Positions 1 through 64,000 of a stretch of 64,000 nucleotides of DNA are shown here, in pieces; the first letter of the stretch is position 1; each line of letters opens with the position of its first letter. Source of the stretch: a virus (lineage: Duplodnaviria > Caudoviricetes); the IMG/VR virus record IMGVR_UViG_3300033068_001747, one strand, 5' to 3'. A program made the position numbers and the translations under genes. Below the pieces are notes generated by a model. That model had not been told where the DNA came from, ran no database searches, and saw only the letters and a program-made list of their open reading frames with translations.

Positions 1-218
1 TAGATATGTTTATCCAATGGTTTATACTCTGCATAAAACTCGGTAGGTTTTGTATACCACTTATGTTCTGGCTTATCAATTCTATAATAGGAAATATAAC
101 CTGGCTTATCAGGATTTAATATAAATATTTTCTGACCTTTATCATTGATCCATTTTGTACCAAATTCTGGTAACTCCTGTGTTGATTCAAATATCTTAAA
201 CTTTTTTAGAAACTGCAT
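1..218 (-). CDS. Partial hypothetical protein with N-terminal MKxLKxF-type motif (MQFLKKFKIFES)
   Basis: ATG at 218 on minus strand, open to the window edge; TAATATATA upstream (238-246). Confidence 0.6.
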   Translation of the reverse strand, partial: MQFLKKFKIFESTQELPEFGTKWINDKGQKIFILNPDKPGYISYYRIDKPEHKWYTKPTEFYAEYKPLDKHI

Positions 219-269
219 TATAAAAATTACTTTTTTGTATATATTAAAAATTAAATGTAACTTTGTAAA

Positions 270-551
270 ATGAGAAATAAATTTGACCTTAATAAACCTG
301 TTTATCATAAATCTTATGGTAAAATGACTATCGAACGATACTTAGAAGCCAATTTAGATGAACCAGATACAGAAAATCAATATGATTGTGAGTATGGTTA
401 TGAAAATATCTGGGTAGGTGATAGACCAAAATTTAAAAGAAATACATCACTTTTTAAAGAATCAGATTTAATGTCAGAAGAAGATTACAACGCTTGGTTA
501 CTATCAAATAAAAGAGAAGAAACATTGAAAAATATATTAAAAGATACCTAA
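270..551 (+). CDS. Hypothetical protein with C-terminal R-x-x-x-L tag (KREETLKNIL)
   Basis: ORF track; TAACTTTG promoter element just upstream. Confidence 0.7.
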   Translation: MRNKFDLNKPVYHKSYGKMTIERYLEANLDEPDTENQYDCEYGYENIWVGDRPKFKRNTSLFKESDLMSEEDYNAWLLSNKREETLKNILKDT

Positions 552-583
552 TTTTAATATATAATGAAAAATAAATTCCTACG

Positions 584-967
584 ATGAAAAAAACACTAAT
601 CAATTGCAAGATTACTTATCAACAAGAATCACTTAAAAACACTTTAACTGCAATTTTTTATGAACATTCGAGGAATAAATTTATTAAACTTCATGGTAAA
701 ATCTCAACAGAACTAACTCAAGATTTACATCACAGAAGTTCACACATTTCACAACTAGATTTTACCAACTTCAAAGAAGATGTAGAACCAACAGAAGAAG
801 AATTAGTAAAAATTTATCAAGAACTACTTTCAAAGAAAAATTCTGGTAACTCTTTAAGATATAAAGTATCTAAACTTGAAGACTTTGAAATAAAAGCATT
901 TGAACTTTTATCAGAAAAATTAACTTCATATTTTAGAAATGAAAAATTAAATTCTATTGGAGTTTAA
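584..967 (+). CDS. Hypothetical protein, C-terminal tag FRNEKLNSIGV
   Basis: ORF track. Confidence 0.7.
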   Translation: MKKTLINCKITYQQESLKNTLTAIFYEHSRNKFIKLHGKISTELTQDLHHRSSHISQLDFTNFKEDVEPTEEELVKIYQELLSKKNSGNSLRYKVSKLEDFEIKAFELLSEKLTSYFRNEKLNSIGV

Positions 968-993
968 ATTTTTTATTTCGTATATTTGTTATT

Positions 994-1371
994 ATGGAAG
1001 AAATAATAGGAAATATGGAACATACAGAAGTGAGTAGAACACTTATTGACCGAATACTTGGTCGAAAAAAAGACATTGATAAGATTGTTAAAGTTAGAAA
1101 ACAAATCATTACAATTAAAAAAAGTTTTAATGATGCTAAACTAACTAGACGTGTAGGTACATTTGATAATGTATATTATAAAATGTTTACCTTAATGAAC
1201 GAAAGTGTAATGGATGAAAAATTAGTTTATATGAACTTAGGCGGTGAAATACTATTAAAGAAACTAACTGATACAAGAGACGAACTTGTCGAACTTTTGA
1301 AGAGTGTCATCGATATATCAGATATACAGAAAGAGATTAGAGAAGATAAACTTAAATCAATTGGAATATAA
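994..1371 (+). CDS. Hypothetical protein, C-terminal tag IREDKLKSIGI
   Basis: ORF track; TATATTTG upstream. Confidence 0.7.
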   Translation: MEEIIGNMEHTEVSRTLIDRILGRKKDIDKIVKVRKQIITIKKSFNDAKLTRRVGTFDNVYYKMFTLMNESVMDEKLVYMNLGGEILLKKLTDTRDELVELLKSVIDISDIQKEIREDKLKSIGI

Positions 1372-1700
1372 TGGATAAAACAAGTGAAATAGTTTTCAAC
1401 GGAAAGTTTGAAAAAGGTATGATCTTTCAAGAAATGTTGACATTTTGGCTAGGTATATTAGATATAACCGATGATGGTGTAATAATTACATTACAAGGTA
1501 ATCGTATTAAGGAAATGAAACTAAAGAAATATACCAAAGATGAACTTATTACTTTTATGAAGTACGAAACAATTGATAATAAGTGTTGGTTAGATTATAG
1601 AAGTACTGAACCTGATAGAGTACGAGATTGGTTTATACAAAAAGTAGAACACGATTCAATAGAAAATCGAAGAGATATAAAAATTGATTTATTGACATAA
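1371..1700 (+). CDS. Hypothetical protein, C-terminal tag RRDIKIDLL
   Basis: ORF track; TAATG overlap with previous gene. Confidence 0.7.
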   Translation: MDKTSEIVFNGKFEKGMIFQEMLTFWLGILDITDDGVIITLQGNRIKEMKLKKYTKDELITFMKYETIDNKCWLDYRSTEPDRVRDWFIQKVEHDSIENRRDIKIDLLT

Positions 1701-1802
1701 AAAAATAAAATCCACTAAACAAAAGTGGATTTTTTTATATATATCAAGAACAAATTAAAAATATGGACTGAATTAGCTTTCGGTTCAAAAAAAAAATTCT
1801 TT

Positions 1803-2678
1803 ATGCAAAACACTTTAATGTACAATTCTCTAGTTCAAAAACTAAGAGAATTTTTTTTGGAAAAAAACTTCGTAGAAGTTCCAACACAACCTAGATTATC
1901 AATCTTAGCAGCTTGTGAAAACCCTCACTCTGTTGCTACCTATGAATGGAATGGCTTAGTATGGCCTTTACCACAAACAGGACAAATGCACTTAGAAGTA
2001 GAACTTCTTAAAAATCCACAATGGGACGGTGTATTCTGTATAACAACTTCTTACCGTGCTGAGAAAAATCCAATCCCTGGAAGACACGAAACAATTTTCC
2101 CAATGTTTGAATTTGAATCAAAAGGTGGAATCGAAGAATTGAAAAAACTTGAAGCTGAACTTTTAGTTTACTTAGGATTCGGAGAACCAGTTGAAAGAAA
2201 ATATGACGATTTATGTGAAGAGTACGGTGGTGTACAAATCTTAGAAGACGAACATGAATCAAGAATGTGGAAAGAATTAGGACATTGTGTTTCTTTACAA
2301 CAATTTCCACTAAGAACAAATCCTTTCTGGAATATGCTACCAGTTGGTGACGGTACATTCAACAAAATTGACATTATCTTATTCGGTCAAGAAACAATAG
2401 GATCTGCAGAAAGAAGTTGTGATGTTGCTAGAATGAGAGAACTTTTCCATACAATTGAAAATGGTGCTTATGCTGCTAAATTATTTGAATTATTTGGTCA
2501 AGAAAGAGTAGAGAAGGAATTAGAAGACTTCTTTAGTTTAGATTTCATACCAAGATATGGTGCAGGAATCGGTCTAACAAGATTAGCAAGAGCAATGGAA
2601 CTTCTAATCGAAGATAATCAAAAAGTAGCAGAAGAGTTAAATCTTCTAAATAAAAAAGTTACAGAAGTATATTCATAA
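1803..2678 (+). CDS. Class IIb (Asn/Asp) aminoacyl-tRNA synthetase-like protein, catalytic domain only
   Basis: Motif 1 (FVEVPT), motif 2 (SYRAE...RH...FPMFEFE), ETIGSAER, motif 3 (GAGIGLTRL); no N-terminal OB-fold; likely start ATG 1803. Confidence 0.8.
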   Translation: MQNTLMYNSLVQKLREFFLEKNFVEVPTQPRLSILAACENPHSVATYEWNGLVWPLPQTGQMHLEVELLKNPQWDGVFCITTSYRAEKNPIPGRHETIFPMFEFESKGGIEELKKLEAELLVYLGFGEPVERKYDDLCEEYGGVQILEDEHESRMWKELGHCVSLQQFPLRTNPFWNMLPVGDGTFNKIDIILFGQETIGSAERSCDVARMRELFHTIENGAYAAKLFELFGQERVEKELEDFFSLDFIPRYGAGIGLTRLARAMELLIEDNQKVAEELNLLNKKVTEVYS

Positions 2679-2708
2679 AAAAAAAGAGAGACGAAAGTCT
2701 CTCTTTTT
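2679..2708 (+). terminator. Intrinsic terminator
   Basis: agagagac-gaaa-gtctctct hairpin flanked by A and T tracts. Confidence 0.75.
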
Positions 2709-2753
2709 CATTTTTTAATAATAATATATAAGTTATAAAAAAAAAATGAAAAA

Positions 2754-3239
2754 ATGATTTATTTAAAAACTTTTGAAAAATATTCGGTTACTGAAGCAAA
2801 TTTTAAAGATAAGCTTTACAATGCAAGTACCATTATAACTGGAAAGCCAATGACTTGGGAAATAAACAAAGAAAAAAATGAAAGACTTACTAGAGAAGTT
2901 GCACAAATTCTTATAGATAGAGGATATAATCTAAATGAAGAAGGTGGAACTATGACAGATGGTTCAGAAATTTGGTCACTTCAAGATCAAGGAATGCAAC
3001 CAATTGTCTTTAAAGCCAAACCTGATTACTATGATAAAAGCATATTACAAATTGTAGTTAGTTTTTATTTCCCAAACAGAGAACATAGTGGTGAAAGTGA
3101 AATAATTGATATAGATGAAAATGACTTAGAAAGAACTGCAGATAAAGTATCAGAAGTTCTTGAAAGACTTAGAGCATTAGGTCATAGAGGTAATACATTT
3201 AGTAAACAAGGTAGTATTAAACTTCGACTTGAAGACTAA
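2754..3239 (+). CDS. Hypothetical protein with N-terminal motif MIYLKTFE
   Basis: ORF track; TAATATATA upstream. Confidence 0.7.
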   Translation: MIYLKTFEKYSVTEANFKDKLYNASTIITGKPMTWEINKEKNERLTREVAQILIDRGYNLNEEGGTMTDGSEIWSLQDQGMQPIVFKAKPDYYDKSILQIVVSFYFPNREHSGESEIIDIDENDLERTADKVSEVLERLRALGHRGNTFSKQGSIKLRLED

Positions 3240-3240
3240 T

Positions 3241-3268
3241 AAAAAGAGAGACGAAAGTCTCTTTTTTT
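3241..3268. terminator. Bidirectional terminator between convergent genes
   Basis: gagac-gaaa-gtctc hairpin with A and T tracts. Confidence 0.7.
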
Positions 3269-3689
3269 ATTTTTTATAACTAATCATTAAACCTAATCCC
3301 CATAGACTAGTATTCTCAACATTATCTTTAATAACTTGTTCTAATTTATAAAATTTGAAACCATTATGACTATCATCAGTATTAAAAAAAACTTCACCAA
3401 CTTGACCATTTCCCGAAAAATTATCCAACTCATATCTTCTTTCTAACATCTGTAAAAATGGAATATAATAATTCTTTACATCATTCCAATAAAATAGATC
3501 ATATTCTTCTTGCCTTGGTAAATTAAGATTTATCTTAAAAACTCTGATGTCTTTTCTCCAAGTATCTTCATAAACATCAATCTCATATCCCTCATCCAAA
3601 AGATAAGCTAAAGAGCTATTACAGAAATCTTTTAACTCTTCTACTTCATCAGGTTGTAAATCTTCATTAAATCTTTTTAAAAATCTCAT
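3267..3689 (-). CDS. Hypothetical protein, LAYLLD paralog family, N-terminal motif MRFLKRFNE
   Basis: Shares D[FY]C-x3-LAYLLD and W-x2-[VI]K-x-Y-x-IPF with 7730 and 18065 ORFs. Confidence 0.7.
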   Translation of the reverse strand: MRFLKRFNEDLQPDEVEELKDFCNSSLAYLLDEGYEIDVYEDTWRKDIRVFKINLNLPRQEEYDLFYWNDVKNYYIPFLQMLERRYELDNFSGNGQVGEVFFNTDDSHNGFKFYKLEQVIKDNVENTSLWGLGLMISYKK

Positions 3690-3707
3690 ATACTATATAT
3701 TAAGATT

Positions 3708-3890
3708 TTATTTTAATAACTTATCAATCTTTTGATCCCTAATATAAGCTAAACTATTTCTATAAATTTTTTCAATTGTATTTTGTGGATCATAACCATA
3801 CTTCTGTAAATCCATAATTTGTTCTCTTGTTAAAGGTAAAGTAATACCATTACAAACTACCATATGGTTATCATCAAACTCTATTTTCAC
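3708..3890 (-). CDS. Small hypothetical protein, C-terminal tag IRDQKIDKLL
   Basis: ORF track. Confidence 0.6.
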   Translation of the reverse strand: MKIEFDDNHMVVCNGITLPLTREQIMDLQKYGYDPQNTIEKIYRNSLAYIRDQKIDKLLK

Positions 3891-4690
3891 TATTTCTCTT
3901 TATTTTTATATATGGAATATGGATCCCATTTCTCATCATACCAAAAAGTTCTACCTGTATTATCTTTACAAGATAAACCTTTCTGATAAAAAACCCACTT
4001 CTTAAATTCTTCATAATCAGAATCAAATGGATTAGTCCAATCTGACAACTGACCACCATTTAAGGTATAAGCTTTAATCGGAATATCTCTACAAAAGTCT
4101 AATATATCTGGATTCTCCATAATAATAGTTCTAGCACATTCAAATGGGTTTACATTTATGTAATAAAGAATTGTAGAACGTAAATAATTACCAATTCCAT
4201 TGAAATACTTTTGATCTAAAAGAGCTTCACAAATTGGTTTATCAAATGCTTTTAGTTTTAAGTTTACTAAAACATTTCTTTTAAATTCATCAAATTGTTT
4301 AGTAGGATCTGGTCCACGTTTTACACCAGTAAAAGCACCTAATCGGTATTTTGGTCCCATATATGAACCATAAAGTAATAAAGAATTACCATCATCTGTA
4401 TCTAACCTCATTCTAACAAACTTGGTATCATTCCAATTTTCAGTGGGAACAAATTTCCAATTTCCAGACATACCCATAAATACAGAGAAGTCTAATGTTT
4501 TTGTATCATTTTTAGTTTTTAACTGTAGTTCTTTACCAAAAGAATTGGCGACTACTTCAAAATTTTCAATCAACTCTGAGTCGATTGGGTTATTACCTTT
4601 TTCAACGTGATATAATTTTGTAAACTTTCTTTCTTTTGAATGATGATTTATATAATCACTCATAATTCGTAACTCAGGTCCTTCAGGCAT
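3890..4690 (-). CDS. nei: Fpg/Nei family DNA glycosylase (endonuclease VIII, NEIL1-like)
   Basis: N-terminal PEGPE, GKEL, MGMSG, H2TH LLDQKYFNGIGNYL, zincless finger GRTFW. Confidence 0.9.
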   Translation of the reverse strand: MPEGPELRIMSDYINHHSKERKFTKLYHVEKGNNPIDSELIENFEVVANSFGKELQLKTKNDTKTLDFSVFMGMSGNWKFVPTENWNDTKFVRMRLDTDDGNSLLLYGSYMGPKYRLGAFTGVKRGPDPTKQFDEFKRNVLVNLKLKAFDKPICEALLDQKYFNGIGNYLRSTILYYINVNPFECARTIIMENPDILDFCRDIPIKAYTLNGGQLSDWTNPFDSDYEEFKKWVFYQKGLSCKDNTGRTFWYDEKWDPYSIYKNKEK

Positions 4691-4857
4691 ATTCTTTTTA
4701 TTTTTTCTCTTCGTTTATTTTTTCTCATATTTTTCTTAGCTAACTTCTTTAATCTATAAGCCATAACATGATAAGACGATAATGTTTCATCATCTAAATA
4801 TGTTTTATCACCTATCAGATCAAGATGATCAATTATTACTGGTTTATATTCTTTCAT
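4660..4857 (-). CDS. Small hypothetical protein
   Basis: ORF track; overlapping operon context. Confidence 0.5.
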   Translation of the reverse strand: MKEYKPVIIDHLDLIGDKTYLDDETLSSYHVMAYRLKKLAKKNMRKNKRREKIKRICLKDLSYEL

Positions 4858-5300
4858 TTGAATAAATCTTTTATTATAAAATCTCTTTTAATACTTAATG
4901 GTAATAAGTTTATAATTTGTTTTTTACTAACTATCTTAGCGGCTGTACCAAAACTACCATTAAAGTTATATAATTCGGTTAAATCATTTCTCAATGAGAA
5001 TCCATATGCAGTTTTCTTAGTTTTATTAAAATTATCTTGTAAATAAACCTTATCAACTACATTATTTCTAACCATAATCCAAATTATATATTGTTCATTA
5101 AATACCAATTTCCAATGTGAATCTTGTTTTGGATGTATTTTTTTTTCTTTTACCTGAACATACCTACCTGTTTTATTATCAATTACATGCTTAGTAGTAT
5201 GATCATCCAGTATCATAGCTTCTCCATCATTATATGGATTTGGCTTATGAAAAGGTATTTTAGTAAATCCTAACTCTCGTAACTTTTTAGTTGCATTCAT
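4854..5300 (-). CDS. Hypothetical protein, C-terminal tag KRDFIIKDLF
   Basis: ORF track. Confidence 0.65.
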   Translation of the reverse strand: MNATKKLRELGFTKIPFHKPNPYNDGEAMILDDHTTKHVIDNKTGRYVQVKEKKIHPKQDSHWKLVFNEQYIIWIMVRNNVVDKVYLQDNFNKTKKTAYGFSLRNDLTELYNFNGSFGTAAKIVSKKQIINLLPLSIKRDFIIKDLFK

Positions 5301-5319
5301 AAAACAAATATAGTAATAA

Positions 5320-5967
5320 TTATATAAAAATTAAATTATTTCGCTTAATATCTCTATTAATTTTACTACAAAGTGGACGTAAGTTTGTATAATGATTTAA
5401 TTTAATTATATCTTCCTCTGTTTTAGCAGAGGATATGGGTATAATGTGATCTATATCCCAACCATAATTAAACTCTCCATTATATAAACCTCTATTTTCC
5501 CAAGTCATCCAACACTCAAATTTACCTTCTATATAAATCATAAATTCTGTAACACTACAACCTAATATAAATTCAGTCTTTGAATTTTTTCTAATACCTT
5601 TTCTCTTAAAAGAATTACTTACTAAATTTCTAGCTAACTTATTAAATCTAAAAAAATCATCTTTAATTTTCTCTCTGTATTCAATTCTTCTTTTCTCTTT
5701 ATTCTCTTCCTTTTCTCTATATTTTTTAAGATAAAGTATTTTCTCCTCTCTATTAATGATACTATACTCCTTTACTTTACTTAATTTATATTCTCTATTA
5801 TTTCTATACTTCTCCTTCTCCTTCTCACTATCATAGTACTTTTCTTTATTATATAGATTATGACAGGTTTTACAATTTGGTCTAATACCATCTTTATACT
5901 TTTTACCAATCGGAAATAAATCAAAACTCTTTTCAATATTACATGTCTTACATACCTTTGTTAACAT
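5320..5967 (-). CDS. HNH-type endonuclease (putative free-standing homing endonuclease)
   Basis: N-terminal CxxC pairs; WDIDHIIP...NLRPL HNH-like motif. Confidence 0.7.
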   Translation of the reverse strand: MLTKVCKTCNIEKSFDLFPIGKKYKDGIRPNCKTCHNLYNKEKYYDSEKEKEKYRNNREYKLSKVKEYSIINREEKILYLKKYREKEENKEKRRIEYREKIKDDFFRFNKLARNLVSNSFKRKGIRKNSKTEFILGCSVTEFMIYIEGKFECWMTWENRGLYNGEFNYGWDIDHIIPISSAKTEEDIIKLNHYTNLRPLCSKINRDIKRNNLIFI

Positions 5968-6153
5968 TTTCTAATTTTATTTTTTCTCTTCTAATATATT
6001 TTTTCTCACAAGATTTACAATTTCTATTACAGAATTTTTTATTTGGTCTACCTATAATATTATTATAACAGTTTCTATACTCACACTTTCTATCCATATA
6101 CTATATATAAATAAACTTGTCCTACCTTTTTAATATAAATTAAAAAAAGATGT

Positions 6154-7083
6154 ATGGAAAAAGTTAAATGTATTATTATAGGATCAGGACCTGCAGGGTA
6201 TACCGCCGCAATTTATGCAGCAAGAGCAAATATGAAACCTGTTTTATATCAAGGGATGCAACCTGGTGGACAACTAACAACAACTAATGAAGTTGAAAAT
6301 TATCCTGGATTTCCAAATGGAATAACAGGACCAGAAATGATGCAACAATTTGAGGAACAAGCTAAACGATTTGGAACAGATATAAGAGATGGTTTTGTAA
6401 CTAAAGTAGATTTTAGTGGAGACATTAAAAAAGTCTTTGTAAACGAAAAAGAAATACATTGTGATACTGTTATCATATCTACAGGAGCCACTGCTAAGTA
6501 CTTAGGATTAGAATCAGAACAAAAATACCTTACTTTAGGTGGAGGTGTTAGTGCTTGTGCTATTTGTGATGGATTCTTTTACAAAGGTTTAGATGTAGTT
6601 GTAGTTGGAGCAGGGGATTCTGCTTGTGAAGAAGCTCACTACTTATCAAAAATCTGTAATAAAGTAACTATGTTAGTAAGAAGTGATTTTAGAGCTTCTA
6701 AGATTATGGTTGATAGAGTTAGAAATACTGAGAATATAGAAATACTTTTAAATACTGAAACTATAGAAGTTTGTGGTGACGGTCAAGTAGTAAATAAAAT
6801 CATTGTTAAGAATAGTAAAACTGAAGAAGTATCTGAAATACCTGCAGCTGGATTCTTTTTAGCGATTGGTCATAAACCAAACACAGATATATTTAAAGAT
6901 TATTTAAAATTAGATTCTGTTGGATATATTGTTACTGAACCAGGAAGTACAAAAACAAATGTAGCAGGAGTATTTGCGGCAGGTGATGTTGCGGATCATG
7001 TTTATAGACAAGCTATTACTGCTGCAGGAACAGGTTGTATGGCCGCTTTAGATGCAGAAAGATACTTAGCAAGTTTGGAATAG
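6154..7083 (+). CDS. trxB: Thioredoxin-disulfide reductase
   Basis: GSGPAGYTAAIY, GGQLTTT, CAIC redox motif, GAGDSA, FAAGDV. Confidence 0.97.
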   Translation: MEKVKCIIIGSGPAGYTAAIYAARANMKPVLYQGMQPGGQLTTTNEVENYPGFPNGITGPEMMQQFEEQAKRFGTDIRDGFVTKVDFSGDIKKVFVNEKEIHCDTVIISTGATAKYLGLESEQKYLTLGGGVSACAICDGFFYKGLDVVVVGAGDSACEEAHYLSKICNKVTMLVRSDFRASKIMVDRVRNTENIEILLNTETIEVCGDGQVVNKIIVKNSKTEEVSEIPAAGFFLAIGHKPNTDIFKDYLKLDSVGYIVTEPGSTKTNVAGVFAAGDVADHVYRQAITAAGTGCMAALDAERYLASLE

Positions 7084-7087
7084 TAAA

Positions 7088-7537
7088 ATATATTTTGTAA
7101 TTTTACATAAAGGCTCGTTCGCACCCATGCACATAGGCCACTTAAATATAATTGAAAAAGCTGAAAGAATTTTCGGTAAAGGAAATGTTATAGTTGCAAT
7201 TGGAGTAAATCCCGATAAAAACTATTTAGAAAGACAAGATCCAAAAGAACTTGAAAAGACTATAAATCGTCCTGTTATTACTTATGCTAAGTTTCTACAC
7301 GAACTTGTAGAAGATTATGAGAAAGAAGGTTTAAAAGTAGTTATAATCAGAGGATTAAGAAATGGTACTGATTTAGATTATGAAGTAAATCAATTTAGAT
7401 TTATAAACGACTTTAAGAAAGATATAAACGTAGTTTATATTACTTGTGACCAAGAATTTGAACATATTTCTTCTTCTGCAATTAGAAAGATTGAACAATT
7501 TGGTGGACCAGATATGGTAAAAAAATATCTTTTATAA
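7088..7537 (+). CDS. coaD: Phosphopantetheine adenylyltransferase-like protein (start uncertain)
   Basis: GSFAPMHIGH, IIRGLRNGTDLDYE, HISSSAIR; the GSF motif lies upstream of the first ATG (7127). Confidence 0.7.
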   Translation: MYFVILHKGSFAPMHIGHLNIIEKAERIFGKGNVIVAIGVNPDKNYLERQDPKELEKTINRPVITYAKFLHELVEDYEKEGLKVVIIRGLRNGTDLDYEVNQFRFINDFKKDINVVYITCDQEFEHISSSAIRKIEQFGGPDMVKKYLL

Positions 7538-7740
7538 TGGTAGATTATATCGGTTGGTGTGAAGAATGTGCGGAGTTTAAAACTATAGTGATAGATACTG
7601 AAAAAAATTATAAAACTTCATATCACGAAGCAACATTTATGTGTAGTGAATGTACACAAAAACAAATAATAGAGAAAAGAGATAAAAAATTAAACCAGTT
7701 ACTAAAACGTAGCTGGTTTGATAAATTATTTAGAAATTAG
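7537..7740 (+). CDS. Small zinc-binding protein with C-terminal tag KRDKKLNQLL
   Basis: Two CxxC pairs. Confidence 0.65.
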   Translation: MVDYIGWCEECAEFKTIVIDTEKNYKTSYHEATFMCSECTQKQIIEKRDKKLNQLLKRSWFDKLFRN

Positions 7741-8179
7741 CAAATCTTTTAATTCTTTTTAGAAGGGTATCAGGTGTTTTATCTGTAACAGTTATATCAA
7801 TAACCCTAATCATACCTGGTTTTATTTTATCCTTAACTATAGAATTAAGTGAGTGACCAATCCAGGCTTGTTGTGTAGAATATGAACCATATTTGACTCC
7901 TTTCGAGTATTCATAGAAATAAATTCTTGAAACATCATAGTCTTTATCAAGCCTTTTAAGAAAAGGAATAATATAATCCTTTACATTATCCCAATTAAAT
8001 AGTTTATCGTTAGTATGTAAAGGTAGATTTCTTTCATTAGGATTATTAGAAATAATAACTGAAAACGTATTCTTTTTATCTTCACCTGTCATAACTACCT
8101 CAACTTGAAAGTCTTCTTGATCTAATAAATAAGCTAGATTTGTCTCACAATAATCTATAAGTTCATCCCATTTTCTCAC
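7730..8179 (-). CDS. Hypothetical protein, LAYLLD paralog family
   Basis: DYCETNLAYLLD...WDNVKDYIIPF. Confidence 0.65.
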   Translation of the reverse strand: MRKWDELIDYCETNLAYLLDQEDFQVEVVMTGEDKKNTFSVIISNNPNERNLPLHTNDKLFNWDNVKDYIIPFLKRLDKDYDVSRIYFYEYSKGVKYGSYSTQQAWIGHSLNSIVKDKIKPGMIRVIDITVTDKTPDTLLKRIKRFANF

Positions 8180-8181
8180 AA

Positions 8182-9240
8182 TTAAACATTTCTTTTATTT
8201 GAAAGATAATCAGTATAATTTGCTACAATTGAATTTACTTTTTTGAAGTCACGTGGAGTTTTACCAGTAAAATCAACATCTAAGTAAAATAAAAATTCAA
8301 AGAAATCTAAATTATATTTATTTATATCTCTTACAAGATTTTTATTATTTAAAACCTGAATTATTTTTTCTTGTGTGATTTTATCATTCATATCTTTTAG
8401 ATAACCGTTCTTGATCATCCATTTTTTTAGACCGTGAAATCTAACATAAACCTCCGCAGGTGAAGTTAAATACTTAGTATCTTTTTTATCATCAAACATT
8501 CCAGAAAACTGATTTTTGAAATCATCTTCTGCCTCTTTAAATACCTTTTTACCTTCTTCATCATGAACATCCTCATATTTAACATCCACTGCTAATTCAA
8601 CTAATTTTCTAGAGTAAAAGTCAATTTTTTCTTGTAATCTTTTCTTACCTTCAGGAGTTCCTAATACAATGTCCTTATCTAAAATATCAACTATATTTGT
8701 AAGTTCACTATAATCTTGACTATCAAATTCATCACCTCCTAAAATATCATCAACTAAATGTCTAAGTTCATGAATAATGATATGAGGTGCAGCAAATGAA
8801 CTAAGTTTCTTCTCATCAATTATAATTGCAGTAACTAATTGCATTTTCTCATTAAAGTGTCTAAAGTAACAAGCCATAGTACCTTCATTCTCACCAATTA
8901 TCTCCATTGTCTTACTATCAACACAAACAAACTTTATATCTTTAACAATAGATATGACTTTTTGTTTTTTGATAGAGTCAATATTATTAGTTGTTTCAAT
9001 ATCTTTGATTAGTTCTGCTCTAATCTTTTCAATAAAAGCACTCTCACTTTTTGAAGGTTGATTATTTATATCGTTTATTGTAGCATCTATTTCCTTACCT
9101 GTCATATGAGGTAAAGTTTTCTTACCAAAATAATGATTTATCCCAATTGCAATAGCTAATCCAACAATAAGTTGTTTCCAGGTTACTTCAACCTCGTTTT
9201 TTTCATTGAGTAACTCCTCACTAGATTTAATATGCTTCAT
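8182..9240 (-). CDS. Putative zincin-like metallopeptidase with TM segment
   Basis: HELRH (HExxH) and a downstream Glu; likely start MKHIKSSEE at 9240 after TAATATATA. Confidence 0.55.
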   Translation of the reverse strand: MKHIKSSEELLNEKNEVEVTWKQLIVGLAIAIGINHYFGKKTLPHMTGKEIDATINDINNQPSKSESAFIEKIRAELIKDIETTNNIDSIKKQKVISIVKDIKFVCVDSKTMEIIGENEGTMACYFRHFNEKMQLVTAIIIDEKKLSSFAAPHIIIHELRHLVDDILGGDEFDSQDYSELTNIVDILDKDIVLGTPEGKKRLQEKIDFYSRKLVELAVDVKYEDVHDEEGKKVFKEAEDDFKNQFSGMFDDKKDTKYLTSPAEVYVRFHGLKKWMIKNGYLKDMNDKITQEKIIQVLNNKNLVRDINKYNLDFFEFLFYLDVDFTGKTPRDFKKVNSIVANYTDYLSNKRNV

Positions 9241-9303
9241 AGTGTATATATTAAAATTTATTATTATATTTGCAACTAAACTTGAATTAAAAATATAAAT
9301 AAA

Positions 9304-10560
9304 ATGAATGATAATTATAAATACGTAACTGTTATGTTTCCCTACCCTTCTGGTAGTGGATTGCATTGTGGACACTGGTACAATTATGCAATTATAGATA
9401 GTTACTGTAGATACTTGAGATATAAAGGTGAACAAGTTTTTCAACCATTTGGTTATGACTCATTTGGTTTACCTGCAGAAAACTACGCGAAAAAAGTGGG
9501 TAGAGACCCACGAGAAGTTACTTACGAAAATATAGAAAACTTTAGAGGACAGATGAAAAACATGGACACTCAATATGAGGAAATGTTGATTACTTCTGAT
9601 CCTAACTACATTGAATACACACAATGGTTGTTTAAACAATTGTATGATAAAGGATTGGCTTATAAAAAAGATGGTGAAGTTGACTTTTGTAATAGTTGTG
9701 AAACCGTATTGGCTAGAGAACAAGTAAAAGATGGTAAATGTGATAGATGTTCAAATGAAGTTGAAAAGAAAACATTGAACCAATGGTATTTTAAAATCAC
9801 TGATTATAAAGAAAGATTGATTGCAGGTTTGGACCATATAGATTTCCCTGAATCTACCAAGAAAGCTCAAAGAAATTGGTTGGAAAACCAACATGATTGG
9901 TGTGTATCAAGACAAAGAAGTTGGGGTTGTCCAATTCCAATTGAAGGAGAAACTGATACAATGGACACTTTTGTAGATAGTTCTATTTATACTATAATCT
10001 ATTGTATTATGAAAGGTATTAAACCTAAACCAGTTGACTTGTATGTTGGTGGTTCTGAACATGCTTGTATGCACTTGATCTATATTAGATTTATTACTAT
10101 GTTCTTGCATGACATTGGGTTTATTGACTTTGAAGAACCAATTACTAAATTGGTACATCAAGGTATGATTTTGAACCAAGGTGAGAAAATGTCTAAATCT
10201 AAAGATAATGTAGTTAGTTTGGATGGTTATGATTCTGATGAAATTAGATTTTATTTGATGTTTATTGGACATTACTTCGATGGTGGTTCTTGGTCAGATG
10301 AAAATATAATTGGTATTAGAAGATTTATAAATAGAATGAAAACTTGGTTGGATAAAACAGGTGAGGAAACTATTGATATAGAAGCTTTCAAAAAAACTAT
10401 ATTTGATTTTACAGATGCGTTTAAGTTTAACAAAGTAGTGAGTTCATTTATGATTTTGTTGAACCAAAATAAAAATAAAGCATTGACTCCAGAATGTAAA
10501 GAAGAATTGATTAAATTGATTGAGATCTATATGCCTGGTATTAGAGGAAAATTAAACTAA
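9304..10560 (+). CDS. leuS: Miniature leucyl-tRNA synthetase-like protein lacking the CP1 editing domain
   Basis: MFPYPSGSGLHCGH, GYDSFGLPAEN, zinc knuckle, QWYFKIT, DWCVSRQRSWGCPIP, DTMDTFVDSS, KMSKS; 418 aa. Confidence 0.85.
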   Translation: MNDNYKYVTVMFPYPSGSGLHCGHWYNYAIIDSYCRYLRYKGEQVFQPFGYDSFGLPAENYAKKVGRDPREVTYENIENFRGQMKNMDTQYEEMLITSDPNYIEYTQWLFKQLYDKGLAYKKDGEVDFCNSCETVLAREQVKDGKCDRCSNEVEKKTLNQWYFKITDYKERLIAGLDHIDFPESTKKAQRNWLENQHDWCVSRQRSWGCPIPIEGETDTMDTFVDSSIYTIIYCIMKGIKPKPVDLYVGGSEHACMHLIYIRFITMFLHDIGFIDFEEPITKLVHQGMILNQGEKMSKSKDNVVSLDGYDSDEIRFYLMFIGHYFDGGSWSDENIIGIRRFINRMKTWLDKTGEETIDIEAFKKTIFDFTDAFKFNKVVSSFMILLNQNKNKALTPECKEELIKLIEIYMPGIRGKLN

Positions 10561-10600
10561 TCTACTATTTTTCAATATAAGATATGAGAGGGAGGATGAA

Positions 10601-10939
10601 ATGGATAAACATAAAACAAATTTTACTAAAGATAAAGTAGTAAATAAGAGAATAAACGACTTTTTAGATAAATTTTATATGAGAGACAAAGGTAGATTTT
10701 TTTGGAAAGAAAGATGGTTTTCAATATGTAGTACACACCAAGAATATACAAAAGAATGCAAAACTTGTAATGTTGGATGTTGGGAGAACGTATGGAGAAC
10801 CAATATAGAGAAAGTAATATTTATAATCTCACCAAAATTATACAAATGGATCTTGAAATTTAAAAAAGTGCAGTTGATAAATATAATTGAAGAAAATGAA
10901 CCCAAGAAATATTACAGAAGAAATCAAAGAAAAAATTAA
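10601..10939 (+). CDS. Hypothetical protein
   Basis: ORF track. Confidence 0.55.
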   Translation: MDKHKTNFTKDKVVNKRINDFLDKFYMRDKGRFFWKERWFSICSTHQEYTKECKTCNVGCWENVWRTNIEKVIFIISPKLYKWILKFKKVQLINIIEENEPKKYYRRNQRKN

Positions 10940-11105
10940 AAACGCACATTACTATAAATTTGGTGCAGTATCACCAGATGGTTTTGTTTTGATCCCAAAA
11001 GAAACTTTTGAAAGATTAAAAGACTTTGATGTTTGGAAAGAATGGAAGAATAACCCAGAATCCTTAGAACAATTAGCAATTGAGGATTTAAGAAAACAAG
11101 AATAG
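10887..11105 (+). CDS. Hypothetical protein
   Basis: ORF track. Confidence 0.55.
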   Translation: MKKMNPRNITEEIKEKIKNAHYYKFGAVSPDGFVLIPKETFERLKDFDVWKEWKNNPESLEQLAIEDLRKQE

Positions 11106-11669
11106 ATGAAAAAATTATTACTACTATTATTAATTGGACTAATGTCATTTACAACAACTAATAAAAGAATACTATTTGTCGGAGACAGTTTAAGTTGTTT
11201 TAATGGTGGTTGGCAAACACAAGTTGCACAAGGACTAGGTAAGGATTATAAAAATGTTGCAAAGTTTGGTAAAACAACAGATTGGATGTTAAATAATCTA
11301 AAAGCTCACCTAGTAAATAATAATAGTAAATATGATACCATCTTTATTTATGGTGGTATCAATGATGCTTACTCAGGAAATAGTATAAATACTATTGAAA
11401 ATCTACAGAAGATGGTTGACTTATGTAATAAATACAATATAAAACCAATTATAATTGTGGGTTATAACCCATTAAAAGTTGCAAAAGGTAGAACAAAACA
11501 ACGAGATAAATATATAAGTTTACAAAGAAAAATGTTAGATCTTAAAGGTTGTAAGATTATACCAATTGATAATTCTATAGATAGACGAGATACAGAAGAT
11601 GGTATACATTTAAAAAGATCAGGACATAAAAAATTTAGTAAATTTGTATTACAAAATTTGGAGATATAA
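11106..11669 (+). CDS. SGNH/GDSL hydrolase with signal peptide
   Basis: FVGDSL, GGIND, DGIHL; hydrophobic N-terminus. Confidence 0.85.
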   Translation: MKKLLLLLLIGLMSFTTTNKRILFVGDSLSCFNGGWQTQVAQGLGKDYKNVAKFGKTTDWMLNNLKAHLVNNNSKYDTIFIYGGINDAYSGNSINTIENLQKMVDLCNKYNIKPIIIVGYNPLKVAKGRTKQRDKYISLQRKMLDLKGCKIIPIDNSIDRRDTEDGIHLKRSGHKKFSKFVLQNLEI

Positions 11670-11705
11670 AAATTAGTTGTATCTTTGTACAACAATAAAA
11701 GAAAA

Positions 11706-11784
11706 GGTCCTTCAACGTAATTGCCTTGGTGGCAAGCTGGCTTCTAAACCCAGCGTTAAACGGGTTCGAATCCTGGTGGGATCA
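11706..11784 (+). tRNA. Atypical tRNA, apparent anticodon CUA (amber suppressor-like)
   Basis: Acceptor GGTCCT/GGGATC + A; D hairpin TTGCC-TTGGT-GGCAA; GCTGG/CCAGC stem closing C-TTCTAAA-C; GGTTCGAATCC T arm; TATCTTTG promoter element upstream. Confidence 0.7.
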
Positions 11785-11796
11785 CAAAAAAGTATT

Positions 11797-12000
11797 ATGC
11801 AGTTAAATAAAAAAGATAAAGTAATTCTGAATTGTGACGAATCTGATTTTGAGAATCAAGAAAATAGAAGAAATTGTATAAATAGAATTGTTACAGTACG
11901 TGATATATTTTATAGAGGAAATAAAATTGATACATTTTTTGTAGAAGAAAATGATTATGAATGGGTTCCAGAAAATATAGTAGTTAAAGTAAAATGTTAA
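11797..12000 (+). CDS. Small hypothetical protein
   Basis: ATG downstream of the tRNA; the longer ORF call overlaps the tRNA. Confidence 0.55.
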   Translation: MQLNKKDKVILNCDESDFENQENRRNCINRIVTVRDIFYRGNKIDTFFVEENDYEWVPENIVVKVKC

Positions 12001-12182
12001 ATTGGATTAAAAAATTATTTACAAAACCTTCTAAAAAAAGACTTATTGACGATTATGAATTTAACTCAATTAGAAAAGAAAAAGAAGATGAATTAAATAG
12101 AATTTTAGATAAAATATCTGAAAAGGGTATTAAGAGTTTAACAAAAAAAGAAAAAGATTTTTTAAACAGTAACAAAAAATAA
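11994..12182 (+). CDS. DUF6576-like small protein
   Basis: ELNRILDKISEKGIKSLTKKEKDFL motif. Confidence 0.7.
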   Translation: MLNWIKKLFTKPSKKRLIDDYEFNSIRKEKEDELNRILDKISEKGIKSLTKKEKDFLNSNKK

Positions 12183-12205
12183 TATATAAATAAAAACAAG
12201 TAATT

Positions 12206-13126
12206 ATGAAAGCAACTTAGATTAACAAAGAAGAATCAAAATTAGTAGTTATCACAAGAAGTGATTTAACTCCTGGCTACCAAGCCCAACAATCTACACA
12301 CTCTGTAGCAGACTTTTCACACGAGTTTCCTCAACAATTTAAAGAATGGAAAACTACATCTAATTCTATCATCTGTTTACAAGTAAACAATGAAAAAGAA
12401 TTAAACGACTTATACATAAAGTTATCCAAACTTACCTCAGTCACAAAATTTTACGAACCAGATTTAAACGATGAACTTACATCTATTTGTTTATATGCAA
12501 ATAAAGATGTCAGAAAGAAAGTTTCATATCTTCCACTTTTAGGTAAAAAACCAAAACTTACTTATCAACAAGTTATCATTGATATGATAGCAACACCACA
12601 AACTGATACACAAAATGTATTAGAACACGGTATATCTGTTGCAAAACACTTTGATAAACTAATTAAAGGAGAAACCGATAACTGGAAATTACCAACTTGG
12701 CTTACAGAAAATAAAGATTTTATCTTTAGTAACCTTCACAAACTAGAAGATATTAAAGAATATCAAGTAATGCACGATTGTGGTAAACCATACTGCATGA
12801 CCATTGATGAACAAGGTAAAAGACACTTTCCAAATCACGCACAAGTTTCATTTGACACATTCTCTAAGATTTCTGACAACAAAGTAGTTGCAGATTTAAT
12901 CTTAAAAGATATGGTATTCCATACAATCAAAGCAAATGAAGTAGAAGATTTTGTTAAAAGTAATTCAATCGAAACCGTTTTAACATTATTAGTAACAGCA
13001 CTTTGCGAATTACACTCTAATACTTCTATGTTTGGTGGTATTGAAAGTACTTCTTTTAAAATCAAATTTAAACAATTAGATAAAAGAGGTAACCAAGTAT
13101 TAAAACTATTAAAAAATAAACAGTAA
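12206..13126 (+). CDS. Peptidyl-tRNA hydrolase 2 (PTH2)-like domain fused to HD domain; in-frame TAG at codon 5
   Basis: ATG AAA GCA ACT TAG, then an open frame LVVITRSDLTPGYQAQQSTHS...FYEPDLNDELTSICL continuous with the 12584 ORF (HDCGKP). Confidence 0.8.
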
Positions 13127-13128
13127 TT

Positions 13129-13491
13129 ATGACAACAAAAGAATTTATAAAAATGTTACAAGATGCAGATCCTACTGGAGAATCACACGTAAGAATGTAT
13201 GGTGGTGTACCAATAGGTGCCGCAAGAATACCTGGGTATTATGATGGAAATTATGCTTATATTGATGAAAATGATAATTATGTATCTACTATGAAAGGAG
13301 ATAAAGTAGATATTTATTGTAGAGATTCATTTGATATTATATCAGATAATTATGATGATGATAAAACAAAAGAAGAAAATTGGGAAATTATAAAAAGTAA
13401 ATTTATATTTGATTTAGGAGAAGGTGTAACCCATAAAGAAAAAATATTTATGGATAGAGTTTATAAAGAATTTGAAGAATATATAAAATAA
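13129..13491 (+). CDS. Hypothetical protein
   Basis: ORF track. Confidence 0.65.
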   Translation: MTTKEFIKMLQDADPTGESHVRMYGGVPIGAARIPGYYDGNYAYIDENDNYVSTMKGDKVDIYCRDSFDIISDNYDDDKTKEENWEIIKSKFIFDLGEGVTHKEKIFMDRVYKEFEEYIK

Positions 13492-13533
13492 AATTTGTAT
13501 ATTTGCAATATAATATATAAAAAGAAAAGAGTT

Positions 13534-14124
13534 ATGGCGAACGCACCTATTACACCGAAAGAAAAATTAGCTTGGGAATTTGCCCAAAGAGCACATAAAG
13601 ATCAAGTAAGAAAATTTACTGGTCTACCATATTTTGATAATCACGTACAAAAAGTAAATGGTACATTAAAACTTTACACTACTGATGAAGCAACTTTAAT
13701 TGCTGCTTTATTACACGATGTTATCGAAGATTGTTATGAAAATAAATGGGAAGCTTACAATGATATTAAAGAACTTTTTGGTCAAGAGGTTGCAGACTTA
13801 GTTATGGAGCTAACTTCTGATAATGAAGAAATGAAACATAAATGGGGTGGTAATAAAACAAACTACTTAATCAACAAAATGTTGAAAATGTCTGACAAAG
13901 CGTTTACTATTAAACTATCTGATAGATTCAATAACATTGCAGATGCATTCACTGCATCCGAAAGATTTAGAAATAACTATTACAGAGAAACTTGTGCAAT
14001 AGTCGATGCAATGGAAGAAGGTAGAACTTTTACAAGAGTTCAAAGACAATTACTTGATGATATTCAAGCAAAACTTGATAACATCAAAAGAATATTTAAA
14101 GTGAAAAAATTAAACGAAATGTAA
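13534..14124 (+). CDS. Small alarmone hydrolase, (p)ppGpp HD-domain (SpoT/Mesh1-like)
   Basis: AHKDQVRK...PY...H, AALLHDVIED, IKLSDRFNN. Confidence 0.85.
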   Translation: MANAPITPKEKLAWEFAQRAHKDQVRKFTGLPYFDNHVQKVNGTLKLYTTDEATLIAALLHDVIEDCYENKWEAYNDIKELFGQEVADLVMELTSDNEEMKHKWGGNKTNYLINKMLKMSDKAFTIKLSDRFNNIADAFTASERFRNNYYRETCAIVDAMEEGRTFTRVQRQLLDDIQAKLDNIKRIFKVKKLNEM

Positions 14125-14223
14125 TATGAAATAGATTGTAATTAGAGGTCCTACTTAATATTTTTTAACCTTAGTAAAAGAACACAAAAATAAATTAAAA
14201 ACTAAAAAATAAAAATATTAAAA

Positions 14224-14640
14224 ATGGAAACACAAGTAACAAGAACAACAGTAAAAGAATTAAACCAAGACTTAAAGAGTTTATTTCAAAAAATAACATC
14301 AGTATCAGCTGATAAAAAATATGTAATCAAAGTTGATAATGAAGAACAATCACATTTAGAGTTTGTTGAATTTCAATTAGATAATTTAACTCAAAGTGGT
14401 AGAAAGAAATTAGCAAGAAGAATTAGACATGCTAACAAAAAACAAGGATATAGAGCTTTCAGTTCTTTCTTGTCAATGTTAAAGTCAAGAAACATTGTTA
14501 AATACAATATCAAAATTGAACAAAGTCTTAAAGAAAAAACTATTCAACAATATAGAAAAGAATATGTTAAAGCAAGAACAGATGCAGAAACATTAAGACT
14601 TAAATACATGAATGAAAAAGGAGACTTTTACAAATCATAA
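14224..14640 (+). CDS. Hypothetical basic protein
   Basis: ORF track. Confidence 0.65.
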   Translation: METQVTRTTVKELNQDLKSLFQKITSVSADKKYVIKVDNEEQSHLEFVEFQLDNLTQSGRKKLARRIRHANKKQGYRAFSSFLSMLKSRNIVKYNIKIEQSLKEKTIQQYRKEYVKARTDAETLRLKYMNEKGDFYKS

Positions 14641-14646
14641 AAAAGA

Positions 14647-14672
14647 AAACCACTCATTTGAGTGGTTTTTTT
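14647..14672. terminator. Bidirectional terminator (ccactca-N-gagtgg family)
   Basis: Hairpin with A and T tracts; near-identical hairpins at ~19770 and ~38695. Confidence 0.75.
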
Positions 14673-14673
14673 A

Positions 14674-16722
14674 TTACTTTTTAAATTTAAAAAATTCATT
14701 TAATGGTTTAAGGTATCTAAATCCTTTTTTCTCAGTAACCGGTACTGCCTTACCATTTATTAAAATACTATTACTAGACTTATCATAATCCATTTTAACA
14801 GTTCCTTCTAACTCACCACCTAAGATTTCATCTGAAAGAGGATCTTCTAAGTAATGTTGAATTGCTCTTTTTAATGGACGAGCACCCATTTTTTCATCAT
14901 ATCCTTTATCAATCAATAAATCTTTGAAAGCAGTAGTTATCTCTAATGATAATTTTAAATCTTTTAACTTATTCTCAACTTTCTTAATCTCTATGTCAAT
15001 TATCTTATAAACATTTTCTTTAGATAAAGAAGCAAATATAACAATCTCATCAATTCTATTGATAAACTCAGGTTTTAACCTTTTACTTAATTCTGCTTTA
15101 ATTATTGATTTAGCATTTTCTTCTTTAACTGCTGGTTTATCTGAACCAAATCCAACTGGTGTTGCCATTTGATTTACTGCACTCGCACCAATATTAGAAG
15201 TCATAACAATAATAGTATTTCTAAAATCTACCTTTCTTCCTTCACCATCAGTTAAATGACCATCATCAAATATTTGTAACATGATATCCATTACACTAGG
15301 GTGTGCTTTCTCTAACTCATCAAATAATATGATACAATAAGGTTTTCTTCTTACCTTTTCAGTTAGTTGTCCACCTTCTCCGTATCCAACATAACCTGGA
15401 GGTGACCCAATCATTCTAGCAACATTATGTTTCTCAGCATATTCAGACATATCAACTCTAATCATTGCATCTTCTGAACCAAATATGTTTTTAGCTAATG
15501 TTTTTACTGTGTGAGTTTTACCAGTACCAGTACTTCCTAAGAAAAGGAATACACCAGCAGGTCTATTAGGATCTTTTAATCCTGCTCTATTTCTTCTAAT
15601 AGATTTTGCAATTTTTGTAACTGCTTCATCTTGTCCGATAATTTGCATCTTTAATTCATTCTCTAAACCTAAAAGACGTTTACCTTCATCACCAGTTACT
15701 TGTGTAGGAATACCAGTTTTTAAAGAAAGAATTCTTTCAACATCTTCTTTAGTAATAACGATTCTCGGCATTTCGGGAGTATCTTTCTTTAATTGAATTA
15801 TTCTATCAACCATTTCCTTCTCACGTGGTCTTAAATCACCTGCACCTTGATAATCTTGAGCCTTTAAAAGTTCATCTTTTCTATTTCTTAATGCCAATAA
15901 TTGTGTTTCTAATTCAGCAATTTCAGGTGGTGTATTTTTCTTAGCAGAGATTCTCATTTTAGCACCAACCTCATCCATTAAGTCAATTGCCTTATCAGGG
16001 AAGTATCTATCTGAAATGAATTTACCAGATAAATTAACACAAGCTTCAATGGCATCATCATTAAAAGTAACTTTGTGGAAATCTTCATAGTTCTTTTTAA
16101 TTCTCATTAAAATTTCAATAGTTTCCGTCACTGATGGCTCTTCAACATTTACTTTTTGGAAACGTCTTTCTAATGCACCATCTTTCTCTAAAGAGTTTCT
16201 AAACTCATTATTAGTTGTAGCACCAATTAAACGCATTTTACCTCTTGCTAATGCTGGTTTAATTTGATTTGCCATATCAATTGGCACAGTTTTATTTACC
16301 ATTAAGTGAATCTCATCAATAAATAATATAATATCTGGATTTGCCTCAAGTTCATCCATTATAGCCTTAACTTTAGCTTCTAATCCACCTTGACCAGCCA
16401 TAATAGTACCCATATCAAGTGCGATAATTCTTTTACCTTCTAATGATTCTGGACAATCTTCACTAACCATCATTCTAGCAATACCTTCGATAATTGCTGT
16501 TTTACCTACACCAGGTTCACCAATAATAACAGGGTTATTTTTATTTTTTCTGGCTAAAATCCAGATTACTTGTTCAATCTCTTTTTGTCTACCGATTACA
16601 GGATCAAGTTTATCTTCTTCGGCTAACTTAGTCATATCAACACCATACTTATCTAAAAATGGAGTTGGCGCACTTTGTTTCTCACCTTCTGTAAACTCTT
16701 CGTAAACTTTCAATTTTTTCAT
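14674..16722 (-). CDS. ClpC/ClpB-family AAA+ ATPase lacking the N-domain
   Basis: GEPGVGKT, LFIDEIH, ALERRFQ, GSTGTGKT, DMSEY, GSPPGYVG, GARPLKR. Confidence 0.92.
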   Translation of the reverse strand: MKKLKVYEEFTEGEKQSAPTPFLDKYGVDMTKLAEEDKLDPVIGRQKEIEQVIWILARKNKNNPVIIGEPGVGKTAIIEGIARMMVSEDCPESLEGKRIIALDMGTIMAGQGGLEAKVKAIMDELEANPDIILFIDEIHLMVNKTVPIDMANQIKPALARGKMRLIGATTNNEFRNSLEKDGALERRFQKVNVEEPSVTETIEILMRIKKNYEDFHKVTFNDDAIEACVNLSGKFISDRYFPDKAIDLMDEVGAKMRISAKKNTPPEIAELETQLLALRNRKDELLKAQDYQGAGDLRPREKEMVDRIIQLKKDTPEMPRIVITKEDVERILSLKTGIPTQVTGDEGKRLLGLENELKMQIIGQDEAVTKIAKSIRRNRAGLKDPNRPAGVFLFLGSTGTGKTHTVKTLAKNIFGSEDAMIRVDMSEYAEKHNVARMIGSPPGYVGYGEGGQLTEKVRRKPYCIILFDELEKAHPSVMDIMLQIFDDGHLTDGEGRKVDFRNTIIVMTSNIGASAVNQMATPVGFGSDKPAVKEENAKSIIKAELSKRLKPEFINRIDEIVIFASLSKENVYKIIDIEIKKVENKLKDLKLSLEITTAFKDLLIDKGYDEKMGARPLKRAIQHYLEDPLSDEILGGELEGTVKMDYDKSSNSILINGKAVPVTEKKGFRYLKPLNEFFKFKK

Positions 16723-16804
16723 AAAAATGAATTATTTTTCTAGTATATATTATTTTTTAAAAATTAAAATCTTAACTTTATAAATTATTTTAAATATAAA
16801 TTAT

Positions 16805-17116
16805 ATGACAGATGAAGATAAACAATTTTTCGAATCACTATTTGGTGGTTTAGAAAACATGGAAAAAGGTTTTGGTTATGATTATAATATGTTTTGTTGT
16901 GAACAAGGTATTTTAATTGCAGAACTAGGAACAAAAGAAGCTATTATTGATTTTAGTAAACAAGATTGGAGTAAACAAAAAGAAATGGTACACGGATTAT
17001 CTGACGATCATAGTGGAAATACATTTCAAATGTCTTGCAGACTAGCAATATCATATCTACCACAGGCTAAGTCAATTAAAAGAGACGAAAAAATTAACAA
17101 AATTTTAGATAAATAA
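16805..17116 (+). CDS. Hypothetical protein, C-terminal tag KRDEKINKIL
   Basis: ORF track. Confidence 0.65.
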   Translation: MTDEDKQFFESLFGGLENMEKGFGYDYNMFCCEQGILIAELGTKEAIIDFSKQDWSKQKEMVHGLSDDHSGNTFQMSCRLAISYLPQAKSIKRDEKINKILDK

Positions 17117-17189
17117 GTTTGGTGATTTAGTCAAAATAGTATATTTTTGTAAAAGAAATTAAATATATAAACAAAAGATAAATTATACT

Positions 17190-18032
17190 ATGGTAACAAG
17201 AGTAGCACCCTCTCCAACTGGTTTTTTCCACTTAGGAACTTTAAGAACTGCACTACTTGCTTGGCTTCAAGCAAGAGCTAATAACGGTACATTCATTTTA
17301 AGAATTGATGATACCGATCAAGAAAGAAATAAACCAGAGTGGATTGATTATATCTACGAGCAAATGTCTGAGTTTGGTTTAGATCACGACATTACTTTCA
17401 GACAATCTGAGAGATTAGACCGTTACAGAGAAGTAGCTGAGAAAATCGGTACTAAAACTGAGAATGGTTACGAGTTAGATATGGGAGAGTACTCAATGGT
17501 TATTCTTAGAAATAACGGGTTCCCTACATATAACTTCTGTTCAATTTTAGATGATTATGACTATGATGTAACTAATATCATTAGAGGTGTTGACCACATT
17601 GCAAATGAGGCAAAACAACGTATTATCTGGGATAAGATTTGTGAAGTAGAAGGAGATAAAACATTTCCAGTAATTACACATGCTGGATTACTTTTCGACG
17701 GTAATGCTAAATTATCTAAGAGAAAAGGTAATGGTACAACAGAAGATTACAAAGATTACAGTAGAGCTGCTATCTTAAACTGGTTGGTTAAATTTGGTTG
17801 GTCACACCCAGATCCATTGTTTGATAAGAAACACCCTACTTTAAGTATAGACGAAATGATTGCTCTTTTCAACGAAGGAAACATTTCAGATAGAAACTGT
17901 AAAATCGATAAAGCTAAATTAGAGTTCCTAAATAAAAAATGGAAAGCAATTGAGAAAAGAGGTGGTGCAGGTTCAACAAAAGAAATCGTAGTTGAGTCAA
18001 AACTTTTAAAGTTTGACGAGTTTCAAAAATAA
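17190..18032 (+). CDS. Glutamyl-tRNA synthetase-like protein, catalytic domain only (GluQ-sized)
   Basis: RVAPSPTGFFHLG, LRIDDTD, QSER, IRGVDH, KLSKR; 280 aa, no anticodon-binding domain. Confidence 0.88.
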   Translation: MVTRVAPSPTGFFHLGTLRTALLAWLQARANNGTFILRIDDTDQERNKPEWIDYIYEQMSEFGLDHDITFRQSERLDRYREVAEKIGTKTENGYELDMGEYSMVILRNNGFPTYNFCSILDDYDYDVTNIIRGVDHIANEAKQRIIWDKICEVEGDKTFPVITHAGLLFDGNAKLSKRKGNGTTEDYKDYSRAAILNWLVKFGWSHPDPLFDKKHPTLSIDEMIALFNEGNISDRNCKIDKAKLEFLNKKWKAIEKRGGAGSTKEIVVESKLLKFDEFQK

Positions 18033-18033
18033 T

Positions 18034-18066
18034 AAAAAAAGTCTTACATTTTTGTAAGACTTTTTT
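18034..18066. terminator. Bidirectional terminator
   Basis: gtcttaca-ttt-tgtaagac hairpin with A and T tracts. Confidence 0.7.
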
Positions 18067-18532
18067 ATTTTTTATATCTTTCTAAATCAAATTTTCCATA
18101 AACACGTTTTTCATCTAAATAAATCTTTATATCATAAATTAGTATTTTATTCATACTATATTCATATGGAAGATTTCTACCCAACCAGTCTTTAAACTTG
18201 TCATCATTCATATCATAATACTTAGATTCAACGTCACCATCATTATCAAGTGATCTTAAATCCAATAAACTATTCTTTAAATAATATGTCTGTTCTAAAT
18301 AATGATAGAAAGGAATAATATAATCTTTTATATTATTCCAATGTAATGGTTTTTTAAATGAGACTTTAACGTAAGTACCATAAACATGACTATTGTTGGT
18401 ACAAACTAATGAAACATTATCATCATCAAGTAAATAAGCTAAATGTTGTTCACAAAAATCTTGAAACTCTTCCTTAAATTGTTGTTTCATTTCTTGTTGA
18501 CTCTTAGCTTCAAACAATTTAATATACTTCAT
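18065..18532 (-). CDS. Hypothetical protein, LAYLLD family, N-terminal motif MKYIKLFE
   Basis: Paralog motifs; TAATATATA upstream. Confidence 0.7.
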   Translation of the reverse strand: MKYIKLFEAKSQQEMKQQFKEEFQDFCEQHLAYLLDDDNVSLVCTNNSHVYGTYVKVSFKKPLHWNNIKDYIIPFYHYLEQTYYLKNSLLDLRSLDNDGDVESKYYDMNDDKFKDWLGRNLPYEYSMNKILIYDIKIYLDEKRVYGKFDLERYKK

Positions 18533-18580
18533 AGTGTATATATTATTTATTTTATATATATTTGTAAAAATTTAGAAATC

Positions 18581-19225
18581 ATGAGTAAGTATAACAGAAC
18601 ATATCATTTACCTTGGTCACCTGGAACTACCAGTGATGATAGAATATCTAATAGTGTCGAATCACTATTGGGTACAGAGATTGTTATTACTGAAAAGTTG
18701 GATGGTGAAAATTGCGGAATGACAGATGAAGGAGTTTATGCCAGAAGTCATGCTACCTTTACAACGTCTCCTTGGTCAAGAGAAGTAAGACAACTTCATA
18801 AAGTTAAAGTAGAGAATATGTTAGGAGAAGGAGTTCTCTTATTTGGAGAAAATATGGAAGGTATTCACTCAATTGAATATAGTAATCTTGAGTCATACTT
18901 TTATATTTTCGGTGTTAGAGATAATGAAATTTGGATCCCGTGGGAACAAGTTGAAGAGTATTCTTACTTATTAGATATACCTACTGTACCAGTTTTATTT
19001 AAAGGTGTTGTAAACACAGTTAAAGAATTACAAGAAATTGTCGAAGATTTAGTAAGTAAACCTTCTGAATTAGGTGGACAAAGAGAAGGTATCGTAGTAA
19101 GAAATGCAGGAATGTTTCACAATGACGACTTTGCAGATAACGTAATGAAATGGGTAAGAAAGGGACACGTTCAAACAGATGAACATTGGACTAGAAATTG
19201 GAAGAAAGCCGAAATAAAAAGATAA
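18581..19225 (+). CDS. ATP-dependent RNA ligase family protein
   Basis: TEKLDGEN (motif I), FGEN, EGIVVR, KWVR; start MSKY at 18581. Confidence 0.85.
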   Translation: MSKYNRTYHLPWSPGTTSDDRISNSVESLLGTEIVITEKLDGENCGMTDEGVYARSHATFTTSPWSREVRQLHKVKVENMLGEGVLLFGENMEGIHSIEYSNLESYFYIFGVRDNEIWIPWEQVEEYSYLLDIPTVPVLFKGVVNTVKELQEIVEDLVSKPSELGGQREGIVVRNAGMFHNDDFADNVMKWVRKGHVQTDEHWTRNWKKAEIKR

Positions 19226-19268
19226 ACTTTGTTTATCTTTTTTTGTATAAATAAAAAAAAATAAAATT

Positions 19269-19478
19269 ATGGCACTTAGAAATCAAGGTATGATCCGTCA
19301 AGGAGAATATGAAGGTAAAACTATTGACGAAGCTACTCAATATGCACAAGATGGTGGATATACAGTAAGAATAACAGAGGAAGATGGTCAAGCAAAAATG
19401 CTAACCATGGACGTTAATCAAAATAGAATTAATTTCAGAGTTAAAAATGGTTATGTAATTGACGCATACGGTGGGTAA
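19269..19478 (+). CDS. Peptidase inhibitor I78/potato inhibitor I-like protein
   Basis: MLTMD...NRINF.V.NG.V...GG signature. Confidence 0.55.
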   Translation: MALRNQGMIRQGEYEGKTIDEATQYAQDGGYTVRITEEDGQAKMLTMDVNQNRINFRVKNGYVIDAYGG

Positions 19479-19543
19479 AATTTTCCAAAAAAAATTAGGT
19501 TGATAAACAATTTTGTTATACATTTGATAAAAATAATAATATT

Positions 19544-19765
19544 ATGTTTAAATCAGTCTTAGAAACACTTAGTGATACAGAAATTAATGCTATCACACAC
19601 CAATTGGCAAATCCTAATGTGCCTAATAGTTCAATTATTAAGCAATTAAAAGGTAAAGCAAACTATAATATGTCTGAAATCAGAATGGCGTCTGAACAAG
19701 ATATTCTAGTTCAATTACTTATCGAGGTAAGTTTAGAACTATCTGAACGAGTTTTAAAACAATAA
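19544..19765 (+). CDS. Hypothetical protein
   Basis: ORF track; TACATTTG upstream. Confidence 0.6.
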   Translation: MFKSVLETLSDTEINAITHQLANPNVPNSSIIKQLKGKANYNMSEIRMASEQDILVQLLIEVSLELSERVLKQ

Positions 19766-19796
19766 AAAAAATCCACTCAATTGAGTGGATTTTTAT

Positions 19797-20213
19797 TTAA
19801 AATTTAACACTAGGAAATTTCTTCTTTTTATTTAAAACTAACCTTCTATATAACTCTAATATTGTAATTACTATTAAAGATATCCAGGCAATAGTGGCAG
19901 CAGGTGGGAAAATAACTGCTAATAAAGCACCAACAAACCCAGCAGTTGTAGAAGTTAACATGTCTAAATTACTAGCTTTTACTTCTGACTCAGTTTTATT
20001 GGCACCAAAGAATGCACCTTGTACCCATTCAACTAAAAACGCAACTGCTGCTGATGAAAATGTACAAATAAATACATGAAAGAATGTACCAGTATCTCTT
20101 AAATTTAAAAAATCATAAGTAACCATTAGCCATACCCATAATATACAAGTAGGTAATGTTAAAGAGTGTAAATGCCATTTGTTTTTAACAAATAAATCTA
20201 AATATTTTTTCAT
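19797..20213 (-). CDS. Multi-pass membrane protein
   Basis: About 4 hydrophobic segments. Confidence 0.65.
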   Translation of the reverse strand: MKKYLDLFVKNKWHLHSLTLPTCILWVWLMVTYDFLNLRDTGTFFHVFICTFSSAAVAFLVEWVQGAFFGANKTESEVKASNLDMLTSTTAGFVGALLAVIFPPAATIAWISLIVITILELYRRLVLNKKKKFPSVKF

Positions 20214-20275
20214 AATATCAATTTTATTTTTATATATTAAATAAAAAATTAGTACATTTGTAAAAATTATAAATC

Positions 20276-21181
20276 ATGAAGACAAATCTAAAAATTAAAA
20301 TACTTATCGGAGTACCTGCTTCCGGCAAATCTACGTGGGCCAAAGATTTTGTAAAAGCAAATGATAATTGGACCAGAGTTAGTAGAGACGACTTTAGAGA
20401 AATGTTAAAAAACTCTGGAGTTGTGGAAAATAAAGTTGAAAATATAATCAATGAATTGGTTGATGCAACAATAGAACAATCATTACTTAAAAAAATGAAT
20501 GTTATTGTCGATAACACAAATTTAAAAGATAAATATATTCAAAACATTATTGAGAAGTTTAAGTATAGTGCCGATATAGACTATCAAGTCTTTGATATAT
20601 CAAAGGACAAAGCGATAGAAAGAGACAGACAAAGAGATAAGTCTGTAGGTCCAGTTGTTATCAATAAAATGTATAAAGAATATAAAATTCTTATGGATTC
20701 ATTTGACTTTCAACCTGTCAAAAAAATGACAAGACCTCACTTGACCCCAAATTTCAACTCACCTAAACAAGGTGCTGTTATATTTGACATCGATGGTACA
20801 CTTGCACTTATGGGTCGTAGAGGTCCATTTGATTGGATGCAAGTTTATAAAGACGATTTGAACGAAATTGTATCGGAACAGTTACAATTTCATAAAGATA
20901 AAGGTAGAAAAGTAATTATTGTAACTGGTCGTGACGAAGTTTGTCGAGAAGTTACCGAAGAATGGTTAGACTTTCACGGTATTCAGTTTGACGAAATGTA
21001 TATGAGACCAAAAGATGATTATAGAAAAGATACCTTAATTAAAAAAGAAATATACGAAAATCATATTAAGCCAAATTATAACTTACTTTGTGTTTATGAT
21101 GATAGATTAAGTGTAGTTAGAACTTGGAATGAATTAGGAGTATTTGTATTTAATGTAAATCAAGGAACACATCAATTTTAA
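20276..21181 (+). CDS. pseT: Polynucleotide 5'-kinase/3'-phosphatase (T4 PseT-like)
   Basis: GVPASGKST P-loop, RDDFR, HAD motif DIDGTL, VTGR, DDR. Confidence 0.92.
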   Translation: MKTNLKIKILIGVPASGKSTWAKDFVKANDNWTRVSRDDFREMLKNSGVVENKVENIINELVDATIEQSLLKKMNVIVDNTNLKDKYIQNIIEKFKYSADIDYQVFDISKDKAIERDRQRDKSVGPVVINKMYKEYKILMDSFDFQPVKKMTRPHLTPNFNSPKQGAVIFDIDGTLALMGRRGPFDWMQVYKDDLNEIVSEQLQFHKDKGRKVIIVTGRDEVCREVTEEWLDFHGIQFDEMYMRPKDDYRKDTLIKKEIYENHIKPNYNLLCVYDDRLSVVRTWNELGVFVFNVNQGTHQF

Positions 21182-21248
21182 AGTAAGCAGAGAACCTATC
21201 GCTGGAAACAGAGGAAGTTCGCGACTACAAAACCTCATTACATATATA
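21180..21248 (+). ncRNA. rnpB: RNase P RNA, 5' segment (5' strands of P1, P2, P4, P5, P6 plus P3)
   Basis: GAGGAAGTTCGCGA CR-I-like motif; CTG-GAAA-CAG P3; complementary to the 25030-25177 segment. Confidence 0.8.
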
Positions 21249-21296
21249 TTAAAACTTTTAAACATAAAATAAATATATATTTTAAATAATAAAACT

Positions 21297-21704
21297 ATGT
21301 TATTAACTAAAAGCGTTGAATATGCTATTAAATCACTCATACTAATCAATTATGATAGTAAAATAAATATCGAATATATTAGTTCTAAACTAGATATACC
21401 TAGAAGTTTCACATCAAAAATATTACAAGTACTTGTAAAAAAGGACTACATCTCTTCTAAAAGAGGCCCAGGTGGTGGTTTTGTAGTAAATGATTATTCA
21501 AAAACATTAAAAGATTTAATATGTGATATTGATCATAAATTTGATTATGATAAATGTGTTATGGGATTAAGTGGCTGCTCTGATGAGAATGCTTGTCCTT
21601 TACATGAAAATTTCAAAGAAATTAAAAATAAAATTTTAAACGAATTAATGATATTAAAAATATCAGATATTTGTAAAAATCCAAATAAAGTTTTAAAACT
21701 ATAA
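21297..21704 (+). CDS. Rrf2 family transcriptional regulator
   Basis: SVEYAI, SKRGPGGGF, C-terminal Cys cluster. Confidence 0.9.
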   Translation: MLLTKSVEYAIKSLILINYDSKINIEYISSKLDIPRSFTSKILQVLVKKDYISSKRGPGGGFVVNDYSKTLKDLICDIDHKFDYDKCVMGLSGCSDENACPLHENFKEIKNKILNELMILKISDICKNPNKVLKL

Positions 21705-21779
21705 GAATATTTTTTATATATATAATAATTGTAGATATGAATGTCTTTTTATCTACAATTAAAAAAATTATATAAAACT

Positions 21780-23558
21780 ATGTTTACAAAATTAGATGAA
21801 TTACAAAAAAAGGTTAAAAAGGATTTTATAAAGAATTATATAAACTCCAAGAATGCAGCAAGTGGATCATTATTTGATCCAAATTCAAATGTTACTTCTA
21901 AAAATATTGCAACTTTAGAAGCAGAATTAAACAAAGATATTAACATACAAGTTAATAGGTCTCTTATCTATTCTAAAATAGAAGAAAATTTTGGAACAGA
22001 AATGGCAGACTCATATATTAAAGACATTGAAGACCACTTAATATATGTTCATGATGAGACATCATTGAAGCCATATTGTGTGAGTATCTCAATGTATCCG
22101 TTGTTATTAAATGGTTTAAGTGGCTTAGGTGGTGAGTCGAAAGCACCTAAACACTTAGCAAGCTTTTGTGGTTCATTTATTAACCTTTTATTCTCAGTGT
22201 CATCACAGTTCGCTGGTGCAGTAGCTACTGTGGAATTCTTACTTTACTTTGACCACTTTGCAAGATTAGATTATGGAGATGACTACTTAACAACACATAA
22301 AAAAATAATAGAGAATGAGTTACAACATGTAGTTTATGCTATTAACCAACCTGCCGCGGCAAGAGGTTATCAATCAGTATTTTGGAATATATCTTTATAT
22401 GATATTGAATATTTTAATTCAATGTTTGGTGACTTTGTTTTTCCTGATATGGATAAACCAAACTATAGTAGCTTAGATAAACTACAGAAGTTTTTCATGA
22501 AATGGTTTAATAAAGAAAGGGAAAATGCGGTATTAACATTCCCTGTAATCACAGCAGCTATGTTGACTAAAGATAAAAAAGTATATGATGTTAACTTTGG
22601 TAACTTTTGTGCAGAAGAGTTAAGTGAAGGTAATTCATTCTTTATATATCAATCAGAAAGTGCAGATTCATTAGCATCTTGTTGCAGACTAAGAAATGAA
22701 ATATCTGATAATACTTTTAGCTACTCTCTTGGTGCTGGTGGTGTATCCACTGGTTCTATAAATGTGATAACTATTAATATGAATAGACTTATTCAAAAAG
22801 ATATTAGTCTAGATGATTTATTAGATAGAATATATAAATATCAAATGTCATACCGATATTTAATACAGGATTACTTAGATGCTAAGATGTTACCTGTTTA
22901 TGATTCTGGTTTTATATCAATTGATAAACAATTTCTAACAATAGGTATAAATGGTATGGTTGAATCCGCAGAATATCTTGGAATTGAAATATCAGATAAT
23001 GATAAATATAAAGACTATATCAATAGTAGATTGAAAACAATATATGATAAAAATAAATTAGCAAAGATTGAATATGGTTGCATGTTTAATACTGAATTCG
23101 TCCCTGCTGAAAATTTAGGAGTAAAAAATGCTAAGTGGGACAAAGAAGATGGTCTATTCGTAACAAGAGACTGTTATAACTCATACTTTTATATAGTTGA
23201 GGACGAGTCACAGAATGTAGTAGATAAATTCTTTTTACATGGAAATGATTATATAAAATATCTAGATGGTGGTAGTGCATATCATTGTAATTTAGAAGAT
23301 TATCCTACAAAAGAAGGATTCTTTAAGCTATTAAATGTATCAGCTTATACTGGTTGTAATTATTTTTGCTTTAATATAAAAGTAACAATATGTAATGATT
23401 GTGAACATATAAATAAAAAGACTGAATACCATTGTGTGAAATGTGACAGTAGAAATGTAGATCACGCTACAAGAATAATAGGATATCTTAAAAGAATAAC
23501 TAGCTTCAGTAAAGATAGACAAAAAGAAGCAGCAAAAAGATATTACAATCAAAAATGA
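21780..23558 (+). CDS. nrdD: Anaerobic ribonucleoside-triphosphate reductase (class III)
   Basis: IYVHD, SCCRL, PAENL, CxxC...CxxC, TRIIGYL glycyl-radical motif. Confidence 0.93.
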   Translation: MFTKLDELQKKVKKDFIKNYINSKNAASGSLFDPNSNVTSKNIATLEAELNKDINIQVNRSLIYSKIEENFGTEMADSYIKDIEDHLIYVHDETSLKPYCVSISMYPLLLNGLSGLGGESKAPKHLASFCGSFINLLFSVSSQFAGAVATVEFLLYFDHFARLDYGDDYLTTHKKIIENELQHVVYAINQPAAARGYQSVFWNISLYDIEYFNSMFGDFVFPDMDKPNYSSLDKLQKFFMKWFNKERENAVLTFPVITAAMLTKDKKVYDVNFGNFCAEELSEGNSFFIYQSESADSLASCCRLRNEISDNTFSYSLGAGGVSTGSINVITINMNRLIQKDISLDDLLDRIYKYQMSYRYLIQDYLDAKMLPVYDSGFISIDKQFLTIGINGMVESAEYLGIEISDNDKYKDYINSRLKTIYDKNKLAKIEYGCMFNTEFVPAENLGVKNAKWDKEDGLFVTRDCYNSYFYIVEDESQNVVDKFFLHGNDYIKYLDGGSAYHCNLEDYPTKEGFFKLLNVSAYTGCNYFCFNIKVTICNDCEHINKKTEYHCVKCDSRNVDHATRIIGYLKRITSFSKDRQKEAAKRYYNQK

Positions 23559-24007
23559 GATTTAAAGAATATAATATAGTATTCCAAGAGATACCTAATG
23601 AGGTATCTCTTTGTTTCTCTATAACAGGTTGTAACCTAAGGTGTGATGGTTGTCACTCACCATTTTTATGGAAAATTAATAGCGGTGATTTATTAACAAT
23701 AGATGTATTAAATACACTTTTAAAAAAATATGATAAGATTATATCTTGTGTTCTTTTTATGGGTGGAGAATGGCACACTAAAGAGTTTATTAAAACATTA
23801 TCTTATATTAGAAGCATGGGTATAAAAACCGCTTTATATACAGGGTTAGAACTTGATGATGTTAGTGTGGATATTAGAAATAATTTAGACTATTTAAAGT
23901 TTGGACCTTGGATAAAAGAATTAGGTGGACTTCAATCAAAGACAACAAATCAAAAATTATTAAATATAAATAATGATGAGTGTTTAAATCACTATTTTAT
24001 TAAATAA
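23555..24007 (+). CDS. nrdG: Anaerobic RNR activase (radical SAM)
   Basis: GCNLRCDGCHS; adjacent to nrdD. Confidence 0.92.
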   Translation: MRFKEYNIVFQEIPNEVSLCFSITGCNLRCDGCHSPFLWKINSGDLLTIDVLNTLLKKYDKIISCVLFMGGEWHTKEFIKTLSYIRSMGIKTALYTGLELDDVSVDIRNNLDYLKFGPWIKELGGLQSKTTNQKLLNINNDECLNHYFIK

Positions 24008-24258
24008 ACTTTTTCAATATTAGATTATTTAAAGATTAAAATATAAATTAAATTATGACTTTTATAAATATCAGAAATTATTAACCACACTTATAATATG
24101 ATTCAAAGGATTTTGAACGATTAATGATGTTAGGAATAATCCAAATGGATTAGGTGGACAAGCTATGACAAGAACATAAACAATATTTTAAACATGAATA
24201 TTCTTTTATTCTAAAAGAAAAAATAACAATAGAGAGAACAACAAATGAATAAGATTTT

Positions 24259-24480
24259 ATGAAAGTAGTTTGTATAAAAAAATACCTATCTACCAATTTA
24301 AGATATGAACTTACTTATGGTAAAATATATGAAACTCTACCTAAGTTTCCTAATGATTTAGAAGATGATTATAGAATAGAGTGTGATAGAGGTTTTATAG
24401 AATTTTATAGTAAAGATACATTTATAACTTTAGAAGATTGGAGAGAACAACAAATAAATAAAATTGTAAATGAATATTAG
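24259..24480 (+). CDS. Small protein, V-x-CIK...LT-x-GK-x-Y family, C-terminal tag WREQQINKIV
   Basis: Similar to 26805, 59258 and 60715 ORFs. Confidence 0.65.
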   Translation: MKVVCIKKYLSTNLRYELTYGKIYETLPKFPNDLEDDYRIECDRGFIEFYSKDTFITLEDWREQQINKIVNEY

Positions 24481-24751
24481 ATGTATATTTGGACATAAAT
24501 GGGAACTTTCTAAAATAGAAAGAGAGATTGAATATAACTTACCTAAGCTTGGTAAAAAAGGTGCTTGGAATGGTTCAGGTAGAAAGGTTATTATGACTAC
24601 TTCTGATGATATTAGAATATGTAAAAGATGTTATAAGAAACAAAAGGCAATGTATAGTCCATTTAGTCATGTTAGAATTGCAGATTGGAGGAATGATGAA
24701 CTCAGTAAAGATGAACTTAGAGATAAAAAATTAAAAGAATTAGGTATATGA
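24470..24751 (+). CDS. Small zinc-binding protein, C-terminal tag LRDKKLKELGI
   Basis: CIFGHKW...CKRC. Confidence 0.65.
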   Translation: MNIRCIFGHKWELSKIEREIEYNLPKLGKKGAWNGSGRKVIMTTSDDIRICKRCYKKQKAMYSPFSHVRIADWRNDELSKDELRDKKLKELGI

Positions 24752-25014
24752 GTCTTAAATTAATAGCCAAAAAAACACATATTGTACGTAAAAACATTCA
24801 AGGTAATGGTAAAACTAGCCATATTATTGAAAAAGGTCAAATATTTACCATCTTTGTCAAACATATTACAAAGTATGACAAAGATGGTGAATTGGTGACT
24901 GTTTGTATATACCATATAAAAGATGGTTGGATTATAAATTTTAAAAACTTTACAACAAAGGAGAAATATACTGCAATCAAAAGACAACATATATTAGATC
25001 AAATATTAGGTTAA
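24748..25014 (+). CDS. Hypothetical protein, C-terminal tag KRQHILDQIL
   Basis: ORF track. Confidence 0.6.
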   Translation: MSLKLIAKKTHIVRKNIQGNGKTSHIIEKGQIFTIFVKHITKYDKDGELVTVCIYHIKDGWIINFKNFTTKEKYTAIKRQHILDQILG

Positions 25015-25029
25015 TAAATAAATAAAAAT

Positions 25030-25177
25030 TATATTTGTAACTTAGGAGACTAACGTCGTTTGTACTAAGGAAGTAGCAAGTCAAACAGTTCGAGGGTGTC
25101 GGTTTCCCTATGAGAATGGGTTGATGCAAAGATAAATGATAGGATAGAACAAAATCGCGGCTAAGCTCACTTACTTT
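25030..25177 (+). ncRNA. rnpB: RNase P RNA, 3' segment (P9-like hairpin, P15-P17, CR-IV, CR-V; no P18)
   Basis: GTAGCAAG, AGATAAATGAT and ACAAAATCGCGGCTAA match bacterial rnpB conserved regions; pairs with the 21180 segment. Confidence 0.8.
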
Positions 25178-25231
25178 TTAAATTAAAATAAACTTTCATA
25201 TTTTAAAAACTATACTTAAAAAAAACAACTT

Positions 25232-26296
25232 ATGTTAACAACTTTGCTAATTTTAGCTTTACTTGCAGTTTGTATCTTTGAATTTGTAAATGGATTTCAC
25301 GATACTGCTAATGCCGTTGCGACGGTAATTTACACAAAATCTTTAAAACCTAAACAAGCAGTTGTTTGGTCAGGAATTATGAACTTTCTTGGACTTATGA
25401 CTGGTGGTGTAGGTGTCGCACTTAGTATTGTAACACTAATACCCAAAGAACTAATCACTGATACTAACATATACCACTCTATGGGAATGGTTATGTCAAT
25501 TCTTATTACTGCAATTTTTTGGAATTTAGCAACTTGGTACAAAGGAATTCCTGCTTCTTCTTCACATACTTTAATCGGCTCAATAATTGGAGTTTCTGTA
25601 GGTTACTCTATTTTAACTGGTGTAGATTACACTAATTGGGGTAAAATTATTGATATAGGAAAAGCGTTAGCTTTCTCACCTTTATTAGGTTTCACTATGG
25701 TTATACTTTTAATGTGGTTTCTAAACAAAGTTATCAAAAGAAAAGATGTATTTGAAGAGCCAAATGGTGATACTCCACCACCAACTTGGATTAGAGCGAC
25801 TTTAATTTCAACTTGTACATTAGTTTCATTTTTTCACGGAAGAAATGACGGTCAAAAAGGAATTGGTTTAGCAATGATTATACTTATGGCTTTCTTACCT
25901 ACTTACTTTACATTAGAAACTGTTGAAAATCCACCAATGTGGGTTATGTGGATGATTGCTACGTCATTAGGATTAGGAACAATGATTGGTTGGAAAAGAA
26001 TTGTAGTTACAATTGGAGAGAAAATTGGTAAACAACACTTAACTTATGCACAAGGTGCTTCTTCTGAATTAGTTGCTGCAATCACAATTGGATTATCAAC
26101 TGCATTTAAACTACCAGTATCAACAACACACATTCTAAGTTCTGGTATTGCAGGGTCAATGGTGGCATCAAAAGGAATAAATAATTTAAAAACTAAAACA
26201 ATTAAAACAATATTATCCGCTTGGATTCTTACGTTACCAGTAACAATTGTGGTATCATGTGGATTATTTCTATTATTTAGATATATTTCAGGATAA
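25232..26296 (+). CDS. pit: Inorganic phosphate transporter (PiT family)
   Basis: NGFHDTANAVAT, GIPASSSHTLIG, HGRNDGQK, PVSTTH. Confidence 0.93.
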   Translation: MLTTLLILALLAVCIFEFVNGFHDTANAVATVIYTKSLKPKQAVVWSGIMNFLGLMTGGVGVALSIVTLIPKELITDTNIYHSMGMVMSILITAIFWNLATWYKGIPASSSHTLIGSIIGVSVGYSILTGVDYTNWGKIIDIGKALAFSPLLGFTMVILLMWFLNKVIKRKDVFEEPNGDTPPPTWIRATLISTCTLVSFFHGRNDGQKGIGLAMIILMAFLPTYFTLETVENPPMWVMWMIATSLGLGTMIGWKRIVVTIGEKIGKQHLTYAQGASSELVAAITIGLSTAFKLPVSTTHILSSGIAGSMVASKGINNLKTKTIKTILSAWILTLPVTIVVSCGLFLLFRYISG

Positions 26297-26318
26297 TATA
26301 TAAAGAAAAACTAAAATT

Positions 26319-26789
26319 ATGAAAAAAATATTTACAATATTATTATTACTTTTATCTCTTACAAGTGGAGCACAAGAGGTTAAAAGTAGAACTGAAATTA
26401 TAACTGCTCCTGTACTTATCTGTTCTACACCTGAAAGAGATAAATGGTTTGCGATTGTTCCAAGTTTTGAGAAATTAGAAGGGTTTATTGTAAAAACCTA
26501 TTTAACTACATTAAAGTTGAATATAGGTACTTGTAGTAAAGATGATGCTCTTGTATTTATATTCACAGATGGTAGAAAAATTAAAATAAATGCCAATAAT
26601 GAAAAAAGATGTGATGGTATAGTTGAAGTAAAATTTACATTAAACGCAATTGACGTAGCTTTTCTAGAAACAAAAACACTACAATCCATAAGATACATAA
26701 ATGGTAATGATTCTGTATCATTTTTATATTCCTCAACTAAAGAAGATTGTAACTATTTCGTAAATACATTTGGTACATATAAAAGATAG
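26319..26789 (+). CDS. Secreted hypothetical protein
   Basis: Signal peptide. Confidence 0.65.
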   Translation: MKKIFTILLLLLSLTSGAQEVKSRTEIITAPVLICSTPERDKWFAIVPSFEKLEGFIVKTYLTTLKLNIGTCSKDDALVFIFTDGRKIKINANNEKRCDGIVEVKFTLNAIDVAFLETKTLQSIRYINGNDSVSFLYSSTKEDCNYFVNTFGTYKR

Positions 26790-26804
26790 TATTATCTTTG
26801 CCTT

Positions 26805-27059
26805 ATGAAATTAGAAAAAGGTACAAAAGTAAAATGTATTAGAAATACATTCAATGGTTCTTATCGTCATGGTGAGATTGCTTTCCCTTATTTAACAGTT
26901 GGTAAAACTTATACTGTTGTGATGGATTTTGGACCTACACTTGCTATGATAGCTGATAATGGACACGGTTTATCTCTTGGAAAAGATTTATTTATAACAT
27001 TAGAAGATTATAGAGAAAAACAAATTGAAAAAATTTTTAAAAAAGATTTGGTAGATTAA
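26805..27059 (+). CDS. Small protein, VKCI...LTVGKTY family, C-terminal tag YREKQIEKIF
   Basis: Paralog of 24259 ORF. Confidence 0.65.
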   Translation: MKLEKGTKVKCIRNTFNGSYRHGEIAFPYLTVGKTYTVVMDFGPTLAMIADNGHGLSLGKDLFITLEDYREKQIEKIFKKDLVD

Positions 27060-27097
27060 AAAAGTCACCGTATCTTTGTCAAAGAAATAAAATAAGG

Positions 27098-27180
27098 GCT
27101 TACAAGAGTAGTAGCTATTGGAAAAGTAAATCCTCTTATCATTGATAATGAAACTTTATGTTGGCGGTGGTATTGTAAGC
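27098..27180 (+). ncRNA. Candidate small RNA with terminal stem
   Basis: Directly after a promoter repeat; GCTTACAA/TTGTAAGC terminal complementarity; no ORF. Confidence 0.45.
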
Positions 27181-27268
27181 AATTAAATTTTCATAGAAAT
27201 TTTGAAAAATAATTGAAAAAAGATTTGGTAGATTAAAAAAGTCACCGTATCTTTGTCAAACAAAATAA

Positions 27269-27355
27269 GGGAAGATATACAAGTCTGGTCAAAGTAGGCT
27301 ACCGGTGAGGTAGTCGGTTTTATATCTTCGAGCGGTTCGAATCCCTCTCTTCCCA
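27269..27355 (+). tRNA. Atypical tRNA with long variable region and non-canonical anticodon loop
   Basis: GGGAAGA/TCTTCCC + A; GGCTACC-GGTGA-GGTAGTC arm; GGTTCGAATCC. Confidence 0.65.
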
Positions 27356-27535
27356 CAAAAAAAATTTTAAAAAAGATTTGGTAGATTAAAGAATACTCCT
27401 TATCTTTGTCAAACAAAATACGAGTTATGAGTTGTGGCTCGAAGATTAAACCAAAACTCAAAAAAAATTAAAAAAAGTTAAAAAAGATTTGGTAGATTAA
27501 AAAAGTCTTCTTATCTTTGTCAAACAAAATAAAAA

Positions 27536-27619
27536 TGTGTGTTACCGGAGTTATGAGTTAGAATACAACTTGTAAGTATAGACGGGCTGCTGATGAAGTT
27601 GGTCCGCTCCCTAACCACA
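27536..27619 (+). ncRNA. Candidate structured small RNA
   Basis: After a promoter repeat; TGTG..GTTA..GGAG / CTCC.TAAC.CACA closing helix with internal hairpins. Confidence 0.45.
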
Positions 27620-27627
27620 AAAAATCT

Positions 27628-27738
27628 GGTCTGTTCGTCTAGCGGATGTCACTTCGGTGATAGGACGACACTTCTACGCTTAAATGTGCCCTGGTATATG
27701 GAGAGGTGTAAACAAAGGTTCGAATCCTTTACAGACTA
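27628..27738 (+). tRNA. tRNA-Glu-like RNA copy 1 (D-loop hairpin, 26-nt anticodon-loop expansion)
   Basis: GGTCTGT/ACAGACT acceptor; TCAC-TTCG-GTGA in D-loop; ACACTTCT/AGAGGTGT stem. Confidence 0.75.
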
Positions 27739-27858
27739 CAAAAAAAAATGAAAAAAGATTTGGTAGATTAAAAAAGTCTTCGTATCTTTGTCAAACAAAA
27801 TAAGAGTAGGTGTCTTGTGAAATTCTTGACTTCTTGGTGTACGATAGCACAACTCTTC

Positions 27859-27945
27859 GGTCTGTTCGTCTAGCGGTGTCACTTCGGTGACTAGGACAAC
27901 TTCCCTTTCAGGAAGGAAACGCGGGTTCGAATCCCGTACAGACTA
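27859..27945 (+). tRNA. tRNA-Glu-like RNA copy 2 (UUC in a 6-nt loop)
   Basis: Same body; CTTCC-CTTTCA-GGAAG anticodon arm. Confidence 0.8.
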
Positions 27946-28007
27946 CTGCTTTAATGGAATTTTAAGCTTGAGTTTTGTGATGGAACTCTTTAAAGAACTA
28001 TCACATC

Positions 28008-28096
28008 GGTCTGTTCGTCTAGCGGTTCACTTCGGTGATAGGACAACTTTTCAGTGAGTGATGAAGTAAACGCGGGTTCGAATCCCGTACAGACTA
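28008..28096 (+). tRNA. tRNA-Glu-like RNA copy 3 (extended anticodon arm, loop GTGAG)
   Basis: Same body; ACTTTTCA-GTGAG-TGATGAAGT arm. Confidence 0.75.
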
Positions 28097-28161
28097 CAAA
28101 TAAAATATAGGTGGTTACACGCCAGTAATGGTGTGTGTATCAAAGAGGTAAGCCACTTATC

Positions 28162-28249
28162 GGTCTGTTCGTCTAGCGGATGTCACTTCGGTGACTAGGA
28201 CATCTTCTCTTCGGAGTTGGGAACGCAGGTTCGAATCCTGTACAGACTA
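28162..28249 (+). tRNA. tRNA-Glu-like RNA copy 4 (anticodon loop replaced by a cUUCGg tetraloop)
   Basis: Same body; CTC-TTCG-GAG. Confidence 0.75.
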
Positions 28250-28266
28250 CAACAAATAAAACATAT

Positions 28267-28339
28267 CGCGGGATAGAGCAGTAGGCAGCTCGCAAGGCTC
28301 ATAACCTTGAGGTCACAGGTTCGAGTCCTGTTCCCGCTA
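28267..28339 (+). tRNA. tRNA-fMet (CAU)
   Basis: C1:U72 mismatch, CAAGG-CTCATAA-CCTTG, canonical D and T arms. Confidence 0.9.
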
Positions 28340-28421
28340 CTAAGTGTAAATGTCATTCTGTAATGTTGACAAGTTGGTACTTTTAGTATCCATCTTTAGT
28401 GTAATTAAAACACGACACTTC

Positions 28422-28534
28422 GGTCTGTTCGTCTAGTGGACGTTTACTGAACACAAAGCTTCGGCATTAAAGTAAAGTAAACAGGACTTCTCCCTTAGAA
28501 GGAGACAACGCGGGTTCGAATCCCGTACAGACTA
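28422..28534 (+). tRNA. tRNA-Glu-like RNA copy 5 with UAG (Leu) anticodon and ~40-nt D-loop insertion
   Basis: Same acceptor and T arm; TCTCC-CTTAGAA-GGAGA; GTTTACT...AGTAAAC inserted helix. Confidence 0.75.
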
Positions 28535-28554
28535 CAATGCTTGGTCGCCAGGTA

Positions 28555-28631
28555 GTTACATAGTTTAACTAAAACACGAAGTATCGCCTTGTTTGCGGTG
28601 AAGGATGTGAGTGTAAAATCTCGCTGTAACA
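28555..28631 (+). ncRNA. Degenerate tRNA-like structure
   Basis: GTTACA/TGTAAC + A; GTGAG-TGTAAAAT-CTCGC T-like arm. Confidence 0.4.
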
Positions 28632-28649
28632 CAAAAAAGTAAAAATAAT

Positions 28650-28720
28650 TTTGGTAGTTTAAACAACTTTTATTATCTTTGCTCTATAATAAAGACAAAA
28701 AGATTACGTTCTTTGAAAAT
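28650..28720 (+). promoter_or_regulatory. Bacteroidota-type promoter plus boxA-like antitermination element
   Basis: TTTG...TATCTTTG followed by GTTCTTTGAAAA. Confidence 0.6.
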
Positions 28721-29560
28721 ATTGTATTATCCAACTAGTCACTTCGGTGGTTAGTAAAATGATAATCGGCGGTGTATCGTCGTTAAATAAACTACGAAAG
28801 TAGGATAAAGTGGAATCAACGTTAAATGGTTCTGCGGCTCGTAAGAGCTCGAGTACACAAGTGGGATATCCAACGTCCTGATTAACCGAGGGCTTACGCT
28901 GTAGGTGAAATGGAATTTGGACTTGGCAATGTGGATTGTCGAGTTGATGTGGGAACACCAATAAGAATAACCCATAGGAACTCTGTAAGAAAGGTAGCTC
29001 CAACTATCTGATTGCGGGTTCCAATATAAAAGGCAACTTAAAACCGAAAGGTAAGGTAGAGAACAGGTGGTGCTGCTACTATCCCTACTAAATGTCTACC
29101 AAGACGTTAGTTTGAAGTTTTCTTGAAGTATGGAGGCTGGGAGGCTTCACGAAGGAGTTTAGTATTTCGTTGTTCAAAAGATAACGAAGCTTACGACAGA
29201 CCACTTCTTCGACACATCCACGAACACAAAAGCAATTTACATTTGAAGTAAAATTTAAACATAAAAAGCGAAAGTGTCTGTCAGGTTTCAACGAAAGTTG
29301 ACTACATACTTAGGAGCTGTTCCTAGGACGTCAAGACCGCAAGTTAAGACGTATTCTTGCCAAAAACCTCTAAGGGGTCGAACCCTTAATCAGACCGCAA
29401 GTTTGAAGAGAGTTGAGTAATAAGAGAGTAGTTGAAACCTCAAGAAGTGATTAGTCTAACTAATCGTCAATGAGAATTACAATCCAAAAGATTGTGGATA
29501 CGAAGAGAAACAATAATTCTTCAAAAGATTCTTACAAGATGGCATAATCTCAGCCTATTA
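28720..29560 (+). ncRNA. Large (~850 nt) structured ncRNA, GOLLD-like candidate
   Basis: Raised GC; no credible ORF; many GNRA/UUCG-capped hairpins; follows a tRNA cluster and boxA; terminator after. Confidence 0.65.
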
Positions 29561-29587
29561 TTTCTAAACAACAAAACACGTGAAACA

Positions 29588-29622
29588 AAAACCCTTTACT
29601 ATTGACAGTAAGGGGCTTTTTT
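29588..29622 (+). terminator. Intrinsic terminator after the large ncRNA
   Basis: ccctttact-attgac-agtaagggg followed by a T tract. Confidence 0.65.
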
Positions 29623-29692
29623 ATTTATAAAAATTATTTTAAACTTTTTCTACTCTGAGACTATAAGTCATGAACTAAAAATAATTTAAAAT

Positions 29693-30557
29693 ATGAAAAA
29701 ACTTCTAACTTTGGTTGCCTTACTAATGACAACAATCTTGTTTAGTCAAAACATCACACAATGGAACTTTGACAATATAAACCCAGCAAATGCAATGTTA
29801 CCTACTACAGGTACAGGAACTTTTACCACAATTGGCGGTGTTGTAGACAACCTTACTACAAATTTAATGCCAGCCGGAAATCCTTCAAGTGGTAAAGCGT
29901 ATAGTATTAAAACTTTCCCAACAACAGGAACATTATCAGGAACTGCAGGATTCCAATTTAATGTTAGTACATTAGGATATAATGACCTAATAAATGTCAC
30001 TTTTGATCCAAGAGGATCAGACACATCATCAAGATTTCAACAATATGAATATAGTATTGATGGAGGTACAACCTGGACTATACTAAGTAATAATGGTGGT
30101 ACATTAACGAACTCATTTACTACAACTCCAATGGTAACTTTAACTATGCCCACTAATGCAAGTAATCAGTCAGGATTTGCATTTAGAATTGTATCAATTT
30201 TTAATCCAATTGGGACTGATTATCTAGCAGGTAGGACCAACATCTACATATAGTACAGGTGGTGCTTGGAGAATCGACAACTTCACCGTTTCAAATGGCT
30301 CTTTAGTACTATCTACTAATCAAAATACTAAAATGGGTTTAATCGTTTACCCTAACCCAGTAAACAATGGCTTACTAAACATTCAAACAACTGATAACTC
30401 AGTTAAGAATGTTGTAGTTTATGATCTATTAGGAAAACAAGTACTTAGTACTTCAACTTCTAATACTGTTAACGTTTCTTCTTTAAAACCTGGTGTTTAC
30501 ACTATGAAAATAACAGAAGAAGATAATACAGGTGTAATGAAAATAGTTATTAACTAA
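29693..30557 (+). pseudogene. T9SS type A sorting-domain secreted protein, split by a +1 frameshift near 30230
   Basis: Signal peptide; frame resumes as VGPTSTYSTGGAWRIDNF...YPNPV (T9SS CTD) if one G is removed from GCAGGTAGG. Confidence 0.75.
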
Positions 30558-30582
30558 CAAAAAACAAAAAAAACAAAAAACA

Positions 30583-33105
30583 ATGAGGAAATTATTATTA
30601 ATTCTAATCGGACTTTTTAGTATGACGGTATCAGCTCAAACTAAAGAGAAAGTAGAGGACCAAACTACTAAAAAAGACTCGGTCGAAAATGTTAAAGAAC
30701 TACAAGAAGTTGTAGTTGTAGGTAGAGGAGTTATTGACCTAGCAAAAGAAAGAAAAACTCCTATTGCGGTTTCAACAGTAAAAGCGGTTGAAATACAAGC
30801 AAAAGTTGGTACAGCAGACGTTACACAAGCTTTGGTAAACACACCATCTGTTTATGTTGCAGGACAAGCTGGAGGTTTTGGTGACTCAAGAATCTCAGTT
30901 CGTGGGTTCCAACAAGACAATACTGCTTTCCTATTAAATGGTCAACCAATCAATGGTATGGAAGATGGTAAGATGTACTGGTCTAACTGGTCGGGTATGT
31001 CAGATATTGCAAATGCAATACAAATTCAAAGAGGTTTAGGTTCTTCTAAACTAGCAATCTCATCAGTCGGTGGTACAGTAAACTTTATTACAAGAGCAAC
31101 TGATATGAGACAAGGTGGATTTTCATCAGCAGGTGTTGCTAATGATGATTATTTAAAAACAACAGTTGGATATAATACAGGTATTATGGAAAACGGTTTC
31201 GGTGCAAGTGTTATGTTATCACATTGGCAAGGTGATGGTTATTTTGATGGAACAAAAGGTCAAGGTCAAAACTACTTTATCTCATTCGGTTATAAACCAA
31301 ATGCAAAACATAACTTTAACTTCTTAATTACTGGTGCACCACAGCAACACGATCAAAACTTCACAAAAAAGATTTCTGATTACTTAGGTTTCGGCAGAAG
31401 ATATAATAACAATTACGGTTATTTGAATGGTCAATATATATCAGAAAGAGTGAATTTTTATCATAAACCAGTTGCAAACTTTAACTGGGATTATAAAATA
31501 AACGATAAGCTAGACTTATCAACAGTTCTTTATGCATCTTGGGGTAGAGGTGGAGGAACTGGTAACTACGGTAGTGGGAAGAAAAGTGTTTCTCAATTAA
31601 ATCCTTATACAGGTCAAATGCAAAACACTTATATTGATTTTAATCAGATTTATGCTAATAACTCAGCAGATGCTGATGGTATTGGATCTAGTTCAAATTA
31701 TGCAATTAGATCATCTATGAATAATCATGAGTGGTATGGTATTGTGTCAAACTTAAAAAATAAGTTGAATGATAATTTAACATTAAACTTAGGAGTTGAT
31801 TTAAGAACATATAATGGTGATCACTATAGACAAATTACTAATTTTATGGGGTTAAATGGATGGACTGAAAGTAGATTTTTAAGAGATAATAATCATGTTA
31901 TTCCTAACCCAAATACATTACCAAGTGCAACCATTACAGTTAATCAATCATTTAGTACTAACCCGTGGTCTGCATTCTTTAATAAAGCAGATGATAGTCA
32001 AAAAATTGACTATGACTACAGTGAAACAATTTCTTACGGTGGAGTCTTTGGACAATTAGAGTATTCTAAAGATAACTTCTCAACTTTCTTTCAAGGAGCA
32101 GTTTCTAATCAAACACACCAAAGATTTGACTACTATGACTATCAAAAAGAATTTCAAAATTCTGAAAAAGTTTCTAATGTAGGATATAATGTAAAAGGTG
32201 GTGCCGCATATAACTTCAATGAAAAACACGTTGTTTATGGAAATGCTGGATATTACTCAAGACAACCATATCATGATAACATTTACTTAAACTTTACTAA
32301 CCAAGTAAACCCATTAACACAAAACGAGAAAGTTTTAGGACTAGAAGCTGGTTATACATTCAAATCAAAAGTTTTTACTACTAGCATAAACGCTTATAGA
32401 ACAACTTGGGAAGATAGAGTCGTAACTACATCAAATGTTCAATCTACAAATGGAGTTATTGGAACTACACCAGTTTCTGTAGGTGATGTCATCTTCACAT
32501 CCAATCAAGGTGTTAGACAAATTCATTCTGGTGTTGAGTTAGACTTTATATTAAAACCTGTTGCTAAATTAGATATTAAAGGATTTGCATCAGTTGGAAA
32601 CTGGGAATATAGTGGAAGTGCTACTAGTAGAAAATTTGATGAAAACTTAAATTTACTAACTGAAGCTGAAACAAATTTAGATGGTGGAAAAGTAGGTGAT
32701 GCTGCTCAAACAACTTGGGGATTAGGTGCTAAATATGAATTGTTAACAAGATTCTCTATTGATGCTGATTGGAGAAACTATGATAATTTATATGCAAATG
32801 TAGTTGCTAAAGATAACTTACAGTTACCTTCTTATGACTTAGTAGATATGGGTATATCATATAAAATGTTAGTAGGTAAAGACAAACAAAATTCTGTAAA
32901 CTTTAGATTAAATGTAAATAACTTATTTGATGAAGTTTATTTATCTGAGTTAACTTCTAATATTAAAACTGATGCATTTATCAGTGGAAACTCAGGACCT
33001 ACATATCAATCTGCAGGTAGAGTTTACAAAGGAATCGCTGATGGAAACCAAGGTTTCTTTGGATTTGGAAGAACTTGGAACTTAACATTAAGATATAATT
33101 TCTAA
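30583..33105 (+). CDS. TonB-dependent receptor
   Basis: Signal peptide, plug (TPSVY, VRGFQQ, QRGLGSS...GGTVN), C-terminal YNF. Confidence 0.93.
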   Translation: MRKLLLILIGLFSMTVSAQTKEKVEDQTTKKDSVENVKELQEVVVVGRGVIDLAKERKTPIAVSTVKAVEIQAKVGTADVTQALVNTPSVYVAGQAGGFGDSRISVRGFQQDNTAFLLNGQPINGMEDGKMYWSNWSGMSDIANAIQIQRGLGSSKLAISSVGGTVNFITRATDMRQGGFSSAGVANDDYLKTTVGYNTGIMENGFGASVMLSHWQGDGYFDGTKGQGQNYFISFGYKPNAKHNFNFLITGAPQQHDQNFTKKISDYLGFGRRYNNNYGYLNGQYISERVNFYHKPVANFNWDYKINDKLDLSTVLYASWGRGGGTGNYGSGKKSVSQLNPYTGQMQNTYIDFNQIYANNSADADGIGSSSNYAIRSSMNNHEWYGIVSNLKNKLNDNLTLNLGVDLRTYNGDHYRQITNFMGLNGWTESRFLRDNNHVIPNPNTLPSATITVNQSFSTNPWSAFFNKADDSQKIDYDYSETISYGGVFGQLEYSKDNFSTFFQGAVSNQTHQRFDYYDYQKEFQNSEKVSNVGYNVKGGAAYNFNEKHVVYGNAGYYSRQPYHDNIYLNFTNQVNPLTQNEKVLGLEAGYTFKSKVFTTSINAYRTTWEDRVVTTSNVQSTNGVIGTTPVSVGDVIFTSNQGVRQIHSGVELDFILKPVAKLDIKGFASVGNWEYSGSATSRKFDENLNLLTEAETNLDGGKVGDAAQTTWGLGAKYELLTRFSIDADWRNYDNLYANVVAKDNLQLPSYDLVDMGISYKMLVGKDKQNSVNFRLNVNNLFDEVYLSELTSNIKTDAFISGNSGPTYQSAGRVYKGIADGNQGFFGFGRTWNLTLRYNF

Positions 33106-33124
33106 TTATTATCCAAAAAATTTT

Positions 33125-33155
33125 AAAAAAGTCGAAACTTAGTTTCGACTTTTTT
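33125..33155 (+). terminator. Intrinsic terminator
   Basis: agtcgaaact-t-agtttcgact hairpin plus T tract. Confidence 0.7.
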
Positions 33156-33166
33156 ATATTATACAT

Positions 33167-33412
33167 ATGAGAGAAGAACTTTTACTACAATACGTAAATG
33201 AAATTAAGGAAATTTACGATGATAGATTAGTTTACATAGACTTTTATACAGAAATCGGACCTATCTTAAACATAAAATTTATTAGTTGTGATTATGAACT
33301 AGAATTAAATAGTTTACACTATACAGATTGTGATGGTGATCCTATAATAGAAAAATGTAAACAAATATTTATCAAATATAAAAGACATGAAACCTTAAAA
33401 AAATTACTTTAA
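33167..33412 (+). CDS. Hypothetical protein, C-terminal tag KRHETLKKLL
   Basis: ORF track. Confidence 0.6.
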   Translation: MREELLLQYVNEIKEIYDDRLVYIDFYTEIGPILNIKFISCDYELELNSLHYTDCDGDPIIEKCKQIFIKYKRHETLKKLL

Positions 33413-33430
33413 AAATTAAAAAAACTTATT

Positions 33431-33814
33431 ATGAAAAAACTTTTATTTACATTACTATTATTATTCTCATTTGCATTAGTATCAGCACAAACTGAGTTTA
33501 CCAGAATCTATACAAAGATCTGTACAATTGAAAAAGGTAAGGAACCAAAATGGAATGACGCAGAAAACAAATTTATCTTTAATTATCAAAATGATGCAAC
33601 TATCAAAATGATATTAAATAACGGCACTGTCAAATTCTTTGATCAAGTTACTGATTTAGTTGAAAATAAAACTGAAGGTGGTATTTCTTATCAAGGTGCA
33701 GAATTTAAAGAACAAGGAACCTCTTTTAAGGTCTACCTACAAATATTTGATGACGCAGACTATGGTACAAGAATCATTTTCACTAACGGTACAATGGTTC
33801 AATTTACAAACTAA
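33431..33814 (+). CDS. Secreted hypothetical protein
   Basis: Signal peptide. Confidence 0.65.
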   Translation: MKKLLFTLLLLFSFALVSAQTEFTRIYTKICTIEKGKEPKWNDAENKFIFNYQNDATIKMILNNGTVKFFDQVTDLVENKTEGGISYQGAEFKEQGTSFKVYLQIFDDADYGTRIIFTNGTMVQFTN

Positions 33815-33854
33815 TCTACAAAAATCTTGAATATATTAAAAATAAAGTACAAAA

Positions 33855-34100
33855 ATGGAACAAAAAGAACTTAACTACGGAATTATGCCAGGAGAAACTT
33901 GGCGACACTACAAAGGTGGTAACTACAAAATTATCACTCTAGCAAATCATACTGAAACTAAAGAACCTTTAGTTATTTATCAATCTATATCATTTGGATC
34001 AATCTATGCAAGACCTTTATCAATCTGGTGTGATACCGTTGAAAATAGAAGAGGTGGTTTGGAACCAAGATTTGTAAAAGTTGAAAGTGAAAATGAGTAA
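33855..34100 (+). CDS. DUF1653 family protein
   Basis: WRHYKGGNY...A.HTET.E.LVIY...YARPL. Confidence 0.85.
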   Translation: MEQKELNYGIMPGETWRHYKGGNYKIITLANHTETKEPLVIYQSISFGSIYARPLSIWCDTVENRRGGLEPRFVKVESENE

Positions 34101-35373
34101 GATAGATTTATTACTAGGTCTTCAATGGGGAGACGAAGGAAAAGGAAAAATTGTAGATGTTATTACATCAAAATATGACATAGTTGCAAGATTTCAAGGT
34201 GGTCCAAATGCTGGACATACAATCTACTTTGATGGTAGAAAACATGTTTTAAGAACTATACCATCAGGTGTATTCAATAAAAATACAATAAATATAATTG
34301 GTAATGGTGTTGTACTTGATCCAGTTGTATTTAAACAAGAAGTTGAAGAACTACTTAAATTTGATAAAACTATTAAAGATAGATTACTTATCTCAAGAAA
34401 AGCTCATCTTATTTTTCCAACACACAAACTTTTAGATGCTACATCAGAAGCAGCCAAAGGTAAAGATAAAATTGGCTCTACTCTTAAAGGTATTGGACCT
34501 ACTTATATGGACAAAACTGGTAGAAATGGTATCAGAGTTGGCGATTTAGAATTACCAGACTTCCATAAAAGATTTGCTAAGTTAGAAAAGAAACATGATG
34601 AACTAATTGATTGGGGTGTTATTGAACAATTTAACACTAACTATGATGATATGCAAGATGAATTTTTAGATGCAATTACTTATCTAAAACAATTTACATT
34701 TATCGATAGTGAAGAATATCTATTTCAAGCTCAACAACAAGGAAAATCAATTCTTTGTGAAGGAGCTCAAGGTTCTTTATTAGATGTTGACTTTGGTACT
34801 TATCCATTTGTTACTTCTTCTAATACAACTGCCGCAGGAGCTTGTACTGGTTTAGGAATTGCCCCTAATAAAATACAAGATGTGTTTGGTATATTTAAAG
34901 CATACACAACAAGAGTTGGTAGTGGTCCATTTCCAACTGAATTGTTTGATGAAACAGGTGAGAAAATGGCTAAAATTGGTAATGAATTTGGATCTGTTAC
35001 TGGTAGAGCAAGAAGATGTGGTTGGTTAGATTTAGTTGCGTTAAAATACACTTGTCAAATTAATGGTGTAACTGAACTAATGATGATGAAAGCAGACGTA
35101 CTATCAGGATTTGACAATATAAAGGTTTGTATAGGTTATAAATATAAAGGTGAAGTAATTACTCACTTTCCTTATAACATTGAACCAGAGAACTTAGAAC
35201 CTATCTATTTAGGGTTTAGTGGTTGGTCAGAAGACTTAACTGGAATTACAGATTATAAGGATTTACCAGATGAACTAAAAGAATATATAGAGTTTATTGA
35301 AAAAGAAACAGGAATAAATATAACACTTGTTTCTGTGGGTCCAGATAGAAAACAAACAATAAGAAAAAATTAG
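34093..35373 (+). CDS. purA: Adenylosuccinate synthetase
   Basis: GLQWGDEGKGK, GGPNAGHT, EGAQG, TRVGSGPFPTE, RRCGWLD. Confidence 0.97.
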   Translation: MSKIDLLLGLQWGDEGKGKIVDVITSKYDIVARFQGGPNAGHTIYFDGRKHVLRTIPSGVFNKNTINIIGNGVVLDPVVFKQEVEELLKFDKTIKDRLLISRKAHLIFPTHKLLDATSEAAKGKDKIGSTLKGIGPTYMDKTGRNGIRVGDLELPDFHKRFAKLEKKHDELIDWGVIEQFNTNYDDMQDEFLDAITYLKQFTFIDSEEYLFQAQQQGKSILCEGAQGSLLDVDFGTYPFVTSSNTTAAGACTGLGIAPNKIQDVFGIFKAYTTRVGSGPFPTELFDETGEKMAKIGNEFGSVTGRARRCGWLDLVALKYTCQINGVTELMMMKADVLSGFDNIKVCIGYKYKGEVITHFPYNIEPENLEPIYLGFSGWSEDLTGITDYKDLPDELKEYIEFIEKETGINITLVSVGPDRKQTIRKN

Positions 35374-35405
35374 GAATATAAAAAAATAAGTTATACATTT
35401 GCATT

Positions 35406-35450
35406 ATGAAAAATAGATTTAATTTTAATGTCCATTGTAGCCATAGATAA
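35406..35450 (+). promoter_or_regulatory. Putative His-containing leader peptide upstream of the hisS-like gene
   Basis: MKNRFNFNVHCSHR*, stop overlapped by a TAGCC...GGCTA hairpin; TACATTTG promoter element. Confidence 0.4.
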
Positions 35451-35495
35451 TATCTGGGCTATAAAACTATGTACAAAAAATTAAAACTAAAAACA

Positions 35496-36131
35496 ATGGA
35501 AATTAAATTAAAAAATACCTATAAAGGAACAAGAATAATATTTGCTGAAACTGCAAAAAGAAAAAGAACTATTTTGAACCAAATGATTGAAATACTTGAA
35601 TCATATGGTTACCAAGAAATGATGATTCCTGTCATTCAATTATCTGATACATTTGCTAAAAAAGTTGGTGAAGAAAACAATAACATGATGTACACTTTTA
35701 CTGATAGAGGTAATAGAGACATCTGTTTAGCACCAGAATATACTGCTGTTGTGCAACAACTTGCAAATGAAACATTCAAAATGACTAAAGATGTAAAACT
35801 CTTTTACATTGGAGAATGTTTTAGAGGCGAAAGACCTCAGGCATCAAGATGGAGACAATTTACACAATTTGGTGTTGAAGTAATCAATCCAAGAAAAGAT
35901 TACACAGATGAATTGTTAGAAATAGCAAAGAAACTTATTGAAATAGTCACAGATAACTATGAAGTTAATTTAGATGCAACTAGAGGACTTGACTACTATA
36001 CTGGTGGTAAAGGATTTGAGATTTCTTGTCCACAATTAGGTGCAGCCAAACAAATTTGCGGAGGTGGCTCTTATCAAGGAGGAGTGGGACTGGCTATAGG
36101 TGTGGATAGATTACTGAATTGTAACCAATAA
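35496..36131 (+). CDS. Histidyl-tRNA synthetase-like protein, catalytic core only
   Basis: LAPEYTA, FRGERPQ..RWRQFTQFGVE, RGLDYYTG, GGGSY, G.AIGVDRL; ends right after motif 3. Confidence 0.85.
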   Translation: MEIKLKNTYKGTRIIFAETAKRKRTILNQMIEILESYGYQEMMIPVIQLSDTFAKKVGEENNNMMYTFTDRGNRDICLAPEYTAVVQQLANETFKMTKDVKLFYIGECFRGERPQASRWRQFTQFGVEVINPRKDYTDELLEIAKKLIEIVTDNYEVNLDATRGLDYYTGGKGFEISCPQLGAAKQICGGGSYQGGVGLAIGVDRLLNCNQ

Positions 36132-36955
36132 GTATTTTTAACCCTTTTTTGTAAACCTCTACAACATAAAGATATTTTATATGGATCTAGATTGGTGAGT
36201 TTAGCTGCTTCATAGTAACTATTAAACTCACCAATTTTAGTACCATCCAAATAGAAACCTACTACCTTTGACTTCATTGAGTCATGTGATTTTATATTTC
36301 TTGTATTAATCTCTTCTTTACTTAGATAGTCTCCATGATTCTTAAATATATGAGATTTCACTATATTAAACTCTCCACTTATACAAAGTCTAATTGATTT
36401 TGCTTTAGTATTAGTTTCTCTTTCCGCTTCTCTTATAGACTTGAAGGTTTTTAAGAATTTACCATTCTTGTCATAAAAATCTACCTTTATACATCTTTTA
36501 CTATTTTTAAGTTTAAGTATTGTCTCTTCTGACAGTTTATTTCCTAAATTTATAGTTCTTAGTTTTTTCCTTGTCTCTTCACTTACTTTTTTACCAGTAT
36601 TACTAAGTCTAATCTTTTCTATTGTTTCTCTTGAACATCTAATTTTACCATAAGGACTTGTTGGTTCTATATTAAATCCAAAATTTTTATCATGTGTATT
36701 TAAAATATTACACCACCAGTTTTCCATACTAGGTAAAGATTCAATTAAGTAATCATCTATTATATCAAATGAAAAATTACCATTATATTTGTTCCAAGAA
36801 TTTTGCATATGTATATTAGGATGCCTACACTCTCTTAGCTGTGATTTATGTTTAGAAAGCCTTTCTTTACAATTTACACTCCTGCCTATATAGTGCTTAT
36901 TACTTGATAAACAAGTTATTATATAGATACCAGAAATTTTATTTTTATATGCCAA
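36074..36955 (-). CDS. GIY-YIG homing endonuclease with NUMOD-type DNA-binding repeats
   Basis: SGIYII...HYIGRS; SEETRKKL repeats; FKSIREAERE. Confidence 0.85.
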   Translation of the reverse strand: MAYKNKISGIYIITCLSSNKHYIGRSVNCKERLSKHKSQLRECRHPNIHMQNSWNKYNGNFSFDIIDDYLIESLPSMENWWCNILNTHDKNFGFNIEPTSPYGKIRCSRETIEKIRLSNTGKKVSEETRKKLRTINLGNKLSEETILKLKNSKRCIKVDFYDKNGKFLKTFKSIREAERETNTKAKSIRLCISGEFNIVKSHIFKNHGDYLSKEEINTRNIKSHDSMKSKVVGFYLDGTKIGEFNSYYEAAKLTNLDPYKISLCCRGLQKRVKNTYWLQFSNLSTPIASPTPP

Positions 36956-37207
36956 TTTATAAACATTTTATTTGTTATATATATAAATAATTACTATATT
37001 TGTAAGTAAATAAAAATAAAATTATGTTAGAAAATGCAATTATAAAAGACTATGAGTTAACATTAAAAGTAGATTTTGAATGTCCCATTGTGGTCACTTA
37101 CAAACATTAGAAATGAATGTATCAGCATATAGTTCAGTTGCAGAAGATCCAACTGATGATATGTGTGAAAAATACGAAGAGTTTTACTATTAAACAAATA
37201 ATAATAT

Positions 37208-37501
37208 ATGGATAATCAACCAACTTATAAAATAAATGGATTAGAAAGACGTAAGGTAAAGAAACATTTAGTAGAATTAAAATCTTTCGTTAAAAACTTT
37301 TGGTACTATCATAATTTAGATAAAGATATGTATGCTTTCTACTCACCAAATGATAAATCTCAAATGTCTGATACAAATGCACAACTATTATATGATAAAA
37401 AGATTTTAGAAATTGAAGAAATTAGTTTAAAATTAGATGAACCTTATAAATCAATTTCTGATATAAGAAATGAAAAAATAGAAAGTATAGTTAATGAGTA
37501 A
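37208..37501 (+). CDS. Hypothetical protein, C-terminal tag IRNEKIESIV
   Basis: ORF track. Confidence 0.65.
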   Translation: MDNQPTYKINGLERRKVKKHLVELKSFVKNFWYYHNLDKDMYAFYSPNDKSQMSDTNAQLLYDKKILEIEEISLKLDEPYKSISDIRNEKIESIVNE

Positions 37502-37563
37502 TAAAAATACAAAATTGGAGTACTTACAACAAAATAATTTTTTATTATATAAAAAATAATAAT

Positions 37564-37633
37564 GGCGGAATGGCTGAGTGTTAGGCGAGGGACCGCAAGT
37601 TCCTACACAGAGGTTCGATTCCTTTTTCCGCCT
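37564..37633 (+). tRNA. tRNA-Cys (GCA)
   Basis: GGCGGAA/TTCCGCC + U73; AGGGA-CCGCAAG-TTCCT. Confidence 0.85.
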
Positions 37634-37738
37634 CAGTTTGGTAAACTACCTTAAAAATCCTAAAGAGATTCGTTTCTTTGGGATTTTTTTATTATCTTTG
37701 TAAATGAATTAGTTTTCCCAGAAAACTCAAAAATACAT

Positions 37739-37999
37739 ATGGAAGAAAGAACATTAGAACAAAAATTAAAAGACTTACTTATTTCAACTTATGAAAAGGT
37801 AGGAGATAAAATACAAAGTCCAGGTAGACAACTTTTAACTCCTCAACAAATAGTTGAAGAACTTAAAAATGACACAGAAATAGGTATACAATACTACAAA
37901 GGTATTATTGGACTAACTGTTGAACTTTTAATGAGAGATAAAATTCACTTGGATGAACGAAGAAATGAAAAGATAAATGAACTACTTAATAAACGATAA
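37739..37999 (+). CDS. Hypothetical protein, C-terminal tag RRNEKINELL
   Basis: ORF track. Confidence 0.65.
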   Translation: MEERTLEQKLKDLLISTYEKVGDKIQSPGRQLLTPQQIVEELKNDTEIGIQYYKGIIGLTVELLMRDKIHLDERRNEKINELLNKR

Positions 38000-38180
38000 C
38001 GGTGAAGTTGTTTGTATGTCTGCAAATAGAACCCCTAAAGTAAAGTGGGACACACTAACTTTAGCCCAAGTAAATGCAGAATACTTAAATAAAACATATC
38101 CAAAAAAAGATACTAAACTAGTTGCATATCAATGTGACCAGTGTGGTTATTATCATTTAACAACAAAATATGAAATATGA
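37977..38180 (+). CDS. Small zinc-finger protein
   Basis: AYQCDQCGYYHLTT. Confidence 0.65.
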   Translation: MNYLINDNGEVVCMSANRTPKVKWDTLTLAQVNAEYLNKTYPKKDTKLVAYQCDQCGYYHLTTKYEI

Positions 38181-38328
38181 GATATATAATTTTACTAATA
38201 TTAGTAACCGTAACCGCTTGTTCATCATCAAAACCAATAAAGGAAAAAGAATTAAAGAAAAAATATAACCCTACCCAAAAATACTTCAAACGAAAAATTG
38301 AAAATAAAAAAACACAACTTGCATAAAA

Positions 38329-38691
38329 ATGGAAAATAAAACAGACTTTGGAACTAATCCAATAAAACACAAGAAACATAAACTACATAAAAAAATATAC
38401 AAAGAGTATAAGAATGCAACCCCTAAAGAGATATGGGATGGTTTAAGAGATAATTTTATCTTTGGGTTCTTAGGAGCTACCTTAGTAGTTTTCATTGCAA
38501 CCAGAACAGATATTGCAGTTTTAATTGGTTATTTAGTTTACTACTTCTTCATGGGAAGAATTGTAAATAGACCAAAATATGTAACTGACCTAGGAAAACT
38601 AATTGTATTTCCAATTCCATCGGCACTTGGTGCCTTTACTGGATATAAATTATCCTTAATCTTAATAGAATTAGTTAAACAATATTTATAA
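38329..38691 (+). CDS. Membrane protein
   Basis: About 3 hydrophobic segments. Confidence 0.65.
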   Translation: MENKTDFGTNPIKHKKHKLHKKIYKEYKNATPKEIWDGLRDNFIFGFLGATLVVFIATRTDIAVLIGYLVYYFFMGRIVNRPKYVTDLGKLIVFPIPSALGAFTGYKLSLILIELVKQYL

Positions 38692-38716
38692 AAAAACCAC
38701 TCAATCGAGTGGTTTT

Positions 38717-39181
38717 TTAGTTTATTAAGATTAGAGTGTAATACTTTTTACCAGAGGGAGAAATTGTAATCGCAACTCCAATCCTACTTCTATTTGGTTC
38801 ATCTAAAATCTTTTTACAAGAAGCATCTGCAATAAATGATGCCATAACACTTTGATTTGTACTATAGTTATAACCAATCAATTCCGAAACATTTATAGTG
38901 TTCATTGTTAGTCTTAGATTATGTATTCTTTCTTCAAAGTTTTGGTGTCCAATAACTCCGGTTTGAATCATATTTTGATTATGTTCAGAACATAAATAAC
39001 CAATATGTTCAATAGATTGTAAAGGTAAAAGTCCATTTGCTACTCTATAATTATTTACTTGCTCTATTAAATTTACTTCACTAGTCGAATAGTTATAAGG
39101 CATAATAGGTGGAATAACTTCTGAGTCAGAAGAACATCCTAATAATAAAATGAACGATAATAAAGTAATTATAAATTTCAT
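38717..39181 (-). CDS. CAP/SCP-domain lipoprotein
   Basis: Lipobox LLGC; VNNYRVANGLLPL, H...M...GH. Confidence 0.75.
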   Translation of the reverse strand: MKFIITLLSFILLLGCSSDSEVIPPIMPYNYSTSEVNLIEQVNNYRVANGLLPLQSIEHIGYLCSEHNQNMIQTGVIGHQNFEERIHNLRLTMNTINVSELIGYNYSTNQSVMASFIADASCKKILDEPNRSRIGVAITISPSGKKYYTLILIN

Positions 39182-39231
39182 AGTAATGATTATATAAAAA
39201 AAACCCAGAAAGTTATTTCTGGGTTTTATTT

Positions 39232-39846
39232 TTATTTAAAATCGAACTTTACAGTTGGTGCTTTTTCTGCACCTGGGTCTGATTTAAAATAAAGTAATTC
39301 TTTAAAGTTAAATCCAAATGCACTATTAATCCAACTATTTGGAAAAGATAAAATATGTAAGTTGTAAGGATTTACACTATCATTATATCTATCTCTTGCA
39401 ATCTTAATTCTATTTTCAGTTCCTTCTAATTCTGTTTGTAATCTTAAAAAGTTTTCATTTGCTTTTAAGTCTGGATATTTCTCAACTGATACCATCAATC
39501 TTGAAAGAGCAGAACTAACTCCTGTTTGAGATTTTTGGAAAGCTTCTAATTGAGCAGGTGTAACTTTTGATGGATCAATTGTTACCGCAGTTGCTTTAGC
39601 TCTTGCTTCAATCACTGCAGTCAATGTAGACTTCTCAAAATTTGCAGCACCTTGAACGGTATTTACTAAATTACCGATTAAATCATTTCTACGTTGATAA
39701 GACGACTCTACGTTACCCCAAGCTGTTTTAGAGTCTTGTTGTAACCTAATAGCGGTGTTATTGAACCCAACCACTTTACTATAAAGTGAGAATAAAATTA
39801 CTACTAAGATACCACCACCAATTAACCATTTTACTGTACTATTCAT
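39232..39846 (-). CDS. lemA: LemA family protein
   Basis: YQRRNDLIGNLV, EKYPDLKANENF..LQ.ELEGTENRI. Confidence 0.93.
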   Translation of the reverse strand: MNSTVKWLIGGGILVVILFSLYSKVVGFNNTAIRLQQDSKTAWGNVESSYQRRNDLIGNLVNTVQGAANFEKSTLTAVIEARAKATAVTIDPSKVTPAQLEAFQKSQTGVSSALSRLMVSVEKYPDLKANENFLRLQTELEGTENRIKIARDRYNDSVNPYNLHILSFPNSWINSAFGFNFKELLYFKSDPGAEKAPTVKFDFK

Positions 39847-39882
39847 ATTTATTTGTATTTATTTAGTTATTTATTATTTTTA

Positions 39883-41556
39883 TTACCAACCTGAGCTTGC
39901 TCCACCACCAGAACTTCCACCACCACCAAATCCACCAAAGGACGAACCACTATCTGAACTTGAACTCCAACTTGATGAAGAACTTGAACTACTTGAGTAG
40001 TAACTATCTCTTCTTCTTCTATCTTCATCAGCTTTTCTTTGTCTTTCACGTCTTTCTTCTTCCTCTTCATCAGATTTTCTTCTACGTAAAGTAGAAACTA
40101 AAGAAGCAATACTCGCTAACAACGTTGCAAAGATAAGGGCTAATGCTAAATAATCGGAAGAACTAGATACTTTTTTTCTAAAACTTTCATATTCTCTTTC
40201 AACTTTCTCAAGTTCACCAGTTCTCAAGTAACCTTTGTATCTTGGAATGTCTGACATCGCAGATTGAATTGTCGTATCTGCTGCACTTAATTTAGACTTT
40301 GCATTCTCAATCTCAATCAAATAGTTTGAAACTTCTCTACTATCTCTAATAGAGTATGATAAGTTATCTTTGAAATCTTTTGATTGTTCAATCGCTTTAT
40401 CAACATCGACATCTAAAAGTGCTTTTATTGCAACAACATCATCTGATAAACTATCAAGATAATTAGAAATGTCTGTATAAGATTTAGAATAACCATAAGA
40501 TTTAATTTTCTCTAAATCTGATAACGCTCTTTTATTTGTAAATTTAGCATCACTTACTAAACCATCTAATCTTGAAATTGAAGAAACATTATCTTTATAC
40601 TCAGAGTTTAATCTATTAAAAGAACGAACTTCATCAGTAATAGAACTTCTCAATGATTTAAGTGAACTTAAATAAACATCATTATCATCGTTTTTTAATG
40701 TATCAATTGATTTAACTGACTTATCTAACTCATTTTTAACTGACTCATATCTAATTTTCAAAACTTTACTATTTGAAAAAGCAACACTGTCAATAGTAAT
40801 AGATTTTATTGCATCAATATTATCTAAAATATCTTTTTTAACTCTAGTCTTTCTTACTTCTTCTAGTCTAGCTCTTTCTTTTTCTTCTGCGATTTTTCTT
40901 CTTCTTTGTCTATCAATAAAGTAAATCAAAACAAAGATACCAACAATTGCTGCACCAATCAAAAAGTTTGTTAAACCATCCATAAATGCGGCTCTAGCTG
41001 CAGCGTCTTCTTTATCCTGCTTAGCTTTTCTTTGTCTTTCCCACTCTTTCTTTTGCTCTAACAACTTAACCTTAGTTGCAAAAGTAGAACTTCCTAATAT
41101 TTTTGTTATAAAATTGATACAGTTAGTAGTACCTTCAGCATAATTACCTGCTCTAAATGAAGGTTTTACAACTTCTAATGCGTCGTAAGCTTCGGCATCT
41201 GTGAAGAATGGTTCCATACCATTACCAGTTTCGATTCTACTTGCTCTGTCTTCCATAGAGAAAACAATAAGTAAACCGTTATCTGCACCTTTTTTACCAA
41301 TACCAATTCTATTAAATTGTTGATCGGCATATTCCTCGATTGAAGTATCACCGAGTGAAGTAGTAGTAATTACACCAATTTCGATTGATGTTTTCTTTTC
41401 GTAATCCGAAATAAGTTTGTTTAATTCTGCCTCCTGAGCTGGAGTGTAGAAGTTACCGTTATCAGTTACCCAATTTTGTGGTGTAAAAGATTTAGTATCT
41501 TGTGCACTAACAGTGAAAGATACGATTGCCAATAGTGATAGTAGTATTTTTTTCAT
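39883..41556 (-). CDS. TPM-domain membrane protein with coiled-coil insert and Gly/Ser-rich tail
   Basis: IGKKGADNGLL, RIETGNGME, FGGFGGGGSSGGGASSGW. Confidence 0.85.
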   Translation of the reverse strand: MKKILLSLLAIVSFTVSAQDTKSFTPQNWVTDNGNFYTPAQEAELNKLISDYEKKTSIEIGVITTTSLGDTSIEEYADQQFNRIGIGKKGADNGLLIVFSMEDRASRIETGNGMEPFFTDAEAYDALEVVKPSFRAGNYAEGTTNCINFITKILGSSTFATKVKLLEQKKEWERQRKAKQDKEDAAARAAFMDGLTNFLIGAAIVGIFVLIYFIDRQRRRKIAEEKERARLEEVRKTRVKKDILDNIDAIKSITIDSVAFSNSKVLKIRYESVKNELDKSVKSIDTLKNDDNDVYLSSLKSLRSSITDEVRSFNRLNSEYKDNVSSISRLDGLVSDAKFTNKRALSDLEKIKSYGYSKSYTDISNYLDSLSDDVVAIKALLDVDVDKAIEQSKDFKDNLSYSIRDSREVSNYLIEIENAKSKLSAADTTIQSAMSDIPRYKGYLRTGELEKVEREYESFRKKVSSSSDYLALALIFATLLASIASLVSTLRRRKSDEEEEERRERQRKADEDRRRRDSYYSSSSSSSSSWSSSSDSGSSFGGFGGGGSSGGGASSGW

Positions 41557-41613
41557 ACGACAAAGATACATGAAAAATTATTACCTACAATATTTTTTGT
41601 ATATTTTTTTAGA

Positions 41614-42216
41614 TTAGTTTTCTATTGAATTGATTATACCATCTAAAAACTTTTTGGCTTCTTCCGGTGTTAAATCATTAAGATCTTTACCACTATCAAC
41701 CGAGAAAGCATAATCACCAAGTTTGATTAGTTTTTCACCTGCTTTATCATTATCATAAATAACAACTTTAGTTTGTGGTAAAGTTTTAAGCCAGTAATTT
41801 AATTGTGGATTTGGATCATTACAAAGTACCGCAATTCCTGGATAACCCACTTCATGAGCTCTAGCTATATCAAAAATTCCTTCTGTAATAAATAAGTATT
41901 TGTCGGTCATTTTTAGTGATTCTAATCCCCAAACTGCAATTTTCTTTACTTTATATTCATCACCAACCCAGTTGTAGTATTTAGTTTTTCTTGGGTCACT
42001 AAGTGATTTGCTGTTTTGACCTTTCTTTGCATATTTTGGATTGTACTTTTGATAACCTACCATTTGTCCTGATAAGTTGTATAAAAAGAAAAATGTATCT
42101 CCAGATTCTTCATCTAAGATATATCTGGTTTTGGAAGGGTCGATACCTCTTTGTTTTAAATGTGATGTCATATCATCACCAGGATTAAAATCTTCAAATA
42201 AAAATAAATACTTCAT
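41614..42216 (-). CDS. TOPRIM-domain (primase-like) protein
   Basis: ITEGIFD, YDNDKAG, KDLND; N-terminal motif MKYLFLFE. Confidence 0.75.
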   Translation of the reverse strand: MKYLFLFEDFNPGDDMTSHLKQRGIDPSKTRYILDEESGDTFFFLYNLSGQMVGYQKYNPKYAKKGQNSKSLSDPRKTKYYNWVGDEYKVKKIAVWGLESLKMTDKYLFITEGIFDIARAHEVGYPGIAVLCNDPNPQLNYWLKTLPQTKVVIYDNDKAGEKLIKLGDYAFSVDSGKDLNDLTPEEAKKFLDGIINSIEN

Positions 42217-42237
42217 TAAGTATATATTATTTTATTT

Positions 42238-43068
42238 TTATAGTTCTACTTCAATTTTAAAAGAAGGATAAGAATTTGAGTAATAATCAGAAATAACTTT
42301 AAATTTTAAATTCTTAAATCCAATTAAGTGAAAATAACGATAGTAAGTATCTTCTTCTAAGAATTTTGTAATCTCACTTTGTATAGTATATCTTTCTTTT
42401 CTAATACGTGTCATATCATCATCATTGAATGTACCATCGTACAACCTCTCCCAAGCTCTTCGATCATCTAAATCTCCCCAATCCATTTTAAGAGTTAGTT
42501 TAAATACCGGTTTGATTGTTAAATTTTTATAAGGATTTTGTTTTTTGAATTTTGTCATATTACCCCAATCTCTACCTTTTCTATACCTCCAATCTTTACT
42601 CTCAGCTCTATCCGCAATAGTTTTTTTAACTATTTCTTCTCTAGTAACATTAGTCATTTTGATAATTTCAAATAAAGTTTCAATTGGTGTTTCTTTAATA
42701 TCCATTTCAAAAGTTTTCCCACTCCAAGATAAGGAATTTCTACCAGTGTCAACTTTTAATTTAGGTGGTGCACTAGGTAATCCTCTTTGTTCATTGAAAT
42801 CTTCTCTTTCTACACTAAAGCCTTTTCTTTCTAATAAATCATTTAAGTCCAATAATAACATATCTAATAAATAAGTGTTATCAGCTTTGATCATTTTAGT
42901 ACACTCAATAACTCTTTTCTCTAAAGATTTGAATTGATCAACTTCAATTCCCAAATCTTTCAATTTTTTAATTGTTGATACAGATAAATACTCAGACTTG
43001 CCATACTTGTCGGTAAGTGGCTTCAGTTTTTCCTCACGGAACTTACTAAAAGATTCTAAATGTATCAT
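42238..43068 (-). CDS. Hypothetical protein with N-terminal motif MIHLESFSKF
   Basis: ORF track; TAATATATA upstream. Confidence 0.65.
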   Translation of the reverse strand: MIHLESFSKFREEKLKPLTDKYGKSEYLSVSTIKKLKDLGIEVDQFKSLEKRVIECTKMIKADNTYLLDMLLLDLNDLLERKGFSVEREDFNEQRGLPSAPPKLKVDTGRNSLSWSGKTFEMDIKETPIETLFEIIKMTNVTREEIVKKTIADRAESKDWRYRKGRDWGNMTKFKKQNPYKNLTIKPVFKLTLKMDWGDLDDRRAWERLYDGTFNDDDMTRIRKERYTIQSEITKFLEEDTYYRYFHLIGFKNLKFKVISDYYSNSYPSFKIEVEL

Positions 43069-43122
43069 TGTTTATATATTATCCGACAAATATATAAAAA
43101 AAAGAGGATATAACACCCTCTT

Positions 43123-43722
43123 TTATAATTTTTCTTTAATACTTTCAACAATACTAATTATATCATTCTCATTATCAGGATGATATGTTCTAGCACCAAT
43201 AGTTAAGGAATCTGACATATTATAATCTTGATACCATTTACTATATTTATCATTTAAACATTCCCAATAAGTACTAGGTGTAGATAATTCCATTTCTCTA
43301 TTCCTACCATTTATTCTTTCAATTGCAGTATCTAAATCACAATCAATATAAACTACTAATTTTGGCGGTTCAACTTGTTTTAACATAGTATCTAATATAC
43401 TTAAATAAGTATGGTATTCTAAATCATTCATATAACCATCCTCATAAAGCATTTCCGCAAAAATTTTATCACCAAATAAGGATCTATCTAAAATACCTTG
43501 ACCTAGATCTTGAACTTGTTTAACCATTTTAAAACGTTCATTTAAAAAATGAACCTGTAATGTAAATGCCCACCTTTTTTTATCTTTATAAAATTCTTCT
43601 AAAAGATCAATTGTTTCCTGACTTTGTAGTTCATAGAAAATAGGAATATTTAAACTAGAACTTATCTTTTCACAAAGTGTTGTTTTACCTGAACCTACAA
43701 CACCTTCGATATATATTATCAT
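43123..43722 (-). CDS. Deoxynucleoside kinase
   Basis: IEGVVGSGKTT, LQVHFL, DRSLFGD, RINGRNREME. Confidence 0.9.
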   Translation of the reverse strand: MIIYIEGVVGSGKTTLCEKISSSLNIPIFYELQSQETIDLLEEFYKDKKRWAFTLQVHFLNERFKMVKQVQDLGQGILDRSLFGDKIFAEMLYEDGYMNDLEYHTYLSILDTMLKQVEPPKLVVYIDCDLDTAIERINGRNREMELSTPSTYWECLNDKYSKWYQDYNMSDSLTIGARTYHPDNENDIISIVESIKEKL

Positions 43723-43800
43723 AATATAAAATTATTTTTTATTTTTATGAATAACTTACAATAAGTTTAAATAAAAAAGAGGACATATTGTCCTCTTTTT

Positions 43801-44439
43801 TTATAATAAATTTCGATTTCCATTGACTTCTTCTAAAAGAGCAATTTCTCCTAATTTATTTCTAACTCGTTCTAACCACTCTTTAGATTTAATTTTAACC
43901 ATCCAAACTTGTTCTGAACCTTTTGTTTTAAAAGTTCCTTTACAAACTACTCCTTCTCTTAATTTCCAAATGTTATTTCTAACATCTTCTATCAATTGTG
44001 AATTATACTCTCCTTGATAAATTATTTCTGGAATATGTAAATGACCAAACTGTCTGATAAAATCTCGTGGGCCTATAAATCCTTTTTTATAAGCGTTTAC
44101 ATCAAATAGTATAACGTCTTTTGGTTCTTCTATATGATAACCCGCAAATGAGTTTTCTCCTAAATACTCACAAAACACTACAAAACTTTCTACATTTGGG
44201 TAATGTCTTTTGAATACTTTTGGTAATTCATCACCATATTTATTTAAAAATAAAGTAACTGCATCACCGAAATACTCACTTCTTTCGTCAATCATAATGT
44301 TTCGAGTACCAAATTTATACCAACCTCTTTTTCGACTCCATTCACAACGAATGTTACTACCATCTAACTTATCAAAAGCATAGATATAACTTCCGTGAAT
44401 TCCTTTGTCAAAATAATCCATTCTTGGGTACTGTTTCAT
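43801..44439 (-). CDS. Second ATP-dependent RNA ligase-like nucleotidyltransferase
   Basis: KLDGSN, FCEY, LFDV, EGVVCK, MVKIKS. Confidence 0.7.
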   Translation of the reverse strand: MKQYPRMDYFDKGIHGSYIYAFDKLDGSNIRCEWSRKRGWYKFGTRNIMIDERSEYFGDAVTLFLNKYGDELPKVFKRHYPNVESFVVFCEYLGENSFAGYHIEEPKDVILFDVNAYKKGFIGPRDFIRQFGHLHIPEIIYQGEYNSQLIEDVRNNIWKLREGVVCKGTFKTKGSEQVWMVKIKSKEWLERVRNKLGEIALLEEVNGNRNLL

Positions 44440-44454
44440 CTTATTTCAATTTTA

Positions 44455-45189
44455 TTAACTAATAAATCTATTTTGCTTTGAAAAGTTTTCCTCTTTTTTA
44501 ACTGGTTTTAAATTACAAAGTGAGTTGATAATAGAAATATCTGTTCCTTGTTTAAATAAAGATATTGGTTTTCTATGATCAATATTCCAGTAGGTTCCAT
44601 AATTACCCCAGTTCATATTTTCAGTAAATTGATATTCTAATCTTTGTTTTAGTTTTTCAGTACTATATCCTAAAATTTCTAATGTTCTTTTACCATTTTT
44701 AGAATAGAAACATCTATTTAAAAAAGACCTACATGTAATTTTTAATCTATAGTTAATATCAGTTTTATATTTATATGAGGAATAATTTTTTCTATACTCT
44801 CTTAACTTATCCTTATTACTATCCCTCCATTTTCTCATAACTTCTTTAGAAGTAGGATATTTTTTTGACACTCCACTTTCTATTCTATTTTTCCTATCAA
44901 TATTTATACAATCATAACAGATATTTTTATTAAACCTATCTAGATCCTTTTCAATATTACATTTATTACACTTTCTTTTATTTCTTAATAGTTCATCTTC
45001 AGCTTTAAAAAAACAAAAGTCACATATTTTATTATCTTTTGTAAAGAAGTCTGTCATTACCTTATCCTTACATTTATTGCATGTTTTAATAAGTTTTAGT
45101 TCTTTTCTATAACAAGTATTGCACATAATATCACTTTTTATGTAATGCTTACCTTCTTTTTCTAAATTACATTTTATACACTTTTTCAT
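44455..45189 (-). CDS. HNH-type endonuclease with CxxC repeats
   Basis: WNIDHRKP...NLKP...N; related to 5320 ORF. Confidence 0.7.
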   Translation of the reverse strand: MKKCIKCNLEKEGKHYIKSDIMCNTCYRKELKLIKTCNKCKDKVMTDFFTKDNKICDFCFFKAEDELLRNKRKCNKCNIEKDLDRFNKNICYDCINIDRKNRIESGVSKKYPTSKEVMRKWRDSNKDKLREYRKNYSSYKYKTDINYRLKITCRSFLNRCFYSKNGKRTLEILGYSTEKLKQRLEYQFTENMNWGNYGTYWNIDHRKPISLFKQGTDISIINSLCNLKPVKKEENFSKQNRFIS

Positions 45190-45222
45190 AATTTATATAT
45201 TAAAATGTACAGCTTACCTCCA

Positions 45223-45414
45223 TTACTCAATCTCGTTTTTAATCCATTCTCGTAAGAAATTTTTCTCGGATCTTTTTACACCACGATACTCGCGTTTTAA
45301 ATCACGTTTTGATTTCTTTACAAGTTCTGGGTCTTGTAATAATTTTAATCTTCTTTTTCTTCGTTTTATATCTTGGATCTTTTCATCGACCCAATTGACA
45401 TCTTTAGTTTTCAT
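45223..45414 (-). CDS. Small basic protein
   Basis: ORF track. Confidence 0.5.
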   Translation of the reverse strand: MKTKDVNWVDEKIQDIKRRKRRLKLLQDPELVKKSKRDLKREYRGVKRSEKNFLREWIKNEIE

Positions 45415-45731
45415 AATTGTTTTGATTTTTGTATAGCCAAGTCTTTACTTGACTTAATTATTCTATAAAGGTCTTCCGGGTGTAACCCTTCAACCCATTG
45501 TTTACCATCAGAGATATGATATTGTTCCGCTTTAATATGACAACCATTTTCTTTATCACATAAAGTTATACCATTTTCTTTGACGTAACCACCATTTGGC
45601 ATCTCTGATCTATCAGTAATGTGGTGTGCATCTAGTTTAGATGTAGAGTCTCCACAAATTTTACATTTGTGATTATCTCTTTTAAAAACATCATTTCTAA
45701 ATTTATCTCGTATTATTTGTTTTAATTTCAT
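45411..45731 (-). CDS. HNH endonuclease
   Basis: RDNHKCKIC...AHHI...NGITLC...CH. Confidence 0.8.
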   Translation of the reverse strand: MKLKQIIRDKFRNDVFKRDNHKCKICGDSTSKLDAHHITDRSEMPNGGYVKENGITLCDKENGCHIKAEQYHISDGKQWVEGLHPEDLYRIIKSSKDLAIQKSKQL

Positions 45732-45755
45732 TGTTTATCGTTAATTTTTTGACAT

Positions 45756-45874
45756 AAAAAAACCCTGTCAATTAGATTGACAGGGTTAGTAGTTTTCGTA
45801 TAGGTACAAAAATATCACTACTGACTCATAAAGTCAATCAAATCGTAATTTGTTGTGTATTTTGTAACTTTCAT
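45756..45874 (-). promoter_or_regulatory. Leader ORF plus terminator (attenuator-like)
   Basis: MKVTKYTTNYDLIDFMSQ* (45874-45818) followed by a CCCTGTCAAT-CTA-ATTGACAGGG-T7 terminator. Confidence 0.45.
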
Positions 45875-45908
45875 ATTCTTATATATTATTTAATTATTAT
45901 TTGTTTTT

Positions 45909-46400
45909 TTATTTTTTTAGTAAATCTTCTAATTTTTCGTCTCGTTTTAAACTTTTATCTACTAGTTTAATCAGTTCATTATTTATTTTTCGATAATCTT
46001 CTTCTTCTTTTGCAAATCTTTTTTCCTCAATTCTTTTAAATAAGAAATCAAACATCTTTTTTAATGACACAGTTTCTTTAAAATAATCCGAACTAATATA
46101 ATTACTACTGTATTGAGTTGCTTGTCGAGTAGAAACAGTTAAATAGTATTCACTTTTATCAGAACCAAACCAACCTAACTTTTTAACTTTATATAGAGCT
46201 ATATCAAAGAAATAATTAGTTTCACTTCCAGATAATTTATATTTAAACTTAAATATATCTCCGGTTATAGTCTTTTCCTCAAATACAAAACTAGTAATCT
46301 TTTCATCATAAACAGAATGTTGTAATGAAATACTCATAGTTGAGTCTACCAGATTTTTTAAAAATGTTTGTTTTTGTGTCATTCCCAATAATTTTGACAA
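45909..46400 (-). CDS. Hypothetical protein, C-terminal tag KRDEKLEDLL
   Basis: ORF track. Confidence 0.65.
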   Translation of the reverse strand: MSKLLGMTQKQTFLKNLVDSTMSISLQHSVYDEKITSFVFEEKTITGDIFKFKYKLSGSETNYFFDIALYKVKKLGWFGSDKSEYYLTVSTRQATQYSSNYISSDYFKETVSLKKMFDFLFKRIEEKRFAKEEEDYRKINNELIKLVDKSLKRDEKLEDLLKK

Positions 46401-46416
46401 AGATATAAAAAATTAT

Positions 46417-46692
46417 TTAAAGTGAAAATATTTTTGTTATTTTCTTTTTTCTAAAATGATGTTTGTTTAGATGGTGTGGATAAAATAAATTATAAAATGA
46501 AGCACCAGTTCCAGTCGTAGAATCAATCACCTCAATTTTATACTGTTTCTTTTTACCTGCATTATTTAATTCTCTATCATTGACTAACATATTAGTTGGT
46601 ATTGATCCACGATACTTCCTATCAAGAATTTCTTGATAAGTTTCTCCGAAAAAATACTTTCTTATTTCTTTAATTATTTTCATGTTTATCAA
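46417..46692 (-). CDS. Hypothetical protein
   Basis: ORF track; tag-like C-terminus. Confidence 0.55.
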   Translation of the reverse strand: MINMKIIKEIRKYFFGETYQEILDRKYRGSIPTNMLVNDRELNNAGKKKQYKIEVIDSTTGTGASFYNLFYPHHLNKHHFRKKKITKIFSL

Positions 46693-46900
46693 AGTATTCT
46701 ACAATAACAATTGCAAGGTTTGAAATTATTGAAAGTAAAATAGTTACTACAAAGATATAAGGTAGTTCATCTGCGAAAAAACTTCCAGAATAACCATCCA
46801 TATACTTTTCAGTATATAAACCCAATAAAACTTCAAGTATTGCTAAACCTGCAAAAATGATTGTTAAGTTTGTAAAAAATTTAACTAATTTATCTATCAT
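46670..46900 (-). CDS. Small two-TM membrane protein
   Basis: Two hydrophobic helices. Confidence 0.6.
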   Translation of the reverse strand: MIDKLVKFFTNLTIIFAGLAILEVLLGLYTEKYMDGYSGSFFADELPYIFVVTILLSIISNLAIVIVEYFDKHENN

Positions 46901-46976
46901 ACACCTTATATATTATAATTATTTTTAGTTTTAATAAATTTTTTGTATCTTTGTACTATAATTTGATATAATAGGT

Positions 46977-48434
46977 ATGACAAATATAACACTTATCGGA
47001 GCAGGAATAATGTCTGCTACCTTAGGAACAATTCTTAAACAATTAAACCCAGATCTAAAAATTCAAATTTTTGAAAGATTAGACTCTGCCGCAGCTGAAA
47101 GTTCAGATGCTTGGAATAATGCAGGTACTGGTCACTCTGCGTTTTGTGAGTTAAACTATACTCCACTAAAACCAGATGGCACAATAAATCCTTATAAAGC
47201 AATTCAAATTGCTGAACAATTTGAACAATCAAAACAATTTTGGTCTTACTTAGTTAAGAATAAACTAATCGTAGAACCTGAGTATTTTATTCGTCAAACT
47301 CCACATATTAGTTTTGTATGGGATAAAGACAATATAAACTATCTTAAAACAAGATACAACACTTTAAAATCAAACAACTTATTTAAAGACATGAAGTATT
47401 CCGAAGATTTTGATACAATCAAATCTTGGATACCACTTGTTATGAATAATCGTAAAGAAACGCAAAAAGTAGCCGCAACTTATATGGATATAGGTACTGA
47501 CGTAAACTTTGGTAACTTAACGAGAAGTATGTTTGATCACCTTAAATCACAAGAAGGTGTTGAATTACATTTTAACCATGAAGTAAAAAAATTAAAAAAT
47601 AAAGAAGGTAAGTGGGTTATTAAAGTTAAAGACTTATCTACTAATGAAAAACGAAAAATAACTACTGACTTTGTATTTATAGGTGCCGGCGGTGGTTCAC
47701 TTCCTTTATTAGAAAAATCTGGTATTCCAGAAATTGAAGGTTATGGTGGTTTCCCAGTTAGTGGTCAATGGTTACGTTGTACTAATAGAGAGGTTATTGA
47801 AAAACACCACGCTAAAGTTTATGGTAAAGCTGCAGTAGGTGCACCACCAATGTCTGTTCCTCACGTAGATAGTCGTATGATAAACGGTAAAAAAGAATTA
47901 TTATTCGGACCTTATGCTGGATTTTCAACAAAGTTCCTTAAAAATGGTTCTTATTGGGATTTATTTACTTCAATTAGATTAAATAACATCATTCCAATGA
48001 TTACTGCTGGTCTAAAAAACATTCCACTAACAAAGTATCTAATTGAACAAGTTCGTCAATCTGGAGACGAAAAAATGAATACGTTGAGAGAATATGTACC
48101 AGATGCTGATCCAAAAGATTGGGTATTAGAAACTGCAGGTCAACGAGTTCAAGTAATTAAAAAAGATGCAGAAGGTCACGGTGTATTAGAATTTGGTACA
48201 GAAGTTATTACATCTGCAGACGGTACAATTGCTGGTTTATTAGGTGCATCACCTGGTGCATCAACAGCAACTTCAATTATGTTAGACTTAATTGAGAAAT
48301 GTTTTAAGAATGAAAATTGGGCAGAAAAGTTAAAAGAAATTATTCCTTCTTATAAACAATCTTTAAATGATAATGAAGATTTGTGTAATCAAATTAGAGA
48401 AAACACGTCAATAATTTTGAATTTAAAAAAATAA
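46977..48434 (+). CDS. mqo: Malate:quinone oxidoreductase
   Basis: IGAGIMSATLG, WNNAGTGHSAFCELNYT, GAPPMSVPH, AGQRVQ, LLGASPGAST. Confidence 0.96.
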   Translation: MTNITLIGAGIMSATLGTILKQLNPDLKIQIFERLDSAAAESSDAWNNAGTGHSAFCELNYTPLKPDGTINPYKAIQIAEQFEQSKQFWSYLVKNKLIVEPEYFIRQTPHISFVWDKDNINYLKTRYNTLKSNNLFKDMKYSEDFDTIKSWIPLVMNNRKETQKVAATYMDIGTDVNFGNLTRSMFDHLKSQEGVELHFNHEVKKLKNKEGKWVIKVKDLSTNEKRKITTDFVFIGAGGGSLPLLEKSGIPEIEGYGGFPVSGQWLRCTNREVIEKHHAKVYGKAAVGAPPMSVPHVDSRMINGKKELLFGPYAGFSTKFLKNGSYWDLFTSIRLNNIIPMITAGLKNIPLTKYLIEQVRQSGDEKMNTLREYVPDADPKDWVLETAGQRVQVIKKDAEGHGVLEFGTEVITSADGTIAGLLGASPGASTATSIMLDLIEKCFKNENWAEKLKEIIPSYKQSLNDNEDLCNQIRENTSIILNLKK

Positions 48435-48463
48435 TAGTATCTTTGTAAAAAATAAATAAAAAT

Positions 48464-48748
48464 ATGAAAGTATATCAAGCATCAAAACTTGCATCGGGTG
48501 TAAGTAAAATCTTCCCTCACAAACTAACGATTAGTGAATCTGCGGTAACAATTACACAACCTGGACTATTTAGTGCCAAAGAGAAAACAATTCCTTTTTC
48601 TAAAATCTCATCAGTAAATATTGATTGTCCTATGATCGGATTTTCAACAATTACTATTGAAACTACTGGTGAAGGAAATATTACAACTAACGGATTTACC
48701 AAAGAAGAAGTTAGAGAAATGAAAGAATTTATCTTATCTAAAATTTAA
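48464..48748 (+). CDS. Bacterial PH-domain protein
   Basis: GLFS...TIPFSKISSV...G...ITIET pattern. Confidence 0.6.
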   Translation: MKVYQASKLASGVSKIFPHKLTISESAVTITQPGLFSAKEKTIPFSKISSVNIDCPMIGFSTITIETTGEGNITTNGFTKEEVREMKEFILSKI

Positions 48749-48750
48749 TA

Positions 48751-49122
48751 ATGTTAAATAAAAATCAAAAAAGAGAACTTGAAAAAATTACTTCATTAAA
48801 CTCAAAGTTTAATAGAGGTGAAATTTCTTTTGATGAAACTAAACAAATCTTAGATAATTCGTCAGATGAAAGAATTTCACATTTGTTAAAAATGGCAGAT
48901 GCTGAATTGAGATACGAATTAGTTATCACAATCTTAACCTTTTTTGATAGAAAACGAATTAAGAAATTATTATTACCTTATAACGAATTTGTTAGATTTA
49001 TCAACGAATTAAGTAATAATCAACCTTTAGAAGTTATCGAAGAATTATACTTCTTAGCTTGTGAACAAATTAAAACTGGTTATATACCAGCATCACCTTT
49101 AACTATCAACTTATTTAGATAA
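48751..49122 (+). CDS. Hypothetical protein
   Basis: ORF track. Confidence 0.6.
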   Translation: MLNKNQKRELEKITSLNSKFNRGEISFDETKQILDNSSDERISHLLKMADAELRYELVITILTFFDRKRIKKLLLPYNEFVRFINELSNNQPLEVIEELYFLACEQIKTGYIPASPLTINLFR

Positions 49123-49835
49123 TGTATATTTTTGGTTCAACACTTATTAAAAAGTTATTTCCTGATTTTAGAGAACCCAACGACACAGACTGGGTTACTA
49201 ATGATCAGTCAAAACTAAAACCTTCCACTAGAGAAGTAGAGTATTATTATATTCCTAATACACCTGACCGTGAAATGACTGCTGATGAAATTTACACAGT
49301 TAAGGTAAGTCACGCCATATATGATATACACTGGCAAAAAACAATGGCAGATATAAGATTTTTACAAACAAAGGGTTGTAAACTTCTACCAGATTTTTTA
49401 ATACAACTAAGACAATTCTGGGAAACAGTACACGGAGTACAAAAAAGAACAGACTTTGAAGTTCAACCTGGTAAGTTTTTTGAAGACCGTGTTAAACGAA
49501 AAATTGCACATGATGATTTACATCAAATGTTGAATCCAAATCCAACATATAAAAAGATGATTATAAATGATGTAAATCCTATTGAAGAAAAGTTCTTCAA
49601 TGATTTAACAGATTTGGAAAGAAAAGAAGTTCTTTTTGAAGAATCATTTGTTATAGCAATCGAAAGATTTAGTAATCTTCCAGATAGAGCCGCTTATAAC
49701 AAAGCACAAAATAATCTTGTTACAAGATTACATCCAGTTTGGTTATCTGATTTCATTATACAAAATTGGAATAACTATTATTGGAACCCAACAAATTCAA
49801 ATTTTTACAAACAATATAAAACAATTAAAAACTAA
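49122..49835 (+). CDS. Phage protein with nucleotidyltransferase-like N-terminal motif
   Basis: FGS...R.P.DTDW, then K.SH and HDDLH. Confidence 0.5.
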   Translation: MYIFGSTLIKKLFPDFREPNDTDWVTNDQSKLKPSTREVEYYYIPNTPDREMTADEIYTVKVSHAIYDIHWQKTMADIRFLQTKGCKLLPDFLIQLRQFWETVHGVQKRTDFEVQPGKFFEDRVKRKIAHDDLHQMLNPNPTYKKMIINDVNPIEEKFFNDLTDLERKEVLFEESFVIAIERFSNLPDRAAYNKAQNNLVTRLHPVWLSDFIIQNWNNYYWNPTNSNFYKQYKTIKN

Positions 49836-49838
49836 ATT

Positions 49839-50201
49839 ATGGCACTTATTACAAGAGAAACAATTATTGAAAAAGTTAAAGCTAAAGATACCAACTTTTT
49901 CTATGGACTTTACAATGGAGAATTTGAAGGTAACTACTCTAAAGATTTAAGAAAAGAAGTTAAAACTGTTTATGATCAACATTATGGTGATGGTAACGAA
50001 TGGTATATCGCATTAGAGTTTACTGAATATGGTATGTTTGTTCTTTTAGAAGGTTACTACTCTTCTTGGGACTCACCTGAATGGGATAGTGTATCACACG
50101 CACAACCATACCAATACACAGAAACAAGATATAAAGAAGCTACACTTGATTATATCAGAGATAAAAAAATTGAAGAAGTTTTAAAAACAGAAGAAAACTA
50201 A
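49839..50201 (+). CDS. Hypothetical phage protein, C-terminal tag IRDKKIEEVL
   Basis: ORF track. Confidence 0.65.
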   Translation: MALITRETIIEKVKAKDTNFFYGLYNGEFEGNYSKDLRKEVKTVYDQHYGDGNEWYIALEFTEYGMFVLLEGYYSSWDSPEWDSVSHAQPYQYTETRYKEATLDYIRDKKIEEVLKTEEN

Positions 50202-50202
50202 T

Positions 50203-50607
50203 ATGAAACCAACATCAGGAATTTGTGTAGACGGGTCTAGTAGGGGAAATCCAGGACCAGCCGGATATAAAGCAATAGACTTAGCAACAGGTAAAGAACT
50301 TTTCAATGTCAACATTGGAGATTCTACCAATAACATTGCCGAGTTTATTGGGTTGGTTCATGCAATCGATTATGCTATTAAAAATGGATATACTCATGTT
50401 TATTCAGATAGTCAAACAGCAATTGCCTGGGTTAGAAATAAGAAAGCTAAATCTACATTAAAACCAAATGTTAGAACAGAACGATCAATAAATCTAATGA
50501 ATAGAGCTGAAGCACATCTATCTAAATTACCTGGCTACTTTAAGTTAGTACACAAATGGGAAACTGATAAGTGGGGTGAAAATGAAGCAGACTTTGGTTA
50601 TAAATAA
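50203..50607 (+). CDS. rnhA: Ribonuclease HI
   Basis: VDGSSRGNPG, TNNIAEF, YSDS, KWETDKWGENEADFG. Confidence 0.9.
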   Translation: MKPTSGICVDGSSRGNPGPAGYKAIDLATGKELFNVNIGDSTNNIAEFIGLVHAIDYAIKNGYTHVYSDSQTAIAWVRNKKAKSTLKPNVRTERSINLMNRAEAHLSKLPGYFKLVHKWETDKWGENEADFGYK

Positions 50608-50656
50608 AAAAAAAGAGACTGAAAAGTCTCTTTTTTATTTTTAATTTAATCTTTAA

Positions 50657-51250
50657 TTAGATACTGTATGTGCCTAAAATACCATTAGTAAAACTGAATG
50701 TTCCAGATTGTGTAACACCACCAACTAATAATAAGAAGTTAAAATCTCCATTTATATTACTAAATGCGTTTTGTAAATCAATAACTGATGCAGTTAAACC
50801 TGCAACATCAGAAGTTAAAGTACCAATCGATGCTGTTGCTGACGCTAAGTTTGTTTCTAAAGTACCAATCGATGCTGTTGCTGATGCTAAGTTTGTTTCT
50901 AAAGTACCAATCGATGCTGTTGCTGACGCTAAGTTTGTCTCTAAAGTACCAATTGATGCAGTAGCTGATGCTAAGTTTGTTTGTAAAACACCAATCGATG
51001 CTGTTGCTGATGCTAAGTTTGCATCCAATTCAATTACTGATGCAGTTAAACCTGCAATAACAGTTGCATCTTGAAGAGCTTCTGATGCAGTTATTCCAGC
51101 AATAATAGTAATAATACCATCAATTGATTGTTCTAAATTAGCAACAGATGCAGTTAAAGAACTTATTTGTTCTTCTGTATAAAGAAAGTTATTATCCATT
51201 TCTTCTATAGATAATCTTCCTTCATGTCCTTGTCTGTAAGTAAATCCCAT
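50657..51250 (-). CDS. Repeat-containing coiled-coil protein, possibly structural
   Basis: 14-aa repeats NLASATASIGTLET; TAATATATA upstream. Confidence 0.65.
   Translation of the reverse strand: MGFTYRQGHEGRLSIEEMDNNFLYTEEQISSLTASVANLEQSIDGIITIIAGITASEALQDATVIAGLTASVIELDANLASATASIGVLQTNLASATASIGTLETNLASATASIGTLETNLASATASIGTLETNLASATASIGTLTSDVAGLTASVIDLQNAFSNINGDFNFLLLVGGVTQSGTFSFTNGILGTYSI
50820..51020. repeat. 42-bp tandem repeat, ~4.8 copies (coding)
   Basis: gtaccaatcgatgctgttgctgacgctaagtttgtttctaaa unit. Confidence 0.9.
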
Positions 51251-51358
51251 TTTTAAATAATTTTTTTTGTATAGTCTATATATTAAATAAAAAAATATGA
51301 TTTATATCATTTTCTGATTTTTTTCCGTATCTTTGTACCCAAATTAAAATCTAATAAA

Positions 51359-53416
51359 ATGATAAAAAGACTTTTAATGGTACTTGTAACAATGTTTACA
51401 ACGACTATTTACGCACAAAATGACACAATTAAAGTTTTAGATGAAGTTACTATAACTGCATCTAGGTTTAAATTAGAAGCAGCTTCTGCAAAAACTATAC
51501 GGATGGATTCTGTAAAAAATTACTTCTCACAAGAAACACCTTATTTCTTCTCGAAAACTCCCTCAATCGTAGCTCAAAGTGATAATGGAACTCCTTTTGG
51601 ATATTCTTATTTTACTTTAAGAGGTATGGGTCAAAATCGTATCAACTATACACTAAATGGTGTACCATTAAATGATGGTGAAGATTTAGCAGTCTATACT
51701 TCTAACTATACTGACTTACTTAATAGTTTACGTTCTGTTCAAATTACTAGAGGCGCAGGAGTATCTGCCAATGGATCAAGTTCATATGTAGGACTAGTAA
51801 ATATGGATCTAACAAGTCCTTTTGATAATAAATCTGGTGAGTTTGTATCTATGTTAGGTAGTTTTAACTCAAGAAAAACATCTTTTAAATATAACACTGG
51901 TGTTACTAAAAGAGGTTTTGGTGCAACTTTCAGGTTATCAGAAACCTATACAGATGGATTTAGAGACTTTTCATCAGGTAAAAGTCAATCTTTCTCAACA
52001 TCATTAGGATATAAAACTGATGTAACATCAATTAGATTTAATGCAATATTAGGTAAAACTAAAAATGGTCAATCTTGGTTACCTGTTCCAGAAAATAGTA
52101 CTCCTACATATAATATATTGGCAGATAATTCTATTTTTGGAATTAGTAGACCACAATATGATAACTTTACAAGTGGAATTTACCAGTTACAAGTTGCAGG
52201 TAAGTTCTCAGAACAAACCATTTTTAATTTAAGTACTTACTTTACACATGTTGATGGTAATTATGATATGCCAAATTTTAATTTATATGGTTCTATAAAT
52301 AACCTAAAACTTAATTCTAAAAATTGGGGAGCTTACTATAATGTTAAATATGAAAACAATGGATTTACAATTCAACCAGGATTCACTCTAAACTCATATG
52401 AGAGAAAACATATTGGATCAACTGATGGTTTATTTGTTTATCAAAATTTAGGAGAAAAATTCGATGTAACTGCATTTACAAAAACATCCTATAAGTTAGG
52501 ACTAGATTGGATTCTTGAAGGAGATTACCAATTTAGAAGTACTACATTCAAATATAAAAATGAACTTGAAAATTTTGGTACAAAACTATTTGAACATAAT
52601 TTTCATAACTTCTCATTTGGATTATCATACAGAGGTAATGAAACATTTAAACCTTATATCAGCTTTGGTAAATCTTCAAGAGAGCCAAGTAGAACTAATA
52701 TGTTATTTAAACCAGATGATACCGCAGATAATTATGTAATTGACGGAACATTAGTATCAACCGATAATATATCAAACCAATCACAAGTATCAAATACAAA
52801 ATTTGAAACAGTAAGAGATATTGAATTAGGTACTAAAATTATATCTAAAAAATTAAATGGTTCATTTAATGCCTACTATATGTATTTCAATGATGAAATT
52901 ATATCTATTGGACAACTAAATTCTATGGGTATTGCACTAGGAACTAATGCAGATAGAAGTTATAGACTAGGTTTAGAAGGAGATTTAACAGTAAAACTAA
53001 AAGACTTAGAAGTTGGTTCTTCTTTTAATTTATCTAGAAATAAAGTTTGGTTAGACAGTACTAAATCTGATCCAGTTTTGACACCGAACTTTACCTCTAA
53101 CTTATTTACAAATTATAAATTAAATAAATTAGAGTTTGGTGTAAACTATAAATATGTAGCACAATCATTCTTAGATACCATGAACAACTTTACTTGTCCA
53201 GAGTATCATTTAGTCGATACTAATATTTCTTATAACTTTACAAATAACACTTCGGTTAAATTATTTGTAAATAATATTCTAAATAAAAATTGGACAACCG
53301 GTGGTAGTGTAGGATATCCTACAAATGCGGATGGTACCAGTGCAGGAGATCCTTATAGACAGTTCTACTACACCGCAGGTACAAACTTCTATATGACATT
53401 TAACTATAAATTCTAA
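51359..53416 (+). CDS. TonB-dependent receptor (vitamin/nucleoside uptake context)
   Basis: Plug TPSIVAQSDNG...LRG..Q.RIN.TLNGVPLND.ED; C-terminal YKF. Confidence 0.9.
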   Translation: MIKRLLMVLVTMFTTTIYAQNDTIKVLDEVTITASRFKLEAASAKTIRMDSVKNYFSQETPYFFSKTPSIVAQSDNGTPFGYSYFTLRGMGQNRINYTLNGVPLNDGEDLAVYTSNYTDLLNSLRSVQITRGAGVSANGSSSYVGLVNMDLTSPFDNKSGEFVSMLGSFNSRKTSFKYNTGVTKRGFGATFRLSETYTDGFRDFSSGKSQSFSTSLGYKTDVTSIRFNAILGKTKNGQSWLPVPENSTPTYNILADNSIFGISRPQYDNFTSGIYQLQVAGKFSEQTIFNLSTYFTHVDGNYDMPNFNLYGSINNLKLNSKNWGAYYNVKYENNGFTIQPGFTLNSYERKHIGSTDGLFVYQNLGEKFDVTAFTKTSYKLGLDWILEGDYQFRSTTFKYKNELENFGTKLFEHNFHNFSFGLSYRGNETFKPYISFGKSSREPSRTNMLFKPDDTADNYVIDGTLVSTDNISNQSQVSNTKFETVRDIELGTKIISKKLNGSFNAYYMYFNDEIISIGQLNSMGIALGTNADRSYRLGLEGDLTVKLKDLEVGSSFNLSRNKVWLDSTKSDPVLTPNFTSNLFTNYKLNKLEFGVNYKYVAQSFLDTMNNFTCPEYHLVDTNISYNFTNNTSVKLFVNNILNKNWTTGGSVGYPTNADGTSAGDPYRQFYYTAGTNFYMTFNYKF

Positions 53417-53820
53417 TGAATATTATAGACATAATAAATGATTTTGATGTATTTGATGAGAAAGGAAACCTCGTCAAATACAAACATATCATAGAGTATA
53501 AAGTAAATGACGGTTATCAAGATGTATCTTATACTACCGGAATTTTTCCTTATTGGAGTCATAAAACCAAAAGAGTAAAAACAAAATCAGATGCATCAAA
53601 GTATTTAATAAACCAAACAAAAGATTATATACTAGAATTTGATAATGAAATTGCAGTCTTTAAACTAACAATCAAAGTAAATGAATGTCAAGAATGGGTT
53701 AAGATTACACAATCACTATCAAAAGATAAAATAAATTTAACAAAATTCGTAACTATATTAGTTACTAAATTAAAAACAAAGTCTGATGAACTTAGTAGAG
53801 ATAATAGCTGTTCTTTTTAG
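53416..53820 (+). CDS. Hypothetical protein
   Basis: ORF track. Confidence 0.55.
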   Translation: MNIIDIINDFDVFDEKGNLVKYKHIIEYKVNDGYQDVSYTTGIFPYWSHKTKRVKTKSDASKYLINQTKDYILEFDNEIAVFKLTIKVNECQEWVKITQSLSKDKINLTKFVTILVTKLKTKSDELSRDNSCSF

Positions 53821-54334
53821 TTTACTATCTGTGGTATTCGCAGTTAAAAAAAATGTACTTACATGGCCTTTAGGTATTGTCGGTTTAACATTCTATGGTA
53901 TATTCTTTTATCAAAGTCATATTTGGGGAAATATGGTTTTACAAATTCCTTTTTTAATACAATCAATTTATGGTTGGTTAAAGTGGGAAGATAAAGTTGA
54001 AGCACCTAAAGTACAATGGTTAGACAAACATGACAAAAATATAATTGCATTATCTACATTCTTACTTACTACATTTATAACTTTTATACTTTTAATGACT
54101 GGTGGTAAATCACCTTACTTTGATGGTGTAACAACCTCTTTGAGTTTAATTGCAATGGCTCTTTTAACTACAAAGAAAATAAACACTTGGTTATATTGGA
54201 TTATTACAGATATTATATTTGTAGTTTTCTTTTTCAGTGAGGGTAATTATCTATCATCAGTCACTTATTTTGTGTTTTTAATTTTAGCAATAACTGGTTT
54301 AAAACAATGGAATATGTCCGTTAAGGAGAGGTAA
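53786..54334 (+). CDS. pnuC: Nicotinamide riboside transporter PnuC
   Basis: WP.GIV, SIYGW..W, D..TT.LS..A..L...K....WLYWI..D. Confidence 0.9.
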   Translation: MNLVEIIAVLFSLLSVVFAVKKNVLTWPLGIVGLTFYGIFFYQSHIWGNMVLQIPFLIQSIYGWLKWEDKVEAPKVQWLDKHDKNIIALSTFLLTTFITFILLMTGGKSPYFDGVTTSLSLIAMALLTTKKINTWLYWIITDIIFVVFFFSEGNYLSSVTYFVFLILAITGLKQWNMSVKER

Positions 54335-54368
54335 GAATTGTAATATATACATAAAAGAAAATAATAAA

Positions 54369-55214
54369 ATGTATATAAAAGAAAGTGAAATTATTAAAAT
54401 TACTATATCAGACAAAAGTAAAACAAAGTGGGAAAAAAAGATAGGTAATAAAATTGAAGGGAATGATATAGAAGTTCATTGGTCTCTCCTAAAAGGAACA
54501 ACATTCAGAACAATATCAATAGACTTAATATGTAATGATTGTAATATCATTTATAAAAGACGTATAAGAGATTTAGATCCTGATAATAAAATACACTATT
54601 GTAAAAAATGTTTTAATAAAGGAGAGAGAAATGTGAACTTTGGTAGACCTTGTCACGAAAATACTAAAGAAGGGACAAGAAAATACATGGAGCTAAATGG
54701 TAATCCATTTACCTGGGAAAGTACTAAAATAAAAATAAGAGAAGCAAAACCTTGGGAAAAAGCACGTAAAGCTAACACAGGAAGTAAGAGAAGTGATGAA
54801 GTTAAAAGTAAAATGAGTGAATCTGCGATTTTGGCATTTAAAGAAGGTAGAAGAAGTCCTGGAAGTGGGTGGGCAAAAATTCACACAAAACAATATAAAG
54901 GATTAGATTATCAAAGTAAGTATGAGTTAAATTTTTTAAAATATTTAGAATCTAAAGGTAAACTGGATATTATTGAAAAAGGACCAACAATTCCCTATTT
55001 TGATATAAATGGTAAAGAACATATGTATTTTAGTGATTTTAAAATAAAAAATACAAATATAATATTTGAGATAAAATCTTGGTATTATTGGGAAAAGAAT
55101 AGAGAAGTAAATATCATAAAAAAAGAAACTGCTTCAAAAATATATGATTTTTATTTAATAATGGATAATAATTTTACAGAAATTGATAATTTGATCAAAT
55201 ATGAAAAAATATAA
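54369..55214 (+). CDS. Putative homing endonuclease (NUMOD3 plus PD-(D/E)xK-like domain)
   Basis: SDEVKSKMSES; YQSKYE...YFSDF...EIKS. Confidence 0.65.
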   Translation: MYIKESEIIKITISDKSKTKWEKKIGNKIEGNDIEVHWSLLKGTTFRTISIDLICNDCNIIYKRRIRDLDPDNKIHYCKKCFNKGERNVNFGRPCHENTKEGTRKYMELNGNPFTWESTKIKIREAKPWEKARKANTGSKRSDEVKSKMSESAILAFKEGRRSPGSGWAKIHTKQYKGLDYQSKYELNFLKYLESKGKLDIIEKGPTIPYFDINGKEHMYFSDFKIKNTNIIFEIKSWYYWEKNREVNIIKKETASKIYDFYLIMDNNFTEIDNLIKYEKI

Positions 55215-56214
55215 AAATGGATTGGTTTTAGGCAAGTTTGCACCTTTCCACTTGGGACATAAGTATCTTATCGATACCGCAATTGATAATTGTGAACACG
55301 TACACGTCATTATCTCGCATAATAACAAACAAAATATACCAGGCGAAGTTAGATACCAAGGACTAAAGAAAACGTACCAAAACAACCCTAATGTAACCGT
55401 ACATCAATTTGATGATACTGGACTACCTCAACATGATTATGAATGTGGTTCACTAGAAGAATTTTATTCTTACTGGATTCCACAAATTTATAATTTAGTT
55501 GATAATTTAGATGTTGTATTTACATCAGAAGATTATGGAGAAAGTTTTGCAGAATACTTAGGTGTAGAACATTTCCTAGTAGATAAAGAAAGAACTAAAT
55601 ATCCAGTATCAGGAACTGAGGTTAGAAACAATCCTTTTGAAAAGTGGGACTTTATTTCTGATGAACTAAAACCATTCTTTGTTAAAAGAATTGCAATAAT
55701 GGGTCCGGAATCTGTTGGTAAATCAACACTAACAAAAGAATTAGCAAATTGGTATCAAACCAATTTTGTTGATGAATATGGTAGAATAGTTTATGAAGGA
55801 AATGGTAACAAAGTTGAAGTCAAAGACTTTATTCCAATTTCAGAAGGAAGACAATCTTTAGAAGACTGGACTATTAAAAAATCAAATAAATTATTATTCT
55901 GTGATACAGAAGACATTACAACTTATTTATTTTTAGATATGTATTGTCCTGATGAAGAACATCAAAAAGAAACTAATTGGTTTTTAAATAAACTTTCAGA
56001 AAAGAAAAAATATGATTTATACATTCTTTTGAAACCAGATTGTGATGCAGTACAAGATGGGACAAGAAACTTTTTAGAAGAAAGACAATCACACTATGAA
56101 GTTATTAAAAATGAATTAGTAAATAGAGGTTGTCACTTTGTAGAAGTTGGTGGAACTTGGAGAGAAAGATTTGATAATTGTGTTGAAATTATAAAAAAAG
56201 ATTTTAATATATAA
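55201..56214 (+). CDS. nadR: NadR-like NMN adenylyltransferase / ribosylnicotinamide kinase
   Basis: GKFAPFHLGH, SGTEVR, GPESVGKSTL, EYGR, LFCDT, QDGTR. Confidence 0.92.
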   Translation: MKKYKNGLVLGKFAPFHLGHKYLIDTAIDNCEHVHVIISHNNKQNIPGEVRYQGLKKTYQNNPNVTVHQFDDTGLPQHDYECGSLEEFYSYWIPQIYNLVDNLDVVFTSEDYGESFAEYLGVEHFLVDKERTKYPVSGTEVRNNPFEKWDFISDELKPFFVKRIAIMGPESVGKSTLTKELANWYQTNFVDEYGRIVYEGNGNKVEVKDFIPISEGRQSLEDWTIKKSNKLLFCDTEDITTYLFLDMYCPDEEHQKETNWFLNKLSEKKKYDLYILLKPDCDAVQDGTRNFLEERQSHYEVIKNELVNRGCHFVEVGGTWRERFDNCVEIIKKDFNI

Positions 56215-56217
56215 GTT

Positions 56218-56493
56218 ATGAAAAAATTTACTGATAAAATAAACGAGTCTGTAGAAGACAAAATACCAAGTGCTGAGGAATTTTGGATGGATAAAACCGG
56301 AAATACTCCAAATCAAGAAGAGTTTACCGCAATGATCGAATTTGCTAAACTTCATGTAGAAGCCGCTTTAAAAGAAGCTAGTGAAAAAGCTAGTTTAACA
56401 GATTTTGCATGGGAGTTCTTACAAGAAGGTGCATATGATGCAATAGATAAAGATACTATCTTAAATGCTTATCCATTGGATAACATTAAATAA
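56218..56493 (+). CDS. Hypothetical protein, N-terminal motif MKKF...INES
   Basis: TAATATATA upstream. Confidence 0.65.
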   Translation: MKKFTDKINESVEDKIPSAEEFWMDKTGNTPNQEEFTAMIEFAKLHVEAALKEASEKASLTDFAWEFLQEGAYDAIDKDTILNAYPLDNIK

Positions 56494-56508
56494 AAATAAT
56501 TAAAAATA

Positions 56509-56787
56509 ATGTCACAACAATTAGACTTATTACAAAAACTTTATTCTTTTTATAGTAGAAGATATAACGGTTCTACACTTGAAGAAAAATTTAATGCTGC
56601 AGTTTACGACTTAGTTAAAACTCATGATATAGAAAAATCGACTTATATGGAATTCTGTGTTGATAATAATATAGAACCTTATGTTGAACCAGCGGCTCCC
56701 GTTAGACCAGCACCTGTAGCACCACAACCTCAAGCAAGATACTATGAAGATCCTTGTAGTAGAGGATATACAAGAAGTGGTTGTTAA
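56509..56787 (+). CDS. Hypothetical protein with Pro-rich tail and DPC...GC end
   Basis: ORF track. Confidence 0.6.
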   Translation: MSQQLDLLQKLYSFYSRRYNGSTLEEKFNAAVYDLVKTHDIEKSTYMEFCVDNNIEPYVEPAAPVRPAPVAPQPQARYYEDPCSRGYTRSGC

Positions 56788-56805
56788 AATAATAAACAAT
56801 AGAAT

Positions 56806-57063
56806 ATGAAAATTAAAAAGTTTAACGAAAGTACAGAGTCAAAAATTAGACAAGTTTTGTATATAGATCTTTATGATTTAAGACAAGCTTCTAATGAAGA
56901 AGTTGAAGATTGGATTGATCATCATCCACATAATAGTGGATATGCTTTTTGGTGGGAAGTTTTAGACCCAAATGATGATGCAGCTTATCCTAAAATAGAA
57001 CAATACTTTTTGGACAATGGTTTAAAAGTAGGTGATAAAGTTTTAGTACATTCTGAATGGTAA
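56806..57063 (+). CDS. Hypothetical protein, N-terminal motif MKIKKFNES
   Basis: ORF track. Confidence 0.65.
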   Translation: MKIKKFNESTESKIRQVLYIDLYDLRQASNEEVEDWIDHHPHNSGYAFWWEVLDPNDDAAYPKIEQYFLDNGLKVGDKVLVHSEW

Positions 57064-57080
57064 AAAATAACAATAACAAT

Positions 57081-57257
57081 ATGGAAATCAAAAGATTTAA
57101 TGAAGGTAAAAAATATAAAAGAAAAATAAAGCTAACCATTGAACTAACTGGTGGATGGGAACAATATGCACATCTTGATGCGGAAGAAGTTATTGATGAA
57201 ATGTTAAAAATGAATGATCAGTTTAAAATTAAAATCATTAGTGATACAGGAGAATAA
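57081..57257 (+). CDS. Small protein, N-terminal motif MEIKRFNE
   Basis: Second ATG of the ORF. Confidence 0.55.
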   Translation: MEIKRFNEGKKYKRKIKLTIELTGGWEQYAHLDAEEVIDEMLKMNDQFKIKIISDTGE

Positions 57258-57281
57258 AAAAAGAGACGTTAAGTCTCTTTT

Positions 57282-58181
57282 TTAGTATATTATCTCTCCG
57301 TCAAATCCTAATCTCACATTCTGTCCATCAAATACAATTGTCTCTTTGATGTCTGACGGTGCGAAAGTATTCTTATGATAAACTTTCATAGGTCTTCTAA
57401 ATGTTTCATCCTGTGGCATATAAACATAATTAAAACACTCACATCCTCCACCATATCTTTTCCATTCTTTTGTTAAAAAGAAATTATCACCTATCAATTC
57501 TTTAATATGAAAGTAAATATAATTCTCCTTTGAGTAATCATTGATTGGCATTAAAGAAACTAAACCAACATCATTGATATGGACCGAATTGGACCATTCT
57601 AAGAACTTAAAAACTTCCTCTTTAGTATCTATATAATTTTTAATTAAATTACATCTAAATTGTATTTGATGTGGATGTGTCTGAAGTCCAGCAGCCCATT
57701 TAATTTCATCAAATGTTGGAGTTTTACATTTAAAGATTTCATCATTTATAGCATCATCGTAATGGTGACGAGATAATTGAATATAATCAAACTCTTTATA
57801 GATTGGGTCCTCAAATAATTGTTTCCAACGAAAGCCATCGGTATTCATACTTAACTCTGCATCAGGTGCGTACTTTTTAGATAGTTCTACTATATTTACA
57901 AAATTATCCCAATATAAAGTAGGTTCACCACCTGATATGGCAACTTTTCTTATTTTAATTTTAGGGGAGATTTCTTCAAATACTTCTTGTAGTTTCTTAG
58001 CAGAGTATTTATTCGCATCATCGGCATAAGTACAAAAAGCACATTTCGCATTACAGAACTTTGTTCTTATATAAAAGTTTATATAAGGTTCTTCAATGAC
58101 TTGTGCTTCTTGATCGAATAGATGACAGCTGTGTGTCTTTAACTCTATTTCTTTTCCAAAAATTTCTATTTTATCAATCAT
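57282..58181 (-). CDS. Radical SAM protein
   Basis: CNAKCAFC, ISGGEPTL, NTDG. Confidence 0.88.
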   Translation of the reverse strand: MIDKIEIFGKEIELKTHSCHLFDQEAQVIEEPYINFYIRTKFCNAKCAFCTYADDANKYSAKKLQEVFEEISPKIKIRKVAISGGEPTLYWDNFVNIVELSKKYAPDAELSMNTDGFRWKQLFEDPIYKEFDYIQLSRHHYDDAINDEIFKCKTPTFDEIKWAAGLQTHPHQIQFRCNLIKNYIDTKEEVFKFLEWSNSVHINDVGLVSLMPINDYSKENYIYFHIKELIGDNFFLTKEWKRYGGGCECFNYVYMPQDETFRRPMKVYHKNTFAPSDIKETIVFDGQNVRLGFDGEIIY

Positions 58182-58527
58182 TATTCCAAATTATTAAACG
58201 AACATACAATTCATGTATTTGAACGTTATGTCTTATATTTGGTAGGTCTATCTTTGTTTTCTTTATACAAGAATTTAATTCTTCTAGTAAATCGTTTACC
58301 TTAACTAAAAGCTTTTCTACAGAAAGTGAACTTTGATCGAATGGAATGTCAAGTGTCCATGCCATCATCACAGCACGACCTGACGAAATATGTGAAACCT
58401 TTGCACCTTTCTTACCAGGAACCATTGGTTCAATGAAGTCTGTGAAGATCATTCTTAAATGTTCATCAGCACCAGAAGTATCATACATAGTCCATTCTAA
58501 CTTCTCATTCAATCTTTTAATTCTCAT
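58174..58527 (-). CDS. Hypothetical protein, N-terminal motif MRIKRLNE
   Basis: ORF track. Confidence 0.6.
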   Translation of the reverse strand: MRIKRLNEKLEWTMYDTSGADEHLRMIFTDFIEPMVPGKKGAKVSHISSGRAVMMAWTLDIPFDQSSLSVEKLLVKVNDLLEELNSCIKKTKIDLPNIRHNVQIHELYVRLIIWNND

Positions 58528-58535
58528 AGTAGTAA

Positions 58536-58886
58536 TTATTTAGTATAAGGAACTACAGTAACGATTTCACATTTAGTTGAATCTTTAACCATTACAATTG
58601 AATCACTATCATGTTTAGCCGCTTCTTTTTCAGTACCTTCTGCGTCAATGTTTGATGCATCAGTAGTAACAGTAATTAAAAATAAATCTTGACCTGGCTT
58701 ATCTAATAAACTTGGATCAACTGCTTCTGGTGAATTTACATAAAATTCTCCAGGGTCGTTTAAATCAACAACTGAGTGAGAAGTTAGTCTATATAAAGTT
58801 ACTTCACCAGTAGGTGTATCAACCACTGTATCTTGTGGTCCTTCTAAATTTTCATTTAAGAAATTGTTAAACTTTTTAAGTTTCAT
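58536..58886 (-). CDS. Hypothetical protein, N-terminal motif MKLKKFNNFLNE
   Basis: TAATATATA upstream. Confidence 0.65.
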   Translation of the reverse strand: MKLKKFNNFLNENLEGPQDTVVDTPTGEVTLYRLTSHSVVDLNDPGEFYVNSPEAVDPSLLDKPGQDLFLITVTTDASNIDAEGTEKEAAKHDSDSIVMVKDSTKCEIVTVVPYTK

Positions 58887-58950
58887 TTTATAATTTTATT
58901 TTTTCTTAAATGTATATATTAAAAAAAATAGGACAAAAAGTCCTATTATA

Positions 58951-59277
58951 CTAAATCTCATAAAATGATTTTACTTTCTTAACATAACCTTGTTTCCAAA
59001 CTGGAATTGCATCATCATCAAACGACTCATAAACAGGGACTGCCGGGTTATTACACTTTAGAAAGTGACTTAATGTTCTATGAGAACCATGACCCATTCT
59101 AATATGTGCAGGGTGTCCATCTATAAAAGCACCATCTAATCTATTCCAATAAACACAAGATTGATATGGACTAGCCTCACAAGGCATCCAAACCTCAACT
59201 GTATCACCTAAGTAAATCATTTTACCAAAATCATCTTTACAGATAAAGTACTTCTTTTTATATTGTCGTATTGTCAT
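58951..59277 (-). CDS. Hypothetical protein (YopX-like motif)
   Basis: KDDFGKMIYLGDTV. Confidence 0.55.
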   Translation of the reverse strand: MTIRQYKKKYFICKDDFGKMIYLGDTVEVWMPCEASPYQSCVYWNRLDGAFIDGHPAHIRMGHGSHRTLSHFLKCNNPAVPVYESFDDDAIPVWKQGYVKKVKSFYEI

Positions 59278-59533
59278 TTAATATTTGATTTATTTTATCC
59301 TCTCTTATTTGTCTTTCTGTTTTAAAAAACTTATCCGTTGCATATCTTGATATAAACCCCATATCAGTTTTAATATCAATAACTCTAACTGGATAATCAT
59401 CTACATAACCATCTGGTTTATAACAAGCCAATACAATATAAGGTTTATTAGCAGTAATTGCTTTCCAAGTAACCTTATGTGTATAAACTTCATCACCAAC
59501 ATTAAATTCTTTATATACCTTATCTCTTACCAT
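59258..59533 (-). CDS. Small protein, C-terminal tag IREDKINQIL
   Basis: ORF track. Confidence 0.6.
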   Translation of the reverse strand: MVRDKVYKEFNVGDEVYTHKVTWKAITANKPYIVLACYKPDGYVDDYPVRVIDIKTDMGFISRYATDKFFKTERQIREDKINQILNDNTTI

Positions 59534-59868
59534 TCTTTTAATAATGTGTTTTTAGTTGCATATGGGAAAAATTTCTTATGAATTGTGTATAGTTTAGTTA
59601 TATCATCACCATCATAATCTTTAATCAAATAACGTGTTTCATTATATACGGAATATCCTCGATAATTTGGATTTATAGAATTTACTTTTGTCCAAACATT
59701 TTGGACAAGAACTAGATAAATCTGTTCCTTTCTATCATAATAAGCATCATAATTTGGATAAAATTCATAACGAAGTTGACATCCATTTTTAGGATTTATA
59801 TCTAATTTAACTTCTTGTGAATAAACTTGTGTGAATACTAATAAAAATAAGATTATATATTTTTTCAT
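59527..59868 (-). CDS. Secreted hypothetical protein
   Basis: Signal peptide; TATCTTTG upstream. Confidence 0.6.
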   Translation of the reverse strand: MKKYIILFLLVFTQVYSQEVKLDINPKNGCQLRYEFYPNYDAYYDRKEQIYLVLVQNVWTKVNSINPNYRGYSVYNETRYLIKDYDGDDITKLYTIHKKFFPYATKNTLLKEW

Positions 59869-59887
59869 AGTACAAAGATAATTAAAA

Positions 59888-60697
59888 CTAATCTTTATAT
59901 AAAATATTTAAAGATAATAATTTTGCAGAGTTTTGTAATTTTACAATATCTTCTTCTGGGTTAATTAAAGAAATACCATCATCTGTAAGACAATTTTGGT
60001 TTTCTAGTGCTGACTTTATATGATCTTTTAAAGTTGGGTATTTAACCCAACCATTAGTTACACCAAAATCATTTTGACCTAGCATTGCACCAACAAATAA
60101 TTTCTTAAACTTTAGAGCATCTGCTCTTGTTAAAAAGTGGAAGTCAGAATTTTGATCTCTATCATAAAAACTAAAATGTTTTGGATCTACAATATATTCC
60201 TTACTATTATTATCATATCTAATATAACCCATTTCTAACCTATTAGAAAAAATCATTCCATCATTTAATTCAACTCCGCTATCTATAACTTTTTGAGTAG
60301 TTTCTTCATCAGCAGCCATTACATCAAAGTCTATAGGAAGAGCCACACTATATTGAAATCCTTCTGATATAAATGATTCATATACCATATCTTTAAACCA
60401 ATCATCATCAAACCAAATACTTACAAAAAAGTTACCTTCTATGAATTCTTCAGATGTTATTTTCCAACTCTTATCACGATGTATAACCTTTAATCTACCT
60501 TGAAAAGATCCAAACTTAGAAAATCTTTCTCTGTTATTCTCAATTCTTTTCAATTCTTGTTTTTTATAAATATCATCTGCATAATCTTCTAGTTTATCTG
60601 CTCTTTTATGATGCCCATAAGTAGATCTTAATTGACTTGCTGCTCTTTTATAAATGTGAGGACTTAACTCTTCGTTGAATGATTTAATATATTTCAT
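59888..60697 (-). CDS. Hypothetical protein, N-terminal motif MKYIKSFNEE
   Basis: TAATATATA upstream. Confidence 0.7.
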   Translation of the reverse strand: MKYIKSFNEELSPHIYKRAASQLRSTYGHHKRADKLEDYADDIYKKQELKRIENNRERFSKFGSFQGRLKVIHRDKSWKITSEEFIEGNFFVSIWFDDDWFKDMVYESFISEGFQYSVALPIDFDVMAADEETTQKVIDSGVELNDGMIFSNRLEMGYIRYDNNSKEYIVDPKHFSFYDRDQNSDFHFLTRADALKFKKLFVGAMLGQNDFGVTNGWVKYPTLKDHIKSALENQNCLTDDGISLINPEEDIVKLQNSAKLLSLNILYKD

Positions 60698-60714
60698 TCC
60701 TTATATATTAAAAA

Positions 60715-60936
60715 TTATACCGTAAAAAACGTTTTACTTCTTAACATAGCACGTAATTTATCGTGCATAATTTCTTTTGAGTCTTTATCTTTAAAGTCAA
60801 AGTAGGATTTAGGGTAAGCAACTAATTGAAATTGGTTATTAACAACAACAATATGCTCTTTACCAGTCTCCCACTTAAACTCATAAAGTCTATTTTTTGT
60901 TATACCACCGGCATCTCTTTTACATCTTAATAACAT
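60715..60936 (-). CDS. Small hypothetical protein
   Basis: ORF track. Confidence 0.55.
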   Translation of the reverse strand: MLLRCKRDAGGITKNRLYEFKWETGKEHIVVVNNQFQLVAYPKSYFDFKDKDSKEIMHDKLRAMLRSKTFFTV

Positions 60937-60993
60937 ATAATATAATTTAGTTCATTTGTTTATATGAAAAAACCAGTAAAAGTTTACTGGTTT

Positions 60994-61194
60994 TTAGTTT
61001 TCGTATGCAGGTCCAAATTCTTTTCTTGGTAGTCTAAGTTCTTTATCTGTCTTCAAATCTAAAACTGTTATATGAGTATCATCGATTGATAAAATTCGAC
61101 CAACATGATTGTTATTTGTATCGGGTACGTGAAACTCAATTAAAGTACCTGCTTTTAAAGTTGCGTGTCCCTCAAATGTTTTTAAGTATTTCAT
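60994..61194 (-). CDS. Small protein, N-terminal motif MKYLKTFE
   Basis: TAATATATA upstream. Confidence 0.6.
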   Translation of the reverse strand: MKYLKTFEGHATLKAGTLIEFHVPDTNNNHVGRILSIDDTHITVLDLKTDKELRLPRKEFGPAYEN

Positions 61195-61269
61195 CACAAA
61201 ATTTCTTTCTTTTATATATTAAACTTTAAATTCAAAAATAAATATAATTAAAAAACAAATTGATTAAAT

Positions 61270-61500
61270 ATGGACAGACATAGTTTATTACAAGAATTTC
61301 CAGAGTATCAGGATAAAATTCACCAAATGAAAACAGAAAATAACCACTTTAGAAAATTATTTGATGGTTACCACGAGTTAGAGCACAATATACATAGAAT
61401 CAAATCTGGTGCAGAAGTTACAACAGATGAAGAATTAAATAAATTAAAAATTCAATTACTTCAACACAAAGATGAATTATTTGAGATGTTAAAATCTTAA
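61270..61500 (+). CDS. YdcH/DUF465 family protein
   Basis: EFPEY..KIH..K..N.HF.KLFD.YHEL...LK...L..KDEL. Confidence 0.8.
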   Translation: MDRHSLLQEFPEYQDKIHQMKTENNHFRKLFDGYHELEHNIHRIKSGAEVTTDEELNKLKIQLLQHKDELFEMLKS

Positions 61501-61562
61501 AAACAAATAGTAAGTTTCAGCGCAAATGAAGCAATAAAAACACAGCGTGAATAGTGTTCTTA

Positions 61563-61994
61563 TTATTTTTTTGAAAAGAATGTCATTGTAAGATTTGTAA
61601 TATCATCATACTCACTTGAACTATAAATACTGAATCTAAGAGAATCCCAAAATTCTTGTACACTTTTATCTCTAAAATCTGCTTTAAAATTAGTATTCGA
61701 TTCAAAATCCCTTACACTAAAGCTAGATGTCTTTGTATAAAAAAGTGCTTCAAGTAATTGTATATCCCTTCTACTTAAAATATCTAGTAACTCTCTAATC
61801 TGATTCTCATAAGTCTCGATTCTAAATATTAGACCTGATGTAGAAACTCTTTTTGTTATTATAAGATCAAGTACATTATCTTCATTATATAACTTCTTTC
61901 TAATGTTAAATCCCTCATCCATCATTTCTGCGAAAATTGTTTCAAGATGATTATCTAAATCCTCTTCTACATATTTACTTAATTGTGTACTCAT
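61563..61994 (-). CDS. Hypothetical protein
   Basis: ORF track. Confidence 0.6.
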   Translation of the reverse strand: MSTQLSKYVEEDLDNHLETIFAEMMDEGFNIRKKLYNEDNVLDLIITKRVSTSGLIFRIETYENQIRELLDILSRRDIQLLEALFYTKTSSFSVRDFESNTNFKADFRDKSVQEFWDSLRFSIYSSSEYDDITNLTMTFFSKK

Positions 61995-61995
61995 A

Positions 61996-62808
61996 TTATT
62001 TATATTTTTTTAACCATTCTTCCCTTAATGCGTTAAGTAATAACTCTCTCATTTCTTCAGTTATATGTTGTAATTCTAACGCATTTTTAGATCCACTATA
62101 ATCAGAATGATCCCCATCTGGACTAAACCTTCTTGTTACTACAATTCTCAATTTACCATTACGTTTAGCCGATTCTAAACACTCACCAACTAAATCTAAG
62201 TAATTTTTCCTAACAAGTGTATGGAATAATGGAGTGAAATCTCCCATTGAAGTTCTACCAAAGAAGTAACCTTTTTCTATAGCTTTCTTAGTCAATTTCT
62301 TAAATTTAGCATATTCTTTTTTCTCATATGAAGACTTTCTCTCTATACTCATTTTATCATGTTCTTGAGAATGTTTAGCAGCGATTACATAAAACTCGGT
62401 TGAATCATCAGTTCTTAACCTTTGTCCGTGAACTCTATCACCTTCTTGTATTACATCTTTAGATATGTAAATTGGAGTTTTACCGTCATGAGACAATCTA
62501 CCATTTCTGTAGATGTACCACTCACTAAATAATCCAGACAACTTTAAAGATCTTTTTATTTTCTCATCCTTTATATCATCTAGTTTTATTTCTTCAAATG
62601 AACCAGTCAATGGTGTGCCAGCACCACTATTAAAACTAGTACCAGTGTCAATTTTAGCAGCCATACTTTTATATAAAAAGTTTAATCTAGGTACATAATT
62701 TAATAATTTACCTAATAACATATCTACCGCAAGTGCAGGAACTGTAAGATAAGCTTTGGCTTTTCTCCAACTTTCGTTGTGAGCTTCATAAGGTTTAATA
62801 TATTTCAT
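61996..62808 (-). CDS. Hypothetical protein, N-terminal motif MKYIKPYEAHNES
   Basis: TATATATA upstream. Confidence 0.65.
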   Translation of the reverse strand: MKYIKPYEAHNESWRKAKAYLTVPALAVDMLLGKLLNYVPRLNFLYKSMAAKIDTGTSFNSGAGTPLTGSFEEIKLDDIKDEKIKRSLKLSGLFSEWYIYRNGRLSHDGKTPIYISKDVIQEGDRVHGQRLRTDDSTEFYVIAAKHSQEHDKMSIERKSSYEKKEYAKFKKLTKKAIEKGYFFGRTSMGDFTPLFHTLVRKNYLDLVGECLESAKRNGKLRIVVTRRFSPDGDHSDYSGSKNALELQHITEEMRELLLNALREEWLKKYK

Positions 62809-62846
62809 AATAGTATATATAAAAAAAATCGCATTAAAAATACGGT

Positions 62847-63356
62847 TTAAAATAACTTACTAAAAAATCCTTTTTTCTTTTCTGGTTCTGACTCTTTTTC
62901 TTTTTCTCTTGAAGAAACAATACCTTCTAAGAGTTTCTCTAATTTCTTATCACGAGTATATTGTGTTCCCATACCACTTAATATATCATCAAAAACAGTA
63001 TTTGGTCTTGTATTAGGAAGAAGATTTATAACAAAATTATTAAAAATCAACTTTTCTAAAACTAAAATATCTCTATTCTCATTTAATCCAACTACTTGGA
63101 AACCACCACTGAATCCACTATTATGAATGGTCATACAACCATGTTCGGTATAAACTAATTTATTATTAGTATCATATTCTAATTTAATTGGTGATTCAAA
63201 TCTAGTTTTACCATCTTCAGAAAATGATTGCATATAATAACAAGTATCACTATTAAATGTATGTCTACCTCGTTCCCAAACTCTGGAACCATCTTTGGTA
63301 GTTTCAATTAAGTAATCAAGTATTTGTTGAAGCTGTTTTCTCTCAATATTATTCAT
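62847..63356 (-). CDS. Hypothetical protein, tag TRDKKLEKLL near the C-terminus
   Basis: ORF track. Confidence 0.65.
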   Translation of the reverse strand: MNNIERKQLQQILDYLIETTKDGSRVWERGRHTFNSDTCYYMQSFSEDGKTRFESPIKLEYDTNNKLVYTEHGCMTIHNSGFSGGFQVVGLNENRDILVLEKLIFNNFVINLLPNTRPNTVFDDILSGMGTQYTRDKKLEKLLEGIVSSREKEKESEPEKKKGFFSKLF

Positions 63357-63404
63357 GCTATATAATTTATATAAATATATAACAAATTTATAAAAAAAGT
63401 TTAA

Positions 63405-63548
63405 TTAAATAAAAAAATTATCCTTTTTACTAGAAAATTTACATTCATCACAATACCATTTAGTATTATCATTTTTATCACTGTGAACTGCGTGGAACCA
63501 CTCACAGTACCACTCTGCACCAAACCACTTAATAAGTAAATTTTTCAT
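63405..63548 (-). CDS. Small Cys/His-containing protein
   Basis: ATG at 63548; WYCEWFH...WYCDEC. Confidence 0.45.
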   Translation of the reverse strand: MKNLLIKWFGAEWYCEWFHAVHSDKNDNTKWYCDECKFSSKKDNFFI

Positions 63549-63661
63549 TAGGATTTTCTTCTTTTTTAAACTATATATCTTTAATTTTTTACTGAAATCA
63601 CTGTTTTTTTGAAAAACTTTCATTATATTTGTAAATAAAATATAAATTAAATTTTAATGAT

Positions 63662-64000
63662 ATGGGGAAAGTAATAATTAAGGCACTTGCAGGAGAAGCG
63701 TATGTTGGGGATAAATACTTGGAAGATAAATCAACACTAGATGGAATTGACTGTCAAGACGAGTTTGTTGAGTATATGTTTGAAGACTTTAAACACAAGT
63801 TAGGCTCAGGTTATATGGACTTTAGATTTGAAGATGGTAAACTATGGACTTATACTGTTTACTCTACAACAGAAGACTTAACAGATGAAGAACTTAAAGA
63901 ATTAGGAGAATACACTCAAGGGCAATGGTCTGATGGAATTGGAGAAGGATTTGAACAATTTCCTTGTAGATATGAATCAGATGGTGCTGAAGTTTATTTA
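63662..64000 (+). CDS. Partial hypothetical protein
   Basis: Open frame MGKVIIK...GQWSDGIGEGFEQ to the window end. Confidence 0.65.
   Translation, partial: MGKVIIKALAGEAYVGDKYLEDKSTLDGIDCQDEFVEYMFEDFKHKLGSGYMDFRFEDGKLWTYTVYSTTEDLTDEELKELGEYTQGQWSDGIGEGFEQFPCRYESDGAEVYL

What the first reader, a model, noticed from the sequence alone, without database searches (positions are those of the whole stretch)
27628..28534. Five paralogous tRNA-Glu-like RNAs with a hairpin grafted into the D-loop and hypervariable or absent anticodons
Seen: five copies (27628, 27859, 28008, 28162, 28422) share GGTCTGTTCGTCTAG[C/T]GG...AGGAC, a canonical T arm and ACAGACT-A. Each has an extra UUCG-containing helix in the D-loop: TCAC-TTCG-GTGA in four copies, a ~40-nt helix in copy 5. 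The anticodon arms all differ: a 26-nt loop, a 6-nt CTTTCA loop, an extended arm with GTGAG, a cUUCGg tetraloop with no anticodon, and a perfect 7-nt loop with UAG. A conserved acceptor/T half with free variation in the decoding half suggests selection for a non-decoding role. Inference: decoys or inhibitors for host tRNA-targeting defences, aminoacyl carriers for the anticodon-blind GluRS-like enzyme at 17190, or processing signals. The elbow hairpin may be incompatible with a host RNase P S-domain, which would fit the S-domain-reduced phage RNase P.
Basis: partly seen in the sequence, partly recalled or inferred. Interest (0 to 1): 0.88.

Follow-up and report, generated by a model that had tools for sequence, protein, structure and literature searches.

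The report
Phage tRNA-Glu mimics beside GOLLD RNA
The five repeats are real genes for tRNA-shaped RNAs derived from glutamate tRNA that carry an extra hairpin and a closed or replaced anticodon arm; they belong to a large, apparently undescribed phage-only family that nearly always sits next to the cage-forming GOLLD RNA, which gives a new handle on that RNA's unknown function.

Summary
Five copies (27628, 27859, 28008, 28162, 28422, + strand) share a tRNA-Glu acceptor stem, D core and T arm. Each has a 14-43 nt hairpin between G19 and A21 and a different, non-canonical anticodon arm. ARAGORN and Rfam do not call them tRNAs.

They are not decaying pseudogenes. I found 145 unique relatives in 119 phage or metagenome loci, and only one hit in 185,579 bacterial and archaeal genomes. 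Acceptor, T and extended anticodon stems covary. The D insert always folds as a hairpin. Only 8 of 145 keep a tRNA-like anticodon loop, and 3 of those have a Glu anticodon.

17 of 23 loci with enough flank hold GOLLD, always on the same strand. The mimic often starts 5-12 nt after the GOLLD 3' end, or arrays of up to 10 copies lie upstream.

Best reading: non-decoding tRNA-Glu mimics, matured like tRNAs, that work with GOLLD. Decoy, glutamate-carrier, pure processing and Ro60-partner roles remain open. Phages carrying the mimics are enriched for GluRS and Ro60 genes, but only about three lineages are involved.

This scan noted an analogous tRNA-Tyr mimic family beside GOLLD on other DNA (e1-5641767). 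No RNA-seq data could be obtained.

The parts
27628..27739 (+). tRNA-Glu mimic copy 1: 16-nt D-loop hairpin; anticodon arm replaced by an 8-bp stem plus an inner domain containing CCTGGTATATGGAGAG
   Evidence: The same arm type occurs in L100, L130, L131, L241, L152 and L242 with compensatory stem changes.
27859..27946 (+). tRNA-Glu mimic copy 2: 16-nt D-loop hairpin; 5-bp stem with 6-nt loop CUUUCA
   Evidence: The CUUUCA 6-nt loop recurs in 14 unique family members.
28008..28097 (+). tRNA-Glu mimic copy 3: 14-nt D-loop hairpin; irregular extended 27-nt anticodon region
   Evidence: No relative with the same arm was found (one search shows only body matches).
28162..28250 (+). tRNA-Glu mimic copy 4: 17-nt D-loop hairpin; anticodon stem capped by a cUUCGg tetraloop
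   Evidence: L211 has three copies of this arm type with compensatory changes, CUC/GAG against CCC/GGG.
28422..28535 (+). tRNA-Glu mimic copy 5: 43-nt D-loop helix; 5-bp stem with 7-nt loop CUUAGAA
   Evidence: (26 bits to the tRNA model). The 43-47 nt insert is conserved in L093, L100, L130, L241 and L128 with other anticodon arms. The loop differs by one base from CUUCGAA in relatives.
28267..28340 (+). Canonical tRNA-Met (CAU) between copies 4 and 5
   Evidence: ARAGORN; Rfam 63.2 bits.
27488..27519 (+). Promoter cassette (TTTG ... TAnnTTTG, Bacteroidota type) upstream of copy 1
   Evidence: seven cassettes in the 64 kb window, all between 26769 and 28681; 0.04 expected.
27759..27790 (+). 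Promoter cassette upstream of copies 2-5 and the tRNA-Met
28650..28681 (+). Promoter cassette upstream of GOLLD
28700..29556 (+). GOLLD RNA: variable 5' domain about 28700-29149, conserved 3' domain 29150-29556
   Evidence: Rfam RF02032, 324 bits, E 5e-92. The 5' domain is 86-98% identical in close relatives.
29592..29625 (+). Intrinsic terminator after GOLLD
27268..27356 (+). Second kind of tRNA mimic: long variable arm, anticodon arm closed by a 5-nt loop, with its own promoter at 27224-27255
   Evidence: Sequence read. The ortholog L001 3809-3896 is called 'tRNA-???' by ARAGORN. 93% identical in L130.

Best explanation
The five repeats are expressed genes of a phage-restricted family of tRNA-Glu-derived tRNA mimics that forms part of the GOLLD RNA island of large phages. 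These phages probably infect Bacteroidota.

Shown here:
- Each RNA keeps a covarying 7-bp acceptor stem with a G1.U72 wobble, A73 and C74, together with the tRNA-Glu D core and a canonical T arm.
- A hairpin of 9-52 nt always projects from D-loop position 20.
- In most members the anticodon arm is a covarying 6-7 bp stem closed by a 4-6 nt U-rich loop (UUUUC, UUUC or CUUUCA), or it is replaced by a larger domain.
- The genes lie on the GOLLD strand, either directly after GOLLD or in promoter-driven arrays upstream of it.

Inferred:
- The intact acceptor/T half, the pyrimidine at -1 and the encoded C74 mean they are cut by RNase P, 3'-trimmed and CCA-tailed like tRNAs. This gives stable L-shaped RNAs.
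- The closed anticodon arm keeps them from decoding, and the elbow hairpin may add to that.

Most likely role, still speculative: they act together with GOLLD, in one or both of two ways.
- As tRNA-type processing handles that define GOLLD's ends in lineages where they flank it.
- As abundant tRNA-shaped partners or cargo of the GOLLD cage.

The retained tRNA-Glu core could also let them engage GluRS-type enzymes.
For: - Family size and phage restriction: 191 copies, 145 unique, in 119 loci.
- Covariation: the acceptor stem is 100% paired with double changes at 6 of 7 pairs, and the T stem shows them at 4 of 5 pairs.
- The extended anticodon stem was not part of any search filter. It is 95% paired with double changes at 6 of 7 pairs.
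- Every D insert folds as a hairpin flush with its ends, although the sequences differ.
- Loop classes among the 145 unique sequences: 80 closed, 24 enlarged, 8 tRNA-like. Only 3 have Glu anticodons.
- Position -1 is U or C in 141 of 145. C74 is encoded in 144 of 145.
- GOLLD linkage: 44 of 119 loci hold GOLLD. Among loci with at least 2.5 kb on both sides, 17 of 23 do. Every copy is on the GOLLD strand. Typical positions are 5-12 nt or about 135-190 nt downstream, or 0.4-2.4 kb upstream. Controls: 3 of 145 loci without a regex-detected mimic hold GOLLD.
- L214 and L246 show the layout mimic array - GOLLD - mimic.
- Seven promoter cassettes occur only in this island.
- Phage G005 has a canonical tRNA-Glu(UUC) in its tRNA island, about 33 kb from its mimic.
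- Other GOLLD loci carry D-hairpin tRNA look-alikes of another identity.
- Published context: GOLLD lies near tRNA islands, and tRNAs sometimes sit in its inward-facing linker.
Against:
- In this window GOLLD has its own promoter and terminator and no mimic abuts it.
- In a GOLLD-ascertained sample of 119 loci, none had a Glu-type mimic. GOLLD therefore does not need them, and the link holds only in some lineages.
- 6 of 23 well-flanked mimic loci have no GOLLD within reach.
- The near-invariance of the D core, and part of the pairing percentages, were imposed by my search pattern and filters.
- Linkage could simply reflect both elements living in tRNA islands.
- No complementarity or shared motif between mimic and GOLLD holds across lineages.
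Confidence: 0.5

Rival explanations
1. Anti-defence decoys. The mimics bind and titrate, or block, a host nuclease or toxin that attacks tRNA-Glu. Arrays and arm variety reflect an arms race.
For: Copy number and order change quickly among close relatives, from 2 to 5 copies, and D-insert and arm modules are shuffled between copies. Many loops keep the UUUC/UUC core of the tRNA-Glu anticodon loop. The mimics have dedicated promoters. The window encodes a tRNA-repair pair, an RNA ligase at 18443-19225 and a PNKP at 20276-21181.
Against: Closed 4-6 nt loops on covarying 6-7 bp stems do not resemble the 7-nt loop an anticodon nuclease would read. Mimics of other tRNA identities share the same architecture beside GOLLD. 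The GOLLD linkage is left unexplained. I know of no bacterial defence specific for tRNA-Glu (from memory), and the literature search found none.
Confidence: 0.15
2. Non-ribosomal glutamate carriers or GluRS ligands. The mimics are recognised, and perhaps charged, by host or phage GluRS. This could include the 280-aa enzyme that lacks an anticodon-binding domain. The closed anticodon arm would keep them off the ribosome.
For: They retain U11-A24, U13-G22, a 4-nt variable loop with A46 and no residue 47. [quoted passage not shown] GluRS-family genes occur in 6 of 10 mimic-bearing phage records, and in the window, against 0 of 13 control large phages. One-tailed Fisher p is about 0.002, calculated by hand.
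Against: The D core was fixed by my search pattern, so its conservation is not independent evidence. The other major determinants, U34 U35 C36 A37, are absent or in a closed loop in most members. G1.U72 replaces the G1-C72 pair. Four records at 84-100% estimated completeness that carry mimics (G001, G005, G006, G008) have no GluRS hit. Only about three independent lineages are involved, and these phages carry several aaRS genes anyway. The mini-GluRS also lacks the segment that aligns with GltX residues about 100-177.
Confidence: 0.12
3. Pure processing punctuation. The mimics are only RNase P / RNase Z cleavage signals that release neighbouring RNAs such as GOLLD or spacer RNAs. This would resemble mitochondrial tRNA punctuation, or the mascRNA that forms the 3' end of MALAT1.
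For: The mimic starts 5-12 nt after the GOLLD 3' end in at least 12 loci, and mimics bracket GOLLD in L214 and L246. Position -1 is a pyrimidine in 141 of 145. The anticodon arm is irrelevant to these enzymes (established knowledge).
Against: Ordinary tRNAs would serve equally well, and a tRNA-Met already precedes GOLLD in many loci. Punctuation does not explain the obligatory D hairpin, the covarying closed anticodon stem, or the arm types conserved across phages. In the window, the leader after the 27488 promoter and spacers 2, 3 and 6 have no counterpart in relatives, and GOLLD has its own promoter and terminator.
Confidence: 0.1
4. Partners of a phage Ro60 (TROVE) protein. The mimics would be a new kind of Y-RNA-like, tRNA-shaped cofactor in an RNA repair or quality-control particle.
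For: A TROVE gene occurs in 6 of 10 mimic-bearing phage records, or 6 of 8 near-complete ones, against 0 of 13 control large phages, 9 of which carry GOLLD. Bacterial Y RNAs (YrlA) contain a tRNA-like module (established knowledge; PMC7824862). In L050 the Ro gene lies 2.9 kb from two mimics.
Against: L050 has its own sub-threshold YrlA-like RNAs directly upstream of the Ro gene. In four other phages, neither a mimic nor a YrlA match lies within 3.5 kb of Ro. The mimics have tRNA topology, with both ends in the acceptor stem and no Ro-binding stem. Rfam YrlA does not match the window. Two complete mimic-bearing phages lack TROVE. The lineages are not independent. No TROVE gene turned up among the 20 window ORFs that I scanned with Pfam.
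Confidence: 0.06
5. Unusual but working decoding tRNAs, or alternatively decaying tRNA-Glu pseudogenes.
For: A few family members keep a 7-nt loop with U33, R37 and a UUC or CUC anticodon, for example L122, L125 and L138. Copy 5 has canonical loop geometry. In phage G008, model R1 matched only its mimic, so no canonical tRNA-Glu or tRNA-Gln was found there.
Against: Against decoding: 137 of 145 lack a tRNA-like loop, the pairs next to the loop covary, and G005 has a separate canonical tRNA-Glu. Against pseudogenes: compensatory changes occur in all stems, the copies have their own promoters, and there are more than 100 independent loci.
Confidence: 0.05

Closest known systems
Bacterial and phage tRNA-Glu (UUC/CUC)
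   Same: Shares the 7-bp acceptor stem, U8, the D stem GUCU/AGGAC, G18 G19, a 4-nt variable loop, the GGTTCGAAT T arm and an A73-C74 tail. The canonical tRNA-Glu of related phage G005 has the same G1.U72, A73 and C74.
   Different: A 9-52 nt hairpin sits at D-loop position 20. The anticodon arm is closed or replaced in about 95% of members. The copies fall below the Rfam threshold and are not called by ARAGORN in the window.
GOLLD RNA (Rfam RF02032) and its associated tRNAs
   Same: GOLLD is a phage RNA known to lie near tRNA islands, often after a tRNA-Met, with tRNAs sometimes in its inward-facing linker. The mimics are co-oriented with it and adjacent to it.
   Different: The mimics are separate modules outside the GOLLD model. 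The papers I could search describe ordinary tRNAs and not this remodelled family. GOLLD occurs widely without them.
YrlA / bacterial Y RNAs (Rfam RF02553)
   Same: Non-decoding RNAs with a tRNA-like acceptor, D and T module whose anticodon arm is replaced by another helix. Found in bacteria and phages alongside RNA-repair genes. Ro60 genes are enriched in phages that carry the mimics.
   Different: In YrlA the 5' and 3' ends lie in the Ro-binding stem, which stands in place of the anticodon arm, and the acceptor-like stem is closed (recalled from the literature). Here the ends are in the acceptor stem, as in a true tRNA. No Rfam match to YrlA.
mascRNA (tRNA-like RNA at the 3' end of MALAT1) and plant-virus 3' tRNA-like structures
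   Same: A tRNA-like fold placed directly after a long non-coding RNA, cut out by tRNA-processing enzymes, lacking a conserved anticodon loop and not charged (PMC9976931). This matches the layout in relatives where a mimic starts 5-12 nt after GOLLD.
   Different: Those examples are eukaryotic or plant-viral, single-copy and of unrelated sequence. Here there are arrays with their own promoters, and a conserved extra D-loop hairpin.
tRNA-Tyr-derived mimics beside GOLLD
   Same: Same design: a complete tRNA shape, an extra D-loop hairpin, a closed 'anticodon' loop, and a position next to GOLLD in a huge phage. The window's second mimic at 27268-27356 may belong to that family.
   Different: The parent tRNA differs (Tyr, class II, against Glu, class I). 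I did not see its sequences, so the relationship is untested.

Membership tests
Functional tRNA (Rfam RF00005 / ARAGORN) | Score at or above the curated threshold, or detection by a tRNA finder | tested here: not met
   ARAGORN finds none of the five. Rfam gives 26 bits (copy 5) and 18 bits (copy 2) against 29 bits; the other three get no hit at E up to 10. Some relatives do pass at 33-40 bits.
Functional tRNA (Rfam RF00005 / ARAGORN) | 7-bp acceptor stem and 5-bp T stem with a GTTCRAWT loop, maintained by covariation | tested here: met
   the acceptor stem is 100% paired with double changes at 6 of 7 pairs; the T stem is 94% paired with double changes at 4 of 5. Pairing thresholds were part of my filter; the compensatory changes were not.
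Functional tRNA (Rfam RF00005 / ARAGORN) | D-loop of normal size (about 7-11 nt) | tested here: not met
   Hairpin inserts of 14-43 nt in the window and 9-52 nt across the family.
Decoding tRNA-Glu | 5-bp anticodon stem, 7-nt loop with U33 and R37, anticodon UUC or CUC | tested here: not met
   In the window, only copy 5 has the geometry, and it reads UAG. In the family, 8 of 145 have the geometry and 3 have Glu anticodons. The loop-closing pairs covary.
GluRS substrate (E. coli identity set, PMC9976931) | U11-A24, U13-G22::A46 and absence of residue 47 (augmented D helix) | tested here: inconclusive
   Present in all five copies and in the family: GTCT...AGGAC, with variable loops AAAC, GAAC or CAAC. 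The D core was required by the search pattern, and charging cannot be tested here.
GluRS substrate (E. coli identity set, PMC9976931) | U34 U35 C36 A37 in the anticodon loop; G1-C72 and U2-A71 | tested here: not met
   Copy 2 alone has UUC followed by A, in a 6-nt loop; the others lack it. Position 1:72 is G.U in 129 of 145, and position 2:71 is G-C.
YrlA / Y RNA (RF02553) | Match to the covariance model; ends forming a Ro-binding stem; adjacent Ro60 gene | tested here: not met
   No YrlA match in 26800-29700 at E up to 10. The ends lie in the acceptor stem. No TROVE gene turned up among the 20 window ORFs scanned with Pfam. TROVE genes exist elsewhere in 6 of 10 related phage records.
GOLLD RNA (RF02032) | Match to the covariance model | tested here: not met
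   The mimics lie outside the GOLLD match, which covers 29150-29556 at 324 bits. They are neighbours of GOLLD, not parts of it.
mascRNA-type 3'-end processing element | tRNA-like fold directly after the long RNA, cleaved by RNase P | not testable with these tools
   The layout is met in relatives, with a 5-12 nt gap in at least 12 loci, but not in this window, where a terminator follows GOLLD. Cleavage needs an experiment.

The most novel reading that the evidence does not exclude
The mimics are dedicated partners of the GOLLD nanocage. They would be tRNA-shaped RNAs, blocked from the ribosome by a closed anticodon arm, that are docked to or packed into the 14-mer cage through the elbow hairpin. 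They might carry an amino acid or recruit a phage Ro60 or GluRS-type protein. GOLLD would then be a container or scaffold for tRNA-like molecules. Mimics derived from different tRNAs (Glu, Tyr-like and others) would have converged on one design for that purpose.
Probability: 0.15. Interest if true: 0.92.

Novelty: new variant of a known kind. Interest (0 to 1): 0.72.

Why it matters
GOLLD has been known since 2009 and was recently shown to form a 14-mer RNA cage, but its function is still unknown. A large, conserved, phage-only family of tRNA mimics that travels with GOLLD gives concrete candidates for what the cage handles, or for how it is matured. These candidates can be tested directly by co-expression, cryo-EM, pull-downs and end-mapping.

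The family also shows that a hairpin can be tolerated at D-loop position 20, and that a tRNA body can be reused as a scaffold with interchangeable arms. That is relevant to tRNA biology and RNA engineering.

It also exposes a blind spot in annotation. Standard tRNA finders miss these genes, so phage 'intergenic' regions of this kind are under-annotated.

Tried and rejected
No whole genome is held for the window.
- Shared hairpin between the mimic D insert and the GOLLD 5' domain (UCAC-UUCG-GUG at 28738): it is present only in the window's close clade, not in other lineages, so it is not a general docking motif.
- Complementarity between the CUUUC/UUUUC loops and GOLLD's conserved GAAAG segment: that segment varies (GAAAG, GACAAG, GATAAAG), my extraction failed in most loci, and there was no visible co-variation with loop type. 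I dropped this as untestable here.
- Spacers as conserved cargo RNAs: the leader after the 27488 promoter and spacers 2, 3 and 6 have no match in relatives. Only spacer 5 (28341-28421) is conserved, at 88-95%.
- GOLLD-ascertained scan: 119 loci, 114 with GOLLD, and none with a Glu-type mimic, so the mimic is not a general GOLLD component.
- Split or reduced RNase P RNA at 21180-25177: Rfam gives nothing credible.
- The search for related loci with a single full-length phage GluRS found only 6 close relatives, too few for a co-occurrence test. I used family searches on records instead.
- Literature: four searches found no description of tRNA-Glu-like RNAs with D-loop hairpins, nor of tRNA mimics of this kind beside GOLLD. 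The library lacks most subscription journals, so prior description cannot be excluded.
Full report
**1. Observation**

The window holds exactly five + strand copies of GGTCTGTTCGTCTAGYGG, at 27628, 27859, 28008, 28162 and 28422 (0.02 expected). Each is followed 86-112 nt later by GGTTCGAATCCnnTACAGACTA (0 expected).

Read as tRNA, each copy has these features:
- a 7-bp acceptor stem, GGUCUGU/ACAGACU, with a G1.U72 wobble;
- U8 C9, the D stem GUCU/AGGAC, and G18 G19;
- a 4-nt variable loop and a GGTTCGAATCC T arm;
- A73 and C74.

Between G19 and A21 sits a hairpin of 16, 16, 14, 17 or 43 nt.

The anticodon regions all differ:
- Copy 1 has an 8-bp stem carrying an inner domain.
- Copy 2 has 5 bp plus a CUUUCA loop.
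- Copy 3 has an irregular extended arm.
- Copy 4 has a cUUCGg-capped stem.
- Copy 5 has 5 bp plus a CUUAGAA loop.

ARAGORN calls none of them. Rfam's tRNA model stays below threshold. Minimum-free-energy folds of copies 1, 2 and 5 give a cloverleaf plus the extra hairpin. The description is therefore confirmed.

**2. Context in the window**

The copies lie in a 2.8-kb gene-free island.
- Seven near-identical promoter cassettes (TTTGGTAGWTTAAA...TATCTTTG) occur at 26769-28681 and nowhere else in the 64 kb. The TTTG / TAnnTTTG spacing is the Bacteroidota housekeeping promoter type; this rests on my own knowledge, not on a test here.
- The island also holds a second kind of tRNA mimic at 27268-27356, with a closed 5-nt 'anticodon' loop.
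- A normal tRNA-Met lies at 28267-28340.
- At 29150-29556 there is a full GOLLD RNA (RF02032, 324 bits). It has its own promoter (28650) and terminator (29592).

Elsewhere the window encodes:
- a GluRS catalytic core of 280 aa, which lacks both the segment aligning with GltX residues about 100-177 and everything after about 320;
- an RNA ligase and a polynucleotide kinase-phosphatase;
- several other truncated aaRS-like genes.

**3. A large family restricted to phages**

The huge uncultured phage LR745206.1 (634 kb) has a syntenic island: a class-II-like mimic, a Glu-type mimic, tRNA-Met, GOLLD, and then two more Glu-type mimics.

I ran pattern scans and then a structural filter.
- They gave 191 copies, 145 of them unique, in 119 viral or metagenomic loci.
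- The same pattern over one genome from each of 185,579 prokaryote species found a single insert-bearing copy. It lies on a 5.9-kb contig that also carries GOLLD, so it is probably phage DNA.

**4. Selection, not decay**

On 34 diverse members:
- The acceptor stem is 100% paired, with changes on both sides at 6 of 7 pairs.
- The T stem shows such changes at 4 of 5 pairs.
- Shuffled and slid controls are far lower.
- Caveat: a minimum number of pairs was part of my filter, but the compensatory changes were not.

The D inserts share little sequence, yet every one folds as a hairpin flush with its ends.

In the commonest arm class, the anticodon stem is 7 bp closed by UUUUC. This stem entered no filter, and it shows double changes at 6 of 7 pairs. 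The pair next to the loop alternates between U.G and C-G, so the loop really is closed.

Across the 145 unique sequences:

| Anticodon-arm class | Count |
|---|---|
| Closed loop of 3-6 nt on a stem of at least 4 bp | 80 |
| Enlarged arm | 24 |
| 7-nt loop lacking U33 or R37 | 14 |
| Irregular | 19 |
| tRNA-like loop | 8 |

Anticodons in the 8 tRNA-like loops are UCG x3, UUC x2, CUC, GUC and UAG.

Within the window's clade, mean pairwise identity by module is 0.95 (acceptor), 0.97 (D core), 0.87 (T arm), 0.60 (D insert) and 0.57 (anticodon region).

Arm types still recur across phages:
- Copy 1's arm occurs in six other loci with compensatory stem changes.
- Copy 4's arm occurs in L211.
- Copy 2's loop occurs in 14 unique members.
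- Copy 5's long insert occurs in five loci.

Copy 5's loop, CUUAGAA, is one base from the CUUCGAA loop found on the same stem in relatives. This argues against reading UAG as a real anticodon.

**5. They are not the phage's tRNA-Glu**

Phage G005 (436 kb) carries its mimic beside GOLLD at about 36 kb. It also has a canonical tRNA-Glu(UUC) in a 14-gene tRNA island at about 69 kb. That tRNA has the same G1.U72, A73 and C74.

L050 has a canonical tRNA-Glu(CUC) next to two mimics.

Phage G002 has Glu-like genes with a 6-nt UUUUCA loop but no D insert, so the two traits can be separated.

**6. Linkage to GOLLD**

- GOLLD's 3' domain is present in 44 of the 119 loci. Among loci with at least 2.5 kb on both sides of the mimic, it is present in 17 of 23.
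- Every mimic in the GOLLD-containing loci is on the GOLLD strand.
- Downstream positions cluster at 5-12 nt after the GOLLD 3' end (at least 12 loci), at about 135-145 nt, and at about 190 nt.
- Upstream positions lie 0.4-2.4 kb away, in arrays of up to 10 copies with an 11th copy downstream (L214).
- Among 145 loci with no regex-detected mimic, 3 had GOLLD. Two of those are explained: L065 has mimics that my regex missed, and L187 is the same contig as L173.

The reverse does not hold. A GOLLD-ascertained sample (119 loci, 114 with GOLLD) contained no Glu-type mimic. It did contain tRNA look-alikes of another identity with a D-loop hairpin and a GAAA-capped 'anticodon' arm (L334, L285, L315, L354).

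That note is unverified by me.

Published work says that GOLLD lies near tRNA islands, that it often follows tRNA-Met, that tRNAs sometimes sit in its linker, and that the linker faces the cage interior. I found no paper describing these remodelled tRNAs.

**7. Mechanism**

Shown: a conserved tRNA-shaped fold, an extra elbow hairpin, a closed or replaced anticodon arm, dedicated promoters, and GOLLD linkage.

Inferred: maturation by RNase P, 3' trimming and CCA addition. This rests on the intact acceptor/T half, a pyrimidine at -1 in 141 of 145, and C74 encoded in 144 of 145. The lack of a decoding function is also inferred.

Most likely role: a function coupled to GOLLD. The mimics could serve as processing handles where they flank GOLLD, as abundant tRNA-shaped partners or cargo, or as both. 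This is supported only by genomic linkage and by the recurrence of the same design on different tRNA bodies.

**8. Rivals**

- *Decoys against tRNA-Glu-targeting defences.* This fits the fast array turnover and the nearby Rnl/PNKP repair genes. It does not fit the closed loops.
- *Glutamate carriers or GluRS ligands.* This fits the retained augmented-D-helix determinants (PMC9976931). GluRS-family genes occur in 6 of 10 mimic-bearing records against 0 of 13 controls. Against it, the D core was imposed by my pattern, the anticodon determinants are missing, four records at 84-100% estimated completeness have no GluRS hit, and only about three lineages are independent.
- *Punctuation only.* This does not explain the hairpin, the covarying arms or the non-conserved spacers.
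- *Ro60 partners.* This is a new lead. TROVE genes occur in 6 of 10 records (6 of 8 near-complete) against 0 of 13 controls. However, L050 has its own YrlA-like RNAs next to Ro, and mimics are not near Ro elsewhere.
- *Pseudogenes or working decoders.* Both are unlikely.

**9. Verdict**

The specific mechanisms are unproven, and the RNase P argument is unsupported.

The element is a new variant of the tRNA-mimic theme. It is apparently undescribed in the literature I could search. Its main interest is the tight tie to GOLLD.

Noticed in passing
window 27268-27356 (+), promoter at 27224-27255: A second kind of tRNA mimic. It has a class-II-like body with a long variable arm, and its anticodon arm is a 7-bp stem closed by GGUGA. 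The ortholog in LR745206.1 (L001 3809-3896) is called 'tRNA-???' by ARAGORN. It is 93% identical in L130. It may belong to the tRNA-Tyr mimic family noted earlier in this scan.
   Followed up: partly
window 27090-27215 and 27420-27470 (+): Two further short promoter-driven transcripts in the same island, behind the cassettes at 27047 and 27377. They match no Rfam family and have no counterpart in most relatives.
   Followed up: partly
window 17190-18032, 9304-10560, 1725-2678, 35469-36131 (+): Truncated aminoacyl-tRNA synthetase genes. One is a 280-aa GluRS core lacking the GltX segment around residues 100-177 and the anticodon-binding domains. One is a 418-aa LeuRS-like core. One is a 317-aa class II (D/K/N) core. 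One is a 220-aa HisRS N-terminal fragment that overlaps a GIY-YIG/NUMOD homing endonuclease gene (36074-36955, minus strand), which may have split it.
   Followed up: partly
window 18443-19225 and 20276-21181 (+); 14674-16722 (-): An RNA ligase and a polynucleotide kinase-phosphatase, the classic tRNA-repair pair, lie next to the mini-GluRS gene. A ClpB-like double AAA+ protein is nearby.
   Followed up: no
Rfam gives only a 14.9-bit match (E 0.32) to the archaeal RNase P model at 25044-25172, and nothing at 21180-21230.
   Followed up: partly
L334 2183-2273, L285 5428-5519, L315 2005-2096, L354 1474-1564: In other GOLLD-bearing phages there are tRNA look-alikes of a different identity (GGTATTATAGCTCAGTGG...). 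They have a D-loop hairpin (GGAGAT-TT-ATCTCC) and an 'anticodon' arm capped by CGAAAG. This suggests the hairpin-plus-closed-arm design recurs on different tRNA bodies.
   Followed up: partly
L390 467-542 and 737-812 (phage G002): tRNA-Glu-like genes with a 6-nt UUUUCA loop but a normal D-loop, flanking a tRNA-Met in a tRNA island. The closed-loop trait therefore exists without the D hairpin.
   Followed up: no
L050 3961-4202 and 4302-5804: Two sub-threshold YrlA (Y RNA-like) matches, 34 and 33 bits, lie directly upstream of a 500-aa Ro60/TROVE gene. This is 2.7-2.9 kb downstream of two Glu-type mimics. A degenerate tRNA-Glu-like gene also lies at 406-484.
   Followed up: partly
window 28341-28421: The spacer between tRNA-Met and copy 5 is 88-95% conserved in close relatives, unlike the other spacers of the array. 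It may be a small RNA or a processing element.
   Followed up: no
window 46977-48434, 34081-35373, 30583-33105, 51359-53416, 25232-26296: Host-like metabolic and envelope genes in a phage context: malate:quinone oxidoreductase, adenylosuccinate synthetase and a TonB-dependent receptor at 51359-53416 are confirmed by Pfam. The 30583-33105 ORF (TonB-dependent receptor) and the 25232-26296 ORF (PiT-type phosphate transporter) are named only from earlier scan notes and were not scanned here.
   Followed up: no

Follow-up and report, generated by a model that had tools for sequence, protein, structure and literature searches.

Near the middle of a large phage sequence lies a GC-elevated stretch that sits in a tRNA island and seems to encode no protein. 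What is made from this locus, and how does the phage have it made? The sequence, which we call the window, is a stretch of 64,000 nucleotides from the IMG/VR virus record IMGVR_UViG_3300033068_001747. The original prediction, read from the letters without database searches, had seen here a highly structured RNA of about 850 nt, and had named GOLLD as an unverified candidate. GOLLD is among the largest non-coding RNAs of bacteria and phages, and its structure as a 14-mer cage is known. Both GOLLD and ROOL are phage-borne RNAs that form cages, and the GOLLD cage is free of protein and built from 14 copies (PMC12286853). Here, we show that the window carries an ordinary, complete new member of the known GOLLD family, which as an identification is routine. 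The one feature of the locus that we did not find in print is that its clade places a boxA-like word, which by its sequence is that of the rRNA operons of the host phylum, before GOLLD. Within the searchable literature library, we found no paper that links GOLLD RNA with boxA.

A covariance-model scan of the whole window matches the Rfam GOLLD family (RF02032, gathering cut-off 150 bits) to positions 29150-29556 on the plus strand with 324 bits (E = 5e-92). All model positions (1-416 of 416) are covered without truncation and only two non-canonical pairs are flagged. This is one of three matches at gathering threshold in the whole window, the other two being tRNAs. A permissive scan of 27500-30000 (E up to 1) gave, besides GOLLD, tRNA matches only and added one weak tRNA-like hit, and the models for ROOL, tmRNA, group I/II introns and RNase P remained below threshold in the GOLLD stretch. 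Since the full model is matched and the other RNA models are silent, the first guess was right. The predicted coordinates and size also hold. Between the first letter of GTTCTTTGA (28708) and the last position matched by Rfam (29556) there are 849 nt, with the terminator reaching to 29625. The stretch lies inside a 2.6-kb gap without genes (27060-29692), and its elevated GC content, likewise noticed before, amounts to 0.40-0.445 compared to 0.25-0.33 in the flanks. We consider it very likely that 28650-29625 on the plus strand is a complete, stand-alone GOLLD RNA gene of a large phage with a Bacteroidota host.

The Rfam model describes only the conserved 3' region of GOLLD, and the 5' half of the RNA (28767-29149) lies outside of it. 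The published GOLLD alignment (Kretsch supplement), which already includes hits on Flavobacteriia and Bacteroides contigs, spans the 3' region only and hence is of no use for the 5' domain. The reference for this part is env-38 (JCVI_SCAF_1096627009515/1239-410), which was solved by cryo-EM as a D7 14-mer cage (PMC12286853) and whose construct sequence is found in Supplementary Table 4 of Kretsch et al., Nature 2025 (PMC12286853). The window interval 28762-29556 (795 nt) is the counterpart of the 830-nt env-38 interval. A CAATAAGAATAAC-CATAG segment is common to the window, env-38 and 73 IMG/VR contigs. Because 101 bases are identical between the first 152 nt of env-38 and window positions 28762-28925 (66%; alignment A3), the hairpins are alike and env-38 also contains CAATAAGAATAACTCATAG, the 5' half of the window RNA, with its roughly 21 helices and an invariant CCAATAAGAATAAC segment, is by sequence of the env-38 'cap' domain type.

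Relatives of the whole RNA are found mostly on IMG/VR contigs. The 20-nt word CCAATAAGAATAACNCATAG, taken from the 5' half, occurs in 73 viral contigs of IMG/VR, which reach lengths of up to 483 kb; full-length homologues are present in 58 of them, of which 29 are unique, with identities of 65-91%. The nearest relatives are 89-91% identical to the window copy and their differences preserve pairing. In the phage record collection, the single relative of the whole stretch belongs to the uncultured 635-kb phage LR745206, which aligns from GTTCTTTGAAA onward and has a GOLLD match of its own with 287 bits. A search for the 5' motif in 185,579 species genomes returned 15 hits, compared to about 17 expected by chance (an estimate for an 18-base word), and only two of them, both on short MAG contigs (L080 and L083), are true GOLLD RNAs. 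Thus, the clade of the window GOLLD is not a common prophage passenger.

The locus has the parts of a delimited transcription unit, and all three of the predicted elements, promoter, boxA and terminator, were located. The promoter (28650-28681, plus strand) is composed of TTTGGTAG, 16 nt and TATCTTTG; its -33 TTTG and -7 TAnnTTTG boxes have a form that we take to be the Bacteroidota sigma-A type. The pattern TTTGGTAG-N16-TANNTTTG has seven matches, all on the plus strand between 26769 and 28681, where 0.06 would be expected, and the GOLLD promoter is the seventh copy of this promoter-like cassette. In relatives with a promoter of their own, about 26 nt separate the -7 box from the boxA word, which is also the spacing in the window. 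Transcription would start near 28687-28690. Six more TTTGGTAG-N16-TA..TTTG cassettes are located at 26769-27790; five are near-identical over about 45 nt, and each of the six precedes a different short non-coding segment. At the other end, a terminator scan finds an intrinsic terminator at 29592-29625 (plus strand), with a 9-bp stem and a 6-nt loop followed by CTTTTTTATT. Its hairpin and T-run are kept in the two closest relatives (L062 and L032), while other relatives use a different terminator or let GOLLD run directly into a tRNA.

The promoter is separated from the 5' domain by a leader of about 55 nt that is not part of the published env-38 construct and that holds a boxA-like word and a hairpin, P0. 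The boxA-like sequence of the original prediction, GTTCTTTGAAAA, is located at 28708-28719 on the plus strand. GTTCTTTGAAA covers 28708-28718, and the leader word written as GTTCTTTGAAAATATTG extends to 28724. Taken as an 11-mer the word has six near-matches in the window compared to 7.3 expected, which is chance level, and its significance therefore rests on conservation in relatives. GTTCTT[TA][GA][AC] is present in the leaders of 29 of the 30 aligned relatives, no matter whether a promoter or a tRNA is the upstream neighbour. In these relatives the word usually follows a small covarying hairpin at a distance of 4-5 nt. Such a boxB-like hairpin is absent in the window, where only an A-rich segment separates the -7 box from boxA, but it is present in most relatives and in rRNA spacers. 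The functional boxA consensus GYTCTTTAANA, which is gamma-proteobacterial, agrees with GTTCTTTGAAA in 10 of 11 positions and is matched exactly in the relatives L020 and L023 (consensus from PMC5725501).

A closely similar word exists in rRNA operons of the Bacteroidota class that contains Aquimarina. The 16S-23S spacer of Aquimarina longa contains a hairpin and then GTTCATTGACATATTG, and GTTCWTTGAMATATT is found in 26 of 61 sampled genomes that belong to the same class as this bacterium, compared to two hits for the reversed control. Among 20 sites of GTTCWTTGAMATATT that were examined, ten lie between tRNA-Ala and 23S, 55-115 nt before the 23S gene and each with a preceding hairpin; one is inside a tRNA array and nine have no RNA gene nearby. 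The spacer layout in these ten rRNA operons is a hairpin and then GTTC(T/A)TTGACATATT. The window word has the GTTC-TTGA core in common with the spacer 15-mer and matches all of it except for one inserted A. The clade of the relatives L020, L023, L034, L036, L058 and L065 has a boxA word that reads GTTCTTTAA... and is nearer to the E. coli form. To see if this form follows another rRNA boxA variant of Bacteroidota, we searched 61 genomes of the phylum with a degenerate pattern, which was no commoner than the reversed control. In a genome of Aquimarina's class, the boxA 15-mer GTTCATTGACATATT is located between two tRNA genes of an array (L110, about 1418-1856), and hence the word is not restricted to rRNA operons in these bacteria. 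Outside of the clade the picture is different. The core YTCYTTDA was not found in about 1.6 kb upstream of the GOLLD 3' region in the Vibrio phages PG07 and VspSw_1 and the Caulobacter phage phiCbK, and therefore the boxA leader is a trait of the window's clade and not of GOLLD generally.

The second element of the leader, P0 (28726-28766, plus strand), has an ATTATC/GATAAT closing stem and an inner stem of 28734-28742 with 28747-28755 around a UUCG loop (28743-28746). A hairpin at this position is found in the individual folds of all 30 leaders, with inner stems and lengths that vary. Most leaders close it by TTATC/GATAA; closing stems of other sequence are found in a divergent clade and in the LR745206 group. 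The original prediction had pointed to a TCAC-TTCG-GTG hairpin in common with D-loop inserts of the nearby tRNA-like genes. The hairpin exists (CAC-UUCG-GUG, 28740-28749), but a special link to the inserts is unsupported, as the relatives carry other stems at this place. What the two have in common is a generic cUUCGg cap, here placed on a hairpin that varies, and hence no sign of kinship. The leader as a whole is not required for assembly, because the cage-forming env-38 construct begins after it, and therefore a role of the leader in transcription or processing is favoured over a structural one.

We propose the following sequence of events. The host RNA polymerase would start at the TTTG/TATCTTTG promoter. 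After about 20 nt of RNA, the boxA-like GTTCTTTGAAA would recruit host NusB-S10 along with NusA and NusG, in the manner of rRNA operons. Loading of the Nus factors would allow the 0.9-kb untranslated RNA to be made without Rho-dependent termination, perhaps with help in co-transcriptional folding, and the intrinsic terminator would end transcription. The Nus machinery acts as a folding chaperone for rRNA. No Nus-factor gene was found among the larger ORFs of the window that were scanned against Pfam or PHROGs. The likeness to the rrn antitermination leader, with its boxB, boxA and boxC and the factors NusB-S10, NusA, NusG and SuhB, includes the boxA word itself, its place about 20 nt after the probable start of a long, structured and untranslated RNA, and the small hairpin shortly before it in most GOLLD relatives. 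There are also distinct differences, since the cargo is a phage RNA and not rRNA, the window lacks the preceding hairpin, and the element in the window is a putative boxA as judged by its sequence. Nus-type antitermination during GOLLD transcription is what such a leader would predict, and the earlier description 'expressed like an rRNA' may be appropriate in this sense. We give a probability of about 0.5 to the reading that, in these Bacteroidota lake phages, GOLLD is made by an rRNA-type, Nus-modified host polymerase recruited by the leader boxA, which would protect the transcript from Rho and might supply a folding chaperone that enables cage assembly.

The most serious alternative accepts the RNA as GOLLD and sees in GTTCTTTGAAA a processing or folding signal that is also found in rRNA spacers, instead of a Nus-binding boxA. 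The word might be cut by a ribonuclease to release GOLLD from tRNAs upstream of it, or it might form transient pairs with GOLLD while the RNA folds. Excision is indeed needed in several relatives in which GOLLD abuts a tRNA, but conservation of the word is just as high in those with a separate GOLLD promoter, where there is nothing to cut off. That rRNA spacers are processing regions too, and that the word occurs in the bacterial tRNA array of L110, would suit a processing signal. Such a signal would not be expected to fit the functional boxA consensus as closely as the window word and its exact counterparts in L020 and L023 do, nor to come after a small hairpin in the way boxA follows boxB in rrn leaders. 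For transient pairing, the covariation scan offers a weak complementarity of UCUUUG to 28887-28892; this match within GOLLD consists mostly of G-U pairs and is unconvincing as a partner of the boxA word. Taken together, we hold a processing or folding signal to be rather unlikely, and the Nus-modified polymerase remains our preferred reading.

The covariation check confirms a conserved structure of the RNA. RNAalifold on the 30-sequence alignment (A2) gives a consensus fold of the whole RNA with 181 pairs, 132 of which show compensatory changes, and the single-sequence fold of the window copy has z = -4.1 compared to 20 shuffles. For the 5' part, including the hairpin 29150-29211, the 30 sequences support 24 helices with 120 predicted pairs; 97.9% of the alignment cells are paired, and 85 of the pairs are compensatory. 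None of 500 shuffles reached any of five measures, and when the partners were slid by 1-3 columns pairing fell to 38-43%. The hairpin 29150-29211 (plus strand; loop UCAAAAG), the first of the Rfam-modelled region, corresponds to helices 22-24 and contributes 20 pairs, 14 of them compensatory. It is followed by an A-rich variable linker without an inserted tRNA (29212-29275), which is unpaired in the Rfam consensus and poorly conserved in alignment A2, and then by the conserved 3' core (29276-29556), for which both the RF02032 match and covariation speak. The 3' helices, including the long-range helix of 29283-29292 with 29431-29440, covary in the 30 sequences and the Rfam structure line is satisfied.

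A scan for covarying antiparallel runs added four long-range helices: 28772-28777 with 28853-28858, 28931-28935 with 29217-29221, 29195-29201 with 29276-29282, which closes the A-rich linker, and 29297-29302 with 29466-29471, a pseudoknot in the 3' core. Jointly they reach 99.3% pairing; 16 of their 24 pairs are compensatory, and in slid controls pairing is 21-48%. These statistics carry some selection bias, as the helices were picked by the scan itself. In the cage, any of the four could conceivably form between chains. The tetraloop hairpins listed in the original prediction are largely real, five of six being helices with compensatory changes: CTAC-GAAA-GTAG (28792-28803), GCTC-GTAA-GAGC (28836-28849), ACC-GAAA-GGT (29043-29052) and the two copies of GACC-GCAA-GTT (29335-29345 and 29393-29403). 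The sixth, TCAAC-GAAA-GTTGA, was rejected as a hairpin. Its letters are strands of two long-range helices, with GGTTTCAAC (29283-29292) pairing with 29431-29440 and GTTGAC (29297-29302) with 29466-29471.

These data bear on the idea that the stretch is a decayed, non-functional GOLLD relic that sits passively in the tRNA island. We regard this as very improbable. The Rfam model is matched in full, the window copy retains every 5' helix, even the closest relatives differ only in ways that keep pairing, and promoter and terminator are both in place. The absence of a credible ORF, as predicted, holds as well. No plus-strand ORF of at least 60 aa is present in the GOLLD stretch, and the minus-strand ORFs of 99, 74 and 67 aa are not conserved, because the relatives carry 1-12 stops and out-of-frame length variation in these regions. 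That the stretch is no GOLLD at all, being instead a ROOL, a group I/II intron, a tmRNA, an RNase P RNA, a minus-strand coding region or the 5' UTR of the gene at 29693, can practically be dismissed: these minus-strand ORFs and a gene start 68 nt past the terminator would be in its favour, but the ORFs are broken in relatives, the other Rfam families are silent in 27500-30000 apart from tRNAs, the terminator stands between the RNA and the gene that follows, and the downstream neighbour in relatives is a tRNA or unrelated sequence.

What the finished RNA may become can be judged from env-38. The GOLLD RNA would fold into two domains, a cap from its 5' part and a ring from its 3' part, with the A-rich linker between them, and by homology to env-38 14 copies would then assemble into a hollow D7 cage through kissing loops and A-minor contacts. 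One such kissing loop may be the L21a-equivalent hairpin (29372-29387, plus strand), whose loop GUCGAA (29377-29382) contains the palindrome UCGA (29378-29381); the assignment to L21a is made by position in the Rfam model and not by residue-level alignment to the structure. The centre of this loop is always self-complementary; of the 30 sequences, 17 have CG, 10 have GC and 3 have AU. The window has CG, in contrast to the GC of the Rfam GOLLD consensus, and a GC/CG switch at L21a has been described for bridge B8, the symmetric kissing contact between chains (PMC12286853). With env-38 the window copy shares the full 3' region, the 5' domain type, the A-rich linker and a self-complementary L21a loop, and both are phage-borne and lie in a tRNA island with a tRNA-Met neighbour. 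The linker of env-38 is disordered and located inside the cage (PMC12286853). Unlike env-38, the window copy has no tRNA inserted in its linker and possesses its own promoter and terminator and a conserved leader of about 55 nt beyond the published construct. The cage has been seen for env-38, whereas the window copy is known from sequence, and by this analogy assembly of the window GOLLD into a 14-mer cage is probable. ROOL is likewise a large ornate phage-encoded RNA that occurs near tRNA islands and forms an RNA-only cage (PMC12286853), but its sequence and fold are unrelated and no ROOL match exists in the window.

The genomic neighbourhood gives further hints on host and context. Around GOLLD, Pfam and PHROGs identify a polynucleotide kinase, an RNA ligase, NrdD/NrdG, a homing endonuclease, a ClpB-like ATPase and a PiT transporter, and the window also encodes two TonB-dependent receptors, a T9SS sorting domain (Por_Secre_tail) and four truncated aaRS-like ORFs. 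Three features, namely the T9SS tail, the type of promoter and the form of the boxA word, speak for a host among the Bacteroidota. The sorting domain is a separate 74-aa ORF (30333-30557) that follows an ORF with an apparent signal peptide (29693-30253), and the two may be one gene split by a frameshift. One TonB-dependent receptor is encoded at 30583-33105 and the second, 20 kb away, at 51359-53416, which are host-envelope-type genes on a phage. An adenylosuccinate synthetase at 34081-35373 (Pfam E = 5e-171) has as best PHROG phrog_1211, labelled '2-aminooxy adenylosuccinate synthetase', and its product might be either a common PurA or a PurZ as in phages with 2-aminoadenine (Z-base) DNA. No RNase P family was matched at gathering threshold when the whole window, including 21180-25177, was scanned with Rfam, although a gene in two pieces might be missed in this way.

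Functions related to tRNA are prominent in the same region. A tRNA-Met (28267-28340, plus strand; called by ARAGORN and Rfam) lies upstream of GOLLD in the same tRNA island, and tRNA-Met adjoins GOLLD in most relatives and in env-38. In the clade of L020, L023, L034, L036, L058 and L065 the order is phage tmRNA, tRNA-Met, GOLLD, and in L020, L034, L036 and L065 an array of 17-21 tRNAs, all on one strand, comes after GOLLD. The window further contains five tRNA-Glu-like genes at 27628-28534 that have the acceptor stem GGTCTGT/ACAGACT and the T arm in common. Each has a UUCG hairpin inserted in the D-loop, and the anticodon arms are aberrant or differ from one another. None of the five is called by ARAGORN, and one scores 26 bits with Rfam. 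In the LR745206 relative a similar tRNA-Glu-like gene with an insert lies directly after GOLLD (L001, about 3860-3960). The four aaRS-like ORFs are of a class II D/K/N type (317 aa, 1725-2678), a class I Met/Leu type (418 aa, 9304-10560), a Glu/Gln catalytic-domain type (280 aa, 17190-18032) and a HisRS-like type (220 aa, 35469-36131). All are much shorter than the cellular enzymes, and the GluRS-like one is notable beside a tRNA-Glu-like array. RNA ligase and polynucleotide kinase are the usual tRNA-repair pair of phages, and here they are encoded near each other, at 18443-19225 and 20276-21181, in the same region as the tRNA island.

The tRNA island, the tRNA-like RNAs, the aaRS-like genes, the RNA ligase and the polynucleotide kinase together point to a role of the cage that is linked to translation during infection. 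The GOLLD family gains with this locus a clean member of full length, encoded by a very large phage of Bacteroidota in a transcription unit that is delimited at both ends. If the leader word works as a boxA, GOLLD output would be tied to the stable-RNA transcription machinery of the host, which may open a route to its function. If GOLLD is indeed made by a Nus-modified polymerase, this would be the first mechanistic handle on its production, and mutations in boxA would provide a simple genetic lever on GOLLD function.
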